From assembly GCA_015063795.1 (NCBI GenBank), contig SVTL01000015.1, positions 1 to 53,125 on the forward strand: DNA of 53,125 nucleotides. Direction: 5' to 3'. The translations under genes and the position numbers were made by a program. The notes beneath the pieces are model-generated. The model saw only the letters and a list, made by a program, of their open reading frames with translations, was not told where the DNA came from and did no database searches. The DNA comes from Oscillospiraceae bacterium (GTDB lineage Bacteria; Bacillota; Clostridia; Oscillospirales; CAG-272). Positions 1 through 53,125 of the stretch are shown here, piece after piece. Numbering within the stretch: the stretch's first letter is position 1; each line of letters begins with the position of its first letter.

Positions 1-1
1 G

Positions 2-2953
2 GCGGCTCTTCAGATCGCCGGCGAGGGCAGTACCGTTATCATCAATGACGGTGAGTTCTGGGGCTGCGGCGGTGCTGACGTCATCGGCATCAACGGTCTG
101 AACGGCGGAAGCGTAAAGGAATACACCCTGCGTATCAACGCCGGCACCTTCGACACCTCCAAGACCGATAAGGAGCGCGTTCCCGACCGATGTGCGGGTG
201 TTGTGAACAGCGGTCCCTGGCCCTGGTCTCATTCAAACTGGATGTTGTGGGCGAACTGCCGCTGCATCCGGGATACTCTCCGCGGCAATATCGGCATCCC
301 CGCCGTGGACGGCTACGGCGAAAACGTGTTCAACACGAAAATGGTTCACGTCTATATCGACGATGAAGAGCCGGAGGACGAGTGCATTGACAATGCCGAT
401 CTGAATTTCCGCTATAAGAGCGACAGCGACACCATCATCGTAAAGCCCAGAGCGGAAAAGGATTACTGGCACACCGAAACCCATACATGGAACAATTATG
501 CCGATCGCGCTCACTATCAGATCTATGCCTATTTAAAGGGCGAGGAAATCGGCGGCAAAACGCTGTACTATGGACCGGCAGAAACCCCGACGCTTTTCTT
601 CTCCGCAGAATCCCATTACGATCTGACGGACGATGACAACCCCTATTTTGACAGAGGTCATCTGGCTATTTGTAATTGGATCCTGTACGAAGAGGATGAA
701 AACGGCAATTTGATAAACAGTTACCCGCGTACGAGTGCGCCCTTCAAAACGGAACACAGGGACGGACATACCATTTTCAATTTCAAGATCCCGCTGAGCT
801 ACTTCACGAATTATTCGGCGGTGGCGTGGGATGAAGATCATACATATTATATGGTCGCGTATATGGAGGAGCGTTTTGACAGTAACGTAAATAGCTACGA
901 GTCGCATTCCTATACGACCGGTGTTTTCCAGGACTGGGAGAATGGCATTTACGACGGCGACGGCGTTTATGACTTCTATTACAATATGGGGCTTGAGATC
1001 GTCTACGGCCAATCCCTTGCTACCTGCGGCGCAGAGGTTGTTTACAGCAACGCTATCTATAACAGCGATCCTGTACTGACCTTCAACGACGCGTTCAATG
1101 AAATGAAAGTGAACGGAACGGAAGTCTACCAGTGGCAGGTTCTTGAAGGCGATAAGTGGGTGGATCACGGAAATTACCAATACTCTCCCGAACTGGCTGT
1201 CGATGGGCTTCTTAAGCACCAGGGCGTAACCGGCAAGCAGGTGCGTCTGAAGATCACCCCCGAGTACGGCGATGAGCGCCCGATCTACTCCAACGCCTGC
1301 ACGGTGCTGAAGGATCAGAATACGCGCTGGCCCACCTTGGGCAACTTTAGCTGGAAAGCAGACTCTGACCATTCCGGAAAATATTGTTTAAACACGAATA
1401 CCTTTAACGACTGGCTGGAATTGCTGATCTATCCCTATGACTCCGACCGCGATCTTTCCACGCTGGATTGGAGCAAAGCCATAAGCCCGTCCGGAGACGG
1501 ACCTGTTGTGTTCGATGATCTGGAGATCGGCGTCTATACCGTTTATGCGCGCTTCAAGGAAACGGAAGATTACGAAGCGGGCACCGAGATCGGATACAGC
1601 AAAGCGGTCGTTGGCCCGTACACGGCGCCCACCGGCACAAACATACTCTATGAAGGAAAGCCTGTTACGGAGATCTTCGTAAAGAAGGGCGAGACCTTTG
1701 AACTTACGGTTGGTCCCGTTCCCGCGAACGCAACGCTGAACAGCACGAACGTAACGACATGGCTGCCCGATACGGAAAAGAGCAATATCCTTCAATACTA
1801 CACCGGCAGTAATGGTCTCTATGCACCCTTTAACAAATCCCGTAGCGGAAGAACGATTGAGTTCATGGCTGATCAATTGGGTTATGTCACCATCAACGCC
1901 CAAACAACGCTTGCAGACGGCAAGAGCTCTACTGAACCCATAACCGTTCGTGTCGTTCCGGAGAACTATATCCCTTACACGGTTTCGGTCGTGAACAGAG
2001 GTGCAAAAGTGGAAGAAGGCGGCTCGTTTACGCCGCAGGTGGCACTGCACGCCCGCGTTGAGATGCTGAAACAGCGCCGTGCAACCAAGTTTGAAGCCGA
2101 GGATCTTTTGGACAGCGAGATCAAAACACAGCTGCAAAGCGATACGATCAAGAAACAGCTGAGAGACAGGCTCATGTGGGCTTTGGTGAATCCTATTCCT
2201 CAGCTCGGCAGTCCGATGTACACCGAAAGCACCGCCAAGGCGAGCATCAATACCACAACCGGTAAGATCACGCTCAAAGACGCCGCTGTGGCAGGGAATG
2301 TGATCCGCTTTGTGGGAATCCTGAATGATCCTTATCTCGGAAAAATCACGATTCCCGGTTCCTTCACCGTCGTTGCCGCACCGGAACCCGAGCCTCACAC
2401 CTGTGATTACGAGGGCTATTCCGTCATAGAGGGCAACATGGGCGCGCATTACCGCGTGTGCGAATGCGGCAAGAAGAAAACGGAAACGCACAGCTTCACG
2501 GAGTTCACCTCTGAGGCTGCCAATCAGGCGGTAAGCAAATACGTATGTCCCTGCGGATTCTCTTACAGCAAGACCGCCGATGCTCCCGCACCGATACACG
2601 TTCATACGCTTGAATACGCTTACGACCATTACAACCACTGGCAGATCTGCACCGATGAAGACTGTACCGATGCCGATTTCTCCATCCTTGCTCCTCACAG
2701 CTTCACACCTCTGAGCGATGAAGAAAGCGGCACGGAAGGCTATGTTTGCAGCATCTGCAAGTATGTAAAGACTCACTTGCAGGGCGACACCAACGGCGAC
2801 GGTGCTGTGGATGTTCTGGATCTTCTTCGCGCGAAGATCATGCTCACCGCAGGCGACGGAACGCTTGAAGAAACGCTGGCGGCGGATATCAACGAAAACG
2901 GTACACTGGATGCAGACGATCTGATCCTTCTGCTGAAGGAAATTCTCGGTTGA
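2..2953 (+). CDS. Large secreted dockerin-bearing (cellulosomal) protein, 5'-partial; Cys/His-rich repeats precede a C-terminal type-I dockerin
   Basis: The frame is open from window base 2 with no stop, so the gene continues upstream. The C-terminus GDTNGDGAVDVLDLL...AADINENGTLDADDLILL is a duplicated Ca-binding dockerin motif. Three CxC/HSFT modules precede it. Confidence 0.85.
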   Translation, partial: AALQIAGEGSTVIINDGEFWGCGGADVIGINGLNGGSVKEYTLRINAGTFDTSKTDKERVPDRCAGVVNSGPWPWSHSNWMLWANCRCIRDTLRGNIGIPAVDGYGENVFNTKMVHVYIDDEEPEDECIDNADLNFRYKSDSDTIIVKPRAEKDYWHTETHTWNNYADRAHYQIYAYLKGEEIGGKTLYYGPAETPTLFFSAESHYDLTDDDNPYFDRGHLAICNWILYEEDENGNLINSYPRTSAPFKTEHRDGHTIFNFKIPLSYFTNYSAVAWDEDHTYYMVAYMEERFDSNVNSYESHSYTTGVFQDWENGIYDGDGVYDFYYNMGLEIVYGQSLATCGAEVVYSNAIYNSDPVLTFNDAFNEMKVNGTEVYQWQVLEGDKWVDHGNYQYSPELAVDGLLKHQGVTGKQVRLKITPEYGDERPIYSNACTVLKDQNTRWPTLGNFSWKADSDHSGKYCLNTNTFNDWLELLIYPYDSDRDLSTLDWSKAISPSGDGPVVFDDLEIGVYTVYARFKETEDYEAGTEIGYSKAVVGPYTAPTGTNILYEGKPVTEIFVKKGETFELTVGPVPANATLNSTNVTTWLPDTEKSNILQYYTGSNGLYAPFNKSRSGRTIEFMADQLGYVTINAQTTLADGKSSTEPITVRVVPENYIPYTVSVVNRGAKVEEGGSFTPQVALHARVEMLKQRRATKFEAEDLLDSEIKTQLQSDTIKKQLRDRLMWALVNPIPQLGSPMYTESTAKASINTTTGKITLKDAAVAGNVIRFVGILNDPYLGKITIPGSFTVVAAPEPEPHTCDYEGYSVIEGNMGAHYRVCECGKKKTETHSFTEFTSEAANQAVSKYVCPCGFSYSKTADAPAPIHVHTLEYAYDHYNHWQICTDEDCTDADFSILAPHSFTPLSDEESGTEGYVCSICKYVKTHLQGDTNGDGAVDVLDLLRAKIMLTAGDGTLEETLAADINENGTLDADDLILLLKEILG

Positions 2954-3176
2954 AGTCAAGGCCTGAGACCGTTTCTTTGAAGCTGCCTGCCATGCCGGTC
3001 CGAATTGACCGCTTGTCTGCAAAAATTCAAAAAAAAAATATGGCAAAAGGATCCGCATTCTCTGAAGAGGGGGAGCCCCGTCTCCCCTTCTTCTCAAAGT
3101 CCTTCTCCGTGGGTGTGTGAGAAGGATTTCGAGAAGAAGCCATCTTCAAAATATCTTGATACAGGAGGCATGGATT

Positions 3177-3620
3177 ATGGACTATACAGGCAAATGGGTG
3201 TTTCATTCCATTGGTACGGTGAACGATTCAGATGAACTGGTGTACCTCAGTGCAGAGGAATATCTGAACGCACCGATGCCGTATGTTGATGAATCGGACA
3301 AGGAAGCCGTGGCAGACGAGATGAAGGAGAGACGGCAGATGATCGGCGGGCAGATCGCTGTGTGCGGGGACGGCAAGCTGTATATGCTGATGCCTCTGCC
3401 CGAAAAGGTTTCCCAAGAGGAGATCGACGAGGCTGTCAAGGCGGGCATCATCAAGCTGTTCGACGGCATGATGGCCGATGAGCCGAAGGCATGGGAAGAA
3501 CGGGACGGCGCGCTGTGGCTGGAGGTCGGCGAGGGGATGAGCGAGGACGGATGGGTGAAGCTCTCCGATGGCGACGGGTATCTTACCTTTGCGACCGCCC
3601 GCTATGTGAAAGCGGAATAA
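3177..3620 (+). CDS. Hypothetical acidic cytoplasmic protein (147 aa)
   Basis: ATG at 3177 has AGGAGG 8 nt upstream. The ORF-track start at 3117 lacks an SD. No recognisable domain. Confidence 0.6.
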   Translation: MDYTGKWVFHSIGTVNDSDELVYLSAEEYLNAPMPYVDESDKEAVADEMKERRQMIGGQIAVCGDGKLYMLMPLPEKVSQEEIDEAVKAGIIKLFDGMMADEPKAWEERDGALWLEVGEGMSEDGWVKLSDGDGYLTFATARYVKAE

Positions 3621-3629
3621 GGCGGCATT

Positions 3630-3842
3630 TTGAAAAAGCTTTTGTTGATTTTCGGCATTCTGATCCTCATTTCCGGCGCTATCGCTTTGGTATTCTCCGC
3701 CCTGCAAGGATACGGCTATTTTCATTTGCTGGACGGAGACGCCGATCTGTATATCCGACTGCACAGGAGAATGATCCTGTTTTTTGTGATCGGAATTGTT
3801 CTTTCGTTGCTGGGGATCTTGTGCATGATCATTCGCAGATGA
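3630..3842 (+). CDS. Small two-TM membrane protein (70 aa)
   Basis: TTG start. Two hydrophobic helices flank a short loop. Weak support. Confidence 0.35.
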   Translation: MKKLLLIFGILILISGAIALVFSALQGYGYFHLLDGDADLYIRLHRRMILFFVIGIVLSLLGILCMIIRR

Positions 3843-3919
3843 CCTTTTGAAAATTTGAATCTTTCTCTGCAGGCAAAGCAAACGAAAATGCGGCAGAGAG
3901 CCAATCAGGAGGAAAAAAG

Positions 3920-4531
3920 ATGAGTATTTTTGATTCATTAAAAAGCGCGGCGCTCTCCGCACTCAAAAGAGAGTCGAGAAAAGCGGTGACCAATGCGGTA
4001 AACACCGCTGTTCAGAACATCGGAAAAGGCAGAAATCACACGGAAAGATTTACATTCACCGCACTTCCGACCAATGTGGACGAGCTGAAAGCGCTTCCCG
4101 AGGCCAAGATGGACACCGCCTTCAAGACGACCGCTCTGACGATCCTTGCACTCAGCCGATACGAAGCCGATCCCGAAGCCACCTTTGCGATGCTTTCTTT
4201 TCTGAAGGGGCCCGAAGAATTCAGCACCAGCGAAAAGAGCTTTATGAAGGACCGTCTGAAGGACAAGGAATATAAAGTGCGTTCCTTCTTTGAGGGCGCA
4301 AAGCCGGAGAATGACTATACGCCGAATAAGCCCTATGTCGTTTCGGTGATCGAGAATCCGTATTCGTTCGACAATGAAAACTGGGCAACGCTTTATGTGA
4401 CCAGCGGCGGCGCGGATCATCCCAGAAACATCAAGCTGCGCAAAAAGCCCTCCACCGGCCAGTGGTTCTTAAACGACATTCAGTGCCTCGGAGACATCCG
4501 CCTTCCGAAGTCCGAGGACAAATGGGCGTAA
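3920..4531 (+). CDS. Hypothetical protein (203 aa)
   Basis: SD caGGAGGaaaaaagATG. N-terminal amphipathic helix. No recognised family. Confidence 0.65.
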   Translation: MSIFDSLKSAALSALKRESRKAVTNAVNTAVQNIGKGRNHTERFTFTALPTNVDELKALPEAKMDTAFKTTALTILALSRYEADPEATFAMLSFLKGPEEFSTSEKSFMKDRLKDKEYKVRSFFEGAKPENDYTPNKPYVVSVIENPYSFDNENWATLYVTSGGADHPRNIKLRKKPSTGQWFLNDIQCLGDIRLPKSEDKWA

Positions 4532-4536
4532 GCGGT

Positions 4537-4968
4537 ATGAACATGGATCTGTTTGACAGCGGATCGTTTCAAATCGCCGTGCCCGATGGCTGGATAGCCT
4601 TCTGCGGCATTGACAGCGAATGCAGGACAACGCAGAAGAAGGTACATATTTTCAAGGAAGCGAAGCTTGAAACCGACATTTTCACCCATGCCGGCATCAC
4701 GGTCTGCTTTTTCAGCAAGGAGGATTTTTATCTGTCTCCCAAGTTTTTCTACGACGATGTTGTCGACATGGAGCCGTTCACCCTCGGCGCTTACACATGG
4801 GACGGCTATACCTGTACAAGTTTCGGCTATCCCTATACGATGCTGGAAGCAAGGCAGGACGGCTGTGTCTTTCAGGTGATGATCCTCACCAAAAACGGCG
4901 AACATGAGATCTCGCTTGCGGATGCGGACGTACAAGCCATATTAACAAGTCTTACACAAACGAACTGA
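4537..4968 (+). CDS. Hypothetical protein (143 aa, MNMDLFDSG...)
   Basis: In-frame ATG lies 6 nt after the upstream stop, which suggests translational coupling. The ORF-track start at 4462 overlaps the preceding gene. Confidence 0.45.
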   Translation: MNMDLFDSGSFQIAVPDGWIAFCGIDSECRTTQKKVHIFKEAKLETDIFTHAGITVCFFSKEDFYLSPKFFYDDVVDMEPFTLGAYTWDGYTCTSFGYPYTMLEARQDGCVFQVMILTKNGEHEISLADADVQAILTSLTQTN

Positions 4969-4980
4969 CAAGGAGGTAAC

Positions 4981-5742
4981 ATGATGGCAAAACATACCTG
5001 TGCAATCTGCGGAGCAGAAGTCGGTCTGCTCACCGAACAGAAGCTGGCGGACGGCAATTTCATCTGCCGCAAGCTCTGCGTAAAAAAATGCATGAAGCTC
5101 TTCAACAAGGTCGAAGCCACGCTTGATTCGGTCAATTCCCATATCGAGCAGGTGGAATTCGGCACAAAGGTCTGGAATCAGATCTTCGTTCCGCTGACAA
5201 AAACGAAGGTCAAGGAAGAAAAACTGAAGCGGTTCGGAAAGAACGGCGAGCTGTATGTCTCTCCCTCCACAGGCCTTATTGCACTCACCGAAAACCGCTA
5301 TAAGATCTTTATCTTCGGCAAATCCACCATCGCCTGCGTTTACCGTCTCGCGGATCTGTACGGCTACGATTACGATTCCGAAACGGTAAAAAATTCCGAG
5401 GGCAAGGAAGAAACCAAGCATTATTGTGTGCTCATGTTCCACAACACGCCCGGACTGTATGAGGTCCGTCTGGAGGTCCGCGCCCGCGAATATGAAGACA
5501 TGGAAAAGCATTTCAACACCCTTTTCGGGATTCAGAAGACGCTTCGCAACATCGGCAATACCTTCAGGCAGCAGATGAATGCCGCAAAAGCAGTGGCAGG
5601 CGCATTCAAGGCAGCGAAAGACGGCACGTTGGATGAAGCGCAGGCGGAAGCGACCGCGGATGCGCTGGACGCAGCTCAGTATGGCGACAGAAGTGAATGG
5701 ATCGCCAAAGCGGATGCGGCACTGGCAACGATCGCCAAATAA
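4981..5742 (+). CDS. Zinc-ribbon-containing hypothetical protein (CxxC...CxxxC N-terminus, Ala-rich helical C-terminus)
   Basis: SD AGGAGG sits before tandem ATGs at 4981 and 4984. N-terminus MMAKHTCAICGAEVGL...FICRKLC. Confidence 0.65.
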   Translation: MMAKHTCAICGAEVGLLTEQKLADGNFICRKLCVKKCMKLFNKVEATLDSVNSHIEQVEFGTKVWNQIFVPLTKTKVKEEKLKRFGKNGELYVSPSTGLIALTENRYKIFIFGKSTIACVYRLADLYGYDYDSETVKNSEGKEETKHYCVLMFHNTPGLYEVRLEVRAREYEDMEKHFNTLFGIQKTLRNIGNTFRQQMNAAKAVAGAFKAAKDGTLDEAQAEATADALDAAQYGDRSEWIAKADAALATIAK

Positions 5743-5812
5743 TCGATTCAGACAGCAGACAGGGCGATGGAGCGGAATGTTCCCTCGCCCTCTCATGCCA
5801 AAGGAGAAACAT

Positions 5813-7147
5813 ATGAAACGAAGAACCGTTCTGTTTGTCGGATTGCTCCTGATCCTGTGCCAGCTTGTCGGCTGTCAGGCTGAACGCACGCCCGATGAAG
5901 CAGAAGCTTATCAAAGCAGCGCAGAGAAAACAGAAACAGACGAGGGAGGGAACGATCCCATGATGCCGTCCGCACAACGGTCTGCCGCAGACCATATCAG
6001 CCTGACCAAGACCTTTGCTCAGCAATCTGAATGGGACGGCGAAACCCTGCTGGCGTTGAGCGAATACTCTGTTGTGGCTCTGCATGAAGAAAGCGCCCGA
6101 ATGTATCCCGCTCTGGCCGAAACGCTGGAACAGACAAAGAACATGACAGTGCGCTCGATGGAGGACGAGTTTGACAATCTTCTTTCCACAGCAAAAGAGG
6201 AGCGGAATCGTCTCGGCGCGGACAGCTTTGTGACAAAAACCTCCACTCTTGATGTACAGATCCGCCGCGCCGACAGTGTGGCGGTCAGTCTGCTGTCGGA
6301 TTCCTTTCTGGTGTACGGCAACATCAACGACCGCTATGTGAACGGAACGACATACGATACGAAAACCGGAAAGCAGCTGATGCTCACCGATGTGATCAAG
6401 GACATGAGCAAGATCCCCGCCATCGTGAAAAAGGAGCTGACCTCCCACACATGGAAGGGCGACCTTCTCTCGGCAAGCGCTGTGGAGGAGTATTTTCTCA
6501 ACACGCCCGCAGACGGCATTGCATGGACGCTTGACTCTGACGGCGTGACCTTCTATTTCAAAAACGGCGATGTGGCTCAGATCGGTCGGAACGGACGATT
6601 GGCGGCAACGGTGTCCTTTGCACAGTACCCTGATCTGTTTGAAGAAACCTACACGGCTGTCCCCGATTCATACATGGTAGAGCTTCCTCTCGCACATCCG
6701 TTTTACACCGATCTTGACGGCGACGGCGATCCGGAAGAGCTGACTGTCACTCCCGTCCTTGATGAAAGCGGTCTGCTTTACGGATCCTTTGATGTTTACA
6801 CCGACATGGATGCAGAGCATTACCATGCGGATTTTTCCGCGGATACGCTTTACCGCACCGGCGGCTATCATCCGTATTACATCAAAACCGCGGACGGACG
6901 GCATTATCTGTACGTTTTCGCGGAAGGAAGCGAGCTGGCGTCAAGGGACATGACGCTTCGTGTGATCGACATCACCGACGGAACGTTCAAGGAAGCCGGT
7001 GATCTGCACATCGCTCCCGGATCGATTCCGATTGACACCTCCTATGCGTTGACCGATCCGGACAACATGATGCTGGAGCATTTTGAAACGCAGCAGCAAA
7101 CCGCGGCTTACCGCGTGGGAAGCGACGGAATGCCTGTACTGAAATAA
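5813..7147 (+). CDS. Lipoprotein (444 aa) with a possible DUF4163/DUF3298 (RsiV/PdaC-like) extracellular domain
   Basis: AGGAG SD, then MKRRTVLFVGLLLILCQLVGC with a lipobox LVGC. The upstream part of the 522-aa track ORF has no SD. Confidence 0.7.
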   Translation: MKRRTVLFVGLLLILCQLVGCQAERTPDEAEAYQSSAEKTETDEGGNDPMMPSAQRSAADHISLTKTFAQQSEWDGETLLALSEYSVVALHEESARMYPALAETLEQTKNMTVRSMEDEFDNLLSTAKEERNRLGADSFVTKTSTLDVQIRRADSVAVSLLSDSFLVYGNINDRYVNGTTYDTKTGKQLMLTDVIKDMSKIPAIVKKELTSHTWKGDLLSASAVEEYFLNTPADGIAWTLDSDGVTFYFKNGDVAQIGRNGRLAATVSFAQYPDLFEETYTAVPDSYMVELPLAHPFYTDLDGDGDPEELTVTPVLDESGLLYGSFDVYTDMDAEHYHADFSADTLYRTGGYHPYYIKTADGRHYLYVFAEGSELASRDMTLRVIDITDGTFKEAGDLHIAPGSIPIDTSYALTDPDNMMLEHFETQQQTAAYRVGSDGMPVLK

Positions 7148-7160
7148 AGAGGATTCTTCT

Positions 7161-7820
7161 ATGTATTATTCCAAAAATCACGGAGAACTGGTTTTCATCG
7201 ACCGTGGTATGGGGGAACTTGAGTTTAGCGGTAAGGGCGGCATCCGGCGGGAAGATACCGAGATATGGAATCCGGTCGAGAACTGGAAGGACGTTTTCAC
7301 GACAGTGACGGTTTGTGAGGATATCACGGAGCTTTACGCAGGCGTTCTCGAACAGTTTCCGAACGTGAAAAAACTGAATCTGCCGAAATCTCTGAGGTGC
7401 ATTGACATGACCGATGCACTGAAAATGCTTCTTCACACAAACGATGTGCTCGTACATGCGGCTTACGGATCATACGGCGACGCTTTCGCACAGGAGCACG
7501 GACTGCGGTTCCTGCCGGAGAATATCGAGCTCGGATGGCACCGGGACGAGTCGCATGACGAAAGTACGAAGCTGGTACTGCGCTTTTACGAAGACGGCAC
7601 GACGGATATCCTCATCGATGTTTTCACCACAGGCATCTCGGCAGGCTCGAGCGGCGGCGCATCTCTGGATCGACCGATGCCGGAGGATTATTATCCGGGA
7701 TGCACTCTTGACGAGTTTGCAGATATGTTCCCGGCTCGGTATCATGAGCAGATCATGAGCAATCCCGAAGTGAAAGTATTTCTGCAGCGTGAATCCAAAC
7801 GTAAAAATAAATCGGAATAA
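7161..7820 (+). CDS. Hypothetical protein (219 aa)
   Basis: SD aaagAGGA 7 nt before the ATG. No recognised domain. Confidence 0.6.
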   Translation: MYYSKNHGELVFIDRGMGELEFSGKGGIRREDTEIWNPVENWKDVFTTVTVCEDITELYAGVLEQFPNVKKLNLPKSLRCIDMTDALKMLLHTNDVLVHAAYGSYGDAFAQEHGLRFLPENIELGWHRDESHDESTKLVLRFYEDGTTDILIDVFTTGISAGSSGGASLDRPMPEDYYPGCTLDEFADMFPARYHEQIMSNPEVKVFLQRESKRKNKSE

Positions 7821-7828
7821 ACGAAAGG

Positions 7829-8082
7829 GGGATACCGAATGGCAGACAACAGGAAAAACGGACGATACTTCATTCCAATGATCTCCATGGAGATTTTTTG
7901 CGGAAAAAGCAGATGACCGTCTGATTGGCGGAGTTTCCCGTTTGTCGGGATATGTGAATCAGACACGCAGGGATGAACCAAATACGATTTACTGCATTGC
8001 CGGAGATATGTTTCGAGGTTCGGTGATTGATTCCGAAGTCCGCGGCGTTTCTACCATTGAAATCATGAATATGATATTATGA
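7829..8082 (+). pseudogene. Remnant of a 5'-nucleotidase/metallophosphoesterase N-terminus (frameshifted, no start codon, truncated)
   Basis: Frame 2 reads ...RTILHSNDLHGDFL and then stops. Frame 1 continues DRLIGGVSRL...NTIYCIAGDMFRGSVIDSEVRGVSTIEIMN and then stops. These are the metallophosphatase NDxHG and GDxxxG motifs. Confidence 0.55.
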
Positions 8083-8307
8083 TATCTCCGGATGTGGTCT
8101 TTTTTGCCACACCTCCGATCGACGGTGTGTTTCAGGAATACGTCGCTCACGAAGCGGAGCTGTGCTTCAAGCTTCCGGAAAAGTGAATCTGAAAGGGATC
8201 GTGACCGACGTATTCGATCTGGACGATGTCCAAACGGCCATGGATCACAGCATAAGCAACAAAGCGGATATCGTCAAGGCGGTTATCCGAATCGCAAAGG
8301 ATGCTTG
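8083..8307 (+). pseudogene. Remnants of a zinc-type MDR alcohol/polyol dehydrogenase (central fragment joined to C-terminal fragment, Rossmann domain deleted)
   Basis: Two fragments: ISPDVVFFATPPIDGVFQEYVAHEAELCFKLPEK* and LKGIVTDVFDLDDVQTAMDHSISNKADIVKAVIRI*. They match the substrate-entry region and the C-terminal strand of MDR dehydrogenases. Confidence 0.5.
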
Positions 8308-8318
8308 AAACAAAAAAG

Positions 8319-8402
8319 CAATCCCTTTCCACTTCGGTGGGCGAGGGATTGTTTTTTATAAAAAAGCTCTCTGCTCTTCTCAGCAGAGAGTTCTTTTTTT
8401 TA
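8319..8402. terminator. Two consecutive hairpin terminators; the second is bidirectional (A-run/hairpin/T-run)
   Basis: Hairpin caatccct...agggattg followed by TTTTTT. Then AAAAAA, hairpin gctctctgct...agcagagag, and TTTTTTTT. Confidence 0.7.
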
Positions 8403-8415
8403 TGCTTTTATGCCT

Positions 8416-8646
8416 TCAATCCTCCTCCAACAGCTTGGAGGGGGATATGTTTAATACCTGCGCAATCTTGAACAGCGTCTCCAGCGAAACACCGCGAACC
8501 GTTCCGGTGCCCTCGACTTGTCCTAAGAAATTCACGCTTTTATCGATCATTTCCGCGAAAGCTTCTTGTGTGTAGCCTGCCTTTTTTCGATAATAAGCGA
8601 TTTTCAAACCCAATGTAATATATTTATCTGCAAACTCTGTTTTCAT
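8416..8646 (-). CDS. XRE-family HTH transcriptional regulator (76 aa)
   Basis: Cro/C1-type HTH (GYTQEAFAEMIDKSVNFLGQVE). SD AGGGGG 8 nt upstream. Confidence 0.8.
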   Translation of the reverse strand: MKTEFADKYITLGLKIAYYRKKAGYTQEAFAEMIDKSVNFLGQVEGTGTVRGVSLETLFKIAQVLNISPSKLLEED

Positions 8647-8695
8647 TCTATCGCCCCCTGTATAGTTATAGTTTACAGGGAAACGAGAAAAATTA

Positions 8696-8727
8696 TTACT
8701 TTCCTAAAGTAAAAGATTATTTACTTT
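8696..8727. promoter_or_regulatory. Operator-like inverted repeat TTACTTTcctAAAGTAA plus a third TTACTTT half-site, upstream of the XRE-76 gene
   Basis: Perfect 7-bp inverted repeat with a 3-bp spacer at 8696-8712, repeated half-site at 8721-8727. TGTATAAT -10-like box at 8742-8749. Confidence 0.45.
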
Positions 8728-8788
8728 AAATCAATGATAATGTATAATAGGTGATGAATCATTTAACTGAGGTTAAAAAAAACAAAAA

Positions 8789-8841
8789 CCTGCTGTTTCA
8801 TCGGTCATCGCACGATTGAAGAAAAGAAAAAAACTCACTGT
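8789..8841 (+). repeat. Copy A of a ~53-nt direct repeat: frameshifted 5' coding fragment of a SLOG/DUF1273 gene (TCCFIGHRTIEEKKK...)
   Basis: About 95 % identical to copy B at 9365-9416. Homologous at protein level to the N-terminus of the intact gene at 9750. Confidence 0.75.
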
Positions 8842-8878
8842 GATTTTCCGAATACAGAGAGTTTTTCATGCGCATGAA

Positions 8879-9214
8879 TTATTTATTTCTTAAAACAGCC
8901 TTTGTGGTTTTGATAACCTCCGCAAGGGACTTGAGTTCTTCCGCAGAGCAATCCGAAAGAATATCGTCAATCAACTTCATGGAAACATGATTGCTCTTGA
9001 CTAAGCTGCCATATGCGATTTCGTCAAGAGTTACACCAAGCGCGTTTGCGATATTAACTAATGTGGGCAAGCTCAGTTTGGTTGCCGCACGTTCGATATG
9101 AGAAATGTTGGACGGCTCAATGCCGGATTCTTCTGCAAGCTTTGCTTGCGTCCATCCTTTTGCAGTACGAATCTCTTTGATTCTGCTGCCGATCGAAATA
9201 TAATCAATCCCCAT
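8879..9214 (-). CDS. XRE-family HTH regulator (112 aa) with a C-terminal helical extension
   Basis: Start MGIDYISIGSRIKEIRTAKGWTQAKLAEESG with SD GAGGTG 7 nt upstream. The track start MYIIL at 9283 has no SD. Confidence 0.75.
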   Translation of the reverse strand: MGIDYISIGSRIKEIRTAKGWTQAKLAEESGIEPSNISHIERAATKLSLPTLVNIANALGVTLDEIAYGSLVKSNHVSMKLIDDILSDCSAEELKSLAEVIKTTKAVLRNK

Positions 9215-9250
9215 GGAATTCACCTCATCATTTGCACTGAAGTTATTGTA

Positions 9251-9297
9251 TATCCGATTCGGATATGGTAAAATAATGTACATATCCGATTAGGATA
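9251..9297. promoter_or_regulatory. Two palindromic operator-like sites, TATCCGAtTCGGATA (9251-9265) and TATCCGAtTAGGATA (9283-9297), upstream of XRE-112
   Basis: Perfect and near-perfect 15-bp palindromes spaced 32 bp apart in the regulator's own promoter region. Confidence 0.5.
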
Positions 9298-9364
9298 CAG
9301 AATAATATTTATTTGTTTTTTCTTGTGCAAACGATACACGCGGTGAGTATTTTGACAAAATATC

Positions 9365-9437
9365 CCTGCTGTTTCATCGGTCACCGCACGATTGAAGGAA
9401 AGAAAAAACTCACTGTTCTTTCACAGCGAGCTTTCCA
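9365..9437 (+). repeat. Copy B of the SLOG 5' fragment repeat (PCCFIGHRTIEGKKKLTVLSQRA)
   Basis: About 95 % nt identity to copy A over 52 nt. Protein similarity to the intact SLOG N-terminus extends about 25 codons. It runs into the antisense of the next regulator gene. Confidence 0.75.
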
Positions 9438-9440
9438 ACC

Positions 9441-9641
9441 TTATTTGCGTGTCGGCTTTACATTGGAATCGGGTTTGATATCGCCCTCAATGGGGCCGTT
9501 GGCATCCTCAAAGGCTTTGATGTGCTGTCGGATCAAAACCAGCACCTGACTGTTCACACTTCTTCCCTCGTAATCGGCAACATAAGTAATTTTGTTCAGC
9601 ATTTCCTCTTCGATCCGAATCGATACGCTCTTGATAGCCAT
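9441..9641 (-). CDS. Ribbon-helix-helix (Arc/CopG-like) DNA-binding protein (66 aa)
   Basis: SVSIRIEEEMLNKI...YEGRSVNSQVLVLIRQHI fits the RHH beta-alpha-alpha pattern. SD GAGGTG 6 nt upstream. Confidence 0.65.
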   Translation of the reverse strand: MAIKSVSIRIEEEMLNKITYVADYEGRSVNSQVLVLIRQHIKAFEDANGPIEGDIKPDSNVKPTRK

Positions 9642-9749
9642 AAGATCACCTCAAAACAAATATATGATGTATTTATTTTAGATGCATTATGTGATATAAT
9701 GGCTAAAATAGATATATGGTATATCTATAAAATTTTAGGAGATGAACCA

Positions 9750-10232
9750 ATGACATCGAAGAACATCCTGCATACCTGCTGTTTCATCGGTCGTCGCAAG
9801 ATCGAGGAAAGCGAAGGATTGACGTTGAGCATAAGGCAACATATTGAAAGACTGATCACGGAAGAACGGGTGAACACCTTTTTGTTCGGAAGCCGATCGG
9901 ACTTTGACCGCCTGTGTCTGAAGACGGTGAGCGAACTGCAGAAACAATACCCGCACATCAAAAGAATCTACGTGCGGGCGGAATTCCCTTTCATTGACGA
10001 TACCTACAAAGCCTATCTGCTGCGATCCTACGACGAAACCTACTACCCCGAAGCGATCCTCGGTACCGGACGAGCGGTCTACATCAGGCGCAACCGCCAC
10101 ATGATCGACAACAGCCGCTTCTGCATCGTTTACCTCGACGAAGCCTCCGCCCCCCGCAACAGCGGCACCCGTCAGGCAGTCGCCTATGCCAAAGCGAAAG
10201 GCGCCATCACCGTCAACATCGCAGAAGCATAA
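9750..10232 (+). CDS. SLOG-family (YpsA/DUF1273-like) protein (160 aa)
   Basis: N-terminal CCFIGRR motif typical of DUF1273 proteins. SD tAGGAGatg 7 nt before the ATG at 9750. The track ORF start at 9522 is an upstream extension without an SD. Confidence 0.7.
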   Translation: MTSKNILHTCCFIGRRKIEESEGLTLSIRQHIERLITEERVNTFLFGSRSDFDRLCLKTVSELQKQYPHIKRIYVRAEFPFIDDTYKAYLLRSYDETYYPEAILGTGRAVYIRRNRHMIDNSRFCIVYLDEASAPRNSGTRQAVAYAKAKGAITVNIAEA

Positions 10233-10250
10233 ACGGCATCCTTTCGCTTG

Positions 10251-10298
10251 CAAAAAAACATCCGCCGAGGAATCGAAACTCCGCGGCGGTGTTTTTTC
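10251..10298. terminator. Bidirectional rho-independent terminator between the SLOG and GNAT genes
   Basis: AAAAAAA, then hairpin catccgccg...cggcggtg, then TTTTTT. Confidence 0.65.
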
Positions 10299-10301
10299 CG
10301 T

Positions 10302-10955
10302 TTATCGGACAACCGACGAATGGCTGTATATATAGAACTCTTCCTGGCTGGGCGCCCACGCCTTTTCCTTGGGCGGGAACGAAGCGTCAAACGTTTCCAC
10401 CGCGGCGGTGTCCTCACAGCAGTCGGCAGCCGTTGAGGGGATATACATCCACGGTCTGCCGTCCAGCGCGCCGGGGATCAGCTCGCAGACCAGAAGCGCA
10501 GTCGGGTAATGTCCCGCCGCCGCAAAGCTGACGTTCTTCTTTTTGCAGCTGACAAAGCCGCGGCTGACGTAATTGCCCGGGTTGCCGAAGTTGATGTTCA
10601 CATCATATCCCATCGCCCGCGCCGCATCAAAGGAATGCTCGATGAGCAGCTTGCCCAGCTTCTGCCGTTGATAGGCGGGGGCAACGCAGAGCGGACCGAA
10701 GGACACGATCTCCTTCCTTTTTCCGGCTTCATCTTCAAGCCACGCCTTTGTGTACATGATATTCCCAATGATCTTGCCATCTTTTTCGATCACAAACGCA
10801 AGCTCGGGAATAAAATCGGGATGAGAGCGCATGGTGTGGACAAAATAATGCTCGTCAGCACCCGGCTTGTAGACATTCCAGAACGCCTCTCTGGTCAGTT
10901 CCTCCACGGCTCGGTAGTCGGTTTCTTTTTCCAAACGGATCGTCAAATCGTTCAT
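10302..10955 (-). CDS. GNAT-family N-acetyltransferase (217 aa)
   Basis: Acetyl-CoA-binding motif QRQKLGKLLIEH. Start MNDLTIRLE with SD AGGAAAGGA. The upstream track extension is unsupported. Confidence 0.8.
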   Translation of the reverse strand: MNDLTIRLEKETDYRAVEELTREAFWNVYKPGADEHYFVHTMRSHPDFIPELAFVIEKDGKIIGNIMYTKAWLEDEAGKRKEIVSFGPLCVAPAYQRQKLGKLLIEHSFDAARAMGYDVNINFGNPGNYVSRGFVSCKKKNVSFAAAGHYPTALLVCELIPGALDGRPWMYIPSTAADCCEDTAAVETFDASFPPKEKAWAPSQEEFYIYSHSSVVR

Positions 10956-11342
10956 TTTTAAATCCTTTCCTATGTCGTTGACGGCGAGAATACGAGAGGA
11001 TTGCGGGATTGGTTTGGCAAACCTCTCGTTTACCGCACAATCTCCAAGGTGTTGTTCTTCTTCAAACAGCATTCTCCAAAAAAAGATAGTCAGGCTGAGC
11101 CTGCAGAGACAGTATAGCACATTGTCGCATTTTGTTCAAGAGAAAATGCACCTTGGATTGTTTTTTTCCTTGTCTTATGCTATAATAAAACAGACAGATC
11201 CCAAAGGATGAAAAAAGTTGCATGAGAGACATGCGGCGCTCATTCCCGCCGCGGTCTGAAACAGACAAAAACGATGCATGAACGGAGAAAAAACGGCATA
11301 GGCTGATACGGTTTCCCATCCAACATAAAGGAGCTTCTCTCC

Positions 11343-11984
11343 ATGGATTTTTTCATCAAGATCACTCTCCGCGCTTTTCTTGCCGTGATCATCGGCATCG
11401 TCATCGGCAGCGAACGGGCGCATCACGGGCGCGCCGCCGGCATGCGGACACACATTCTTGTGGCGCTGGGCGCTTCGCTGACCGCTATGATCAGTCTGTA
11501 TGCAAAAGAATATCTCGGCTATGAGGGAGACATCCTCCGTCTGTCGGCGCAGGTCATCTCGGGCGTCGGCTTTCTCGGCGCGGGCATGATCATCCTCAAA
11601 AACAACAGCATCATCACAGGGCTGACCACCGCCGCAGGTGTGTGGACCACGGGTGTGATCGGCATCGCCATCGGCTGCGGCTTTTACTTCGGTGCGCTGA
11701 TCATCACTTTTTTCTACATGGTCTCCATCATCCTCTTGGGCAGGCTGGAGCGCCCGAAAAAACAGCGCGACATCCTGTACATCGAGATCAACTCCATGTA
11801 CAAGGCCAACGAGACCGTGGAAAGGCTGAGGGCGACCGGGGCGGATTTTACCCACCACTTTCTCCCGCCGAAAAGCGGTTTTCCGGGGCATCTCGGTATC
11901 AGCCTGCTGATCGGAAGCCGTAAGACCTTTCCCGTCGAAAGTCTGAAGGAAGTTGAACACATCGTGTTTTACGAGGAAGAATAA
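11343..11984 (+). CDS. mgtC: MgtC/SapB-family membrane protein
   Basis: Five TM helices with a MgtC signature (GIVIGSERAHHGRAAGMRTHILV). SD aAAGGAGc. Confidence 0.85.
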   Translation: MDFFIKITLRAFLAVIIGIVIGSERAHHGRAAGMRTHILVALGASLTAMISLYAKEYLGYEGDILRLSAQVISGVGFLGAGMIILKNNSIITGLTTAAGVWTTGVIGIAIGCGFYFGALIITFFYMVSIILLGRLERPKKQRDILYIEINSMYKANETVERLRATGADFTHHFLPPKSGFPGHLGISLLIGSRKTFPVESLKEVEHIVFYEEE

Positions 11985-12002
11985 CAAGAGAGGAACGATA
12001 CT

Positions 12003-12803
12003 GTGAAAGCCATCGTACAAAATTTGAAGCTCTATCTCTTTGACATGGACGGCACGCTGTACATCGGCGAGAAGCTGTTCGATTTCACCGCAGACCTGCT
12101 GGCCGCCATCAAAGAGCGCGGCGCTTCGTATATGTTCATCACCAACAACTCGGCCAAGAGCGTCAGCGACTACGTGAAAAAGCTGAAAAGGCTGGGCATT
12201 GACGCCGACGAGAGCGAGTTCTTCACCTCCTCGCAGGCCACCGCTTACTATCTGAAGAAGCACCTCCCCGCCGCCCGTCTCTATGTCTGCGGTACCCGTT
12301 CGCTGAAGGAGGAGCTGGAAAGAGAGGGCTTCACTGTCACCGATCGGCTGGACGAGGTGGACTGCATCGTCATGGGCAACGACACCGAGCTGACCTTCCA
12401 AAAGCTTCACGATGTTTCCAAGCTTCTACTCACGCGCAAGGACATCCCCTACATCGCCACCAACCCCGATTACGTCTGCCCCACCGAATTCGGCTCGGTC
12501 CCCGACTGCGGCTCTTTTTGCGATATGCTGTACAACGTCGCCAAGCGCCGTCCGATCGTCATCGGGAAGCCAGAACCGCTGATGCCGATGCTGGCCATGG
12601 AACGCGCCGGCTGCACGCCTGAGCAGACCGCCGTCATCGGCGACCGCATCTACACCGACATCAAAAGCGGTCTCAACGCAGGAGCGGTCACCATGCTGGT
12701 CATGAGCGGTGAGACCACGCCCGAAATCCTAAGCCAATCGCCCGACAAGCCCGATCTGGTCCTTGCCGATGCCGGCGAGCTTCTTCCCTGTCTCAAGCCG
12801 TAA
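12003..12803 (+). CDS. HAD-IIA family hydrolase (NagD/UMP-phosphatase-like)
   Basis: DMDGTLY motif I, ITNNS motif II, GDRIYTDI motif IV. GTG start with SD aGAGAGGaa. Confidence 0.8.
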   Translation: MKAIVQNLKLYLFDMDGTLYIGEKLFDFTADLLAAIKERGASYMFITNNSAKSVSDYVKKLKRLGIDADESEFFTSSQATAYYLKKHLPAARLYVCGTRSLKEELEREGFTVTDRLDEVDCIVMGNDTELTFQKLHDVSKLLLTRKDIPYIATNPDYVCPTEFGSVPDCGSFCDMLYNVAKRRPIVIGKPEPLMPMLAMERAGCTPEQTAVIGDRIYTDIKSGLNAGAVTMLVMSGETTPEILSQSPDKPDLVLADAGELLPCLKP

Positions 12804-12812
12804 GCTCCCCAA

Positions 12813-12907
12813 AGGATGCGCCATCACGCGCGTCCTTTTTTCTTTCCCGCTCTCCCCCGCCCGTTCCCCCGCCAAGGGCGGATGCTCTGCATCCGCCTCT
12901 TCTTTTT
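12813..12907 (+). terminator. Two tandem rho-independent terminators after the HAD gene
   Basis: Hairpin aggaugcgc/gcgcguccu followed by TTTTTT (12813-12842). Hairpin ggcggatgc-tct-gcatccgcc followed by tcttcttttt (12876-12907). Confidence 0.7.
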
Positions 12908-13118
12908 GCCTTCGCATCACAAACAGCGGCCGCCGCCGGCAACAACGGCAAAAAGCGACGACGGACCGTTTTCCGAGCAAGCGAGCTTGCGTAAGGAAAC
13001 GGTTCGCCGCTTGGCAGGGGACGGGCGGGGCGGTTGTGCGTTTTTGTGGATAGTACACAAGAAAACAACCGCTGTTTTATTGGTATCGACAAATCGAAAA
13101 GCAATCACCTCTCCACTC

Positions 13119-13147
13119 TTGACAATCACTTGACCATGTGATACAAT
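13119..13147 (+). promoter_or_regulatory. Sigma-A-type promoter (TTGACA-17-TACAAT) for the DUF1836-like/NfeD/FloT operon
   Basis: Consensus -35 box, 17-nt spacer, TACAAT -10 box, about 40 nt before the start codon. Confidence 0.7.
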
Positions 13148-13184
13148 CATAGTACAGGTATTGATCCGCTAAGGAGGTGATGGG

Positions 13185-13739
13185 ATGGCAAGCGTATACC
13201 CGGGAACGACGGTGGAGGTGTCGGCTCTGCAGAGAGGCGGTTCCAAGCAGTTGTTTGACGGCATCTTTGCCGCGGGCGGCATCACGCTCTCCCAAGTGTC
13301 GGTGATGACGGGGCTTGAGCCATACGTGATCCAGAACTGGGTGAAGCGGAAGTTTGTCTCGCCCCCCGTCAAGCGGCTCTACTCGCGGGAGCAGTTTGCG
13401 CGGATCGTCATCATCAATATGCTCCGCGAGGCGCTTCAGATCGAAAAGATCTGCAATCTGATCCATGTGATCGGCGGCAAGTTCGGCGATCCGACCGACG
13501 ATTTGATCGGCGACGAAGAACTCTATCACCGCTATGCGGATATGCTCTGCGACGAAAGCATCCGTCTGACCGATCCAAGCACAGTGCAAAAGGCGGCGGA
13601 AGCAGCCTCCCTCTCCTTTGAAGGCAAAACGCCCGATGCCCAAAAGCAGCTGATCCGTATTCTCCAGGTCATGCTCTTCGCCCATGCGGCGTCAAGACTC
13701 CGCAGCTCGGCAGAAGAGATCCTGTTCACCCTCTCTTGA
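13185..13739 (+). CDS. DUF1836-like putative DNA-binding protein (184 aa)
   Basis: SD AAGGAGGtg. Motif GITLSQVSVMTGLEPYVIQNWVKRKFV resembles the DUF1836 HTH region. First gene of the flotillin operon. Confidence 0.6.
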   Translation: MASVYPGTTVEVSALQRGGSKQLFDGIFAAGGITLSQVSVMTGLEPYVIQNWVKRKFVSPPVKRLYSREQFARIVIINMLREALQIEKICNLIHVIGGKFGDPTDDLIGDEELYHRYADMLCDESIRLTDPSTVQKAAEAASLSFEGKTPDAQKQLIRILQVMLFAHAASRLRSSAEEILFTLS

Positions 13740-13759
13740 TATTTGAAAGGAACATTGCT

Positions 13760-14428
13760 ATGTTTATCCTCGATTGGTGGAATTCCCTCTCATTCATATC
13801 CCAGGTGTTTTACCTGATCGCCATTCCCTCCACGCTGCTTCTTCTGGTGCAGACGGCGATGACCTTCCTCGGTCTCGGCGGAGAAGGAGGCGATGCATCC
13901 GATCTGCCCGACGATCTTTCCGCAGACCTGCCCGATGAGCTCGATCTGCCCGATGCCGATGCCGACGGTCTGTTCGGAAGCGGTGACATCGAATCGCCTG
14001 CCGATGCGGGCGGCGGTCTTGACGGACTCCGTCTGTTCACCCTGCAGGGGATCGTGGCCTTCTTCGTGGTCTTCGGCTGGCTGGGCGCGGCCTTGGACAC
14101 AATGGGCATCCCCCTCGCGCTCACGCTTCTCATCGCCGCCGTCGGAGGCTTCGGCATGATGTTCCTGTTGGCATTTTTAACGCGTGCGGTCTTCCGTCTG
14201 AGAAGCGACGGCACCGCCGACAACCGCAACGCCATCGGCGTCTCAGGCAAGGTCCACCTGACCATTCCGCCCTCCCGCACGGGCAGCGGTAAGGTCCACA
14301 TCCTGCTCCAGGGCTCTTACACCGAGCGGGAAGCGGTCACAGACGACAATCAGCCCATCCCCACCGGATGCGAGGTGGTGGTCATCGGGCTCAGCGGTCA
14401 GACCGATCTGGTGGTCAGAAGAAAATAA
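13760..14428 (+). CDS. NfeD-like membrane protein (YuaF-type flotillin partner)
   Basis: N-terminal TM helices, an acidic linker, and a C-terminal OB-fold (GSGKVHILLQGSY...VVVIGLSGQTDLVV). SD GAAAGGA 8 nt before the ATG at 13760. Confidence 0.7.
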   Translation: MFILDWWNSLSFISQVFYLIAIPSTLLLLVQTAMTFLGLGGEGGDASDLPDDLSADLPDELDLPDADADGLFGSGDIESPADAGGGLDGLRLFTLQGIVAFFVVFGWLGAALDTMGIPLALTLLIAAVGGFGMMFLLAFLTRAVFRLRSDGTADNRNAIGVSGKVHLTIPPSRTGSGKVHILLQGSYTEREAVTDDNQPIPTGCEVVVIGLSGQTDLVVRRK

Positions 14429-14504
14429 ACCCAACCGTTTCATCTCATTCAGCATCTATATAATACAAAATAAGACAAAACAAACATAATACGGAGGTAA
14501 CACC

Positions 14505-15920
14505 ATGAAACCCGAAATCATTATTCTCGTCTGTGCAGTCGTTCTGATCCTGATCTCGTTTTTGATGTGGGTCGCGTCGCGGTATAAAAAATGCCCGTCC
14601 GACAAGATCATGGTCATCTACGGTTCCATCGGCAAAAACAAGGACGGCTCCAACCGAAGCGCCAAATGCATCCACGGCGGCGCCGAGTTTGTTGTCCCCG
14701 TCTTCCAGTCCTACGCCTATCTGGATCTGACTCCCATCTCCATCCAGGTGGATCTGAAAAATGCCCTCTCCCGCCAGAACATCCGCATCGACGTGCCCTC
14801 CCGCTTCACGGTGGGTATCTCCACCGAGCCCGGCGTGATGCAGAATGCCGCTGAACGTCTTTTGGGGCTCCAGCTGTCCGAGATCCAGGAGCTGTCCAAG
14901 GACATCATCTTCGGTCAGCTTCGTCTGATCATCGCTACCATGGACATCGAGGAGATCAACACCGACCGCGATAAGTTCTTGGCGGCAGTCAGCAGCAACG
15001 TGGAAACCGAGCTGAAGAAGATCGGTCTGCGCCTGATCAACGTCAACGTCACCGACATCAGCGACGAATCGGGCTATATCGCCGCATTGGGTAAGGAAGC
15101 CGCGGCCAAGGCCATCAACGACGCCAAGAGAAGCGTTGCCGAGCAGGAGCGCGACGGCTCCATCGGTGAGGCCAACGCCCACATGCAGCAGCGCATCAAG
15201 GTGTCGGAATCCGACTCCATCGCCATCCAGGGCGAAAACGAAGCCAAGATGAAGATCGCCATGTCCGAGGCCGCGCTGAAGGAAAAAGAGGCCGAGGCGC
15301 TGAAGATCGCCACCACCGCCGAAAAGATCCAGGCCGCCAAAGCGCTGGAGGAATCTTATGCCGCGGAGGAAGCCGCCGAAAAGGCTCGCCGCGACCGTGA
15401 ACAGGCCACGCTGGAGGCCGACGTTATCGTCCGCGCCGAGGTGAAGAAGAAGGAGATGGAGCTGGCCGCCGAAGCCGAGGCCGAACAGCTTCGCCGTCGT
15501 GCTCAGGGTGAGGCCGATGCCATCTATGCCAAGATGGAGGCCGAGGCACGCGGTCTGGAAGAGATTTTGAAAAAGCAGGCCGCCGGTTTCGCCGAGATCG
15601 TCAAATCCGCAGGCGGAGACGCCGATGCCGCACTGAAGCTTCTGATCGCCGATAAGTTGGAGGATCTGATGCGCGTTCAGGTGGATGCGATCAAGAACAT
15701 CAAGATCGACAAGGTCACCGTCTGGGACGGCGGACAGAACGGCGACGGCAAAACCTCCACCGCCAACTTCATCTCGGGCATGATGAAATCGGTTCCGCCC
15801 CTTGACGAGGTCTTTTCCATGGCCGGTATGCAGCTTCCCACCCTGCTGGGGCAGAAGACTGCCGAAGCCAACGCCGCCTCTGCCGCAGCCGAGCCTGCAC
15901 CCGCAACCGAAGACAAGTAA
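14505..15920 (+). CDS. floT: Flotillin (SPFH/band-7 family, FloT/YuaG-like)
   Basis: N-terminal TM helix, SPFH domain, a long Ala/Glu-rich coiled coil (EAAEKARRDREQATLEA...), then a flotillin C-terminal domain. Confidence 0.9.
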   Translation: MKPEIIILVCAVVLILISFLMWVASRYKKCPSDKIMVIYGSIGKNKDGSNRSAKCIHGGAEFVVPVFQSYAYLDLTPISIQVDLKNALSRQNIRIDVPSRFTVGISTEPGVMQNAAERLLGLQLSEIQELSKDIIFGQLRLIIATMDIEEINTDRDKFLAAVSSNVETELKKIGLRLINVNVTDISDESGYIAALGKEAAAKAINDAKRSVAEQERDGSIGEANAHMQQRIKVSESDSIAIQGENEAKMKIAMSEAALKEKEAEALKIATTAEKIQAAKALEESYAAEEAAEKARRDREQATLEADVIVRAEVKKKEMELAAEAEAEQLRRRAQGEADAIYAKMEAEARGLEEILKKQAAGFAEIVKSAGGDADAALKLLIADKLEDLMRVQVDAIKNIKIDKVTVWDGGQNGDGKTSTANFISGMMKSVPPLDEVFSMAGMQLPTLLGQKTAEANAASAAAEPAPATEDK

Positions 15921-15944
15921 TTGACAAAACAAAAGGAGATCGCC

Positions 15945-16544
15945 ATGCACGGAAAACACTTTCAGAGGCTGATCCTGAACATGGTCAAGGGCTTTGCCAC
16001 TCTCGCCCTTTGCAACGGAATCGGCTACCTCTTTTACATCATGATCCTCAACGTTGGCAACGCCGAGGACCCCAAAACGGCCTCGGGACGCACCGCCATC
16101 TTCAGCTTGATTCTCTTTGCGGCCTCCATCTATGCGTTTTACCTCGTGGCGATCGCCGAAAGCTCCGATTCGGGCAAGATCGACGAGCGAAAGCTTCTTG
16201 AAGACGCCTACAAGGATTCGGGCTATGCGCTCGACTACAAGGCCTATTTCATCGAGCAGGTCAAGACCCGCCTGTGGGGGTACTACTTCGCGGTGGGCGT
16301 CGGTCAGCTCCCCCTCTTCCTCAACTTCCTTGTGGAAGCGGTCATCCCGGGGGATGTGACCATTTACGAGCTGCCCATTCCGCTCTTCAAGTTCTATACC
16401 ACCAACATCTTCGCCTATGAGCTTTTGGGCAAGGCCTGGTTCCTTGGCCCCGTCCTCTATCTGCTCCTCTTCATCCCCATCTTCACCTATCTGGTGTACA
16501 GAGAGCAGAAGACCTGGATGGCCAAGCCCAGCTATGTGAAGTGA
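15945..16544 (+). CDS. Polytopic membrane protein, hypothetical (199 aa)
   Basis: SD AAGGAG before the ATG at 15945. Several TM helices. Co-oriented in the flotillin operon. Confidence 0.55.
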   Translation: MHGKHFQRLILNMVKGFATLALCNGIGYLFYIMILNVGNAEDPKTASGRTAIFSLILFAASIYAFYLVAIAESSDSGKIDERKLLEDAYKDSGYALDYKAYFIEQVKTRLWGYYFAVGVGQLPLFLNFLVEAVIPGDVTIYELPIPLFKFYTTNIFAYELLGKAWFLGPVLYLLLFIPIFTYLVYREQKTWMAKPSYVK

Positions 16545-16548
16545 GGCA

Positions 16549-17190
16549 ATGGGAACACAGATCTTCTATCTTCTCCTGTACTGCTCGCCCGCTCTCATCG
16601 TTCTGTACATCCTGTTCGTTCACCCGCCTTTCAAAACGCTGTCCGGGCACATCGCGCTCAGCATCCGCATCCGTCGAATCTGCAAAAAGCGCGGCCTTGT
16701 TTACACCCACCGCCGTTCCTTTCTGACCGCGCGTCTGTTCGAAAGCCGCTCCACCCCCGACTTCACCGTGGAAACGGCGGATAAGATCCTGCGCGTTCGG
16801 TATGTTTTCCGCTTTTATTACAAGTATTTCACCCTGCAGTTCACAGGAGACGATGCCTATTCCATTTCCACCCTCCTGCGCTTCCGTGTTGTTGCGAAAA
16901 GCGATCACCGCGGCAGGATGGTCACCTCTTCCGAACCCTTTGACGGCGATGCCCCTGCCATGTATGAAGGTGACGGCTTCGGCCATACCGCCGCGCGGAA
17001 GGAAACGGTTGACATCTATCTGGTCTACCCCGCCTTCGATGACCTGCGGATCGTGAGAAACAACCGCAGCGAAGCGGCCGCCTTCGGCGAAAGGATCAAG
17101 CGCCGCTATGTCCACGGGCGCACGAGCTTTCTCCGCCTGCTCGACGGGGAAAAGGCCGTCCGCTTTGCCGCCGCAAACGGAAAACGATAA
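16549..17190 (+). CDS. Hypothetical protein with an N-terminal TM helix (213 aa)
   Basis: Starts 4 nt after the previous stop. The antisense ORF at 16483-17217 is judged spurious. Weak support. Confidence 0.45.
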   Translation: MGTQIFYLLLYCSPALIVLYILFVHPPFKTLSGHIALSIRIRRICKKRGLVYTHRRSFLTARLFESRSTPDFTVETADKILRVRYVFRFYYKYFTLQFTGDDAYSISTLLRFRVVAKSDHRGRMVTSSEPFDGDAPAMYEGDGFGHTAARKETVDIYLVYPAFDDLRIVRNNRSEAAAFGERIKRRYVHGRTSFLRLLDGEKAVRFAAANGKR

Positions 17191-17247
17191 AAGCATCCCA
17201 AAAACCACTTCCATCAAATTTTACGAAATCACAACGGAGAAACCGCC

Positions 17248-18141
17248 ATGCCAACAACCAAATCGATCATCAAACGTGCCATCACCGAGGATGGCAGCGC
17301 CAGAATCTTTTTCATCGACAGCACCGCCATTGTCAAAAGAGCGTGCGAGATCCATCACACCTCCAAAACCATGACCGCCGTTCTGGGACGGGCCCTCTCG
17401 GCTGCTTCCCTGATGGGTACCCTGCTCAAGGATAAGGACAATTCTCTCACTCTGCAGTTTCGCGGAGACGGACCGGCCGGTATGGTGGTCTGCGTCAGCG
17501 ATTATGCGGGCAATGTCCGCGGCTATGCCGAGCATCCCGACGTTGAGCTTCCGCCCAATGCCATCGGCAAGCTGGATGTCAGCGGCGCGATCGGACGCGG
17601 CACGATGTATGTCATCAAGGATATGGGCATGCAGGAGCCGTATGTGGGCGTTTGCCCTCTGGTGTCGGGCGAAATCGCGGAGGATGTGACGCAGTACTTT
17701 GCCACCAGCGAACAGACGCCCTCGGTCTGCGCTCTCGGTGTCCGCGTGGATACAAGCAACGTCTGCTTTGCCGCCGGCGGCTTTCTGCTGCAGCTGATGC
17801 CGGGCGCCGACGAGAAGGTGATCGACCGTCTGGAGGCCAACATCAATCTTATGGGCTCGGTTTCCAAACGGATCGCCGACGGTGCCACGGGCGAGGAGAT
17901 CATCGCCGCCGTTTTCGACGGCATTGCCTACACCATGTTTGACGAATTCGATGCGGAATACAAATGCACCTGCGCCCGCGAGAAGTACAAGATCGCCCTG
18001 GTCGGCCTCAACAATGCGGATATGGCGGAGCTGGATGCAGCTGATGAGCCCATCGAGACCAACTGCCGCTTCTGCGGAACGCAGTATGTCTTTTCGCTGG
18101 ATGAGATCCATCAAGCACGCAAAGAAGCCGGACGGGAATAA
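17248..18141 (+). CDS. hslO: Redox-regulated chaperone Hsp33
   Basis: C-terminal Zn centre CTCAREK...CRFCG (CxC...CxxC). Full-length Hsp33 architecture. SD acGGAGaaac. Confidence 0.9.
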   Translation: MPTTKSIIKRAITEDGSARIFFIDSTAIVKRACEIHHTSKTMTAVLGRALSAASLMGTLLKDKDNSLTLQFRGDGPAGMVVCVSDYAGNVRGYAEHPDVELPPNAIGKLDVSGAIGRGTMYVIKDMGMQEPYVGVCPLVSGEIAEDVTQYFATSEQTPSVCALGVRVDTSNVCFAAGGFLLQLMPGADEKVIDRLEANINLMGSVSKRIADGATGEEIIAAVFDGIAYTMFDEFDAEYKCTCAREKYKIALVGLNNADMAELDAADEPIETNCRFCGTQYVFSLDEIHQARKEAGRE

Positions 18142-18148
18142 AAAACGC

Positions 18149-18182
18149 AAAGCGTCTTCCGAACAGGGGGACGCTTTTTTGT
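18149..18182 (+). terminator. Rho-independent terminator after hslO
   Basis: Hairpin agcgtc...gacgct followed by TTTTTT. Confidence 0.7.
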
Positions 18183-18264
18183 ATCCTGCCCCCCCTTTTT
18201 GTATCAAAAAATGCTTTTCAACATACGATAACAGAAAGACAACAAGCAAACGGAGGCATGGGAA

Positions 18265-19452
18265 ATGGCAGGGATCCATCGGTTTTACAGAGAATCGGCA
18301 ACCCTTTCACCGTTCGGGCAGGTGGAAGAGGCAATCGCAAGATACACAAGCGCTCATCCGTCTCAAAAGCTCTTCCGCATGGGCATCGGCGAGCTCTCCC
18401 AGCCGATCTGCCCAGCGGCAGTCAACGCCATGAAGCAGGCGGCGATCGAGCTGTCAAAGGCCGAGACCTTCCGCGGTTACCAGCCCGAATGCGGAGCCGG
18501 CTTTCTGCGACGTGCCATCGCAAGCCATTACCAAGCGCGAAGCATCCCGCTTTCTTCAAACGAGGTGTTCGTCACAAGCGGTGCCACCGAGGGGCTCAGC
18601 GGACTGTCCGATCTGTTTGCCGCGGACTGCCGTGTTCAGATCGTTGAGCCCACCTATCCTGCTTATGCGCTCCTTAACCGCTTGCAGGGGCGTGAGATCT
18701 TCCGCATGGCCTGTCTTCCCGACGGGCGCCTGCCTCTGCCCGATCGCTCTTGTCGCGCCGATCTGATCTTTCTCTGCTCGCCCAACAACCCCACCGGCGC
18801 CGCTGCCGATCACACAACGCTCAAAGCGTGGGTGGACTATGCCAACGAGCAGGAGGCGGTCATTCTCTTTGACGCCGCCTATGAAGCCTTTGTCACCGAT
18901 CCCACCCTGCCCCGCAGCATTCTGGAGATCGAGGGTGCGCGAAGCTGTGCGATCGAGATCGGTTCGTTATCCAAGACCGCCTCCTTCACCGGTGTGAGGC
19001 TGGGGTATGTTCTCATCCCCCATCAGCTCAAACGGGACGGCATCGCGCTGGCCGATCGCTTCCGTGAGCATTGCGCCATTCGCACCAACGGCGTTTCCTA
19101 CATCGTCCAGCGAGGGGGCGAGGCTGTGTTTACCCCCGACGGGCAGGCGCAGATCCGAAGGGCGCTGGACATCTACCGCCGCAATGCCTCCCTCTGGAAG
19201 CAAACGCTCTCTTCCCTGTCCCTCCCATACGGCGGCGGTACGCATCTGCCCTTTCTCTTTTTCCGCTGTCCGAACGGCATGAGCGGATGGGAGCTGTTCG
19301 ACCGCCTGTTAAGCGAAAAGCAGGTGGTCGGGATGCCGGGCGAGGTGTTCGGACCGTTCGGCAAAGGCTGCTTCCGTCTCTCTGCCCTCTCTTCGCCCGC
19401 CGATACTGCCGAGGCGGCGCAACGCTTTTTTGAGGCGATAAACAAGCTTTGA
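18265..19452 (+). CDS. Class-I/II PLP aminotransferase, LL-diaminopimelate aminotransferase (DapL)-like
   Basis: SLSKTASFTGVRLGY contains the PLP-binding lysine. The N-terminal region resembles DapL. SD aCGGAGGc. Confidence 0.75.
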   Translation: MAGIHRFYRESATLSPFGQVEEAIARYTSAHPSQKLFRMGIGELSQPICPAAVNAMKQAAIELSKAETFRGYQPECGAGFLRRAIASHYQARSIPLSSNEVFVTSGATEGLSGLSDLFAADCRVQIVEPTYPAYALLNRLQGREIFRMACLPDGRLPLPDRSCRADLIFLCSPNNPTGAAADHTTLKAWVDYANEQEAVILFDAAYEAFVTDPTLPRSILEIEGARSCAIEIGSLSKTASFTGVRLGYVLIPHQLKRDGIALADRFREHCAIRTNGVSYIVQRGGEAVFTPDGQAQIRRALDIYRRNASLWKQTLSSLSLPYGGGTHLPFLFFRCPNGMSGWELFDRLLSEKQVVGMPGEVFGPFGKGCFRLSALSSPADTAEAAQRFFEAINKL

Positions 19453-19484
19453 AACCGTTTTTTATAAAAATATGCGAAAATCTC

Positions 19485-19513
19485 TTGACAAAACCGCGAA
19501 AATGTGATATCTT
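19485..19513 (+). promoter_or_regulatory. Promoter TTGACA-17-TATCTT (TG-extended) for the trpB leader
   Basis: Consensus -35 box. The -10 box reads tgaTATCTT. Confidence 0.55.
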
Positions 19514-19529
19514 GATAAAAAGTGAATAC

Positions 19530-19880
19530 AAACCGTTGAAGCGGAGATAACGTCAGTGATGCCTTCACAGAGAGCCTGCGGCGCTGGGATGCAGGTAGGA
19601 AACAAGCTGGCAAATGGACCGCGGAGGGTGCAGTCAAAGGCGAACGGATCGGATTCGGTCTTGCCGCTGAGTATTCTGCAACGTGTCGGCGCGCGTCAGT
19701 CGTCGGGGATATGTCGGTATCCTGAAAAGCGCATCGTAATTTCAAAATTGCGATGAATTCAAGGTGGCACCGCGGATAAAATCGCTTTATTCGTCCTTGA
19801 CAGAGAACCTTTTTCTGTCGGGGGCGTTTTGTTTTCCCCGCCGGCAATCCCAAAAGAAAGGCGGAAACCATTATGTTTCT
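19530..19880 (+). ncRNA. T-box leader (probable Trp specifier) upstream of trpB
   Basis: Canonical T-box sequence AAGGTGGCACCGCGG at 19761-19775. Upstream AGAGA-like box and a GCUGGGA loop (UGG). Downstream GC-rich hairpin followed by a U-tract before the RBS. Exact stem boundaries are not resolved. Confidence 0.6.
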
Positions 19881-19965
19881 TCTCACCAAGCGATGGCGGC
19901 GCTGCTCTGCCCTTTAACAAACACACCAACCTGAAAACGAATGCAAAAAACGGAGGAATGTTCCC

Positions 19966-21183
19966 ATGGAATTCAACGGAATCAATTTTGACACATATCT
20001 GAAAAACTATCCCGATCAAAACGGCTACTTCGGTAAATACGGCGGATGCTACATCTCCGAGGACCTGAAGGCAGCCATGGCCGAGATCACCGAGGCTTAT
20101 TTCACCATCTGCAAATCCAGCAAATTCATCAGCGAGCTGCGCCGCATCCGCAAGGAGTTTCAGGGCAGACCCACGCCCATCTCCTATCTGGAGCGTCTGT
20201 CGGGCAAGCTCGGCAACGTTCAGCTCTACGTCAAGCGCGAGGATCTGAACCACACCGGAGCGCACAAGCTCAACCACTGCATGGGCGAGGCTCTGCTGGC
20301 CAAATACATGGGCAAAAAGAAGGTCATCGCCGAGACGGGTGCCGGTCAGCACGGCGTTGCTCTTGCCACCGCCGCCGCTTACTTCGGACTTGAGTGCGAC
20401 ATCTACATGGGCTCGGTGGACATCAAAAAGCAGGCTCCCAATGTTGCCAGAATGAAGATCCTCGGTGCAAATGTGGTGGAGGTCACACACGGTCTGGCCA
20501 CGCTGAAGGAGGCGGTGGACGCTGCTTTCGAGGCCTATGCCAAGGACTACAAAAACTGCATCTACTGCATCGGCTCGGTGGTCGGCCCCCATCCCTTCCC
20601 CATGATGGTCCGCGACTTCCAGAGCGTGGTGGGCATTGAAGCCCGCGAGCAGTTCACCTCGATGACCGGCGAATTGCCCGATGCCATCGTCGCCTGCGTG
20701 GGCGGCGGCTCCAATGCGGCCGGCTTCTTCTCGGGCTTCCTCAACGATCCTGTAGACATCTACGGCGTTGAGCCTCTCGGACGCGGTCCGAAGCCGGGCG
20801 ATCACGCCGCCAGCCTGCAGTACGGCACCGAGGGCGTCATGCACGGCTTCAACAGCATCATGCTCAAGGACGAAAACGGCGATCCCGCCCCCGTTTATTC
20901 GGTGGCCAGCGGTCTCGATTACCCCTCCTCCGGTCCCGAGCATGCCTTCCTGCATGAGCTGGGGCGCGTCAAGTATGACGTGGTAGACGACGAGGAGACC
21001 GTCGATGCCTTCTTTGAGCTCTCCCGTATGGAGGGCATCATTCCCGCCATCGAAAGCTCCCACGCCGTTGCTTATGCCATGAAGCTGGCCAAGAAGATGG
21101 GCAAGGGCTCCATCCTCATCAACCTCTCCGGCCGCGGCGACAAGGATATGGATTATATCATCGAAAAATACGGCATCCGCTAA
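19966..21183 (+). CDS. trpB: Tryptophan synthase beta chain, TrpB2-type (stand-alone)
   Basis: [12 protein letters not shown]-lysine motif. 405 aa. N-terminal region typical of TrpB2. No trpA in the window. Confidence 0.9.
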
Positions 21184-21201
21184 CCCAAAAAAGCCATAAA
21201 A

Positions 21202-21242
21202 ACAGCGTTGTGTTTTCCTGCACAGCGCTGTTTCTTTTTTTA
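21202..21242 (+). terminator. Rho-independent terminator after trpB
   Basis: Hairpin acagcgttgtg...cacagcgctgt followed by a T-run. Confidence 0.7.
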
Positions 21243-21325
21243 TCCAAAAGCCGCTCTTCGTCCGCTTTACAAAAGGCGGCGGATGTGGTATACTGTTTCT
21301 ATCCAAACAAAAAGGGGGAAGACGC

Positions 21326-22225
21326 ATGGCCGCACACCGCAAAGCCTATGTTGAAATCACCAACCGATGCAACCTGAGCTGTGCCTTCTGCCCGGGCACC
21401 GACCGAGCGGCAGGCTGTCTTGACGAAACGCAGTTCACCTTTCTTGTCCGCCGTCTGACGCCCTTTGCCGAATATTTGTATTATCACCTGATGGGTGAGC
21501 CCACCGCCCATCCGCTTCTCCCCCGTTTTCTCGAAATCGCGGCCGGTATGGGAATGAAATCGGTCATCACCACCAACGGAACGCTTCTTCCCTCCCGCGG
21601 CGATGCCATCCTGCAGGCAAAGCCCTACAAAGTGAGCATCTCTCTCCATGCCTTTGAGGCCAACGAGACCGATCTTTCCTTTGAATCCTATCTTGACGGC
21701 TGCTTCTTTTTTGCCAAAAAAGCATCGGAAAAAGGCGTGATCACCGCTCTGCGGCTCTGGAATCTGGACGGGCGCGCCGAGGGGGCTCTGCACGAGAAAA
21801 ACGAGCTGATCTTGGACAAAATGAAAGCATATTTTCCAAGCGAGTGGCAGAAGATCCGCAGCGGACAAAGGCTGTGCGAGCGCGTTTTTCTCGAATGGGG
21901 CGAAAAATTCGACTGGCCGGACCTGCAGAGTGAGATCCGCTCGGAAAGCGGCTTTTGCTACGCTCTCCGCGACCAGATCGGCGTTTTGTGCGATGGGACG
22001 GTGGTTCCCTGCTGCCTCGACCGCAACGGCGATCTGGCGCTGGGCAACCTGTTCGATCAGCCGCTGGAGGAGATCCTGTCCTCAGCCCGTGCCAAAGCGA
22101 TCCATGACGGCTTCACCGCCCATCGATGCGCCGAAAATCTCTGCCAACGCTGTATGCGGGCGGGCTATTACCGCAAACAGCCTCAATCACCTGAACAGCC
22201 CGAATCATGCAAACAGCCCGAATAA
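21326..22225 (+). CDS. Radical SAM protein with a C-terminal SPASM-type Cys-rich domain (299 aa)
   Basis: CNLSCAFC matches the Cx3Cx2C radical-SAM core. HLMGEP and ITTNGTLL motifs are present. The C-terminus has 7 further Cys (CCLDRNGDLALGN...CAENLCQRC). No precursor peptide gene is nearby. Confidence 0.8.
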   Translation: MAAHRKAYVEITNRCNLSCAFCPGTDRAAGCLDETQFTFLVRRLTPFAEYLYYHLMGEPTAHPLLPRFLEIAAGMGMKSVITTNGTLLPSRGDAILQAKPYKVSISLHAFEANETDLSFESYLDGCFFFAKKASEKGVITALRLWNLDGRAEGALHEKNELILDKMKAYFPSEWQKIRSGQRLCERVFLEWGEKFDWPDLQSEIRSESGFCYALRDQIGVLCDGTVVPCCLDRNGDLALGNLFDQPLEEILSSARAKAIHDGFTAHRCAENLCQRCMRAGYYRKQPQSPEQPESCKQPE

Positions 22226-22234
22226 GGAGATATC

Positions 22235-23290
22235 ATGCAAGAACCATACATCCATCCGCTTCAAGCCATCGTGCCGCCGCTGATCGAATGGTACCAAAAA
22301 AACCGCATCGAGTGGCCCTTCCGAAAAGATCCCACGCCCTACCACGTCTGGCTGTCGGAGATCATGCTGCAGCAGACTCGTATCGAGGCGGCACTCCCTT
22401 ACTACGAACGCTTTCTCACCCAGCTTCCCACCGTAGAGGCGCTGGCAGCCGTGGAGGACGACAAGCTGATGAAGCTCTGGCAGGGGCTTGGCTACTACAG
22501 CCGCGCACGCAATCTGAAAAAAGCGGCGATTCAGATCTGCGAGCAATACGGCGGCGTTTTGCCCAAAGACGTAACGCTTCTCAAAAAGCTCCCCGGCATC
22601 GGCGACTACACGGCAGGCGCCATTTCTTCCATTGCCTACGGATGCCCCGAGCCCGCCGTTGACGGCAACGTCCTGCGCGTGATCATGCGCCTCACCGCCT
22701 GCTCCGATGACATCATGCTTCCCGCCGTCCGCACCCGCGTGGCCGACACCCTGCGCTCCTTTTACCCCAGCGGCAAGGACGCCTCCCTTTTCACCGAGGG
22801 GCTGATGGAGCTGGGCGAGGTGGTCTGCATCCCCAACGGCGAGGCGCGCTGTTCTCTCTGCCCCATCCGCGGGCATTGCGAGGCCTTCCGACGCGGCGAG
22901 ACCGACCGCTATCCGGTGCGAAGCTCGAAAAAGGAGCGTCGGATCGAGAAAAAAACGATCCTGCTGCTCAAAAACAGCGACCGCTATGCCATCATCCGCC
23001 GTCCGGAAAAAGGACTGCTGGCCGGGCTTTGGGAATTTCCCTCGCTCGACGGGCATCTGACCGCAGACGATATCGGCGCATGGTGCAAAGAAAAAGGGCT
23101 TGCGCCGCAAAATGCGATCCCCTGCGGCAAGGCCAAGCACATCTTTTCCCATGTGGAGTGGCACATGATCGGCTATCAGATCGACTGTGCAAGCGAAAAC
23201 GCCGATTATGTGTGGGCGGACACCGAAATCATTCGGAGCGAATATGCCCTGCCCACCGCCTTCCGCTTTTACGTAGCTCTTTTGGATTGA
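22235..23290 (+). CDS. mutY: A/G-specific adenine DNA glycosylase
   Basis: HhH-GPD domain. [4Fe-4S] loop CIPNGEARCSLCPIRGHC. C-terminal NUDIX-like domain. Starts 9 nt after the radical-SAM stop with SD AAGGAG. Confidence 0.9.
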   Translation: MQEPYIHPLQAIVPPLIEWYQKNRIEWPFRKDPTPYHVWLSEIMLQQTRIEAALPYYERFLTQLPTVEALAAVEDDKLMKLWQGLGYYSRARNLKKAAIQICEQYGGVLPKDVTLLKKLPGIGDYTAGAISSIAYGCPEPAVDGNVLRVIMRLTACSDDIMLPAVRTRVADTLRSFYPSGKDASLFTEGLMELGEVVCIPNGEARCSLCPIRGHCEAFRRGETDRYPVRSSKKERRIEKKTILLLKNSDRYAIIRRPEKGLLAGLWEFPSLDGHLTADDIGAWCKEKGLAPQNAIPCGKAKHIFSHVEWHMIGYQIDCASENADYVWADTEIIRSEYALPTAFRFYVALLD

Positions 23291-23304
23291 TCTTTCTTCA
23301 TCAA

Positions 23305-23360
23305 AAAACAACAGCTCCCGCGGCATCTTGAACTGCCAAACGGGGGCTGTTTTGTTTGTT
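23305..23360. terminator. Bidirectional terminator shared by mutY (+) and the ECF-S gene (-)
   Basis: AAAAAA, then hairpin acagctcccg...cgggggctgt, then TTTTGTTTGTT. Confidence 0.6.
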
Positions 23361-23377
23361 CTTCTATGGTTGTTTTT

Positions 23378-23884
23378 TTACCGCTTATCGGAAAAGAAAC
23401 GGTCGGCTTTCAGACGGCTCAGCATCGTGAACAGCAGCATGGCCAGCGTCAGACCGACCGCACCCTGCAGAGCGTCACCCGGCAGGCTCAGCGCCGCACC
23501 CCAGCCGTTTCCGAGGAGAAGAGCGGAAAAGCCGAAATAGCCAAGCACCATCAGCGTCTCTGCCAGAAGTCCCGACAGCAGGCGGATACCGCTCTTTCCT
23601 TTTCCTCCGATCCAAGAAGCGATCAGCGCCATCGTCCCCTTGATGAGGAAGGTGGCCGGCACATACATCACGTATCCGCCGAGCAGGTCCGCCAGGCAGG
23701 AGCCGATCCCCGCCGCCAGAAAGCCATACAGCGGCCCCAGCAGCCATCCGCAGAGCAGGACAAAGCCGTCTCCGAAATTGATGTATCCATTGAGCCCGTT
23801 GGGGATGCTGATGACCGCCGTTGCCAAAAAGACGACTGCCGCCATCATCGCCGCACAGACTGTTTTCCGCACGCTGTTTTTCAT
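23378..23884 (-). CDS. ECF-transporter substrate-specific (S) component membrane protein (168 aa)
   Basis: Six-TM pattern (GDGFVLLCGWLLGPLYGFLAAGIGSCLADLLGG) typical of ECF S-components. Start MKNSV with SD GAGGTG. Confidence 0.65.
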   Translation of the reverse strand: MKNSVRKTVCAAMMAAVVFLATAVISIPNGLNGYINFGDGFVLLCGWLLGPLYGFLAAGIGSCLADLLGGYVMYVPATFLIKGTMALIASWIGGKGKSGIRLLSGLLAETLMVLGYFGFSALLLGNGWGAALSLPGDALQGAVGLTLAMLLFTMLSRLKADRFFSDKR

Positions 23885-23993
23885 AAAAAACACCTCATTC
23901 GCAAAAAATTGCACTTGCTTTTCGGATGAAAACAGTATATACTATATCTGATCTTATGAAAATATCCAAAACAGGAGAAAAAGATAATACCAG

Positions 23994-25085
23994 ATGAAGA
24001 AAACGCAAGAGAATGAAAAACATCTCCCCGCCTATGTGGCTCTTTACCAAAAGCTGCGCGAGGAGATCGTGCGCGGTGTATATACTCACGGAAGCAAGCT
24101 TCCCTCCAAGCGCGTGACCGCCGCCGAGGAGGGGGTGAGCGTTATCACCGTTGAGCATGCCTATGCGCTTCTGGCCGATGAGGGATATGTGGAAGCCAGA
24201 GAGCGGAGCGGTTATTTTGTAACCTTTCGGGAGGGGGACGGCTTTTTGTCCTCGGCCATGCGGACTGCCCCTGCTCATCCTCAGATCAAAAAAGCACTGC
24301 CCGCCTCCGAGGAAGCCTGCTCCTTTCCCTTGCTGGCACGGACCATGCGGCGTGTGCTCTCCGTGTACGGCGAGGAGCTTCTGGAAAAATCACCGGGAAG
24401 AGGCTGTCTTTTTCTTCGTCGGGAGCTGGCGCGCTATCTCTCACGAAGCCGCGGCATCGACACCCATCCCGACGGCATCGTCATCGGCTCGGGCTCGGAG
24501 TATCTGTACGGCCTTGTGATCCGTCTTCTGGGGCGGCAGAGAGGATACGCCATCGAATCGCCCTCCTACCGCATGATCGAGCAGGTCTACCGCTCCTTTG
24601 AGGTGGTCCCCGAAAAGCTCCCGCTGGGACACGACGGCATCGAAAGTGACGCTCTTTGGCAGACCAACGCCGCCGTTCTTCATCTCACGCCCTACCGCTC
24701 CTTTCCCAGCGGCGTGAGCGCATCGGCCTCCAAGCGTCACGAGTACCTGCGCTGGGCAGACCGCGACGGGCGCTATCTGGTGGAGGACGACTTTGAATCG
24801 GAGTTTTCGGTCTCGCGCAAGCACGAGGAAACGCTGTTTTCCCATACAAGGCGGGAAAATGTCATTTACCTGAACACCTTTTCCAAAACCATCTCCCCCT
24901 CCATGCGCGTCGGGTACATGGTCCTGCCCCCCTCGCTGGCCGAACGGTTTGAGCAGGAGCTGGGCTTCTATTCCTGCACCGTTCCCACCTTTGAGCAGTA
25001 TGTATTGGGCGAGTTGATCGCCGCAGGGGATTTTGAACGGCACATCAACCGTGTCCGCCGTCAGAAGCGCCGCGCGGCAAAATGA
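23994..25085 (+). CDS. MocR/GabR-family (GntR-HTH plus aminotransferase-like) regulator, apparently C-terminally truncated (363 aa)
   Basis: N-terminal GntR HTH, then an AAT-fold domain with the PLP-lysine motif FSKTISPSMRVGY. It ends about 100 aa earlier than typical MocR proteins, exactly where the GC content drops. Confidence 0.8.
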   Translation: MKKTQENEKHLPAYVALYQKLREEIVRGVYTHGSKLPSKRVTAAEEGVSVITVEHAYALLADEGYVEARERSGYFVTFREGDGFLSSAMRTAPAHPQIKKALPASEEACSFPLLARTMRRVLSVYGEELLEKSPGRGCLFLRRELARYLSRSRGIDTHPDGIVIGSGSEYLYGLVIRLLGRQRGYAIESPSYRMIEQVYRSFEVVPEKLPLGHDGIESDALWQTNAAVLHLTPYRSFPSGVSASASKRHEYLRWADRDGRYLVEDDFESEFSVSRKHEETLFSHTRRENVIYLNTFSKTISPSMRVGYMVLPPSLAERFEQELGFYSCTVPTFEQYVLGELIAAGDFERHINRVRRQKRRAAK

Positions 25086-25177
25086 AGCGGTGCGCGCGGA
25101 TCAAAAGGACGTTTTGAATGAAACAGGTCTTTCCTATTCTCAGGAAGAACAGCATCCACGGACACAAATACCAAAAA

Positions 25178-26101
25178 TCAATCCATATTACAGACCAAGC
25201 TGTGCTCCACTTCCGATGTATATTTTCTTCCTAAAATATAGTTGATGGATTCCTCCGCTATTTTGTCTGTTGAATAGTCAACGCTTAACACCTTTACGAT
25301 GACATTCTTCAGCACAGAAAGGTTGTCAAATCCCGCGATCTGCACATTTTCGGGATACCCCAAATGCTTCAAAGCTTGAAGCGTATAGTAATCGGTCGCG
25401 CAAATAATCGCCCCGTCATTTGAAAGATCTTCAACATTTGTAACAATGCGATGGCTTTTCCCCAGTGTTCTCATTGCTTGAACAAAGCCGTTCAGCCTCA
25501 TACGCTGTGCGTTGATTGCATGCAGCGGTTTGTTCAAAACGGGAGCAAAATACTGAACATCCCCGGACGGTATCTTCTCGGCAATCGTTTTCGACAAATC
25601 GTACATTGCTTTCTCATCGTCTATCCCAACAAACGGCAGATCAAACAGTCTGTTTCCAATCAAAACGATTGGCTTTTTTAACGAGGTCAGATAATTTTTG
25701 TATTCCTCGTTATCACTGCCCACCGAAAACAAAACGATGCCATCCACGCCGATATAATCAAAATAGTCCAATGCCTTTTTTTCGTTTTTTTCATCTTTTT
25801 CCGAAAACTGAAAGATGATAGAATATCCGAGATTTCTTGCCGCCTTGACCAAACTCATCGCAAGCTTTGAAAAATATTCATTGTAAAGATCAAAAAGAAC
25901 AACACCGATCAGCATCGAGTTCGCTTGATCACCCATTTGAACATTCGGACGGTAATCGTATTCTTTTGCAACTTCAAGAATTCGTGCTTGAGTTTCGGGA
26001 TTGATCCCTTTCCTGTTATGAAGCGCACGGTCCACCGTTCCCTGAGAGACACCGCAAATTCTTGCAAGCTGTGTTGTTGTTATTTTGGAAAAACGTTTCA
26101 T
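25178..26101 (-). CDS. LacI-family transcriptional regulator
   Basis: N-terminal HTH (TTTQLARICGVSQGTVDRALHN) plus a periplasmic-binding-protein-like sugar domain. Overlaps the GH116 stop by 4 nt, suggesting an operon. Confidence 0.85.
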   Translation of the reverse strand: MKRFSKITTTQLARICGVSQGTVDRALHNRKGINPETQARILEVAKEYDYRPNVQMGDQANSMLIGVVLFDLYNEYFSKLAMSLVKAARNLGYSIIFQFSEKDEKNEKKALDYFDYIGVDGIVLFSVGSDNEEYKNYLTSLKKPIVLIGNRLFDLPFVGIDDEKAMYDLSKTIAEKIPSGDVQYFAPVLNKPLHAINAQRMRLNGFVQAMRTLGKSHRIVTNVEDLSNDGAIICATDYYTLQALKHLGYPENVQIAGFDNLSVLKNVIVKVLSVDYSTDKIAEESINYILGRKYTSEVEHSLVCNMD

Positions 26102-28605
26102 TGCAGCTTCAGCTCCTCATGTATTTCAACAGGATCGAAAACGATACAACCGTTAGCAACCTGAAAATCGATGTTTTCTCCGTCAACGGTAACATTTGTG
26201 ATCTGATCGGCGCCGGGTATGGCAATGGAATTCAATACCAAAGCCTTGCCAAAGACAGAAAGAATACACCGCTTCTCATAAAACGCAACACGCCCCCAAC
26301 TGTCACAAGCACTGAACAGATATGTTCCGCTGTTTTGAACAGGAGAAAAGCCGATATGCTTCTTCGTCATATCAAAGTGAAAGCCGCTGTATATGGGCAT
26401 CAAAGCATACGATGCCATCGAACGCGCATAATTGCTTCCGCATTCGATCTCATTCCAAGGATTTCGCTTTTCCCCGTCATACCGATCACGAACCGCTTTG
26501 ACGATGGTTTCGCCCTCGTCAACATAACCATGAGATATCATAAGCCCTGCAAGAGCATATTCAAAGCCTGTCATCGTTTCCTCACAGTAAGGGATCGGTA
26601 TCGCAGGGACCTTGGCACCTTCAGGATATGAGCAGATGATCGTTCCCGCCTCATCGTTCAGCGAGAAATTGCGCCACAGGTTTACAACGTTTCGCATGGA
26701 GGGCTTATAGTTGTTTTGATAAAGATTTTCAAGCGCGTTTTTTTTCTTTTCAAGATCAAAAACACCTTTTCGGCCAATCAGCACAGCATGCCAATCCGCC
26801 AGCATTTGGTCGATCATACAGCCGTCCGCAATCTGGTATTTGATCTCCTTTGCTTCTTCGTTCCAATATTTCTGAACGGCATCATAGCGTTCAAGAATGG
26901 ATTTGTCCGAAAGATCAATGAATTGATGGAAATATCTTCCATTGAAAAGATGCTCGTTCATAAATGCTTTGCCTTTTTCATAAAGCGTTGCGTAAAGGCT
27001 TGCCCGCTTTTCATCGCCAAGAGACCTTGCCATATCGGCACCGCAATCGAGCGCAAGCAGATAAAAGCCCTGAAGCCACGAGCTCGGTCCGAAAAGTTCC
27101 ATATCGAGCGTGTGATGCTGACGTCCCTCGAGAACGCCATCCATATCCGCATCCCACTTATCCGGATTTTCCTCTGACCACGCGTATTCAAGCATTTTGA
27201 AAATGCTCTCTGAATGCTTTTTCAGCCATTCGTTATCGCCTGAAAATTTCCATTCCCGATAGCACTTCAAAACCTCTCCCATCTGTCCGTCTACACAGGC
27301 GCGCTCCGTATACATCTCTCTTTTCAAGGGAAGATTGATGCGGAAGCTCGTAGCACCGCTGTCAAGAAGCGCATACTTCAGCGTATTTTCACGGATGGAA
27401 CGTTCAAGCCTTGGGAACAGATACGGCAGTGCATACGCATAATTCCAAACATGCTGACAGGTCCCGGAGCAGGAGCCGATGGTTTCACCGCAACCCTCCC
27501 ACCCCCAAAACGAGCCATCCTCAAGCCTGAGCACGGTAGGGGACTTGAGAACCGAAAGGTTTGCCGAGATCGCATCCTTGACCGATGCGGGAAGTGTGCA
27601 GGATTGTAAGGTTTTCGCAAACAACTCGGTTTTCCCGCCGAGCCAATCAAAATGTTTAAGCGCATACATGGCTGTCTCAAAGGAAGTTTGAAACTGTGTT
27701 GCGTAATAATTTCGCCACGTGGTACATTCCTCGTTACGCGGCTTCCAGTAGTTATAAGCAACCGGGACATTCCAAGCAATCACAAAACAAACCTTCGCTT
27801 TCGCGCCGGCAGGTATATTCACATACGAAACAACGGTGCCATGATCTCTCTTTGACGGCTCTGAATACCTTCTTTCCGGCATACGGTCTAAGCCGGAAAA
27901 CTGTTTCCAATAGGTGGTACAGCCGTCCATCCAGCCCCCTCTGTACCAATATTCCTGAGCAGAGCTGTCCTTATGATCGGTAAGAACACAAAGATCGAAA
28001 TATCCTTTTTCTTTATCATTCAAGTCGGCGCTTTTTAAGAAAATGCCGCTTACATCCCCCTCTTTTATGGCTTTGTTCAAAGAAGAGGCAGCAGGATTGC
28101 ATACCGTGCAGGCAAGCGAAAAGCGTATGGGTTCATCGGTTATGTTTTCTATTTCCCATTCAAAAAATGCCGACGGAAGACTTGAATGAAAGTCATCATG
28201 CGGTATCAGCGGATTAAAGGCACAAAGGCGTACAACGGCCGGGAAATCCTCGTCGGTGAACGAGAGCTTCGCTATCGGGAAACTGCCGTCAAAGGTCACG
28301 TTTTTGAAATGCGGAAGCCCGGCAAGCGAGTTTGCGCGCGGACCGTAACCAAATCCAACATGGCTACGGCTTAAGCACGGTATGCCCATGAGGTTTTCGA
28401 CAGTATCGCCGTGTAAAACTTTAGCAATATTCTTATTTGAATAGGAGGCCTTAATGGCGAAATGAGAGTATCCGTTTCGCGTGCATTTGCTTGGACGGTT
28501 AAAGATTTCCCAATCCTTCAACTCTCCGTTTCCTGCAAGACCAATGCAGCCTGTTCCAATGCCTCCGAGAGGAAAAGAAATGTTTTTTTTGCCTTGATAG
28601 ATCAT
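26098..28605 (-). CDS. Glycoside hydrolase family 116 (GBA2-type beta-glucosidase/glucosylceramidase-like), 835 aa
   Basis: N-terminal FPLGGIGTGCIGL motif and overall length typical of GH116. Start MIYQG with SD GGAGG. The 51-aa upstream track extension has no SD. Confidence 0.85.
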   Translation of the reverse strand: MIYQGKKNISFPLGGIGTGCIGLAGNGELKDWEIFNRPSKCTRNGYSHFAIKASYSNKNIAKVLHGDTVENLMGIPCLSRSHVGFGYGPRANSLAGLPHFKNVTFDGSFPIAKLSFTDEDFPAVVRLCAFNPLIPHDDFHSSLPSAFFEWEIENITDEPIRFSLACTVCNPAASSLNKAIKEGDVSGIFLKSADLNDKEKGYFDLCVLTDHKDSSAQEYWYRGGWMDGCTTYWKQFSGLDRMPERRYSEPSKRDHGTVVSYVNIPAGAKAKVCFVIAWNVPVAYNYWKPRNEECTTWRNYYATQFQTSFETAMYALKHFDWLGGKTELFAKTLQSCTLPASVKDAISANLSVLKSPTVLRLEDGSFWGWEGCGETIGSCSGTCQHVWNYAYALPYLFPRLERSIRENTLKYALLDSGATSFRINLPLKREMYTERACVDGQMGEVLKCYREWKFSGDNEWLKKHSESIFKMLEYAWSEENPDKWDADMDGVLEGRQHHTLDMELFGPSSWLQGFYLLALDCGADMARSLGDEKRASLYATLYEKGKAFMNEHLFNGRYFHQFIDLSDKSILERYDAVQKYWNEEAKEIKYQIADGCMIDQMLADWHAVLIGRKGVFDLEKKKNALENLYQNNYKPSMRNVVNLWRNFSLNDEAGTIICSYPEGAKVPAIPIPYCEETMTGFEYALAGLMISHGYVDEGETIVKAVRDRYDGEKRNPWNEIECGSNYARSMASYALMPIYSGFHFDMTKKHIGFSPVQNSGTYLFSACDSWGRVAFYEKRCILSVFGKALVLNSIAIPGADQITNVTVDGENIDFQVANGCIVFDPVEIHEELKLQ

Positions 28606-28647
28606 AACTGCCTCCAAAAAAAGATTCTTCGCCTTTATTTTATAATA

Positions 28648-28687
28648 AAAAAAACGCCGTGTCCACTTACACGGCATAATTTTTTTG
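28648..28687. terminator. Bidirectional hairpin terminator (A-run, gccgtg/cacggc, T-run)
   Basis: AAAAAAAA, hairpin gccgtgtccacttacacggc, then TTTTTTT. Confidence 0.6.
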
Positions 28688-28825
28688 AAAAACCATCGAT
28701 TGAACAAACCATGTATCGTTGCGCATATAATCCACTGTCTTCGGATGGATTGTATCATAAAAGCTCAATGTTTACACATAAAAATGAAGCACACGCTGCT
28801 CTCGCAGGAAGCGAAACGATTTTTT

Positions 28826-28943
28826 GCTCTTCTCTTTTCTCAAAAAACGACAATTTGAGAGAAGAGAGAAAATCGAAAAAGTGAAAAGAGAAAAGAACAA
28901 AAAGAAACGACAATCTTCAATTGAAAATTGTCGTTTCTTTTGG
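28826..28943. repeat. Structured direct repeat, copy 1: CT-tract, aacgacaattt, GA-tract, then a perfect 11-bp hairpin gaaacgacaat/attgtcgtttc and a T-run
   Basis: About 85 % identical to copy 2 at 29753-29889. The hairpin at 28904-28937 plus TTTT acts as the terminator of the upstream minus-strand mini-operon. Confidence 0.8.
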
Positions 28944-29006
28944 CTGTGGGCTACGAAAAAGACATTTTCGGCATTTTTGCGTATGACTTCGAACTCTCAC
29001 CGTTCA

Positions 29007-29336
29007 TTAGTTAGTATTTTTGCTGTTGTTAATATGGTTTCCATTTTTATCCCTATTTATAGGAACGGCGGTAAGGGAAAATTGCATGCAATGGCACGGA
29101 CAAGGAATTTCTATTTTATATTTATCTTTTGCACCTCTGTATGTAAAATCGCCGCCACATCTAACCACCTCACACCAAGTATAAATTTCCGCCATAGCTC
29201 GAGGGCAGAAACTTTGAGGCGTTTCGTATTCAAAATGAAAAACGTCTCCCTTTTCTAATCCAAGTCTGCAATTCTTTGCCTCTCCTTCAATTACTTCTAC
29301 ATCAAAAGCCCAATCTTCAACAATCCATTTGTTCAT
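29007..29336 (-). CDS. Small Cys-rich protein, TIGR04076-like (109 aa)
   Basis: Conserved-looking FCPRAMAEIY...GGDF...IPCPCHC Cys pattern. Overlaps the upstream gene by 4 nt (ATGA). The family assignment is from memory only. Confidence 0.5.
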   Translation of the reverse strand: MNKWIVEDWAFDVEVIEGEAKNCRLGLEKGDVFHFEYETPQSFCPRAMAEIYTWCEVVRCGGDFTYRGAKDKYKIEIPCPCHCMQFSLTAVPINRDKNGNHINNSKNTN

Positions 29337-29683
29337 TTGCCGTTCTCCTTTGCAGTATTCAAGGATGCAACAAGCATTCTCTTGATTTCTTCAGCAAGCG
29401 AGAGTAAGCTATCAAAATTATAATTCATAAGCTTTGTGTTTTTAAGAAGTTTCAACCAATAAATACTTTCTCCTGTTTCCTTAAGTGAAATATGAAGCTT
29501 TGATATAAAATCCGCTTTGCTGTTACCGTAAACTGCTTCGTTTATGTTTGCACCTATGCTTGTTGCAGAGCGAAGTAATTGTTTGGCGATAGTTGTATCT
29601 TTTTTTGATTTGGAAAACTCTTCATAAAACAATACGATTTATGTTGCAAAATCGAGAGATTTATCGAGCAAAGGACTGTTCAT
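29333..29683 (-). pseudogene. Four-helix-bundle (23S rRNA IVS / Avd-like) protein gene with an in-frame TAA at codon 15
   Basis: ATG at 29683 with SD GAGGTG. It reads MNSPLLDKSLDFAT-TAA-IVLFYEEFSKSKKDTTIAKQLLRSATSIGANINEA in one continuous frame, with the stop at 29639-29641. This matches the family consensus ...DKSFDFALRIIKLY...LSKQLLRSGTSIGANI. Confidence 0.6.
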
Positions 29684-29703
29684 TCGTCATCACCTCTGAT
29701 TGA

Positions 29704-29732
29704 ATTATACCACAAATTATTATATAATTCAA
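29704..29732 (-). promoter_or_regulatory. Promoter TTGAAT-17-TATAAT for the four-helix-bundle/TIGR04076 mini-operon
   Basis: Read on the minus strand, about 20 nt upstream of the SD. A 7-bp inverted repeat gctttgc-gaa-gcaaagc lies immediately upstream. Confidence 0.55.
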
Positions 29733-29752
29733 CGCTTTGCGAAGCAAAGCTA

Positions 29753-29889
29753 CCTTTTCTCTTCTCTTTTCTCTCTTATCTTTTCTCTGGAAACGACAAT
29801 TTGAGAGAAGAGAGAAAAGTGAAAAGATAAAAGTGAAGAGACCAAAAAGAAACGACAATCTTCTGTCGAAAATTGTCGTTTCTTTTTGG
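29753..29889. repeat. Structured direct repeat, copy 2, immediately 3' of tRNA-Ser; its hairpin and T-run is the tRNA terminator
   Basis: CT-tract, aacgacaattt, GA-tract, then hairpin gaaacgacaat-cttctgtcgaaa-attgtcgtttc at 29849-29882, flanked by an A-run and a T-run. Adjoins the tRNA 3' end. Confidence 0.8.
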
Positions 29890-29977
29890 CGGAGAAGGAG
29901 AGATTCGAACTCTCGCGCCGCTTTCGCGACCTACGCCCTTAGCAGGGGCGCCTCTTCACCAACTTGAGTACTTCTCC
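29887..29977 (-). tRNA. tRNA-Ser (anticodon GCT), class II, CCA encoded
   Basis: Minus strand reads GGAGAAG-TA-CTC-AAGTTGGTGAA-GAG-G-CGCCC-CTGCTAA-GGGCG-[19-nt variable arm]-GAGAG-TTCGAAT-CTCTC-CTTCTCC-G-CCA. Perfect 7-bp acceptor stem. 91 nt. Confidence 0.9.
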
Positions 29978-30016
29978 TTGGTGACGATCCGATCGTCTAT
30001 TCCATTCAGCCTGTAC

Positions 30017-30044
30017 AGTATATCACAAATCCCTGCGTTTTGCA
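30017..30044 (-). promoter_or_regulatory. Promoter TTGCAA-17-TATACT for tRNA-Ser
   Basis: On the minus strand. The -10 box ends about 35 nt before the tRNA 5' end. Confidence 0.55.
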
Positions 30045-30084
30045 ATAGGACAATTATGAATAATATGTTAATATTGAAGAAGAG

Positions 30085-30130
30085 GCGGCCTTACAAAACA
30101 AGATCGGCAAGGAACCGATGTAGCTCCCTG
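30085..30130 (-). terminator. Terminator downstream of hprK (minus strand)
   Basis: Minus strand reads gatcggcaggga...tccttgccgatc followed by ttgttttgt. Confidence 0.5.
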
Positions 30131-30166
30131 CCGATCGATCGTTTCTTTTTCAGCGCCGATTCGCCC

Positions 30167-31096
30167 TTACTGGTTCTGCATCATCTGCTCCATGATGCGC
30201 TTGTTGAACTCCTCGGCGGTGTCATACCCCATCTTCTTCTGACGGTGGTTCATCGCAGCGATCTCCAAAATCACGGCCAGGTTACGGCCGGGCTTAACGG
30301 GGATGGTCAGCGTGGGCACATTGATGCCCATGATGTCGGTATACTCACGGTCGAGGCCGAAGCGGTCATACATCTTGCCCTGAACCCAGTTTTCCAGGTT
30401 GATGATCAGGTCGATCTTCTCGGTCTCCTTGACCGCACCCATACCGAAGATGCGTCCCACATCCACCACGCCGATGCCGCGCAGCTCCACATAATGCCGT
30501 ATGATCTCGGGCGCGGAGCCGACCAGCGTTTTGGCCGACACCTTTTTGATCACGACCGCATCGTCGGCGATCAGACGGTGGCCGCGCTTGACCAGCTCGA
30601 TGGCGGTTTCACTCTTACCCACGCCACTGTCGCCGAGGATCAGGATACCCTCGCCGTAGACCTCCACCAGCACGCCGTGACGGGTGATGCAGGGCGCCAG
30701 GCTCAGATTCAGCGAAGCGATCAATGCGCTCATAAACTCCGACGTATACCGAGGCGTGCGGAGAAGCGGTACACCGAAGCGGGCGGACAGCTCCTTCATA
30801 TCGGGAAAGATTTCCAGATTGTTGGTCACCACCAGAGCGGGAAAGCGGTGGGACAAAAACTGGGAGAGACGGGAATGGCGGGTTGCCATATCGATCTGCG
30901 TGAGATACTCATGCTCGGCATTGCCGATGATCTGAATGCGCGAGGAATCAAAATAATCAAAAAAGCCGGTGAGAGCCAGACCTGAACGGTTGACCTCGGC
31001 GGAATGAACCAGATGCTCGCCCTCGGTCATGGAGATGACCTCCAGCTGAAATTCTTCCACCAATGTATTGACAGCAACGGAACTTTTTTCTTCCAT
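30167..31096 (-). CDS. hprK: HPr kinase/phosphorylase
   Basis: Walker A GDSGVGKSE. Strong similarity to the Bacillus HprK layout. Start MEEKSS chosen by alignment. Alternative starts at 31108 (ATG) and 31120 (GTG). Confidence 0.9.
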   Translation of the reverse strand: MEEKSSVAVNTLVEEFQLEVISMTEGEHLVHSAEVNRSGLALTGFFDYFDSSRIQIIGNAEHEYLTQIDMATRHSRLSQFLSHRFPALVVTNNLEIFPDMKELSARFGVPLLRTPRYTSEFMSALIASLNLSLAPCITRHGVLVEVYGEGILILGDSGVGKSETAIELVKRGHRLIADDAVVIKKVSAKTLVGSAPEIIRHYVELRGIGVVDVGRIFGMGAVKETEKIDLIINLENWVQGKMYDRFGLDREYTDIMGINVPTLTIPVKPGRNLAVILEIAAMNHRQKKMGYDTAEEFNKRIMEQMMQNQ

Positions 31097-31147
31097 AAAA
31101 ATGTCCATCCTTTCTTTCACGAACGATTGTGCGTCAGGGGAGCACCC

Positions 31148-32422
31148 TTACGCCTTCGGCATGCGGATCTTCTGCACAACCCCCACGCCGATCATGACCA
31201 GCGATACGACAACAAAGAAGCTGAGCACACCCATCATCAAAAGCAGCTGCTCATCCCTCGGCTTTGCCATCTCGGTCGATGCAGAGGGGATCTGCATCTC
31301 ATCCGGCAGAATACCGTCTTCGATGGGCTCCTCCTCGATCACAGGCGGAACAAAGGCAAGCGGCATTTTGATCTCGGTAAATTCCAGGATCTTGGGATAG
31401 ATGATCTCGCAAAGATCGATCTTGCAGCGGGTGATGTTCAGAGTTGAACGGCTGGGAAGATGGTTTTCATATCCATCATAGATCTCCGTGATCTCGATGC
31501 AATCGGTGAAATCGCCGTCAAGGATGGTCATATTGACCGTGGCATTGGTGTTTCGATAACCGCCGTTGCCGCAGCCGTAAATACCGCCGAGGAAACGGCC
31601 GCCGCTGATGGTGATCGTGGTGCTGCCCGTGGTGGGCGTATTGCGCTCCGCCGATGTTCCGATCACATCGCCGTAAAACGTGCCGCCCTCAATGGTCAGC
31701 AGGGTGTTGCCCACGTGCGGGTAATTGATGCCGATGCCCACATTGGCACCCGACACCGTTCCGAATTCGCCGGCACCCTTGCGGAAGATCAGCTCGGAAT
31801 TGCGCTCGGCCGTTTTATACCGGTTGCCCGCCGCCACGCTGAGATAATAAGCGGCGTCTCCCTCATTCTCCGGATCGGCCGGACGGCTGGTGACACCGGA
31901 ACCGATGATCGTCCGCTCATAGCCGCCGCAGAGATAGCGGTTCTCCCCCTCCATGATGAAGGTGATGTTTTCCCACGTGGTCTCGCCCTTGGCAACGATG
32001 TGGGCGATGCCGTCAACGGTGATGGCCGCGTTGTTGGTCTTGCGGTAATCGACACCACCGTAAACGCTGGTGAAGGTGATGCGGTAATCGCCGTTGCTGG
32101 CCAGAAAACAGTCCTTGGTATGCGAGCTGCTTCCCTTTGCACAATGGACATCGATTCGGACAGGACCGCAGACCACAACGCGTCCACCGGTTTTTCTCAG
32201 AAGATCGGTGACCTGATAGAGCAGGCTGTTTTTGTGATTGTCCGAGCCGCGGTCGGCGATGACAACACCCATCGCGTTTTCGGCGCTGGAGCCGTCACGC
32301 TTGCCCGCTCCCTCATCGGAGACAAACACAACCGTTTCCGCAGCCGATATGGGAATGGCCGCAGCAAAAGAGGCGGCGATCAAAACGGTCAAAAGCAAAG
32401 CGAAAAGCGTTGTTTTCTTCAT
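31148..32422 (-). CDS. Secreted beta-helix-like surface protein with a C-terminal TM anchor (424 aa)
   Basis: Signal peptide MKKTTLFALLLTVLIAASFAAAIPISAAE after SD AGAGAGGA. Gly-rich repeats (GGTFYG, GGRFLGGIYGCGNGG). C-terminal hydrophobic helix followed by KIRMPKA. Confidence 0.7.
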   Translation of the reverse strand: MKKTTLFALLLTVLIAASFAAAIPISAAETVVFVSDEGAGKRDGSSAENAMGVVIADRGSDNHKNSLLYQVTDLLRKTGGRVVVCGPVRIDVHCAKGSSSHTKDCFLASNGDYRITFTSVYGGVDYRKTNNAAITVDGIAHIVAKGETTWENITFIMEGENRYLCGGYERTIIGSGVTSRPADPENEGDAAYYLSVAAGNRYKTAERNSELIFRKGAGEFGTVSGANVGIGINYPHVGNTLLTIEGGTFYGDVIGTSAERNTPTTGSTTITISGGRFLGGIYGCGNGGYRNTNATVNMTILDGDFTDCIEITEIYDGYENHLPSRSTLNITRCKIDLCEIIYPKILEFTEIKMPLAFVPPVIEEEPIEDGILPDEMQIPSASTEMAKPRDEQLLLMMGVLSFFVVVSLVMIGVGVVQKIRMPKA

Positions 32423-32464
32423 GTGTCTGTGTCCTCTCTGTTTCTTGCATAAAAACGTTGATAT

Positions 32465-32489
32465 AAGCCGATGCAGTCGGCTTTTTTTC
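32465..32489 (+). terminator. Orphan plus-oriented terminator-like hairpin inside a divergent promoter region
   Basis: Hairpin aagccga-tgca-gtcggctt followed by TTTTTTT. No plus-strand gene lies upstream of it. Confidence 0.4.
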
Positions 32490-32671
32490 ATTGTATCAAA
32501 TTTTACAAAAAAATGCAATCGGTCCGCGCTATTTTTTTGAATTTTTCCGACAAAAAGCCGTTTTCCCAAAAGCGTACCCATTCTTCGCATCAGAATTTTA
32601 TGCAAAAATGTATAAAACCTTTACCCAAGGCAAAAATAGTATTGCAATCTCAAAGAAAGGTACGGATCATT

Positions 32672-33430
32672 ATGAATTCGAATTCAAAAAAGAGCGGTTG
32701 GCTCCTCTATGGGATGCTGACGCTCATCGTCGCCGCCATCCTTGTCATCACGCTCCTGCCCTTCATCGGCAGCCGGCGGAATGATAAAAACAAAAAGCCG
32801 GAGGAAAGCACGTCCGTTCCCGAGCAGACCGAGGAAACCGAGACGGCCGCATCCCCTGAAAGCGAGGCAGACAAGCCGTCGGCCAGCACCGATGTGCAGA
32901 CAACGCCCGACGACTCGGAAAGCACCGCCCCTGCCGAGAGCAGTCACTCCCCCGCCTCCTCCTCGGGACTTATCCGCATCGCCCGTCCCGCCGAGGGCTA
33001 CCTGCTGAAGGGATTTGATGCAGAGATGCCGGTTTATTCGCTGACCATGAACGACTACCGCGTACATCTCGGCATTGACGTCGGGGCTAGCATCGGGGAC
33101 GCGGTCTGCGCCTTTGCCGACGGCAGCATCCTCCACGTTTACGACGATCCCATGAACGGGCGCGCGGTCACCATCGACCATGGAAACGGGCTTATGTCTC
33201 ACTACTTCAACCTGGCAAATGATCTGCCTGAGGATGTGTATGAGGGCGCGCTGGTCCATTGCGGTCAGATCATCGGCGCTGTGGGCGATACGACACTGGT
33301 GGAGCTGTCCGACGAGCCTCACCTCCACTTCGAGCTGACCGAAAACGGCGCTTACGTTGATCCGATGCGCTATCTCAGCTACGAAACGCAGGCCTCCGCC
33401 GAGGTCATCTCCCGCTCCTACGAGGGCTGA
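32672..33430 (+). CDS. M23-family (LytM-domain) peptidase with an N-terminal TM segment and a Ser/Thr/Glu-rich linker
   Basis: HLGIDV...DHGNG...HLHFE LytM motifs. Start MNSNSKK with SD AAAGG. The upstream 67 aa of the track ORF is unsupported. Confidence 0.8.
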   Translation: MNSNSKKSGWLLYGMLTLIVAAILVITLLPFIGSRRNDKNKKPEESTSVPEQTEETETAASPESEADKPSASTDVQTTPDDSESTAPAESSHSPASSSGLIRIARPAEGYLLKGFDAEMPVYSLTMNDYRVHLGIDVGASIGDAVCAFADGSILHVYDDPMNGRAVTIDHGNGLMSHYFNLANDLPEDVYEGALVHCGQIIGAVGDTTLVELSDEPHLHFELTENGAYVDPMRYLSYETQASAEVISRSYEG

Positions 33431-33439
33431 AAGCAGAAA

Positions 33440-33482
33440 GAGAGAACAAACGCAGTCAAGTCTGTTCTCTCTTTTTTGTTTT
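33440..33482. terminator. Bidirectional terminator between M23 peptidase (+) and GDPD (-)
   Basis: Hairpin gagagaaca...tgttctctc followed by TTTTTTGTTTTTT, preceded by an A-rich run. Confidence 0.7.
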
Positions 33483-33493
33483 TTGTGAAAGAT

Positions 33494-34369
33494 TCAAAAA
33501 TTCTGTTTTCCCTTCCCTTGAGCCTTATATCTTTTTCCGGTCTCGTTCAGGTAACGGCACATGGCAAGCGTCCAATCGGTCTGAAGGATGTCGTAGCCGC
33601 GGTCAGCCAGCCAACCCCAGCCATAGTCGGGAGAAACGGTGAAGGCTGTATCATCGGAATGTCCGGCAGACAGCTGAGAGCGATAGTGATAGATAATGGC
33701 GTTTGCCCAAACAAGCTTATTGTCCGCATGAAGCTTATCGATAAAGTCAACCGAACCAACGCCTGTGGTCTCGTCGGTGAACACGACTTCGCAACCGATA
33801 TAATGGATCTTACGGCGCATCATGCTCTCGTGGATGCCGTCATCGGTCTTCACGATGGGCATATAATTGACCTCGGGAGCATACTCCTCGATGAGATCGA
33901 CAATCTCCTTCTTCGGCGAGGACTTGACAACGATCTGATCAAGCATTCCGTGCGCCCGGATCGCATCCGAAATCTCGCGCGGATGATCCCAGAACTTATC
34001 CACATTGATGTAACATCTGCCCTTGAAGGCATCCAACACCTCGTCAAAGGTGCAAAGACCGAATTGGGTGTACTCCCGATCCACGTTGACATAACGCAGC
34101 TTGCGGATCTCCTCGTCCGTGAGCTGAGGAATGAACATTTTCCCCTCGGTGCCAAGGTAATTGAGATGGTTGTACTCCATCTTGGGATGAAAGATCCAAA
34201 GGGTACCGTCAGCACTCTTGTTGAGGTCGACCTCGATCATATCGGCACCGTGGCGGACAGCGATCTCATAAGCCGCCAAGGTGTTGCAAGGGATGTTTCC
34301 TCCGCATTCGCCACGGTGTGCAGCAACAATAATACGTTCAGCGGCATCCTTCATCAAATCAAAGACCAT
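33494..34369 (-). CDS. Glycerophosphodiester phosphodiesterase (GDPD) family protein
   Basis: HRG...E...D...DG..W.FHP catalytic motifs. Start MVFDLMK with SD AGGAG. Confidence 0.8.
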   Translation of the reverse strand: MVFDLMKDAAERIIVAAHRGECGGNIPCNTLAAYEIAVRHGADMIEVDLNKSADGTLWIFHPKMEYNHLNYLGTEGKMFIPQLTDEEIRKLRYVNVDREYTQFGLCTFDEVLDAFKGRCYINVDKFWDHPREISDAIRAHGMLDQIVVKSSPKKEIVDLIEEYAPEVNYMPIVKTDDGIHESMMRRKIHYIGCEVVFTDETTGVGSVDFIDKLHADNKLVWANAIIYHYRSQLSAGHSDDTAFTVSPDYGWGWLADRGYDILQTDWTLAMCRYLNETGKRYKAQGKGKQNF

Positions 34370-34431
34370 GCGTTTTCTCCTGTTCTGCTTCTGCCGTTTG
34401 AATGCTTCCGCCCAAAAGGCAGTTTTTTGTT

Positions 34432-35076
34432 TTATGCTTTCTTTTTCATCTCCGACCGACACAGATCGGACAGCGGACACTCTTCACACAGCGGTCTCTG
34501 CGCGCGACAGACGTCACGGCCGAACAGCACGAGACGGTGGCAGAAATCGTTCTGCTTATCGGGAGCGATCCGCCCTTTCAAAATCCTCTCCACCTTCGGC
34601 GCGTCCTTGGTGCCCTCCTCGCAGTAGCCGAAGCGTCCTGCCAGCCGCATACAATGCGTATCGGCCACGATGGCGGGCTTGCCGTACACGTCTCCCACGA
34701 TCAGATTGGCGATCTTCCGCCCCACACCCGGGAAGGTGAGCAGCGTATCGATGTCGTCGGGCAGGATGCCGTCATATTCATCCCGCAGCTTTTCGCAGGC
34801 GGCCTTGATGTCCCTCGCCTTGGTGCGGAACAGACCGCAGGGACGAACGATCTCCTCCAGTTCGGAAAGGTCACAGTCGGCCAGCTCGGACAGCGTGGGG
34901 TACCGCTCAAAGAGGACAAGCGAGATCTCGTTCACCCGCTTATCGGTGCACTGGGCCGACAGACGGCTCATGACCAGCAGCTTCCACGGCTCACCCTCGA
35001 AATGGAGTCCGCAGAGAGCCTCGGGGTACAGCGCCTCCAGCCGGGCGACCAGCTCTTCGTCAAAGCTTCGCTTCAT
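34432..35076 (-). CDS. nth: Endonuclease III
   Basis: HhH-GPD (LTFPGVGRKIANLI) and a [4Fe-4S] motif CxxxxxxCxxCxxxxxC at the C-terminus. Confidence 0.9.
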   Translation of the reverse strand: MKRSFDEELVARLEALYPEALCGLHFEGEPWKLLVMSRLSAQCTDKRVNEISLVLFERYPTLSELADCDLSELEEIVRPCGLFRTKARDIKAACEKLRDEYDGILPDDIDTLLTFPGVGRKIANLIVGDVYGKPAIVADTHCMRLAGRFGYCEEGTKDAPKVERILKGRIAPDKQNDFCHRLVLFGRDVCRAQRPLCEECPLSDLCRSEMKKKA

Positions 35077-36326
35077 CGGATCTGACCGCTGCCGTCGATG
35101 AGGAACTTGTCGGTGGTCAGCGCATACATCCCCATCGGACCGCGGGCGTGCAGCTTCTGGGTGGAAATGCCGATCTCGGCGCCCAGACCGAACACATTGC
35201 CGTCGGTAAAGCGGGTGGAGGCATTCACATACACCGCCGCCGAATCGATGCCTTTCTTGAACGCATCGGCCGAAGCCAGACTTGTGGTGACGATGGCCTC
35301 GCTGTGGTGGGTGGAATAGCGGTTGATGTGGGCGATTGCCTCCTCAAGGTCCCTGACCACCTTCACGCCGATGATATAATCGTTGTATTCGCGCCACAGA
35401 TCGTCCTCGGTCATGGGGAGAGCATCGGGCAGAATGGCGCAGACCTGCTCACAGCCGCGGATCTCTACGTTTTCAGCCTTGGCGCGCTCGGCAAAGCGGG
35501 GGAGGAACTCTTTTGCGATCGCTTCATGCACCAGCAGCTTTTCTAAGGAATTGCAGACCGACGGACGGCTGATCTTGGCCGACACCGACAGCTTCAGCGC
35601 CATGTCCATGTCCGCGTCCTTTTCAATGTACATATGGCAGTTGCCCGCGCCCGTTTCGATGACCGGCACACGCGCCGCTTCCACCACGCTCTTGATCAGT
35701 CCGGCGCCGCCGCGGGGGATCAGCACATCCACATATTCGCGGAGCGTCATCAGGCGGTTGGCATACTCGCGCTCGGTGCGCTCCACCAGCGAGATCGCAT
35801 TTTCGTCCATGCCGTTTTCCTTCAGCACGCCGCGCATCAGACTCACCAGCGCCTTGTTGCTACAGATCGCCTCCTTACCGCCGCGGAGGATGACCGCATT
35901 GCCCGTTTTCAGGCAGAGGGCGGCCGCATCCACGGTCACGTTGGGACGGGCTTCATAGATGATGGCCACGCATCCCAGAGGAGCGCGGACATGCGAGATC
36001 TTCAGCCCGTTGGGGCGGACGATGCATTTCCCCGAGCCGATGGGATCGGCCAGACGGATCAGCTCGCGCAGGGAGGAGGCAATGCCGCCGATGCGCGCCT
36101 CGGTCAGGCGGAGGCGGTCCAGCATGGTCTTGGGCAGACCGTTTTCATCCGCGGCCGCCAGATCCTTTTCGTTTTCCTTCAGCAGATAGTCGGTGTTTTG
36201 CTCCAGCGCCGAAGCGATCTTTTCCAGCAGATCGTCCTTGACGGCGGTGGGCAGAGAGGCCAGCGCATAGGACGCCTTCTTCGCGCCCGCACAAAGTTCG
36301 AGAAGATACGATTCTTCGTAAGCCAT
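35073..36326 (-). CDS. proA: Gamma-glutamyl phosphate reductase
   Basis: Full-length ProA-like ALDH-family protein with a catalytic Cys (VCNSLEKLLV). Overlaps nth by 4 nt. Confidence 0.9.
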   Translation of the reverse strand: MAYEESYLLELCAGAKKASYALASLPTAVKDDLLEKIASALEQNTDYLLKENEKDLAAADENGLPKTMLDRLRLTEARIGGIASSLRELIRLADPIGSGKCIVRPNGLKISHVRAPLGCVAIIYEARPNVTVDAAALCLKTGNAVILRGGKEAICSNKALVSLMRGVLKENGMDENAISLVERTEREYANRLMTLREYVDVLIPRGGAGLIKSVVEAARVPVIETGAGNCHMYIEKDADMDMALKLSVSAKISRPSVCNSLEKLLVHEAIAKEFLPRFAERAKAENVEIRGCEQVCAILPDALPMTEDDLWREYNDYIIGVKVVRDLEEAIAHINRYSTHHSEAIVTTSLASADAFKKGIDSAAVYVNASTRFTDGNVFGLGAEIGISTQKLHARGPMGMYALTTDKFLIDGSGQIR

Positions 36327-36373
36327 GGGGGGTACTCCTTTTTTCGTTGAAATCGGATGGATCTGTTTTTGTC

Positions 36374-37165
36374 TTACTGCTTGGGCTCGGCGGCGAAGTA
36401 GGTGCCCACGTGTCTTCCCTCGATCAGCTCATAAATGACCTCGGGATCGGCACCGTTGATGATGAACATGGGAATGGCCGCCTGCGTGACGATGCCCGCC
36501 GCCTTCAGCTTGGTGGCCATACCGCCCGTACCGCGGTCGCTTCCCACGCCGCCGCCCAGCGCCATGACCTCCTTGACGTCGGAGACGGTATCGATCCGCG
36601 TGGCGTTGGGATCCTTGCGGGGATCGGCGGTATACAGACCGTCCACGTCGCTGAGGTTGATGAGCACATCCGCCCCCGACACGCAGGCTACATACGCCGA
36701 GAGCGTATCGTTTCCGCCGAACTTCACGCCATCGTAAGAAACCGAGTCGTTCTCGTTGACGATGGGCACGCATCCCATTTCCAGCAGGGTGCGGAAGGTG
36801 TTTTCCACGTTCTCGCGGGAGACAGCATTGTCAAATGTATCCTTGGTCATCAGGATCTGAGCGACCGTGTGTCCGTAATCCGAGAAAAAGCGCTCGTACA
36901 CACCCATCAGCTCGGCCTGCCCCACAGCGGCCAGGGCTCTCTTTTCGTCAACCGTTGCCTTGTGGTCGGTCATACCGATCTTCGCCCGTCCCGCACTGAC
37001 CGCGCCCGAGGAGACCAGCACGATCTCCCGTCCGCCGTTTTTCAGGTCAGACAGCACCCGCACCAGCTTTTCCATCCGATGCAGGTTCAGCCGTCCGTTG
37101 TCATAGGTCAGAGTGGACGAACCGATCTTGAATACGATCCGCTTTGCGTCTTTTACGATGTTCAT
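36374..37165 (-). CDS. proB: Glutamate 5-kinase (short form, no PUA domain)
   Basis: Amino-acid kinase fold (KIGSS...VSSGAV). Lies upstream of proA. Confidence 0.9.
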   Translation of the reverse strand: MNIVKDAKRIVFKIGSSTLTYDNGRLNLHRMEKLVRVLSDLKNGGREIVLVSSGAVSAGRAKIGMTDHKATVDEKRALAAVGQAELMGVYERFFSDYGHTVAQILMTKDTFDNAVSRENVENTFRTLLEMGCVPIVNENDSVSYDGVKFGGNDTLSAYVACVSGADVLINLSDVDGLYTADPRKDPNATRIDTVSDVKEVMALGGGVGSDRGTGGMATKLKAAGIVTQAAIPMFIINGADPEVIYELIEGRHVGTYFAAEPKQ

Positions 37166-37361
37166 ATGGGTAACCTTTCCGGTGTTTGATATTGTAAATT
37201 TTTATAAAAGTCTTTCCATTTTCGCAGAAATGTTTTATAATATATCTATTATAGTCAATTGGAGTCGAAATTTCAAGAGAATCCGAAAAAGAATCCGAAA
37301 AATTCTCGGAATTTTCTCTCAAAACACAAAAACCATTCACTTCCGAAAAAGGAGACGACAT

Positions 37362-37799
37362 ATGAACATCCCCTTCGTTAAGCTGCGCGAGAATGCGCAC
37401 GAACCGATTTACGCCACCAAAGGAGCCGCCGCTGCCGATCTGCGTGCCGCGATCCCGGAAGAGATCGAGCTTCAGCCCGGTCAGCGGATGATCGTCCCCA
37501 CCGGTCTTGCCATCGCCCTGCCCGAAGGATTTGTGGCTCTTCTCTTTGCCCGCAGCGGACTGGCCGCCAAGCACGGGATCGCCCTTGCCAACAGCGTCGG
37601 CGTCATCGACAGCGATTACCGCGGCGAGATCGGAGTCGCTCTGATCAATCTGGGAAGCGCCCCCTACCGCATCCAGCCCGGCGAGCGCATCTGCCAGATG
37701 ATGGTCCTCCCTATTTCGCAGGCCTGCTTTGCTGCCGTTTCCGCTCTCCCCGAAAGCGAACGGGGCGAGGGCGGCTTCGGATCGACCGGCAAGCAGTAA
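37362..37799 (+). CDS. dut: dUTP diphosphatase
   Basis: The five dUTPase motifs (AAAADLRA, ARSGLA, GVIDSDYRGEI, ...GGFGSTG). SD AAGGAG. The upstream track extension is unsupported. Confidence 0.85.
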   Translation: MNIPFVKLRENAHEPIYATKGAAAADLRAAIPEEIELQPGQRMIVPTGLAIALPEGFVALLFARSGLAAKHGIALANSVGVIDSDYRGEIGVALINLGSAPYRIQPGERICQMMVLPISQACFAAVSALPESERGEGGFGSTGKQ

Positions 37800-37829
37800 A
37801 GACAAGAACAAAAAAGGATACACCATACT

Positions 37830-38396
37830 ATGATCGTTTTGGCATCCAAATCCCCCCGCCGTCAGCAATTGATGAAGGAGGCGGGAATCGACTATGTGCT
37901 CAAGGTCCGCGACACCGACGAATCCCACGACGAATCGATGGGCGCAGAGGAGCTGGTGAAAATGCTGGCCGAGCGAAAGGCCGACGCCGTCCGTCCCCTC
38001 TGCAGCGAGGAAGACATCATCATCTCTGCCGACACGGTAGTCGCCTGCGAGGGCAGAATCCTCGGCAAGCCCGACGGATATGAGGGCGCGCTTTCCATGC
38101 TCGCTTTTCTCAGCGGACGGGAACAAAGCGTGTTCACCGGCGTCTGTATTTGGGGAGCGGGCAAAAAGGTCGTCTTTGCCGACGAGAGCGTGATCGTCTT
38201 CCGTGAGCTGAGCGAGGAGGAGATCCGCCGCTATGTGGAGGACGAAGAGCCCTATGACAAGGCCGGTGCCTATGCCGTCCAGGAGGGCGGAGGACACTTT
38301 GTCCGCGAGATGCGCGGCGATTACAACAATGTGGTCGGCCTGCCCGTGGACCGCGTGAAAAAAACGCTGCAGGAAGAATTCGGTTACAAAGGATAA
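37830..38396 (+). CDS. maf: Maf-family nucleoside triphosphate pyrophosphatase
   Basis: LASKSPRRQQLM N-terminus and GLP motif. Conserved position upstream of mreB. Confidence 0.85.
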   Translation: MIVLASKSPRRQQLMKEAGIDYVLKVRDTDESHDESMGAEELVKMLAERKADAVRPLCSEEDIIISADTVVACEGRILGKPDGYEGALSMLAFLSGREQSVFTGVCIWGAGKKVVFADESVIVFRELSEEEIRRYVEDEEPYDKAGAYAVQEGGGHFVREMRGDYNNVVGLPVDRVKKTLQEEFGYKG

Positions 38397-38402
38397 CACA
38401 TC

Positions 38403-39428
38403 ATGAAAAGAAGCATTGGCATCGATCTCGGTACCTCCAATACCCGCTTATATCTGAAAGGCAAGGGGATCGTTCTCCGCGAGCCGTCGTATGTGGCCAT
38501 CGACACCCACTCGTATAAGGTGCTGGCCGCCGGCAAGGAAGCGTATGACATGATCGGACGTACCCCCGGCGACATGGCCACCTTCCGCCCCCTGCGTGAG
38601 GGCGTTATTGCCGACTTTGACGTGGCGGTGACCATGCTCCGTCTCTTCATCGAAAAGGCGGTGGGCAGTCTGTCGCTCAACCAGTGCCGCACCATTCTCT
38701 CGGTACCCGAGGGGGTGACCGAGGTGGAAAAGCGCGCTGTGGAGGAGGCCGCTCTGGAGGCAGGCGCTGTCAGCGTGGCGCTGATCGAATCGCCTGTGGC
38801 AGCCGCTCTCGGCGCCGGGCTCCCCATCACCGAGGCCAGAGGCAACATGGTGGTGGATATGGGCGGCGGTATCACCGAAGCGGCGGTCATCAGCATGGGC
38901 AACATCGTGTTGTCCGATTCGCTCCGCATCGGCGGGAGCCAGCTGGATGACGCCATTTTCACCTACATAAAATACAACCGCAACATCCTCATCGGCGAAC
39001 AGGCTGCCGAGGAATTGAAGATCGAAAACGGCTCGGTGTTTGAGGGGCGCAGCAAGGACGATGCCGACATCCGCGGCCGCAATTTGATCAGCGGTCTGCC
39101 CGCTGTGTCCAGAATCACCAGCGACGAGCTGCGCGAAGCCATGAGCGAGCAGGTGGACCGTATGGCCGAGGGGATCTGCCGCGTTCTCGAGCAGACGCCT
39201 CCCGAATTGGCCAGCGATATCTACGACGGCGGCATCACCCTTGTGGGGGGCGGCGCCATGCTCTGCGGCTTTTCCGACCTGCTCAACAAGCGGACCGGCA
39301 TCCGCATTCACGTCGCTCCCGCCGCAGAGGACTGCATCGTCAACGGCATCGGAACTCTGCTTGACAACGAAAGCGCAGGCAATTCCCTGCTCTCCTTCCG
39401 TTCGCGTCCGAGGCGCAGCTTCTTATGA
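38403..39428 (+). CDS. mreB: Rod shape-determining protein MreB
   Basis: Actin-fold ATPase motifs (IGIDLGTSNT, DMGGGITE). Confidence 0.9.
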   Translation: MKRSIGIDLGTSNTRLYLKGKGIVLREPSYVAIDTHSYKVLAAGKEAYDMIGRTPGDMATFRPLREGVIADFDVAVTMLRLFIEKAVGSLSLNQCRTILSVPEGVTEVEKRAVEEAALEAGAVSVALIESPVAAALGAGLPITEARGNMVVDMGGGITEAAVISMGNIVLSDSLRIGGSQLDDAIFTYIKYNRNILIGEQAAEELKIENGSVFEGRSKDDADIRGRNLISGLPAVSRITSDELREAMSEQVDRMAEGICRVLEQTPPELASDIYDGGITLVGGGAMLCGFSDLLNKRTGIRIHVAPAAEDCIVNGIGTLLDNESAGNSLLSFRSRPRRSFL

Positions 39429-40261
39429 AGTACCTGTTGAAAAGCAAAGCGGTGATCTTTGTGTTCACCGTTGCGGTGATCCTCGTCGCCGCCTCCGCCG
39501 TGCTGTCGGCCACGGGGCGCGCTTCGCTCATCAAAAACGCGGCAGCCACCGTCATCACCCCCATTCAGAACGGCTTTGCCTACTGCGTGCGTGCCATCGA
39601 CGGCTTCGCCGAGCGCTTCACCGCCTACGACGAGCTGAAAAGCGAAAACGAAAGCCTGAAGGCCCGCCTCGCCGAGCAGGAGGAGGAGCTGTACGCGGCA
39701 AAAAAACTGATCGTCGAAAACGAATACCTGAAGGAATATCTGGAATTAAAGGACACGCAGAGCCATCTTGAGCTGGCACAGGCCTCGGTCATCGGCCGTG
39801 AGAGCGGCAACTACATGACCGTCTTTACGCTCAACAAGGGCTCGCTGCACGGCATCAAGCCGAATATGCCCGTCATCGATGGCAACAACGCCGTGGGCTA
39901 CATCACCGAGGTGGGCGTCAACTGGTCGAAGGCAGTCACGCTGATCGAAACAGCCTCCTCCGTGGGCTGTTACGTGGAGCGCACGGGGGATCTCGGTGTC
40001 TGCGAGGGCGACTTCTCCTACAAAAAGGAGGGCGTCTGCCGCCTGACCTATCTGCCCTATGACGCCGACATTCAGCAGGGCGACCGCATTCTCACCTCAG
40101 GGCTGAGCGACATCTACCCCGACGGTCTTGTGATCGGCTACGTGAAAGACATCCTCCCCGATGAGACCAGACGCGAGATCCATGCGCTGATCGAAACGGC
40201 AGCCGATCTGTCCGAGCTGCGCGAGGTGATGATCATCACCGGACGGGAGAAGGACGCATGA
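39425..40261 (+). CDS. mreC: Rod shape-determining protein MreC
   Basis: N-terminal TM helix, coiled coil, and a beta-rich C-terminus. Overlaps mreB by 4 nt. Confidence 0.85.
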   Translation: MKYLLKSKAVIFVFTVAVILVAASAVLSATGRASLIKNAAATVITPIQNGFAYCVRAIDGFAERFTAYDELKSENESLKARLAEQEEELYAAKKLIVENEYLKEYLELKDTQSHLELAQASVIGRESGNYMTVFTLNKGSLHGIKPNMPVIDGNNAVGYITEVGVNWSKAVTLIETASSVGCYVERTGDLGVCEGDFSYKKEGVCRLTYLPYDADIQQGDRILTSGLSDIYPDGLVIGYVKDILPDETRREIHALIETAADLSELREVMIITGREKDA

Positions 40262-40776
40262 GCGCGCGCAGAGAGACGGTGCTCACCGCCGTCAGATACG
40301 GTCTTTCGCTTCTCCTGCTGCTTCTGCTGCAGACCGTCGTTCTTCCCATGCTCCCCCTTGGCATTTTCCCCAACCTGCTTCTGCCCGCCGTCATCGCCGT
40401 TGCGCTCATCGAGGGCTACGAGGGTGGTATGCTCTTTGCTCTTTTCGCGGGGCTGTTCGGCTGGGCGCTGGGCGAGACCGGCTTCTCGGTCCTCCCTTTG
40501 TTTTACGTCACCGTCGCATTTTTTGCCGGCTTTCTCTCCGAGCAGTTTGATGCCGGGCGGAAATGGCCGGTCTTTGCCCTGCTCAATGCGCTCTTCTGCG
40601 CTTGCGGCGGGCTGTTTACCCTCTTCCGCATCGTGGCCACCTGGACCGGCTACGATCTTTTGACCGTGCTGAAAGACGTGATCTGGCCCGAATGCCTCTT
40701 CACCTATCTGCTCTCCTTTCCCATCTCCCTGTTCTTCGTTCTGCTCAAAGGAAGACGCAGGCAGAAAAAACATTGA
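40258..40776 (+). CDS. mreD: Rod shape-determining protein MreD
   Basis: Polytopic membrane protein of 172 aa. Conserved position after mreC. Confidence 0.8.
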   Translation: MSARRETVLTAVRYGLSLLLLLLLQTVVLPMLPLGIFPNLLLPAVIAVALIEGYEGGMLFALFAGLFGWALGETGFSVLPLFYVTVAFFAGFLSEQFDAGRKWPVFALLNALFCACGGLFTLFRIVATWTGYDLLTVLKDVIWPECLFTYLLSFPISLFFVLLKGRRRQKKH

Positions 40777-40811
40777 CCATCTCCACTCACCACACAAAAG
40801 GAACTGCCGCC

Positions 40812-42815
40812 ATGAACGACTCCCCCACTCCCTTCCGAAAAAAAGCACGCATCGTCTTCTTGGGCGTGTTTTTTCTGCTGGTCTGTCTGCTGTATGTCTC
40901 CCGTCTGGTGAATATGCAGATCGCCAACCCGGAGTTTTTTGCGGGCAGCGGACGTACCTATACCGAAAAAGCCGTCATTCAGGCCGTCCGCGGCGAGATC
41001 TTTGACCGCAACGGCAACAAGCTGGCCGCCAACGAATACCATTACGACTTAGCCTTTGACCAAACGCTTCTGCCCAAACAGGAGGAGACGGTCAATGCCT
41101 CTCTCGATGCGCTTTTTACTCTTTTGAGCAGGCAGGGCCGGGCGGATCTGCTTCTGCCCTCCCTCTCGCGCAACGATGCTTTTTATGCCTTCCTTTCCCA
41201 AAACGGTCTGGAAAAGGACATCCTCACCAAGGATCTTATGGCCTTTCTCTTTGAGCGGTACGCCATCGACGAGGCCCTTCCCTGCCGCAAGGAGATCGCT
41301 CTGATCCGCTACGAATGGGAGACCTCCCACAAAAACACCGAATCGCCCTACCCGCTTCTGTCCGATCTTGATGTTTCGCTGATCGGCGTGCTGGAGGAGG
41401 CCGACATCCGCGGGCTCACCATTCTCAAGCGCGTTGTCCGCGTCTATCCCTACGCCGGCTATGCCTCCCACGTGCTGGGCACCACCGGCAAGATCCATCG
41501 GGAGGATCTGGCGTATTACAGCGAGCTGGGCTATCCCATGGACGCCATCGTGGGCGTCAGCGGCGCGGAAAAGGCCTTTGAATCGATCCTGCACGGAAGT
41601 GACGGCGCACTCACGCTGACGCTGGACAAGAACGGGCGCATCATCGATCAGAAGGTGACCAAGGAGCCCGTTGCCGGGCAGGACGTGTATCTGACGCTGG
41701 ATATCGAGCTGCAGATCGCAGCCGAAAAGGCTCTGGCGGAAAACATCGAGTCCATCCGCACCAAGGGGCTGAACAGCGGTAAGGCTCTCAACGGCGACGA
41801 CTGCCGCACGGGTGCTCTGGCCGCGGTCGATCCGCGCGACAACAGCATTCTGGTGCTGGCCTCCTACCCCTCCTATGATCTGAACACCTATTACAGCGAC
41901 TATGCTTCGCTTCTGGCCGATCCCGACACCCCTCTGCTCAACCGTTCGCTGTCCGGCACCTATGCCCCCGGCTCGGTGTTCAAGCCCGCCGTGGCTGCCG
42001 CTGCACTGGAGAACGGGATCATCACCCCCTATGACCGCATCGACGACACCGGCGTTTACGATTACTATGCGCCCAGCTACTCCCCCCGCTGTTGGTATTA
42101 TTCCTACTACGGGCGCGGGCATGGCGAGCAGAATGTGACCGACGCGATCATGAATTCCTGCAACTATTTCTTCTACGACATCGGCCGCCGTCTCGGCATC
42201 GAGCGCATGAACGCCTACTGCAAGCAGCTGGGGCTGGGACAGGCCACCGGCATTGAGCTGTATGAGGAAAAGGGTACGCTGGCCGGTCCCGAATCCCGCG
42301 AGATCAGCGGTCTCGGCATCTGGAATCCGGGCGATACCCTGCAGGCCGCCATCGGTCAGATCGAAAATGCGTTCACGCCCCTGCAGCTGTCGGTGTATAT
42401 GTCGGCTCTGCTGAACGGCGGCAGACGCTATGAGGCGCATCTGTTCGACCATGCCGCCACCTTCTACCGCGGCGAAGTCACGTCCGACCACCAAACGCAG
42501 GTGCTCAGCCAGGCACAGATGAGCGAAAGCACCGTGTCGGTGATCAAAAACGCCATGAAGAGCGTTATGGAGGACGGTACCGCCTCCCGTCTCTTTGCCG
42601 ACTACGAGATCGCCACGGGCGGTAAAACGGGTACGGCGCAGGTCTCCGCGAAGAAGAGCAACAACGCCGTTCTCTCGGTCTTTGCCCCCTTCGATCAGCC
42701 CGAGATCGTGGTCACCTGCATCATCGAGCAGGGCGTGAACGGTACCGACGCCGGCCCCTCGGTCAAGGCCGTTCTCGACCGTTATTTCTCCGTGGGCGCC
42801 TATGCAGAGGAGTAA
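40812..42815 (+). CDS. mrdA: Penicillin-binding protein 2 (peptidoglycan D,D-transpeptidase)
   Basis: N-terminal TM anchor, a dimerisation domain and a transpeptidase domain. Start MNDSPTPF with SD AAGGA. The track ORF start at 40563 overlaps mreD. Confidence 0.85.
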   Translation: MNDSPTPFRKKARIVFLGVFFLLVCLLYVSRLVNMQIANPEFFAGSGRTYTEKAVIQAVRGEIFDRNGNKLAANEYHYDLAFDQTLLPKQEETVNASLDALFTLLSRQGRADLLLPSLSRNDAFYAFLSQNGLEKDILTKDLMAFLFERYAIDEALPCRKEIALIRYEWETSHKNTESPYPLLSDLDVSLIGVLEEADIRGLTILKRVVRVYPYAGYASHVLGTTGKIHREDLAYYSELGYPMDAIVGVSGAEKAFESILHGSDGALTLTLDKNGRIIDQKVTKEPVAGQDVYLTLDIELQIAAEKALAENIESIRTKGLNSGKALNGDDCRTGALAAVDPRDNSILVLASYPSYDLNTYYSDYASLLADPDTPLLNRSLSGTYAPGSVFKPAVAAAALENGIITPYDRIDDTGVYDYYAPSYSPRCWYYSYYGRGHGEQNVTDAIMNSCNYFFYDIGRRLGIERMNAYCKQLGLGQATGIELYEEKGTLAGPESREISGLGIWNPGDTLQAAIGQIENAFTPLQLSVYMSALLNGGRRYEAHLFDHAATFYRGEVTSDHQTQVLSQAQMSESTVSVIKNAMKSVMEDGTASRLFADYEIATGGKTGTAQVSAKKSNNAVLSVFAPFDQPEIVVTCIIEQGVNGTDAGPSVKAVLDRYFSVGAYAEE

Positions 42816-42853
42816 GATACGGCAAGGCGAAAATGAAATAATCTTTAATTTTC

Positions 42854-42882
42854 TTGACAAAAAAACCAAACAAGTGTATACT
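42854..42882 (+). promoter_or_regulatory. Promoter TTGACA-17-TATACT
   Basis: Consensus boxes about 45 nt upstream of the zinc-ribbon membrane protein gene. Confidence 0.6.
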
Positions 42883-42931
42883 AAATAAAGAAAGCATCCC
42901 CATATTCTACATTTTTCAGGAGGAAACCGCC

Positions 42932-43399
42932 ATGAAAGTATGTCCGAAATGCAACTCGCAGCTGGATGACAGCATCCTGTTCTGCCCCAATTGCGGCGCC
43001 GCTCAGAACGCGCAGCAGCAACAGCATCAGCAGCCCTATACGCCCTATGTCGATCCCAACGACCGCACCGCCGAATTCGATGCCAAGGATATCTCCGAAA
43101 ACAAGGTGATCGCCATGGCGCCCTACCTGCTGGGCTGGATCGGCATTGTTGTGGCGCTTCTTGCCGCCGGCCAGTCCAAGTTTGCCTCCTTCCATGTCCG
43201 TCAGGCTCTGAAGATCGAGATCGTCTCCGCTCTTCTCGGACTCTGCGCCGCAGTTCTGGTCTGGACCTTCATCGTTCCTGCAGCTGCCGGCATCGCCGCC
43301 ATCGTCCTGCTGGTGGTGAAGATCATCTGCTTCTTCAACGTCTGCAGCGGCAAGGCCAAGGAAGCGCCCATCGTCAGCTCGCTGAAGTTTTTGAAATAA
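42932..43399 (+). CDS. Zinc-ribbon plus DUF4870-like membrane protein (155 aa)
   Basis: MKVCPKCNSQLDDSILFCPNCG zinc ribbon, a Gln-rich linker, then two TM helices. SD AGGAGG. Confidence 0.65.
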   Translation: MKVCPKCNSQLDDSILFCPNCGAAQNAQQQQHQQPYTPYVDPNDRTAEFDAKDISENKVIAMAPYLLGWIGIVVALLAAGQSKFASFHVRQALKIEIVSALLGLCAAVLVWTFIVPAAAGIAAIVLLVVKIICFFNVCSGKAKEAPIVSSLKFLK

Positions 43400-43413
43400 T
43401 CGGCACAGGCAAA

Positions 43414-43450
43414 ACAATCCCCGCTCCTTTGATGAAGCGGGGATTTTTCA
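43414..43450 (+). terminator. Rho-independent terminator
   Basis: Hairpin aatccccgct...agcggggatt followed by TTTTT. Confidence 0.75.
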
Positions 43451-43490
43451 TGTTTCTGTTTTTTACCGTCGGAGGCAGCCGCGCGGTGGC

Positions 43491-44777
43491 TTACTCCTCT
43501 GCCTTCTTGTCCTTCTTGCCCTTGCCGAAGCTCAGCTTCTTGGGGAAGAGCGAACGGTCCACGATCAGCGTCAGCACGATGCCGATCACGATCGCAACGG
43601 TCAGATCAAAGAGAATGGTGGACACCATGGTCACCGAGAAGACGATCATGGACGTAATCAGACGGTTCTTGAAGATGTGTCCGATGGTCTCCCACTCGTT
43701 CATACGCCAGGCGGTGACGATCAGCACACCGGCCAGCGAGGCCAGCGGGATACGGGACATAACGGGAGCGAGCACCAGCATGGAGACCAGCAGGAAGACC
43801 GCGTGCAGAATGCCGGCCAGACGGGTTTTCGCACCCGACTTGATGGCAACGCTGGTTCGGGCAATGGCCGCCGTGGAGGGGATACCGCCGAAGAACGGAA
43901 GCACCGCATTGCTGATGCCCTGAGCCACCAGCTCACGGTCGTTGTCCAGCATCTTGCCGGTCATGCGCCCTGCCGAAGCGCCGCACAGAAGGCTTTCGAT
44001 CATGCCGAGAGCGGCGATGCTGATCGCAGGGGAGATGAATGCCCCGATCTGAGACAGATTGAGAGACGCGAGGCTGAAGCGATCCTCGGAGATGATGGTC
44101 TGCGGAATGGCACCCACCGAGGGAACGTCGATGTCAAAGATCATGCAGACCGCCGTGGCCAGAATGATCGAGACCAGAGAGGAGGGCATGACCGCATTCC
44201 ACTTCTTCGGATAGGCAAACATAAACACGATCACGCAAAGACCGAAGAGGATGGAGGTCAGCTTGGGCGAGAAGCCCACGGTGAAATAGGACGCGATCTT
44301 TTCCAGCGTGGACGAGCCGACCGAGGTGACACCGAAGAAGTTGTCCAGCTGGCCGAGCGCGATGATCAGCGCGATGCCCGACGTGAAGCCCGCAATGACC
44401 GGTCCGGGGATAAAGGAGGCCAGACGCCCGACCTTGAAAATGCCCATCAGGATCAACAGGATGCCGGCCATAAACGTAGCGGCAAACACGCCCTGGATGC
44501 CGTAGGTGGCCACCAGCGACATCAGAATCGCCGCCATGGCTCCCGTAGGACCCGAGATCTGGTAGAAGGCGCCGCCGAGAGCGCAGGTGAGGCAGCCGGC
44601 GATGATGGCGGTGATCAATCCCGCCGAGGCTGTGGCGCCGCTGCTGACGCCGAAAGCCAATGCCAGAGGAAGCGCCACCGCACAGGTGGTCAGGCCCGCC
44701 ATCAGGTCCTTGGTAAAGGCTGACAGACCGTAGCCGCTGAATTCCTCTTTGAGATCTTTCGCAAATTTACGAATCAC
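43491..44777 (-). CDS. SulP-family anion transporter (no STAS domain; 428 aa)
   Basis: Sulfate-transporter TM core (GLTTCAVALPLALAFG...). No C-terminal STAS domain. Confidence 0.8.
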   Translation of the reverse strand: MIRKFAKDLKEEFSGYGLSAFTKDLMAGLTTCAVALPLALAFGVSSGATASAGLITAIIAGCLTCALGGAFYQISGPTGAMAAILMSLVATYGIQGVFAATFMAGILLILMGIFKVGRLASFIPGPVIAGFTSGIALIIALGQLDNFFGVTSVGSSTLEKIASYFTVGFSPKLTSILFGLCVIVFMFAYPKKWNAVMPSSLVSIILATAVCMIFDIDVPSVGAIPQTIISEDRFSLASLNLSQIGAFISPAISIAALGMIESLLCGASAGRMTGKMLDNDRELVAQGISNAVLPFFGGIPSTAAIARTSVAIKSGAKTRLAGILHAVFLLVSMLVLAPVMSRIPLASLAGVLIVTAWRMNEWETIGHIFKNRLITSMIVFSVTMVSTILFDLTVAIVIGIVLTLIVDRSLFPKKLSFGKGKKDKKAEE

Positions 44778-44843
44778 AAAGGTGTCCTCCGTGTTTGATT
44801 GATATAAAATTCAAGGCCTCAGGGGTCTTTGAAAAAGCATGCC

Positions 44844-45311
44844 TTAGGCTCTTTTGTTTTCCAGCTGATCGCACAGATCCTTCACGCCCTGCTCGATGTC
44901 GGCATAGGCGCTGTCGAAATCGCGGGTGTACCACGGATCGGCCACGCCTCGGCTCAGCCCCGAATAGGCGGTGAGCATCGACAACTTGCCCTCCGGATCG
45001 CCGCCGAACAGCCAACGCATCGAGCGCATGTTGGACTCGTCCATGCCGATGATATATTCATACGCCGCATAGTCGCATTGTCTCAGCAGCGTGGCGTGAC
45101 GGCTGTGGTACGGAATGCCGTGAGCATCCATCATACGGCGCGCGGGCGGATAGATATCGCCGCCGTGCTCCTCGTCGCTGACGCCCGCCGACGCGACCTC
45201 ATACCGCTCGGCAAGTCCTCTTTTCTTCAGCTCATGCTTCATCACAAACTCCGCCATCGGACTGCGGCAGATGTTGCCGTGGCAGACAAACAGGATCCGT
45301 GTTTTCTTCAT
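44844..45311 (-). CDS. Low-molecular-weight protein-tyrosine phosphatase / arsenate-reductase-fold protein
   Basis: CHGNICRS P-loop (CX5R) and a DPWY motif. Confidence 0.85.
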   Translation of the reverse strand: MKKTRILFVCHGNICRSPMAEFVMKHELKKRGLAERYEVASAGVSDEEHGGDIYPPARRMMDAHGIPYHSRHATLLRQCDYAAYEYIIGMDESNMRSMRWLFGGDPEGKLSMLTAYSGLSRGVADPWYTRDFDSAYADIEQGVKDLCDQLENKRA

Positions 45312-45475
45312 CTTGCTTCCTTATATATGACGCAATATCGTTGCGTATCGGAACGGCTGCGTTTTTTTGGCGCATCCGTTTTTCGCACAACAAAAGATAT
45401 TATATCGCCTTCCGCTTCCCTTGTCAACGCACTTTCGGGAATTTTTTCTTTTTTTCGTCTCTTTTCGACCGTCTT

Positions 45476-46198
45476 TTACGCCAGCAGCACCTGTACCGTT
45501 TCCCGGAAGCGGCGGTAATCGTCGATGGTGAGATAGGGGAAGTCTGAACGGTAGACCGCTTCATCGTTGCCGCCGAGACCGTAATCGTCGCCGATGTAGA
45601 CCACGTTTTCGTGGGAGAGCCCCTGTTCGCGGCAGTAAGAGTCCAGCGCGTGGTATTTGTCGTAAGGCTTCGGCGCCATATCGAAGGAGGAAGAGCCGCC
45701 GACAAACACGCAGTAATCGGGGAAGGCCTCGCAAACCTCCCGATAGATCAGGCGGCGCTTGGCACGGTCGGGATCAAAGGCCAGCTTGTCCTCCGCCTTC
45801 GCCTTTGTCCCCAACAGCGGAAAGGTGACGCAGCCCGACGGGTGGAACTCCACCGACTCGCCGTCATACGCCGTATAGCCGAAGCGCTCGCGCAGAGTCT
45901 TGACTGTCTGTTCCACCGCTTCCCTGTCGCAGGGGAGCGACAGGTCCTTCTCCAGACGGACCGTTTTCGTCCTTTCGTCGTACACGCCGTACTGCATGCC
46001 GTAATTGCCAATGATGTCCAGCGGATACTGCTCCATCTGAGCGAAAATGCGCCCTACCTGCCCAGCGCCCACCATCAGAAGCGTATACCTCTGCGAAAGC
46101 GCATCCAAAACCGCGCGGTGCTCGGGCGAAAGCGGCGTTTTGTGCTGAGTCAGCGTGCCGTCCAGATCCATGGCCACGACCTTGATGCGATGATCCAT
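45476..46198 (-). CDS. HAD-IIB (Cof-type) hydrolase
   Basis: VAMDLDGTL motif I and GDDYGLGGND motif IV. Start MDHRIKV with SD GGAGGAG. The track N-terminal extension is unsupported. Confidence 0.75.
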   Translation of the reverse strand: MDHRIKVVAMDLDGTLTQHKTPLSPEHRAVLDALSQRYTLLMVGAGQVGRIFAQMEQYPLDIIGNYGMQYGVYDERTKTVRLEKDLSLPCDREAVEQTVKTLRERFGYTAYDGESVEFHPSGCVTFPLLGTKAKAEDKLAFDPDRAKRRLIYREVCEAFPDYCVFVGGSSSFDMAPKPYDKYHALDSYCREQGLSHENVVYIGDDYGLGGNDEAVYRSDFPYLTIDDYRRFRETVQVLLA

Positions 46199-46420
46199 AT
46201 CTTCTCTCCTCCGTTTTTTTCTCGTTTCTCTCCGCCCTTCGGCGACCATTTCCTGCATTGTACCATATTTTTCTCTTCCTGTAAACCGTTTTTCGGCACG
46301 ACAAAGCCGTGAGAAATCACCTCGAAAACGCCGAAAGGCAAATTTAAAGCAAAAAAAGAGACGAATAAAGCCAATAAAAATAAAAAAAGATATTTATTTG
46401 CAAAAAAATGCAAAAAAAGA

Positions 46421-46449
46421 TTGCCAAACGAAAAAGAGTATGATATAAT
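46421..46449 (+). promoter_or_regulatory. Promoter TTGCCA-17-TATAAT preceded by an A/T-rich UP-like region
   Basis: Strong -10 box about 60 nt upstream of the oxidoreductase gene. Confidence 0.65.
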
Positions 46450-46511
46450 GGGGACATAAAACACCAAAAATGAGCTTTCCCGAATTTTTCTGGATAGGAG
46501 ATGGAAATTCT

Positions 46512-48347
46512 ATGAGCAGATTGTTGCTCCGTACCCCCGATCAGTCTCAGGCGCTGATCGACAACCTGTACGACAATATCGAACGCCGCGTGGGCGCCAC
46601 CCCGCCCGGTGTCTGTCCTGTGGATATGGCGCTGTCCTTCCTTGAGATGTGCCATGCGCAGACCTGCGGAAAATGTACGCCCTGCCGCATCGGTCTCGGT
46701 CAGTTGGCCGACCTGCTTCGCCAGGTTCTCGACGGCGAGGCCGAGCTTGAAACGCTGGATCTGATCCGATCCACCGCCGCAGCCATCGAAGAAAGCGCCG
46801 ACTGCGCCATCGGTACCAACGCCGCCCGCGTGGTGCTGGACGGTCTGAAGGCCTTCCGCGACGATTATCTTTCCCATGTGAAGAACAAGGCCTGCCTGGG
46901 CTCGATGAACGAGCCGGTTCCCTGCGTCTCGCTCTGCCCGGCCAATGTGGACATCCCCGGCTACATCGGTCTGATCGCCGCCGGCCGTCCCGCCGATGCG
47001 GTCAAGCTGATCCGCAAGGACAATCCCTGGCCCATCGCCTGCGCTTACATCTGCGAGCACCCCTGCGAGGCCAAGTGCCGCCGTTCCATGATGGATGCCC
47101 CCATGAACATCCGCGGGCTGAAGAAATATGCCGTCAACAACGCCGGCGAAGTGGAAAATCCCCCCTGCGCTCCCGCCACGGGCAAGAAGGTGGCGATCGT
47201 TGGCGGAGGTCCAGCCGGTCTCACCGCCGCTTACTATCTGACGCTGATGGGACATAAGGTCACCGTTTACGAAAGACAGAAGCAGCTGGGCGGTATGCTG
47301 CGCTACGGCATCCCCTCCTACCGCTTCCCCCGCGAAAAGATCGACGAAGAGATCCGCAACATTCTGTCGGTCGGCATCGAGGTCAAGACCGGTGTCAACA
47401 TCGGCAAGGACATCACCTTAAAGCAGCTGCGCGAGCAGAACGACGCTCTCTACATTGCCATCGGCGCCCAGGGCGACAAGAAGGTTGGTATGGAGGGCGA
47501 GGACTGCGGCAACGTCATGTCGGCCGTGGAAATGCTCGGCAGGATCGGTGACGGCGAAATGCCCGACTTCAAGGGCAAGAAGGTGGTCGTCATCGGCGGC
47601 GGCAACGTGGCCATGGACGTCACCCGCACCTCGGTCCGTCTGGGCGCGGAAAAGGTCACCTGTGTCTACCGCCGCCGTCAGATCGATATGACCGCTCTGC
47701 CCGAGGAGGTGGAGGGTGCTCTGGCCGAGGGCGCGGAGATCCTCCAGCTGCAGGCTCCCGTCCGCATCGAGGCCGATGAAAACGGCAACGCCGCCGCGCT
47801 GTGGGTCCAGCCCCAGATCATCGGTGCCGTCGGCCGCGATTTCCGTCCCCGTCCGTCGAAGGCCGATCTGCCCGAAATGCGCATCGAGGCCGACATCATC
47901 GTTCTCGCCATCGGCCAGAGCGTGGAAAACGACGGCTTTGAGGAGCTGAACATCCAGACCAAATGGGACAACATCATCGCCGGCGAGGACACCGCGCTTC
48001 CTTCTCAGGACGGCATCTTCGCAGGAGGCGACTGTGTTACCGGTCCCGCCACCGCCATCAAGGCCATCGCCGCCGGTAAGGCCGCCGCTGCCAACATCGA
48101 CAGCTATCTGGGCTACAACCACGAGATCACCGTGGATGTGGACATCCCCTCGCCCAAGCTTGCCAACAAGCCGGCTCACGGCCGCGTCAACCTGCTGGAG
48201 CGCGAGGCGAACGAGCGTAAGAACGACTTTGTCTGCATCGAATGCGAGATGACCGATCAGGAGGCACGGGTGGAATCGTCCCGCTGCCTGCGCTGCGACT
48301 ATTTCGGCTACGGCTGCTTCAAGGGAGGGAGAAACACAAAATGGTAA
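46512..48347 (+). CDS. NAD(P)H oxidoreductase subunit: NuoF-type C-terminal [4Fe-4S]/SLBB module fused to a GltD-like FAD/NAD(P) domain; hydrogenase partner
   Basis: CGKCTPCRIG (NuoF cluster motif), CEHPCEAKC, and the dinucleotide fold VAIVGGGPAGLTAAYYL. Its stop overlaps the hydA start. Start MSRLL with SD AGGAGA. Confidence 0.8.
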   Translation: MSRLLLRTPDQSQALIDNLYDNIERRVGATPPGVCPVDMALSFLEMCHAQTCGKCTPCRIGLGQLADLLRQVLDGEAELETLDLIRSTAAAIEESADCAIGTNAARVVLDGLKAFRDDYLSHVKNKACLGSMNEPVPCVSLCPANVDIPGYIGLIAAGRPADAVKLIRKDNPWPIACAYICEHPCEAKCRRSMMDAPMNIRGLKKYAVNNAGEVENPPCAPATGKKVAIVGGGPAGLTAAYYLTLMGHKVTVYERQKQLGGMLRYGIPSYRFPREKIDEEIRNILSVGIEVKTGVNIGKDITLKQLREQNDALYIAIGAQGDKKVGMEGEDCGNVMSAVEMLGRIGDGEMPDFKGKKVVVIGGGNVAMDVTRTSVRLGAEKVTCVYRRRQIDMTALPEEVEGALAEGAEILQLQAPVRIEADENGNAAALWVQPQIIGAVGRDFRPRPSKADLPEMRIEADIIVLAIGQSVENDGFEELNIQTKWDNIIAGEDTALPSQDGIFAGGDCVTGPATAIKAIAAGKAAAANIDSYLGYNHEITVDVDIPSPKLANKPAHGRVNLLEREANERKNDFVCIECEMTDQEARVESSRCLRCDYFGYGCFKGGRNTKW

Positions 48348-50077
48348 AGATCACCATCGACGGCATGAGCCTTGAGGTTCCTGCCGACATTACAATACTC
48401 GAAGCCGCCAGAACGGCCGGCATCAACATCCCCACGCTCTGCTACTTAAAGGACATCAACGAGATCGCCGCCTGCCGCATCTGTGTGGTGGAGGTGGAGG
48501 GCGTTGACCGCCTGGTTCCCGCCTGCAACACCAAGGTGGAGGAGGGCATGGTGGTTCTGACCAACACCAACCGCGTGAAGGAGAACCGCAAGATCAATCT
48601 TCAGCTCATCCTCTCTCAGCACAACAGCAACTGTCCCACCTGCGTGAGAAACGGCAACTGCACCCTGCAGCGACTGGCTGCGGAAAGCAACCTGTCCAGC
48701 GATCTTTACAGCAAGAAGATCTCGTCCAAGCCCTGGTCCAAGGACAACCATCTCATCCGCGACGAAAGCAAGTGCATCAAGTGCATGCGCTGCATCCAGA
48801 TCTGCGACAAGGTGCAGAAAATGAACGTCTGGGATGTGATCAACACCGGCAGCCGCACCACCGTGGGCGTCAGCGGCAACCGCAAGTTCAACGAGACCGA
48901 CTGTACCCTCTGCGGTCAGTGCATCACCCACTGCCCTGTGGGCGCGCTCCGCGTCAACGACGACACGTCCAAGGTCATCGCCGCTCTGACCGATCCCGAG
49001 ATTACCACCGTTGTGCAGGTGGCTCCCGCCGTCCGCGCCGCATGGGGCGAGCATCTCGGGCTGACCAAGGAGCAGGCCACCACCGGACGCATGGTCGCCG
49101 CCCTCCGCCGTCTCGGCTTTGACTACATCTTCGACACCAACTTCGCCGCCGACCTGACCGTCATGGAGGAAGGCAGCGAATTCATCGAGCGCTTCACGCA
49201 CAAGAGCGAATACGCCTGGCCCATGCTCACCTCCTGCTGCCCCGGCTGGGTACGCTTCGTGAAGGGCAATTTCCCGCAATATACCGACAACCTGTCCACC
49301 GCCAAGTCGCCTCAGCAGATGTTCGGCGCGGCCGCCAAGAGCTACTTCGCCGAAAAGGTCGGCATCGATCCCAAGAAGATCTTTGTCGTTTCCATCATGC
49401 CCTGCGTGGCCAAGAAGAGCGAATGCAAGCTGCCCGCTCACGTCAACGACAACGGCGATCCCGATGTGGATGTGGTTCTGACCACCCGCGAGTTCCAGCG
49501 TATGCTTCTCGCCGACAAGGCCGATCTGGGCTCGCTTCCCGAGTCGGAATTCGATTCGCCTCTCGGTCAGAGCTCGGGTGCCGGTCTGATCTTCGGCGCC
49601 ACCGGCGGCGTGATGATCGCCGCTCTCCGCAGTGCCTACTATCTGGTCACCGGCAAGAATCCCGATGCCGACGCCTTCTCGTCCATCGGAGGCAAGATCG
49701 GCTGGAGCGAGGCCGTGTTTACCATTCCCGGCGCGGGCGAGGTGAAGGTAGCCGTAGTCAGCGGTCTGAGCAACGCTCGCGCGCTGATGGAAGCCATTGA
49801 AACAGGCAAGGTCGCCTATGACTTTGTGGAGGTCATGGCTTGTCCCGGCGGATGTGCCGGCGGCGGCGGTCAGCCCATTCACGACGGCTTTGAGATGGCC
49901 GCACAGCGCGGCGATATCCTTTGGGAGCTGGACAAGAAGGCTGCCAACCGCTTCTCGCATGAGAACCCCGACATCCAGGCTCTCTACCGCGACTATTTCG
50001 AAAAGCCCCTGAGTGAAAAGGCTCACCACCTGCTCCACACCGACCACCACACATGGGAGATGCCCAAGAAGAAATAA
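48341..50077 (+). CDS. hydA: [FeFe] hydrogenase catalytic subunit (N-terminal [2Fe-2S] and [4Fe-4S] ferredoxin-like domains plus the H-cluster domain)
   Basis: H-cluster motifs TSCCPGWV, MPCVAKKSE, EVMACPGGCAGGGGQP. Start/stop overlap ATGGTAA. SD GGGAGGGA. Confidence 0.9.
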   Translation: MVKITIDGMSLEVPADITILEAARTAGINIPTLCYLKDINEIAACRICVVEVEGVDRLVPACNTKVEEGMVVLTNTNRVKENRKINLQLILSQHNSNCPTCVRNGNCTLQRLAAESNLSSDLYSKKISSKPWSKDNHLIRDESKCIKCMRCIQICDKVQKMNVWDVINTGSRTTVGVSGNRKFNETDCTLCGQCITHCPVGALRVNDDTSKVIAALTDPEITTVVQVAPAVRAAWGEHLGLTKEQATTGRMVAALRRLGFDYIFDTNFAADLTVMEEGSEFIERFTHKSEYAWPMLTSCCPGWVRFVKGNFPQYTDNLSTAKSPQQMFGAAAKSYFAEKVGIDPKKIFVVSIMPCVAKKSECKLPAHVNDNGDPDVDVVLTTREFQRMLLADKADLGSLPESEFDSPLGQSSGAGLIFGATGGVMIAALRSAYYLVTGKNPDADAFSSIGGKIGWSEAVFTIPGAGEVKVAVVSGLSNARALMEAIETGKVAYDFVEVMACPGGCAGGGGQPIHDGFEMAAQRGDILWELDKKAANRFSHENPDIQALYRDYFEKPLSEKAHHLLHTDHHTWEMPKKK

Positions 50078-50097
50078 GGTCGGTCAAAATCGCATAA

Positions 50098-50146
50098 AAA
50101 CACAAGAGGTGCCGCCCGTTTGATGGGTTGCACCTCTTTTTTTGTA
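50098..50146. terminator. Bidirectional terminator after hydA
   Basis: AAAAA, hairpin agaggtgc...gcacctct, then TTTTTTT. Confidence 0.75.
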
Positions 50147-50157
50147 TTCAAAATGCC

Positions 50158-51117
50158 TTAGCCCGCATAGCCTCTCGGCGGCAGGGTGATGGCAAGCTCG
50201 GTCTCGGTCTTGTCCGCGCCCGTCAGATACGTGATCTTCAGCTTGCCCTTCGCCTCAAACTCACCGCTTGTGACAAAATCGGCAACGTTCTCGGAGGCAT
50301 TTTCAAGAATATATTCCTTATAATAATCATCCTTGTCAAAAATATCCCGCACCACGATCAGGTGCTGTCCGTCTCTCTGCTCGGCATAGACCACAAGGTC
50401 GTATTTGGCCGTCAGCACATACGAAAAGGGCTCGGACACACGCCCCTCCGACAGTTCATAATAGGTAGCAGTTCTGGTAGATGGGCCTGCTTCCTGAAAG
50501 GCGATGCCCGTCACATGGGTGCTGACACTTTCTTCCATCGGCATTTTCGTCAAATTCTCTTCGCAAGCCAAAACCTGCCCATCATAATCGACAACAATAT
50601 AGTAATTGAGATTTTCTTCCGGGGAACTGTAAATTCTGTCAGCATAAACACTACTCGGTTCATATCGAGTAACATCTTTGATCGCTCCGTAAAACAATCC
50701 ATAGTGGCCGCCGTCGTTCATATCAAAAGTTCCGTACACTTCCACATACTTACCGTTATGCCGTTCTGCCTCTTTTTTGGAAATCACAGTCTCATCAAGA
50801 TCGATCCAAATACGTTGATCCCCGCCGTATTTCAAATCTTCTTCGCTCAATGCAATGCAGTTTCCTTCAAACTCGATGTTCCCAACACCAATCACACGAA
50901 CCTCTTTCCCATGGTATTTTTCAGGCGTGGCAAGTAGCTGCACCATCGAAACAAAACCATACTGAGAACGTGAGTAGCATTCCTCTTTTTCAACTTCCTC
51001 CTCTGCCTCAAACGAAAGCAATCCGTTTCGGTAAAACACACCCAGAACAAACGCCGCAAGAAGAATCAGAAGAACAAACTGCAGAATGCATAGAATCCAA
51101 AGTGCTTTTTTGTTCAT
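50158..51117 (-). CDS. Membrane-anchored hypothetical protein (319 aa)
   Basis: N-terminal signal-anchor helix (MNKKALWILCILQFVLLILLAAFVLGVF). No recognised domain. Confidence 0.6.
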   Translation of the reverse strand: MNKKALWILCILQFVLLILLAAFVLGVFYRNGLLSFEAEEEVEKEECYSRSQYGFVSMVQLLATPEKYHGKEVRVIGVGNIEFEGNCIALSEEDLKYGGDQRIWIDLDETVISKKEAERHNGKYVEVYGTFDMNDGGHYGLFYGAIKDVTRYEPSSVYADRIYSSPEENLNYYIVVDYDGQVLACEENLTKMPMEESVSTHVTGIAFQEAGPSTRTATYYELSEGRVSEPFSYVLTAKYDLVVYAEQRDGQHLIVVRDIFDKDDYYKEYILENASENVADFVTSGEFEAKGKLKITYLTGADKTETELAITLPPRGYAG

Positions 51118-51214
51118 TTTGCCACCGCCTTTTTGTTTGATAATCTATTATATCACATTTCAAACAAAAAGTAAAGCCGGCGCAGTATAATTCCTCTGAA
51201 AAATCAAATATTAA

Positions 51215-51279
51215 CTTCACATTTTTTGATTCAAAAGGAGATTATATATAAGAAAGCCACAGGCATTGTCAGACGCATC
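51215..51279 (+). repeat. Direct repeat copy 1: SD plus 5' end of a SpoVT/AbrB-type gene, with the start codon mutated (tatataTAAGaaagcc)
   Basis: Motif ttttgattcaaaaggagatt...aaagccacaggcattgtcagacgcatc, about 90 % identical to copy 2. It would encode MKATGIVRRI, but ATG has become AAG. Confidence 0.75.
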
Positions 51280-51384
51280 CATAAATGAGGTGTAATAACA
51301 CCAAGACCCGAAAAGCCTCATAGGCACTACATTTTTACAGATTTTCTCAAAATCAATTTGCACAAATACAAAATCTATCCATAG

Positions 51385-51418
51385 CAAAAGCGAGGTATAT
51401 GTTATCTCGCTTTTGTTT
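51385..51418. terminator. Bidirectional hairpin terminator downstream of the Gfo/Idh/MocA gene
   Basis: Hairpin aaagcgag-gtatatgttatc-tcgcttt followed by T-rich sequence on both strands. Confidence 0.6.
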
Positions 51419-52634
51419 ATAAATCGCAAACATCTTTTCTTGGACGCTTATACCATTTACCGTTCGTAAAGTCAGGCATCGCCTGAGGGGCACCCCCCTG
51501 CTGAATTGAGATTTCTGAAAGCACCGAAACTGCCTGCCATGTGGCAGCATCATAAACATCAACAGGCATTTCTGTTTTATTTATCAAAGCATCGGTAAAC
51601 GCTTTATAACAAAACCAATCCATACCGCCATGGCCCGCTTTCATTTCTTCATCTGTTATATTTTTCCATATGCTTGGCAGATATTCTTCCTCGTATTTTT
51701 TAGCATTATTCAGATTGTCTATATAATAATCATACATATCCCAGTAAGTATGTTTTTCACCGTCAAGAAAAACCGAATTCGTATCCTGCATAAACATACC
51801 TTTTGTTCCTCTAACTGTAAAATCACGCGTATATGAACGAGGAAGTGTGGTGTCAAGTCGGAGCATAATCGTTTCGCCGTTTGCACAAGTCAAAATCGTG
51901 ATGATAACATCCCCCTGCTTAAAATCCGCATTTTTCATTTCCTCGGTGGCGTCGTCACGCTCTTTTATATAGTCTTTAAGGCCGACAGCCTTTGTTGCAA
52001 ATGAAGATACGGTAAGAATTCGGTTGCCTCTGTTAATATCAAGAAGCTTAGCAATAGGGCCCAAATCATGTGTAGGATAGTTATCACAGCAACGGTTTAA
52101 ATAGTTATCAAAACGGTAATGACGATTTACATGCCCATAAGCAATTTCATCTCTTAAATCATGAGAATAAGAGCCGGAGCAATGGACAACGGTGCCGAAT
52201 TTCCCTTTTCTTGCCATAGCGGTTGCCAAGAGCTCAGCCTTACCCCAACAACAATTTTCCACAAACATGTACGGCGTGCCGGTTTCCTCTTGAACTCTCA
52301 CTAACTCATAACAGTTTTCCAAAGAATATTCGCATCCAACTTCACTTGCAACAGCAATTCCTTTTTTCATTGCATAAACTGCAATTTCAGTGTGTGTGCT
52401 CCAATCACTAAACACAAATACCGCATCAACGATATCCACCGCAAGAGCTTCTTTATAATCGGTAAAACCCTTCGCATCTTGTCCAGCTTCTCTTACCAAT
52501 TCGATTGCTCTTTGTATTCTATCTTCATATAAATCGCAAACAGCAACAATGTTAAGGCTACTTATTTTCAACAGCACTTTTTTGAGCAAATCGTATCCAC
52601 GATTCCCCAGTCCGACAACACATGCATTTATCAT
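51417..52634 (-). CDS. Gfo/Idh/MocA-family NAD-binding oxidoreductase (possibly a GH109-like NAD-dependent glycosidase)
   Basis: N-terminal Rossmann GLGNRG motif and a GHGGMDW motif in the C-terminal half. No signal peptide. Confidence 0.75.
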   Translation of the reverse strand: MINACVVGLGNRGYDLLKKVLLKISSLNIVAVCDLYEDRIQRAIELVREAGQDAKGFTDYKEALAVDIVDAVFVFSDWSTHTEIAVYAMKKGIAVASEVGCEYSLENCYELVRVQEETGTPYMFVENCCWGKAELLATAMARKGKFGTVVHCSGSYSHDLRDEIAYGHVNRHYRFDNYLNRCCDNYPTHDLGPIAKLLDINRGNRILTVSSFATKAVGLKDYIKERDDATEEMKNADFKQGDVIITILTCANGETIMLRLDTTLPRSYTRDFTVRGTKGMFMQDTNSVFLDGEKHTYWDMYDYYIDNLNNAKKYEEEYLPSIWKNITDEEMKAGHGGMDWFCYKAFTDALINKTEMPVDVYDAATWQAVSVLSEISIQQGGAPQAMPDFTNGKWYKRPRKDVCDL

Positions 52635-52867
52635 ACTCTTTTCTCCTTTAAGCCAACAATATATGTTATGTTCATTTTAATAAAATCGCTTTCATTGAAA
52701 AGCCCATATAAAATTAAATCAACATCGGTATCGAGCCAAATCAATCCCGTTATGATAACACCAATAGACTCAATGACAAATATCCACTTTGCCCAATTTT
52801 TAATTTTACCGCCTATGGTTTCGTATAAATGATCAAATATAAAGAAAACATCCGATTGTTTCTTCAT
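52631..52867 (-). CDS. Small membrane protein (78 aa), hypothetical
   Basis: One or two TM helices. Its 3' end overlaps the downstream gene by 4 nt (ATGA). Confidence 0.4.
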   Translation of the reverse strand: MKKQSDVFFIFDHLYETIGGKIKNWAKWIFVIESIGVIITGLIWLDTDVDLILYGLFNESDFIKMNITYIVGLKEKRV

Positions 52868-52932
52868 TATAGCACAAACACATTAAAAAGTAAACACACT
52901 AGTATAAATCTCCCCGTTTTACAAATACTATC

Positions 52933-52998
52933 ATCACAAATTTTGATTCAAAAGGAGATTTTATATATATGAAAGCCACAGGCATTGTCAGACGCATC
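52933..52998 (+). repeat. Direct repeat copy 2: intact SD and ATG plus the first 11 codons (MKATGIVRRID) of a SpoVT/AbrB-type gene, then unrelated sequence
   Basis: aaaGGAGattttatatatATGaaagccacaggcattgtcagacgcatcgac. The 11-residue match to the SpoVT/AbrB N-terminus ends abruptly. An embedded TTGTCA-N18-TATAAT-like motif follows. Confidence 0.75.
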
Positions 52999-53125
52999 GA
53001 CTCTTCTGTTATAATAGGGGCAAAGGTCAGAAGCCTTGAAAACACGGGGTTTTCGCTGATTTTTGTCCAACTTCATCAATACCCCAAGCCGTGATGAGGC
53101 TGCCATCACAACAGCTCCTACGCTG

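Follow-up and report, generated by a model that had tools for sequence, protein, structure and literature searches.

A likely recent null allele in a family of gene cassettes at tRNA and tmRNA ends, with inferred insertion and decay

Since they were first discovered, within 23S rRNA intervening sequences, PF05635 proteins have to our knowledge lacked a known function, and the sole characterized relative we know of is Avd, an adaptor for a reverse transcriptase. The genes of the namesake S23/IVS proteins lie within rRNA IVSs and rRNA insertion sequences (PMC10053308; bioRxiv 10.1101/2024.02.27.582315). Linkage of genes of this family to tRNA or tmRNA genes was not found in the searchable literature. 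Here we analysed a 53,125-nt stretch of DNA from an Oscillospiraceae bacterium (contig SVTL01000015.1, assembly GCA_015063795.1; hereafter the window), in which an earlier note, made from the letters alone, had picked out a four-helix-bundle (4HB) gene that is interrupted by a stop codon and lies next to a cysteine-rich partner. We consider it likely that this is a recent 4HB null allele in a family of cassettes linked to tRNA and tmRNA genes, for which we infer insertion followed by decay. The stop codon alone matters little, being one more decaying copy where decay is common. More important is that, in a large and sharply delimited family from abundant gut Clostridia, cassettes of about 1 kb begin with a conserved gene for a PF05635 protein and lie directly against the CCA of over 20 different tRNAs and of tmRNA. 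The family thus provides a testable system for the ligand of the 4HB protein, for the exact placement of DNA between a tRNA and the terminator of that tRNA when the element encodes no recombinase, and for the shuffling of small accessory genes in gut anaerobes. Literature searches on the family, on TIGR04076 and on cassettes flanking tRNA or tmRNA genes found no prior description, and the cassette family is apparently undescribed so far.

A cassette behind tRNA-Ser

The cassette starts at the base after the encoded CCA of tRNA-Ser(GCT) (29887..29977, minus strand, as are all features below; ARAGORN; Rfam tRNA, 56.6 bits), where ...CTCCGCCA is followed directly by AAAAGAAACG. Its first part is a conserved, structured leader of 203 nt (29684..29886; alignment of 68 leaders), which comprises a terminator hairpin (arm1 29882-29868, arm2 29863-29849, T5 29848-29844), a polypyrimidine tract (29843-29803), a third arm, arm3 (ATTGTCGTTTC, 29800-29790), that is complementary to arm1, a polypurine tract (29788-29753), the palindrome GCTTTGC-TTC-GCAAAGC (29750-29734), a predicted promoter of the sigma-70 type (-35 TTGAAT 29732-29727, -10 TATAAT 29709-29704; 10/12 with TG in a promoter scan) and the SD GAGGTG (29696-29691). 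Predicted folding is strong (MFE -81.7 kcal/mol, z -9.75; helices by RNAalifold), and covariation in the leader alignment supports both the terminator and the pairing of arm1 with arm3. Because arm3 lies downstream of the terminator U-tract, a role as a classical antiterminator is ruled out. Leaders are 88.5% identical compared with 57.8% at third codon positions of the 4HB gene, and the leader value was the higher in 99.3% of 1035 pairs. A search of the window against Rfam at the gathering threshold returned nothing, the tRNA included; at an E-value threshold, matches to miRNA and leader-peptide families over the leader were low-complexity noise, with the tRNA alone credible.

The leader is followed by the 4HB gene (29333..29683; PF05635/TIGR02436, 116 codons), which runs from ATG 29683 to a final stop at 29335-29333 and is joined by an ATGA overlap to the cargo gene, which encodes a TIGR04076-like, Cys-rich protein of 109 aa (29007..29336). 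The SD of the cargo gene, AAGGAG, lies within the C-terminal codons of the 4HB gene. The cassette closes with a conserved right-end segment (GAGAGTTCGAAG...hairpin...GTAGCCCACAGCCA) that ends in CCA (28942..29006) and that follows unrelated cargo genes in most loci. We had also considered 'Gut-1 RNA' as the identity of this segment; it is a separate hairpin-array repeat that certain loci have and the window lacks.

Directly beyond the right end stands a second, gene-less leader, 'repeat B' (28745..28941), a direct repeat of the first with 83-88% identity. It retains a terminator (28941-28900), the pyrimidine tract and arm3; its purine tract is shortened, its palindrome is degenerate, and of the promoter a remnant with a spacer deletion is left. 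Judged by its sequence, repeat B is what remains of an older cassette on the side away from the tRNA; comparable second leaders are found at three other loci (L021, L031 and L072). Next comes a locus-specific intrinsic terminator (28654..28677; terminator scan), which we take to be the probable original terminator of tRNA-Ser, followed by a GH116 gene with its own SD (ATG 28605, 835 aa). The adjacent tRNA-Ser, the leader, the right-end segment and the eroded second leader are element-defining parts that the earlier note had missed.

A recent loss-of-function allele

Family membership of the interrupted gene is clear. With the stop read as X, the translation scores 85.0 bits against PF05635 (cutoff 33.8; profile positions 6-105 of 106) and 97.5 bits against TIGR02436 (cutoff 24), compared with 75.3 and 87.5 bits, respectively, for the 99-aa ORF. 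Both scores exceed the curated cutoffs, in line with the four-helix-bundle assignment proposed from the letters, and both rise when the stop is bridged, which bears out homology across the stop without a frameshift. An AF2 model of a 97%-identical relative (pLDDT 92.8) has helices at residues 4-26, 31-52, 56-83 and 90-113. The closest structures are the non-DGR S23/IVS proteins 2RLD (E 1.9e-23, TM 0.83-0.89) and 2GSC (TM about 0.8); calling the protein 'Avd-like' would hold at most at the level of the fold (Foldseek TM 0.65-0.75, E 0.09-0.4). The protein is mildly basic (pI 9.1).

Read from its ATG, the gene yields MNSPLLDKSLDFAT, then a TAA at codon 15 (29639..29641), and continues as IVLFYEEF...; the in-frame stop, the start codon and the SD are as the earlier note described them. 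The stop arose from CAA, and assemblies differ in which of the two they carry. TAA occurs in four (the window, L001, L002/L117 and L116), of which L116 shows 100% identity with the window across 1601 nt, the TAA included. CAA (Gln) occurs in three (L003, L004 and L010), in base calls that all lie within 10 nt of contig ends, and the DNA downstream is identical to that of the TAA copies. The JGI samples with the two alleles possibly belong to related enrichment series, so that 'independent' assemblies may sample one community. Among 101 close, full-length relatives of 116 aa, which have a conserved N terminus, codon 15 is Gln in 97 and Arg in 4, and a stop in none.

Might the TAA be an artefact of sequencing or assembly in a gene that is really intact? 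The 4HB gene occurs in multiple copies and is a place at which assemblies break, so that a chimeric consensus is conceivable. However, all four assemblies agree on the TAA, on long contigs and with 100% identity over 1.6 kb, and the CAA allele is a single transition away. We regard such an artefact as scarcely credible.

It is also very unlikely, although somewhat less so, that the gene functions as it stands, either through a 99-aa protein started at the TTG at 29632 (29630..29632) or through readthrough or recoding of the stop, as had been suggested. The frame beyond the stop is untouched, and because the TTG is only 2 codons past the stop, termination-reinitiation is physically possible. 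Yet the TTG lacks a preceding SD, and the stop falls in the middle of helix 1 of the AF2 model, so that the shorter product would lose residues 1-17, which include 14 of the 23 residues of that helix, whereas all 101 close relatives are full length. Programmed readthrough would call for a stop that is kept in homologues or reassigned; none of the 101 relatives has one, and TAA is the commonest stop in the window, where it closes 25 of 45 long open frames, that of the cargo gene among them. A tRNA search with ARAGORN found no suppressor tRNA. An exact-sequence cluster lookup was uninformative, as the collection has neither the Gln15 protein nor the 99-aa protein. The intact frame after the stop is explained by the recency of the mutation, which is indicated by the lack of any other change relative to the CAA-bearing contigs of the same locus.

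As far as sequence can tell, the copy in the window is thus a recent loss-of-function allele (CAA to TAA, Gln15 to stop) of a gene that belongs to the family by descent. Of the options in the earlier note, the recent nonsense pseudogene is the one that agrees with the two alleles at this locus and with Gln or Arg in the relatives. The stop codon is ordinary decay of one copy and not recoding. In the 4HB-knockout strains the cargo gene is still intact and carries its own SD, and the cargo of the TAA allele is probably still expressed.

One leader and many cargo genes

The same 4HB gene, with 86-97% identity, is present in about 80 species-level MAGs of gut Clostridia, of the Oscillospiraceae and Acutalibacteraceae type (four MAGs occur twice among the best 80). 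The gene is linked to a tRNA or tmRNA gene at 70 of the 71 genome loci that have enough upstream sequence, behind 21 isoacceptors as well as tmRNA, with a modal distance of 203 nt from CCA to ATG, and the cassette always has the same orientation as the RNA gene. Where loci with different cargo are compared, homology ends at the ATGA and resumes past the stop codon of the cargo, and then continues through a right end of about 60 nt that closes with ...CCA or ACA and gives way to a locus-specific terminator. The order of parts is accordingly constant: CCA, terminator hairpin, a long pyrimidine/purine hairpin with arm3 in its loop, palindrome, promoter and SD, usually the 4HB gene, cargo and right end. 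An encoded CCA is not a hallmark of an RNA intermediate here, as 32 out of 33 non-adjacent tRNAs from the same genomes encode it too.

The cargo behind the 4HB gene belongs to at least 17 unrelated families, each of which is found behind several tRNAs; one tRNA has different cargo in different species, and one cargo family occurs behind different tRNAs. The families include lipoproteins with signal peptides, pyrophosphatase-like and P-loop kinase-like proteins, GNATs and many unknowns. The TIGR04076-like protein of the window is one of these interchangeable families, and it does not form the specific pair with the 4HB protein that had been envisaged. The proposed assignment of this partner passes marginally (34.9 bits against a cutoff of 33; E 1.7e-8; profile positions 5-76 of 91), and two of its homologues are named 'TIGR04076 family' by JGI. 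The Cys/Trp/GGDF pattern first read from the window is kept across 40 homologues, in which C23, C44, C55, C60, G61, G62 and F64 are invariant and C79 and P80 nearly so. An identical partner protein occurs on 16 contigs. Its AF2 model has a pLDDT of 85.9, and a fold search against the PDB found no solved relative.

These data also bear on whether the 4HB gene and its partner make up a dedicated two-component toxin-antitoxin or defence system, in which the 4HB protein would be the antitoxin to the downstream effector or would regulate it. The tight ATGA coupling, at 69 of 80 genome loci, would suit such a system, as would the toxin- or defence-like character of some cargo, namely the GNATs and, at other loci, a T5orf172 protein that matches PADLOC PDC-S57 (288 bits). 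Against it, the cargo is so mixed that one conserved protein of 116 aa is unlikely to neutralize all of it, and PADLOC has no model that matches either the 4HB protein or the TIGR04076-like partner. Moreover, leaders without a 4HB gene drive a TIGR04076-like gene (directly behind the leader at L072) and others, and the cargo survives where the 4HB gene is knocked out. On balance we find a dedicated two-component system unlikely.

Turnover, age and proposed mechanism

The family is rich in arrays, in remnants without genes and in disrupted 4HB copies. Arrays or eroded leaders were found in the window and at L021, L031, L072, L141 and L147, and in arrays the eroded units stand distal to the tRNA. 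A sample drawn by leader, and hence independent of the protein, contained about 17 intact 4HB genes, at least 8-9 disrupted ones and 5 gene-less elements, with several leaders driving genes other than 4HB; the cargo is degenerate at 6 of 80 genome loci. It is because of this cassette family that metagenome assemblies break at these loci.

The 4HB gene has a dN/dS of about 0.05 with a dS of about 1.3, which is near saturation, so that the copies are old. Mosaics also occur: at L009 a 47%-identical 4HB gene precedes identical cargo, and a tract at L008 resembles the product of gene conversion. The pattern could largely reflect ancient placement, vertical descent and gene conversion and not ongoing mobility.

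A stricter form of this idea is that there is no mobility at all, the leader being the standard terminator-plus-promoter module of tRNAs in this lineage and the operons being ancient and homogenized by gene conversion. The age of the copies and the conversion-like mosaics fit such an origin, as do the absence of the element from phage contigs and the failure to find a recombinase. It fits less well with cargo families that recur behind different tRNAs while one tRNA has different cargo across species, with an identical 4HB protein behind two different tRNAs, and with the ordinary, unrelated terminators behind many tRNAs of the same genomes. A module of this kind would also leave the second, locus-specific terminator that always follows the right end, and the eroded units distal to the tRNA, to be accounted for. 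We give this explanation a minor but appreciable share of the probability.

Our preferred reading is birth and death: cassettes would be inserted between the CCA and the native terminator of the tRNA, with the newest on the tRNA-proximal side, and would then decay. The window would capture both stages, with a live cassette that has only just lost its 4HB gene to a knockout mutation and, beyond it, the eroded leader of an older one. No precise empty site, with one tRNA locus seen both with and without the cassette, was found: followed through the exact GH116 and HPr-kinase proteins, each contig had either the cassette or a break inside it. Insertion is thus deduced from anatomy. Annotated neighbourhoods contained no identified recombinase or reverse transcriptase and, as the cassette holds no recombinase, insertion may be catalysed in trans; the likeliest route would be site-specific recombination at the junction of ...CCA with AAAA, and homologous exchange between leaders and between right ends may reshuffle the cargo. 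The 4HB protein could work in trans, as an accessory factor that binds nucleic acid and serves the element as Avd serves DGRs, and single copies could then be lost. This suggested role in mobility draws on the analogy with Avd and on the constancy of the 4HB gene in the cassette.

Two other routes were considered and set aside. Hairpin transposition of the IS200/IS605 type is unsupported, the left and right hairpins being unrelated in sequence, and for phage carriage there are just two distant 4HB relatives on viral contigs, with 36% identity and neither beside a tRNA.

More tentatively, the family may be a new class of trans-mobilized, recombinase-less cassettes that can use the junction between CCA and terminator of any tRNA or tmRNA gene, with the PF05635 protein as an Avd-like nucleic-acid adaptor; we think this possible, but doubtful. 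If it were true, the long-orphan '23S rRNA IVS protein' family would gain a unifying role, as the accessory factor of elements that colonize rRNA IVSs, tRNA ends and tmRNA ends, and the arm1/arm2/arm3 switch of the leader would be a recombination or processing site.

Comparison with known systems

Like the S23/IVS proteins, of which it is clearly a member by sequence and fold, the 4HB gene is carried by an element associated with a stable-RNA gene. Here, however, the element lies past the 3′ CCA of a tRNA or tmRNA and not within an rRNA, and it has its own promoter and a second, variable gene. Avd (4DWL; 8UB7/8UB8/8UBE) probably belongs to the same four-helix-bundle superfamily, and the 4HB protein is likewise small and mildly basic and may, like Avd, be a non-enzymatic adaptor to an enzyme encoded elsewhere; the identity between the two is only 13-16%, and phmmer gave no match to 4DWL at E<=1. 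As the earlier note had concluded, the element is not a complete DGR, since no reverse transcriptase (RVT) is annotated within about 3-4 kb of the 4HB gene in any annotated context, and there is no TR/VR pair, because the two leader copies are the only substantial repeats within 28600-30200.

With integron cassettes the family shares cargo that comes in small units, mostly of one gene, and is functionally very diverse. In both, units form arrays at a single entry point, apparently with the newest adjacent to it, and are bounded by a structured site, the structure of which is kept while its sequence varies. The family differs in that every unit brings a promoter and, as a rule, a conserved first gene, in that cassettes enter at the CCA end of any tRNA or tmRNA and the boundaries are not a GTT core, and in that no IntI integrase is present in annotated neighbourhoods and no attI was seen. 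Integrase-mediated islands and prophages of tRNA and tmRNA genes use the same class of target gene in the same orientation, and at six loci we found a 19-22-nt duplication of the tRNA 3′ end, made by a second, different insert. By contrast, the cassette has no integrase (4HB gene and cargo only), measures only about 1 kb and occurs behind more than 20 different tRNAs. Its right end is constant in sequence and does not repeat the end of the local tRNA, and its junction lies after the tRNA and not inside it, because the whole tRNA stays host-specific up to the CCA.

The PeSL cassettes of T4-type phages, which Arbiol et al. are said to have described in 2010, reportedly have a repeated module of terminator stem-loop and promoter that flanks small novel ORFs. 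Recombination between copies could shuffle modules in both cases. The cassettes described here are bacterial, chromosomal and tied to tRNA ends, and they have a much longer and more elaborately structured leader, together with a conserved 4HB gene and right end.

A cassette attached to tRNA and tmRNA genes

The interrupted four-helix-bundle (4HB) gene of the window (29333–29683, minus strand) belongs to a cassette with a recurring anatomy, a defined target, constraint on its leader and 4HB protein, interchangeable cargo, arrays and decay. Near-identical 4HB genes elsewhere overlap, through ATGA, the start of a 142-aa unknown protein, a 130-aa GNAT protein or the 109-aa protein that also follows in the window. 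Nucleotide homology between loci with different cargo begins at the tRNA CCA, spans the leader and the 4HB gene, ends exactly at the ATGA and restarts a few bases past the cargo stop codon.

When one genome per species was scanned, 291 4HB relatives emerged. The best 80 of these (86–97% identical) belong to approximately 76 MAGs that carry the label Oscillospiraceae, Acutalibacteraceae, Eubacteriales or Clostridia and stem from the guts of ruminants, other animals and humans. Upstream sequence reaches at least 320 nt in 71 of these loci. Among them, a tRNA 3′ end lies 195–215 nt (mode 203) ahead of the 4HB ATG in 57; the leader adjoins a tRNA but carries a later insertion or duplication in 2, the cassette adjoins a tmRNA gene in 5 and a displaced tRNA 3′ fragment in 6, which leaves 1 unassigned. 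The window has tRNA-Ser(GCT) (29977–29887, minus strand), the 3′ end of which is 203 nt ahead of the ATG. The tRNA-linked cassettes use 21 isoacceptors, and in every case the conserved DNA starts at the base after ...CCA. As CCA is encoded by 32 of the 33 non-adjacent tRNAs in cassette-bearing genomes, it is not itself diagnostic of an RNA intermediate.

A structured leader under constraint

The leader (203 nt from CCA to ATG) comprises, in order, a 15-bp terminator hairpin (arm1/arm2) flanked by an A-tract on its 5′ side and a T-tract on its 3′ side; a polypyrimidine tract about 40 nt long; an 11–14-nt segment, arm3; a polypurine tract complementary to the polypyrimidine tract; a perfect palindrome, GCTTTGC-N3-GCAAAGC (29734–29750 in the window), nearly invariant across leaders, even those without a 4HB gene, and adjoining the −35 box TTGAAT/TTGATT; an extended −10 box, TGnTATAAT; and the Shine–Dalgarno (SD) sequence GAGGTG. 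For the window leader the folding energy is −81.7 kcal/mol (z = −9.75), and RNAalifold finds the terminator, in which CG>AU/UA changes are compensatory, the polypyrimidine–polypurine helix and the palindrome. Arm1 and arm3 covary through several different compensatory changes, and an exact arm complement of at least 10 nt is present in 58 of 68 leaders. Variant stems match their own arm3 over 10–12 nt as against 5–7 nt for their own arm2, whereas their commonest match to a foreign arm3 is 4 nt. Arm3 lies past the U-tract and therefore cannot be a standard antiterminator. Two leaders are disrupted, by an insertion of about 1.5 kb that splits the −10 box (L100:899–2500) and by roughly 95 nt duplicated in tandem between promoter and 4HB gene (L062:2230–2500).

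Over 1,035 locus pairs, identity is 88.5% for the leader, 92.7% for 4HB codon positions 1 and 2 and 57.8% for position 3, and the leader exceeds the third position in 99.3% of pairs; among the tmRNAs from these genomes, identity is only about 60%. Among 4HB copies, dN/dS is approximately 0.05 and dS approximately 1.3. These comparisons show selection on the leader itself, and they show the 4HB copies to be old and the protein to be strongly constrained. The palindrome looks like the operator of some regulator.

The premature stop of the window copy

Read from the ATG at 29683 (minus strand; SD GAGGTG at 29696–29691), the 4HB frame begins MNSPLLDKSLDFAT, meets TAA at 29641–29639 and continues in the same frame to its final stop at 29335–29333. 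With the stop masked, the protein scores 85.0 bits against PF05635 (profile positions 6–105 of 106) and 97.5 bits against TIGR02436. The 99-aa ORF from the TTG at 29632 scores about 10 bits lower on each, so the 14 residues ahead of the stop are homologous; the ORF, the stop at codon 15 and the same-frame homology described in the earlier note are all present.

Three further assemblies (L001, L002/L117 and L116, the last identical to the window across 1,601 nt) share ACA TAA ATC, and three others (L003, L004 and L010) read ACA CAA ATC with downstream DNA otherwise identical, in CAA calls that lie within 10 nt of contig ends and in a comparison whose JGI samples may be mutually related. In 101 close 116-aa relatives (91–97% identical) the N-terminal residues are conserved; 97 of them have Gln at position 15 and 4 have Arg. 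The CAA assemblies and the Gln or Arg of the relatives identify the TAA as a derived C>T transition, Gln15 to stop, which is recent, as no second lesion accompanies it; the reading as a recent nonsense pseudogene, one of three offered earlier, thus holds. Contigs from both sides break near the leader and the first 14–23 or so codons of the 4HB gene, from which we infer another near-identical copy in the same community.

The other two readings, a functional truncated protein from the internal TTG and readthrough or recoding of the TAA, are both unlikely. The AlphaFold2 model of a 97%-identical relative (pLDDT 92.8; helices 4–26, 31–52, 56–83 and 90–113) places the stop mid-helix 1, and translation from the TTG (codon 18), upstream of which there is no SD, would yield a protein short of 14 of the 23 residues of that helix. 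TAA is an ordinary stop in the window, terminating 25 of 45 long open frames, cargo gene included, and the sole tRNA found there is Ser-GCT. The window copy is a null allele; its stop is genuine yet commonplace, a nonsense allele that arose recently in a decay-prone gene family.

Interchangeable cargo

The window cargo gene (29336–29007, minus strand) is coupled to the 4HB gene by the ATGA overlap, as previously noted, and its proposed TIGR04076-like character is borne out by a score of 34.9 bits (cutoff 33). The exact protein occurs in 16 public contigs; the TIGR04076-like protein was modelled with confidence (pLDDT 85.9), and a fold search returned no solved structural relative. The 56 distinct, complete cargo proteins represent at least 17 unrelated families. 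The commonest (150–168 aa) is without a Pfam match; others are TIGR04076-like, GNAT (three families), pyrophosphatase-like, P-loop kinase-like, a T5orf172/GIY-YIG family that matches PADLOC PDC-S57, signal-peptide or lipoprotein-like proteins and several unknowns. The larger families each occur behind several different tRNAs, and a given tRNA has differing cargo from species to species. The 4HB gene and its partner could be read as a dedicated system, such as a toxin–antitoxin pair; this breadth, and leaders that drive a cargo gene directly, argue against it. The pair highlighted in the earlier note does recur, in that TIGR04076-like proteins are among the 4HB cargo, but the partner varies.

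Right ends, arrays and decay

Past the cargo lies a conserved segment of about 60 nt, of two types. Type 1 (GAGAGTTCGAATTCATACGCAAAA...TTTTTYGTAGCCCATAGCCA) finishes in CCA or ACA, followed by a hairpin and T-tract unlike at every locus. We infer that these are the native terminator of the tRNA, and that the cassette sits exactly between CCA and that terminator. Gut-1 RNA (Rfam RF01706), short hairpin arrays spaced by GUGAAAU and often in several copies and both orientations, directly follows the right end at L082:3156–3338, L062:3173–3324, L057:3351–3913 and L048:1260–1331, and is absent from the window; this placement ties an orphan gut-metagenome RNA motif to tRNA-linked loci.

In the window, as at loci L021 and L031, the right end gives way to a second leader. 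That of the window is eroded (shortened polypurine tract, degenerate palindrome, promoter spacer deletion) and is followed by a local terminator (28677–28654) and the true GH116 start (ATG 28605, behind GGAGG); the mechanical 886-aa ORF (26098–28758) over-extends GH116, which public gene calls give as 835 aa. L072 is a two-unit array in which the second leader, with a wholly different stem sequence and the same architecture, drives a TIGR04076-like gene without a 4HB gene; L141 and L147 are arrays behind a tmRNA gene. At L133, L141 and L147, a GC-rich, structured-looking sequence (GGGGAGTCGAACGGGTCGGCAGTGAATGACAGCCCGG...) that matched no Rfam family replaces the protein gene just past the leader promoter and may be RNA cargo. 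At L113:1801–2500, a complete leader with its promoter lies between tRNA-Arg(CCG) and tRNA-Ala(GGC), and downstream of this tRNA-Ala come a variant leader and a 4HB gene; the first promoter may drive a tRNA.

At six ‘gap’ loci, an exact 19–22-nt copy of the local tRNA 3′ end immediately precedes the leader, and the intact tRNA lies 150–350 nt upstream. This duplication is the footprint of a different, integrase-type T-loop insertion that displaced the attached cassette. Gap inserts (L082:2121–2297, L096:1995–2298, L102:1943–2298 and L109:417–606) have at their start a new terminator together with an inverted T-arm box resembling GGGATTCGAACC, and boxes like it also come after the native terminators of L038, L055 and L064; the inserts may form a further, second family of small integrative elements.

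A protein-independent metagenome scan with the leader core gave 51 loci, of which about 17 have an intact 4HB gene, at least 8–9 a frameshifted, deleted or truncated one, and 5 are gene-less, the leader being fused to the right end; in several, the leader drives other genes. The gene-less elements (L140, L146, L154, L157 and L171) join the leader up to the −35 box to the right end, L146 and L154 behind tRNA-Ala(GGC). Cargo is degenerate in 6 of the 80 genome loci. Decay of cassette genes, 4HB included, is thus routine.

Possible mechanism and relation to known systems

Cassettes would enter at the CCA|terminator junction, new units arriving beside the tRNA, so that each unit would give the tRNA a terminator and itself borrow the native one. 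Homologous exchange or gene conversion among leaders, 4HB genes and right ends would reshuffle modules. Such exchange is suggested by two versions of the window’s locus: in L009:2–190, the 4HB gene that precedes identical cargo and flank is only 47% identical, and L008:1–219 differs from the window by 7 substitutions, all in one 70-nt tract. These alignments suggest that, within the 4HB gene, modules were replaced or gene conversion took place. Insertion would be catalysed in trans. By our subjective estimate, site-specific recombination at ...CCA|AAAA has a little under an even chance of being the route, homologous recombination only is rather unlikely, and an RNA/reverse-transcriptase route, with the junction made by a template switch onto a tRNA CCA end as in Neurospora retroplasmids, is improbable.

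In the literature, the PF05635-type family is uncharacterised and known from 23S rRNA intervening sequences; the same four-helix-bundle family also turns up in the rRNA insertion sequences that CPR bacteria carry, and as an Avd homolog. Our literature searches found no linkage of the family to tRNA or tmRNA and, as far as they go, the surrounding element is undescribed. The solved structures closest to the mildly basic 4HB protein (pI 9.1) are the functionally uncharacterised 2RLD (E = 1.9e-23, TM 0.83–0.89, 45% identity) and 2GSC. Avd, the accessory protein of the Bordetella phage diversity-generating retroelement (DGR), is a remoter fold relative (TM 0.65–0.75, 13–16% identity). No reverse transcriptase was annotated among the neighbours of the examined loci and a repeat search found no TR/VR-like repeat at the window locus, in keeping with the earlier view that this is not a complete DGR. 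On the analogy with Avd, and since no other protein of the element is conserved, we favour a role for the 4HB protein as a trans-acting nucleic-acid-binding accessory factor of the element, a role that would allow individual copies to be lost. The element, a variant of the cassette-type, tRNA-targeting genetic elements, offers a way into an orphan protein family, and it is this context, not the stop codon, that carries the interest.

Follow-up and report, generated by a model that had tools for sequence, protein, structure and literature searches.

Two spoVT gene starts at the end of an Oscillospiraceae contig: the left junction of a conjugative element and a probable relic of an earlier integration

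The window analyzed here, a whole contig of 53,125 nucleotides from an Oscillospiraceae bacterium, stops 127 bp past the second of two direct repeats, each of which carries the first codons of the sporulation gene spoVT. In this second repeat (copy 2) an integrative conjugative element (ICE) interrupts spoVT within codon 11, copy 2 being its left junction (attL), while the first (copy 1) appears, from sequence comparison, to be an older junction of the same kind. In the explanation that we consider likely as a whole, the contig ends at the upstream margin of a spoVT locus where elements targeting codon 11 have inserted at least twice.

The direct repeats reported in the original prediction are real. 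The 28-mer GAAAGCCACAGGCATTGTCAGACGCATC has exactly two matches in the window, at 51252-51279 and 52971-52998, and none in 100 shuffled sequences; the same number was obtained for the 20-mer TTTTGATTCAAAAGGAGATT, and the exact segment extending from TTTTGATTCAAAAGGAGATT to ATATATA is common to copies 1 and 2 only. Their length had been given as about 65 bp, but the homology extends over about 140 bp (about 51140-51279 and about 52859-52998) with a graded identity that rises from about 60-70% over the upstream 85 bp or so to about 97% over the final 58 bp or so, where a 2-bp indel is found in the spacer between the Shine-Dalgarno (SD) sequence and the start. Each repeat is composed of a leftward sigma-70-type promoter, the spoVT promoter region, a ribosome-binding site (RBS) and the first 10-11 spoVT codons. 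We take the GTATA-containing motif, which is conserved among such units, to be a candidate promoter of the forespore type. The parts are as follows:

51140..51279, plus strand: copy 1 of the spoVT 5' unit (sequence, repeat comparison)
51175-51147, minus strand: leftward sigma-70-like promoter of copy 1 (motif)
GTATA 51185-51189 to CAAATATTA 51205-51213: forespore-type promoter-like motif of copy 1 (motif conserved among units)
about 51234-51240: RBS of copy 1, followed by the dead start AAG (51250-52) and codons 2-10
52859..53000, plus strand: copy 2 of the spoVT 5' unit (sequence, repeat comparison)
52894-52866, minus strand: leftward sigma-70-like promoter of copy 2, facing the GH109 gene (motif)
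GTATA 52902-06 to CAAATACTA 52922-30: promoter-like motif of copy 2
52951-58: RBS of copy 2, followed by ATG (52969-71), codons 1-11 and the recombination core GA (52999-53000)

Copy 2 reads ATG AAA GCC ... ATC GAC, i.e., MKATGIVRRID, and then diverges. Eleven codons had been assigned to each copy, which applies to copy 2 but not to copy 1, where only 10 codons are shared, ATC (51277-51279) is followed by CAT AAA TGA, and the ATG is indeed replaced by AAG. The identical 28-mer starts intact 180-aa genes (MKATGIVRRIDDLGRVVIPKEIRR...) in two Oscillospiraceae/Ruminococcus metagenome-assembled genomes (MAGs; L011 and L012), which bears out the assignment of the repeats to an SD sequence and the first codons of a SpoVT-type gene, and the best 120 SpoVT homologues contain PF04014 and PF15714 (SpoVT_C) in 120/120 cases. 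On these homologies MKATGIVRRID is the true SpoVT N-terminus. The promoter region of copy 2, too, is similar to the one that precedes the intact spoVT of L011. Intact spoVT genes with matching 5' sequence, i.e., empty sites, are found in L011, L012 and L195. After copies 1 and 2 the body of the gene (codons 12-180) is absent from both the window, as had been stated, and the extended contigs L002, L005 and L007, where the sequence continues into ParB and DUF6017 genes instead. The spoVT body of the window's genome was not found, and copy 2 might thus represent an orphan start instead of that of a working gene. An exact scan for the 28-mer in metagenome_contigs, a collection without these samples, gave no match.

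The sequence beyond codon 11 of copy 2 belongs to the element, and the window includes these parts of the junction:

53001..53125, plus strand: left end of the element (P' arm and leader), running beyond the contig end (longer contigs of the same strain)
53030-53053: terminator-like hairpin inside the element left end
52969..53094, plus strand: chimeric 41-aa open reading frame (ORF), 11 SpoVT codons with read-through into the element (ORF list)

The reading frame of copy 2 does diverge after codon 11 as predicted, but the sequence described as unrelated is the left end of the conjugative element. In contigs of the same strain (L002, L005 and L007) copy 2 is followed by a ParB_N/HTH_ParB gene, a gene for a 203-aa protein and a DUF6017/HTH_36 gene. 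The element of the window's strain is 99.3% identical over 3.16 kb to that in a second host (L013), and its first 3.2 kb are 96.8% identical to an element (L020) that also carries DUF3801, VirD4/TraG (PF02534, E 1e-47), Maff2 and TrbL_2; the conjugation machinery expected of an ICE is thus known from L020, these four genes not having been seen on the window strain's own short contigs. In other hosts, spoVT starts of the pattern ATG AAR GCN ACN GGN ATH GTN MGN MGN ATH/GTG, whose synonymous codons and upstream promoters are host-specific, are joined to the same element end (GA C TCTTCTGTTATAATAGGGGCAAAGG or, as a variant, GA C TATCGTGTTATTATAGGTACAAAGG). The GA junction in codon 11 is seen in at least 12 other host contexts (L013, L020, L033, L034, L042, L060, L072, L075, L198/199, L200, L203, L204), and this precise junction in different hosts, together with the empty sites, defines the integration site as the GA of codon 11 (...ATC GA/C GAC CTC..., the slash marking the junction). 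An off-target site that resembles that in spoVT is occupied by the same element end in L087 (GGTCGCATA/GA/C).

The left junctions originate from goat-gut consortia and from human-gut and other metagenomes, and the element copies that are 99.3% identical (3.2 kb compared) come from two members belonging to a single set of consortia. The window's strain is among the goat-gut consortia, e.g., JGI 3300029705 and 3300024268. Exact-match scans of viral_contigs for the element left end gave no match. A ParB homologue, P0043, was discarded as a guide to the site; it belongs to a different element type and is uninformative. The identical 41-aa ORF has been called in 20 contigs (at least five further host contexts) and is a by-product of the junction, not a gene.

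A single right junction, in L113, indicates how the element may integrate. Here, a DUF6870 gene and three genes for large serine recombinases (LSRs, with the Resolvase, Recombinase and Zn_ribbon_recom domains) are followed by spoVT from codon 11/12; the junction reads ...CTTGACATAAAGG/GA/CGACCTCGG, with an in-frame stop codon just upstream. The GC content of the recombinase block is 47.7%, compared to 47-48% for the element, and L113 is linked to the element by the shared site, by this GC content and by the arm motif TTTGCACC, which corresponds to GGGGCAAA in mirror position, the contigs themselves being non-overlapping. Because of this junction, and because the shared core is too short for the usual pattern of tyrosine integrases, we infer integration by an LSR. 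The L113 junction, as a single example, has neither a replacement spoVT promoter nor replacement first codons, which leaves the idea of an element that supplies a new spoVT start, as in SXT/prfC, unsupported. The best 120 SpoVT homologues are intact 180-aa genes except for one upstream-extended ORF, and none of them is a right junction.

Copy 1 is followed by two features that are related to this junction family:

51280..51385, plus strand: junction scar, composed of core CA (51280-81), a P'-arm-like segment and a leader (similarity to scars)
51386..51414, no strand assigned: bidirectional terminator-like hairpin AAAAGCGAG-N11-CTCGCTTTT, directly next to where the GH109-like ORF stops (hairpin family)

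The marks of decay in copy 1 are the change of ATG to AAG, a 2-bp deletion and the change of the core from GA to CA; the core is GA in all other junctions, and CA is found only here (51280-81). The flank of copy 1 is identical at 32 of 35 positions to the sequence after a degenerate unit in L026, and in shuffle tests the 95 nucleotides after its core are similar to scars in other genomes (L195_f, z 7.1; L195_b, z 5.3; L196_a, z 4.8), which in turn are similar to the ICE left end (z 5.3-10.7). A direct homology of the flank to the end of the present element was rejected as not significant (z 1.1, shuffle test); the link would be transitive, passing through the other scars only. No match to the flank was found in a scan of viral_contigs. 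Orphan units that consist of 11 codons, the GA core, an element-end homologue and a hairpin are present in L195 (b and f), L196 (a) and L197 (x), and these align with copy 1 over their full length. Hairpins of this family come next in those orphan units of L195, L196 and L197 whose downstream sequence was inspected; in L195 they are similar to the terminator that the intact spoVT gene itself has, as is the hairpin at 51386..51414. A full-sensitivity Rfam scan of 49500-53125, assessed by E-value, returned only a sub-threshold rli28 hit that was treated as noise. Collectively, these similarities suggest that copy 1 is an older, dead junction of the kind represented by copy 2. The proposal of a cassette inserted between duplicated initiation regions is not sustained; copy 1 is better described as a presumed decayed junction, followed by a remnant related to such element ends and by a terminator hairpin.

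The DNA on either side of copy 1 contains the following ORFs:

51417..52634, minus strand: 405-aa cytoplasmic Gfo/Idh/MocA oxidoreductase with a GH109 C-terminal domain, the cargo gene (Pfam)
52631..52867, minus strand: 78-aa ORF overlying the promoter region and 5' leader that precede the GH109-like coding sequence (no family hit)
50158..51117, minus strand: 319-aa membrane-anchored protein, transcribed away from copy 1 (no Pfam/NCBIfam hit)

The AT-rich, 1.7-kb block between the copies does encode a GH109-like protein, as predicted: the 405-aa ORF matches PF21252 (Glyco_hydro_109_C) with E 1.6e-54 and PF01408 (GFO_IDH_MocA) with E 1.6e-9, i.e., a predicted NAD-binding Rossmann N-terminal domain and a GH109 C-terminal domain. 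The small membrane gene proposed beside it exists as an ORF, but this 78-aa ORF is without a family hit, tblastn gave no match to it in other loci, and in L192/L193 its 3' part (52635-52721) aligns with the non-coding stretch that precedes the GH109 homologue; it is probably not a real conserved gene. The closest GH109 homologues (83-86% identity) are sugar-locus genes beside AraC regulators. Those without units (L027/28, L194) are found in ordinary AraC sugar loci, while homologues in three other genomes (L195, L196, L197) have a unit and a hairpin at their 3' end and are flanked by orphan spoVT starts. The block was also considered as the native upstream neighbor of spoVT in a donor, which was rejected because the nearest homologues reside beside AraC regulators and the nearby spoVT units, where present, are orphans. 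The 319-aa gene (GC content 46.7%) adjoins the GH109 block in 23/23 contigs. A comparison with relatives for an uninterrupted spoVT had been suggested; intact genes are present in L011, L012 and L195, but no uninterrupted, cassette-free or element-free version of the locus itself, sought via the 319-aa protein, was found among the 23 contigs. The neighborhood of the window, with its hydrogenase genes, differs from that of spoVT in L011.

The history that we favor would start with integration by an LSR, which would split spoVT without providing a new 5' end, and because the split supplies none, spoVT would be off unless the element excises. Copy 1 would represent an earlier hit of this type, after which the rest of its gene copy and the element were deleted, such that a short, related element end and a spoVT-type terminator after it remained. 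The "cassette" would then be a module in which divergent promoters, among them the strong leftward one in the upstream half of copy 2, serve the GH109 gene in one direction and the spoVT 5' end in the other. This module, with its fresh spoVT start, may have been placed downstream of the dead copy by recombination in the conserved spoVT 5' sequence, either Campbell-type or by a double crossover, without a dedicated cassette integrase, and the fresh start would later have been hit by the present element. Recombination between the copies is favored by the exact segment that only these two share, set against upstream halves of only about 60-70% identity. The weakest step in this sequence of events is the formation of the array, i.e., the presumed arrival of a second spoVT start downstream of a dead one. 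Counting against this history are the GH109 homologues without units in AraC sugar loci, the core CA of copy 1 with its flank linked to the element only through other scars, and the failure to find a polymorphic version of the locus among the 23 contigs. We found no sign of the dedicated cassette-insertion mechanism implied by the original prediction; the block is better described as the GH109 gene together with a divergent promoter region that belongs to a second spoVT copy.

An alternative, which we regard as unlikely, is that the arrays are built from small, non-autonomous elements extending from GA to GA that carry a promoter and 11 spoVT codons at their right end; the recombinase of the conjugative element would insert these in trans at codon 11, regenerating spoVT each time, and the arrays would grow by tandem accretion as do SCCmec composite islands or CIME-ICE arrays. 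The array in L195, where five orphan units (0, 11, 11, 16 and 34 codons) precede an intact spoVT, fits such a scheme, as do the several orphans that end exactly at the GA core with an element-type arm next to it, the extent of the window's block from core (51280) to core (52999), and the orientation of the cargo in each block toward the leftward promoter of the right-hand unit. However, the sole right junction seen (L113) is a normal recombinase-side arm with no spoVT start, other orphans break off not at codon 11 but at codon 0, 16, about 29 or 34, the graded identity of copies 1 and 2 suggests homologous exchange within the unit, and the core of copy 1 is mutated. In addition, a reaction of an attL-like site with attB is not a known activity of LSRs. 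Under the favored reading, the five orphan units of L195 with the hairpin after them would be decayed copies of the spoVT gene.

It has less in its favor, and seems to us quite improbable, that orphan starts are kept as harmless landing sites, copy 2 being one of them and the intact spoVT residing elsewhere. At least one orphan (L195 unit a) retains the core and 15 bp beyond, the window's contig ends only 127 bp past copy 2, and the hydrogenase-gene neighborhood is unlike that of spoVT in L011. On the other hand, no second spoVT of the window's MAG was found, and most orphans look like debris, having lost the right half of the site or carrying scars. A local tandem duplication of the region upstream of spoVT, combined with an unrelated foreign insert and involving no mobile-element junction at copy 1, would account for two copies in direct orientation that are nearly identical over their last 58 bp, but hardly for upstream halves that are only about 60-70% identical, for a copy 1 that ends at the position of the element family with its core changed from GA to CA, or for the sequence after it that is related to element-end scars of three other genomes; we consider it very improbable. 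We give almost no credence to an assembly chimera at a repeated sequence, even though the contig ends 127 bp after copy 2, where assemblies often break: the arrangement is not an artefact because 21-23 contigs, which stem from many JGI and ENA samples and from independent assemblers, agree in the order of the 319-aa gene, copy 1, GH109 and copy 2, and ParB lies beyond copy 2 in the contigs that reach that far.

SpoVT is a key forespore regulator, and spore formation governs transmission between hosts. If the above reading is correct, a widespread conjugative element that splits spoVT would link gene transfer to loss or switching of sporulation in gut Clostridia. The integration site in codon 11 appears to be a hot spot that is hit repeatedly, these hits presumably being recorded in the two repeats, and the stacked dead spoVT starts with cargo between them suggest that the site has also been repaired. 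Carbohydrate genes, such as that of the GH109-like enzyme, may travel with the debris. A broader proposal, which we view as rather unlikely, is that the spoVT 5' end is a landing pad for cassettes in gut Clostridia, where modules are captured one after another at codon 11. Each module would contain a cargo gene, a two-way promoter unit and the first 11 spoVT codons, and would be captured through the serine recombinases of the element or through homology to the ultra-conserved gene start. Every capture would restore spoVT and push the earlier start upstream, resulting in arrays of up to six units with sugar-utilization and regulator genes. Assemblies tend to break at spoVT junction loci, where spoVT/abrB-like ORFs of 24-88 aa are seen; such short ORFs are by-products of junctions, not genes, which is a warning for annotation.

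The alternation of short repeats with single cargo genes beside a fixed platform is shared with integron cassette arrays. In contrast to integrons, the repeats here are gene-start fragments with promoters of their own, and the cargo is driven from the right-hand repeat rather than from Pc; ORF, repeat and pattern scans of the locus revealed neither IntI or another tyrosine integrase nor an attC-like structure.

Composite islands that form by tandem accretion at one site are known from SCCmec at rlmH and from CIME-ICESt1 arrays at fda. The direct repeats of the target gene's end between a decayed element or cargo block and an intact element are the same here. The repeats, however, extend over about 140 bp that include two promoters and the 5' end of the gene, with break points at 0-34 codons, and a core usable at every junction is not found, as copy 1, a decayed unit, has CA and other orphans end elsewhere. 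Furthermore, the only right junction seen (L113) is without a copy of the target's end, such that in this single example the incoming element does not bear the end of the target gene, and simple recombinase accretion therefore does not explain the array.

The spoVT genes of Bacillus and C. difficile are expressed in the forespore (under sigma-G), where excision would remove the element from the germ line; this forespore expression in model species would argue against the classical scheme of mother-cell excision for the spoVT element. Intervening elements of sporulation genes include skin in sigK, SPbeta in spsM, gin in gerE and yin in yabG, and their targets are expressed in the mother cell, the genome of which is discarded (PMC4191935, PMC5595907, PMC10747680). 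As in these examples, a mobile or ex-mobile serine-recombinase element is located inside the coding sequence of a sporulation gene, here within codon 11 of spoVT, and only excision can restore the gene; unlike them, the element is a full conjugative one.

The closest comparison in gene content is that with CTn2, CTn5/Tn6103 and CTn7 of Clostridioides difficile, which are conjugative transposons/ICEs that integrate by large serine recombinases (PMC3158075). VirD4/TraG, TrbL/VirB6-like, Maff2 and DUF3801 genes and a ParB-like gene at one end are found in both cases, as are precise junctions with a shared core of 2-3 bp and, judging by the presumed right end in L113, recombinases at the opposite end. 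Targeted text searches gave no report of an element that targets spoVT codon 11. It is this target, together with the three tandem recombinase genes at the one right end seen, that sets the element described here apart from the C. difficile transposons.

At its right end, the window carries two direct repeats, of which copy 2 is, as the evidence supports well, attL, i.e., the left junction of an integrative conjugative element (ICE) at a spoVT hot spot, while copy 1 is, with reasonable support, an older scar at the same hot spot. The original prediction, a cassette between duplicated starts of a small regulatory gene, is thus kept in part: the repeats are 5' fragments of spoVT, but they are better read as junction and scar than as the borders of one insertion.

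The repeats had been described as about 65 bp long and about 90% identical. They are real: both the 28-mer GAAAGCCACAGGCATTGTCAGACGCATC and the 20-mer TTTTGATTCAAAAGGAGATT have exactly two matches in the 53-kb window, and essentially none in shuffled sequence. In alignment, however, the homology extends over ~140 bp (copy 1, 51140-51279; copy 2, 52859-52998), with ~60-70% identity in the upstream ~85 bp and ~97% in the last ~58 bp, where the copies differ by a 2-bp spacer indel and by ATG vs AAG. Copy 2 codes, as predicted, for MKATGIVRRID, followed by unrelated sequence to form a 41-aa ORF. The AAG of copy 1 is found as described, but instead of eleven codons it retains only codons 2-10, followed by CAT AAA TGA. 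Each copy also harbors a leftward sigma-70-type promoter with an extended -10 box (TTTACT-17-TG-TATAAT):

51175-51147, minus strand: leftward promoter of copy 1, facing the 319-aa gene
52894-52866, minus strand: leftward promoter of copy 2, facing the GH109-like gene

A sub-threshold Rfam match to the Listeria sRNA rli28 (51026-51162, minus strand; 29 bits, gathering score 45; E 0.62) spans the beginning of the 319-aa gene and is most likely noise. In a scan of one genome per species, the 28-mer was also found in two Oscillospiraceae/Ruminococcus MAGs, in both of which it starts an intact 180-aa gene, MKATGIVRRIDDLGRVVIPKEIRRTLRIREGDPLEI..., whose closest 120 homologues all contain SpoVT-AbrB and SpoVT_C domains. 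Because the 28-mer opens intact SpoVT_C-domain genes, the repeats are the promoter, RBS and first codons of spoVT (referred to as a unit, or as an orphan where the gene body is missing).

Other direct repeats are found elsewhere in the window. A 44-nt sequence, CCTGCTGTTTCATCGGTC..., occurs three times (8789, 9365 and 9775, within 8789-9818), both around small HTH genes and where a 236-aa gene starts; the region is presumably the "SLOG locus" used for comparison in the original prediction. Two ~120-bp repeats (28821-28941 and 29767-29886), each with an inverted repeat AAGAAACGACAAT...ATTGTCGTTTCTT, flank a 0.95-kb block in which there are two small ORFs (99 and 109 aa).

The window, an entire MAG contig, ends 127 bp past copy 2. 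In contigs of the same strain (L002, L005 and L007), copy 2 is followed by a ParB_N/HTH_ParB gene, a 203-aa gene, a DUF6017/HTH_36 gene and a small membrane protein, which agrees with the original view that copy 2 does not lead into a spoVT body. An identical ParB occurs in other contigs of this sample series, where it follows another host flank (ABC transporter, esterase, GDSL lipase) and again has a 41-aa ORF ahead of it. In the junctions read, the promoters are host-specific and MKATGIVRR(I/V)D is encoded by synonymous codon variants, all joined at GAC to one sequence, TCTTCTGTTATAATAGGGGCAAAGGTCAGAAGCC... A protein-guided metagenome scan added seven loci representing six host contexts (L042 and L043 share their upstream sequence), some with a variant element end, TATCGTGTTATTATAGGTACAAAGG, and an exact look-up of the chimeric ORF yielded at least four additional contexts. 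One locus, L020, runs on into DUF3801, a VirD4/TraG coupling protein, Maff2 and TrbL_2. This common end in many hosts, together with the conjugation genes, shows that copy 2 is where the left end of a site-specific conjugative element meets spoVT. Since the nucleotide preceding GA follows the host and the one after it the element type, the crossover maps to the GA of codon 11. In L087 (640-730), the same left end is found outside spoVT at a look-alike, GGTCGCATA-GA-C, probably a secondary attachment site resembling that in spoVT. Over 3.16 kb, the element in the window's host is 96.8% identical to that in L020 and 99.3% identical to that in the second host (L002 1-3160 vs L013 8631-11791); these two hosts differ and both originate from one goat-gut sample series, so that the latter identity implies recent transfer inside these communities.

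A search of viral contigs with SpoVT yielded one locus, L113, with a match starting at residue 11. Here, a DUF6870 gene is followed by three consecutive recombinases, each with Resolvase, Recombinase and Zn_ribbon_recom domains, and then by ~170 bp to the junction:

L113, 869-5831: three tandem large serine recombinase genes (563, 566 and 533 aa), forming the right end of an element inserted in spoVT

The junction reads ...CTTGACATAAAGG-GA-CGACCTCGGCCGC..., i.e., spoVT from codon 11/12, with an in-frame TAA just before it, and its element side holds no spoVT promoter or first codons. With 47.7% GC, the L113 block equals the element (47-48%) and, by eye, this arm carries TTTGCACC in a position mirroring GGGGCAAA of the left arm. 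From the recombinases and the junction without a spoVT start in this single contig, which does not overlap the left-end contigs, we infer integration by a serine recombinase that splits spoVT.

The block between the copies contains, as predicted, a GH109-like Gfo/Idh/MocA gene (PF21252, E 1.6e-54; PF01408). Its GC content is 38%, compared to 47% in the 319-aa gene and 54% in the first 50 kb. The proposed 78-aa membrane gene is probably not a real one: a family search yielded no match, and in GH109 homologues the upstream DNA that aligns with part of the ORF is non-coding. Unexpectedly, the 137 bp 3' of copy 1 match loci that had been retrieved solely for the closest GH109 homologues (L026/L196, GCA_045539375.1; L192/L195, an ENA metagenome contig; L197, GCA_052841705.1), all with several orphan spoVT starts. 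In L195, L196 and L197, as in the window, the 3' end of the GH109 homologue meets a variously decayed unit and a hairpin; two further close homologues reside in ordinary AraC sugar loci with no units. Four orphans (L195 b and f, L196 a, L197 x) comprise 11 codons, the GA core, a homologue of the element's left end and a hairpin, AAAAGCGAGGTG-N-CACCTCGCTTTT. When the 95 nt that follow the core were compared in shuffle tests, these four gave z 5.3-10.7 against the end of the present element, while the flank of copy 1 gave only z 1.1 against that end but 7.1, 5.3 and 4.8 against L195 f, L195 b and L196 a, respectively. Copy 1 and the four orphans align end to end (5/5). This likeness to other scars indicates that copy 1 is the scar left by a related element at its junction, in which CA has replaced the core GA. 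At L026 4853-4891 (= L196 8853-8891), 3' of a degenerate unit, there is a near-palindrome about GA, ACACCTCATA-GA-TGAATGAGGTAT, the right half of which is 91% identical to the sequence after copy 1; in appearance, this site is closer to one between two elements (attP-like) than to a host-element junction.

L195 (L192 extended; ENA ERZ28018753 k141_1648628) contains six units in one orientation over ~13 kb (1143-13990), five of them orphans with 11, 16, 0, 11 and 34 codons and the sixth an intact 180-aa spoVT. Between the units are found:

two HTH_3 regulators
a 60-aa ORF and a Band_7 gene
a GH109 homologue, a PocR/AraC regulator and fucose-type genes
a 263-aa gene with no assigned function

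The two HTH_3 genes are near-paralogous, each directly after a scar. In most orphans whose 3' sequence was read (b, f, a and d), a hairpin is followed by a leftward gene, 3' end first, whose start lies at the leftward promoter of the next unit; in unit c, ~190 bp of unrelated sequence precede the hairpin. Because the terminator of the intact gene, AAAAAACGAGGTGAAATCACCTCGTTTTTT, is of the same type as these hairpins, the sequences suggest that the orphans are decayed copies of whole spoVT genes, some of which may have been struck by an element and then deleted, and others shortened by internal deletion.

The origin of the block between the copies is inferred. A serine recombinase cannot make extra host-derived left arms, and each unit must therefore have come from spoVT-bearing DNA; the varied break points and the L113 junction without a unit argue against simple recombinase-driven accretion. 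An exact segment around the RBS is common to copies 1 and 2 alone while their upstream halves differ, which points to homologous exchange inside the unit. Less probable alternatives are that units and cargo are self-restoring cassettes, or the orphan starts decoy sites; local duplication of the repeats and an assembly artefact are unlikely. The favored reading is a four-step history, in which spoVT would first have been struck by an element, and gene and element would then have decayed until copy 1, with its scar and terminator, was left. Next, recombination at the conserved spoVT start would have brought in, downstream, a module composed of GH109 <- promoters -> spoVT, either by Campbell-type integration of a circle or by a double crossover using scar and gene body. 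Finally, the present element would have integrated in the new start, i.e., copy 2.

In model species, spoVT is a forespore gene. The literature searched, including the supplement of an integration-site survey (PMC7192596), holds no mention of spoVT as an integration target, which is not proof of novelty. Conjugative transposons of Clostridia that use serine recombinases are well described (PMC3158075), as are the sporulation-gene intervening elements skin, SPbeta, gin and yin (PMC4191935, PMC5595907, PMC10747680). The latter target mother-cell genes, whereas the target here is spoVT. Accretion of the SCCmec and CIME type is known to give arrays of target-gene ends; in contrast to those, the repeats found here include promoters and break at varied positions.
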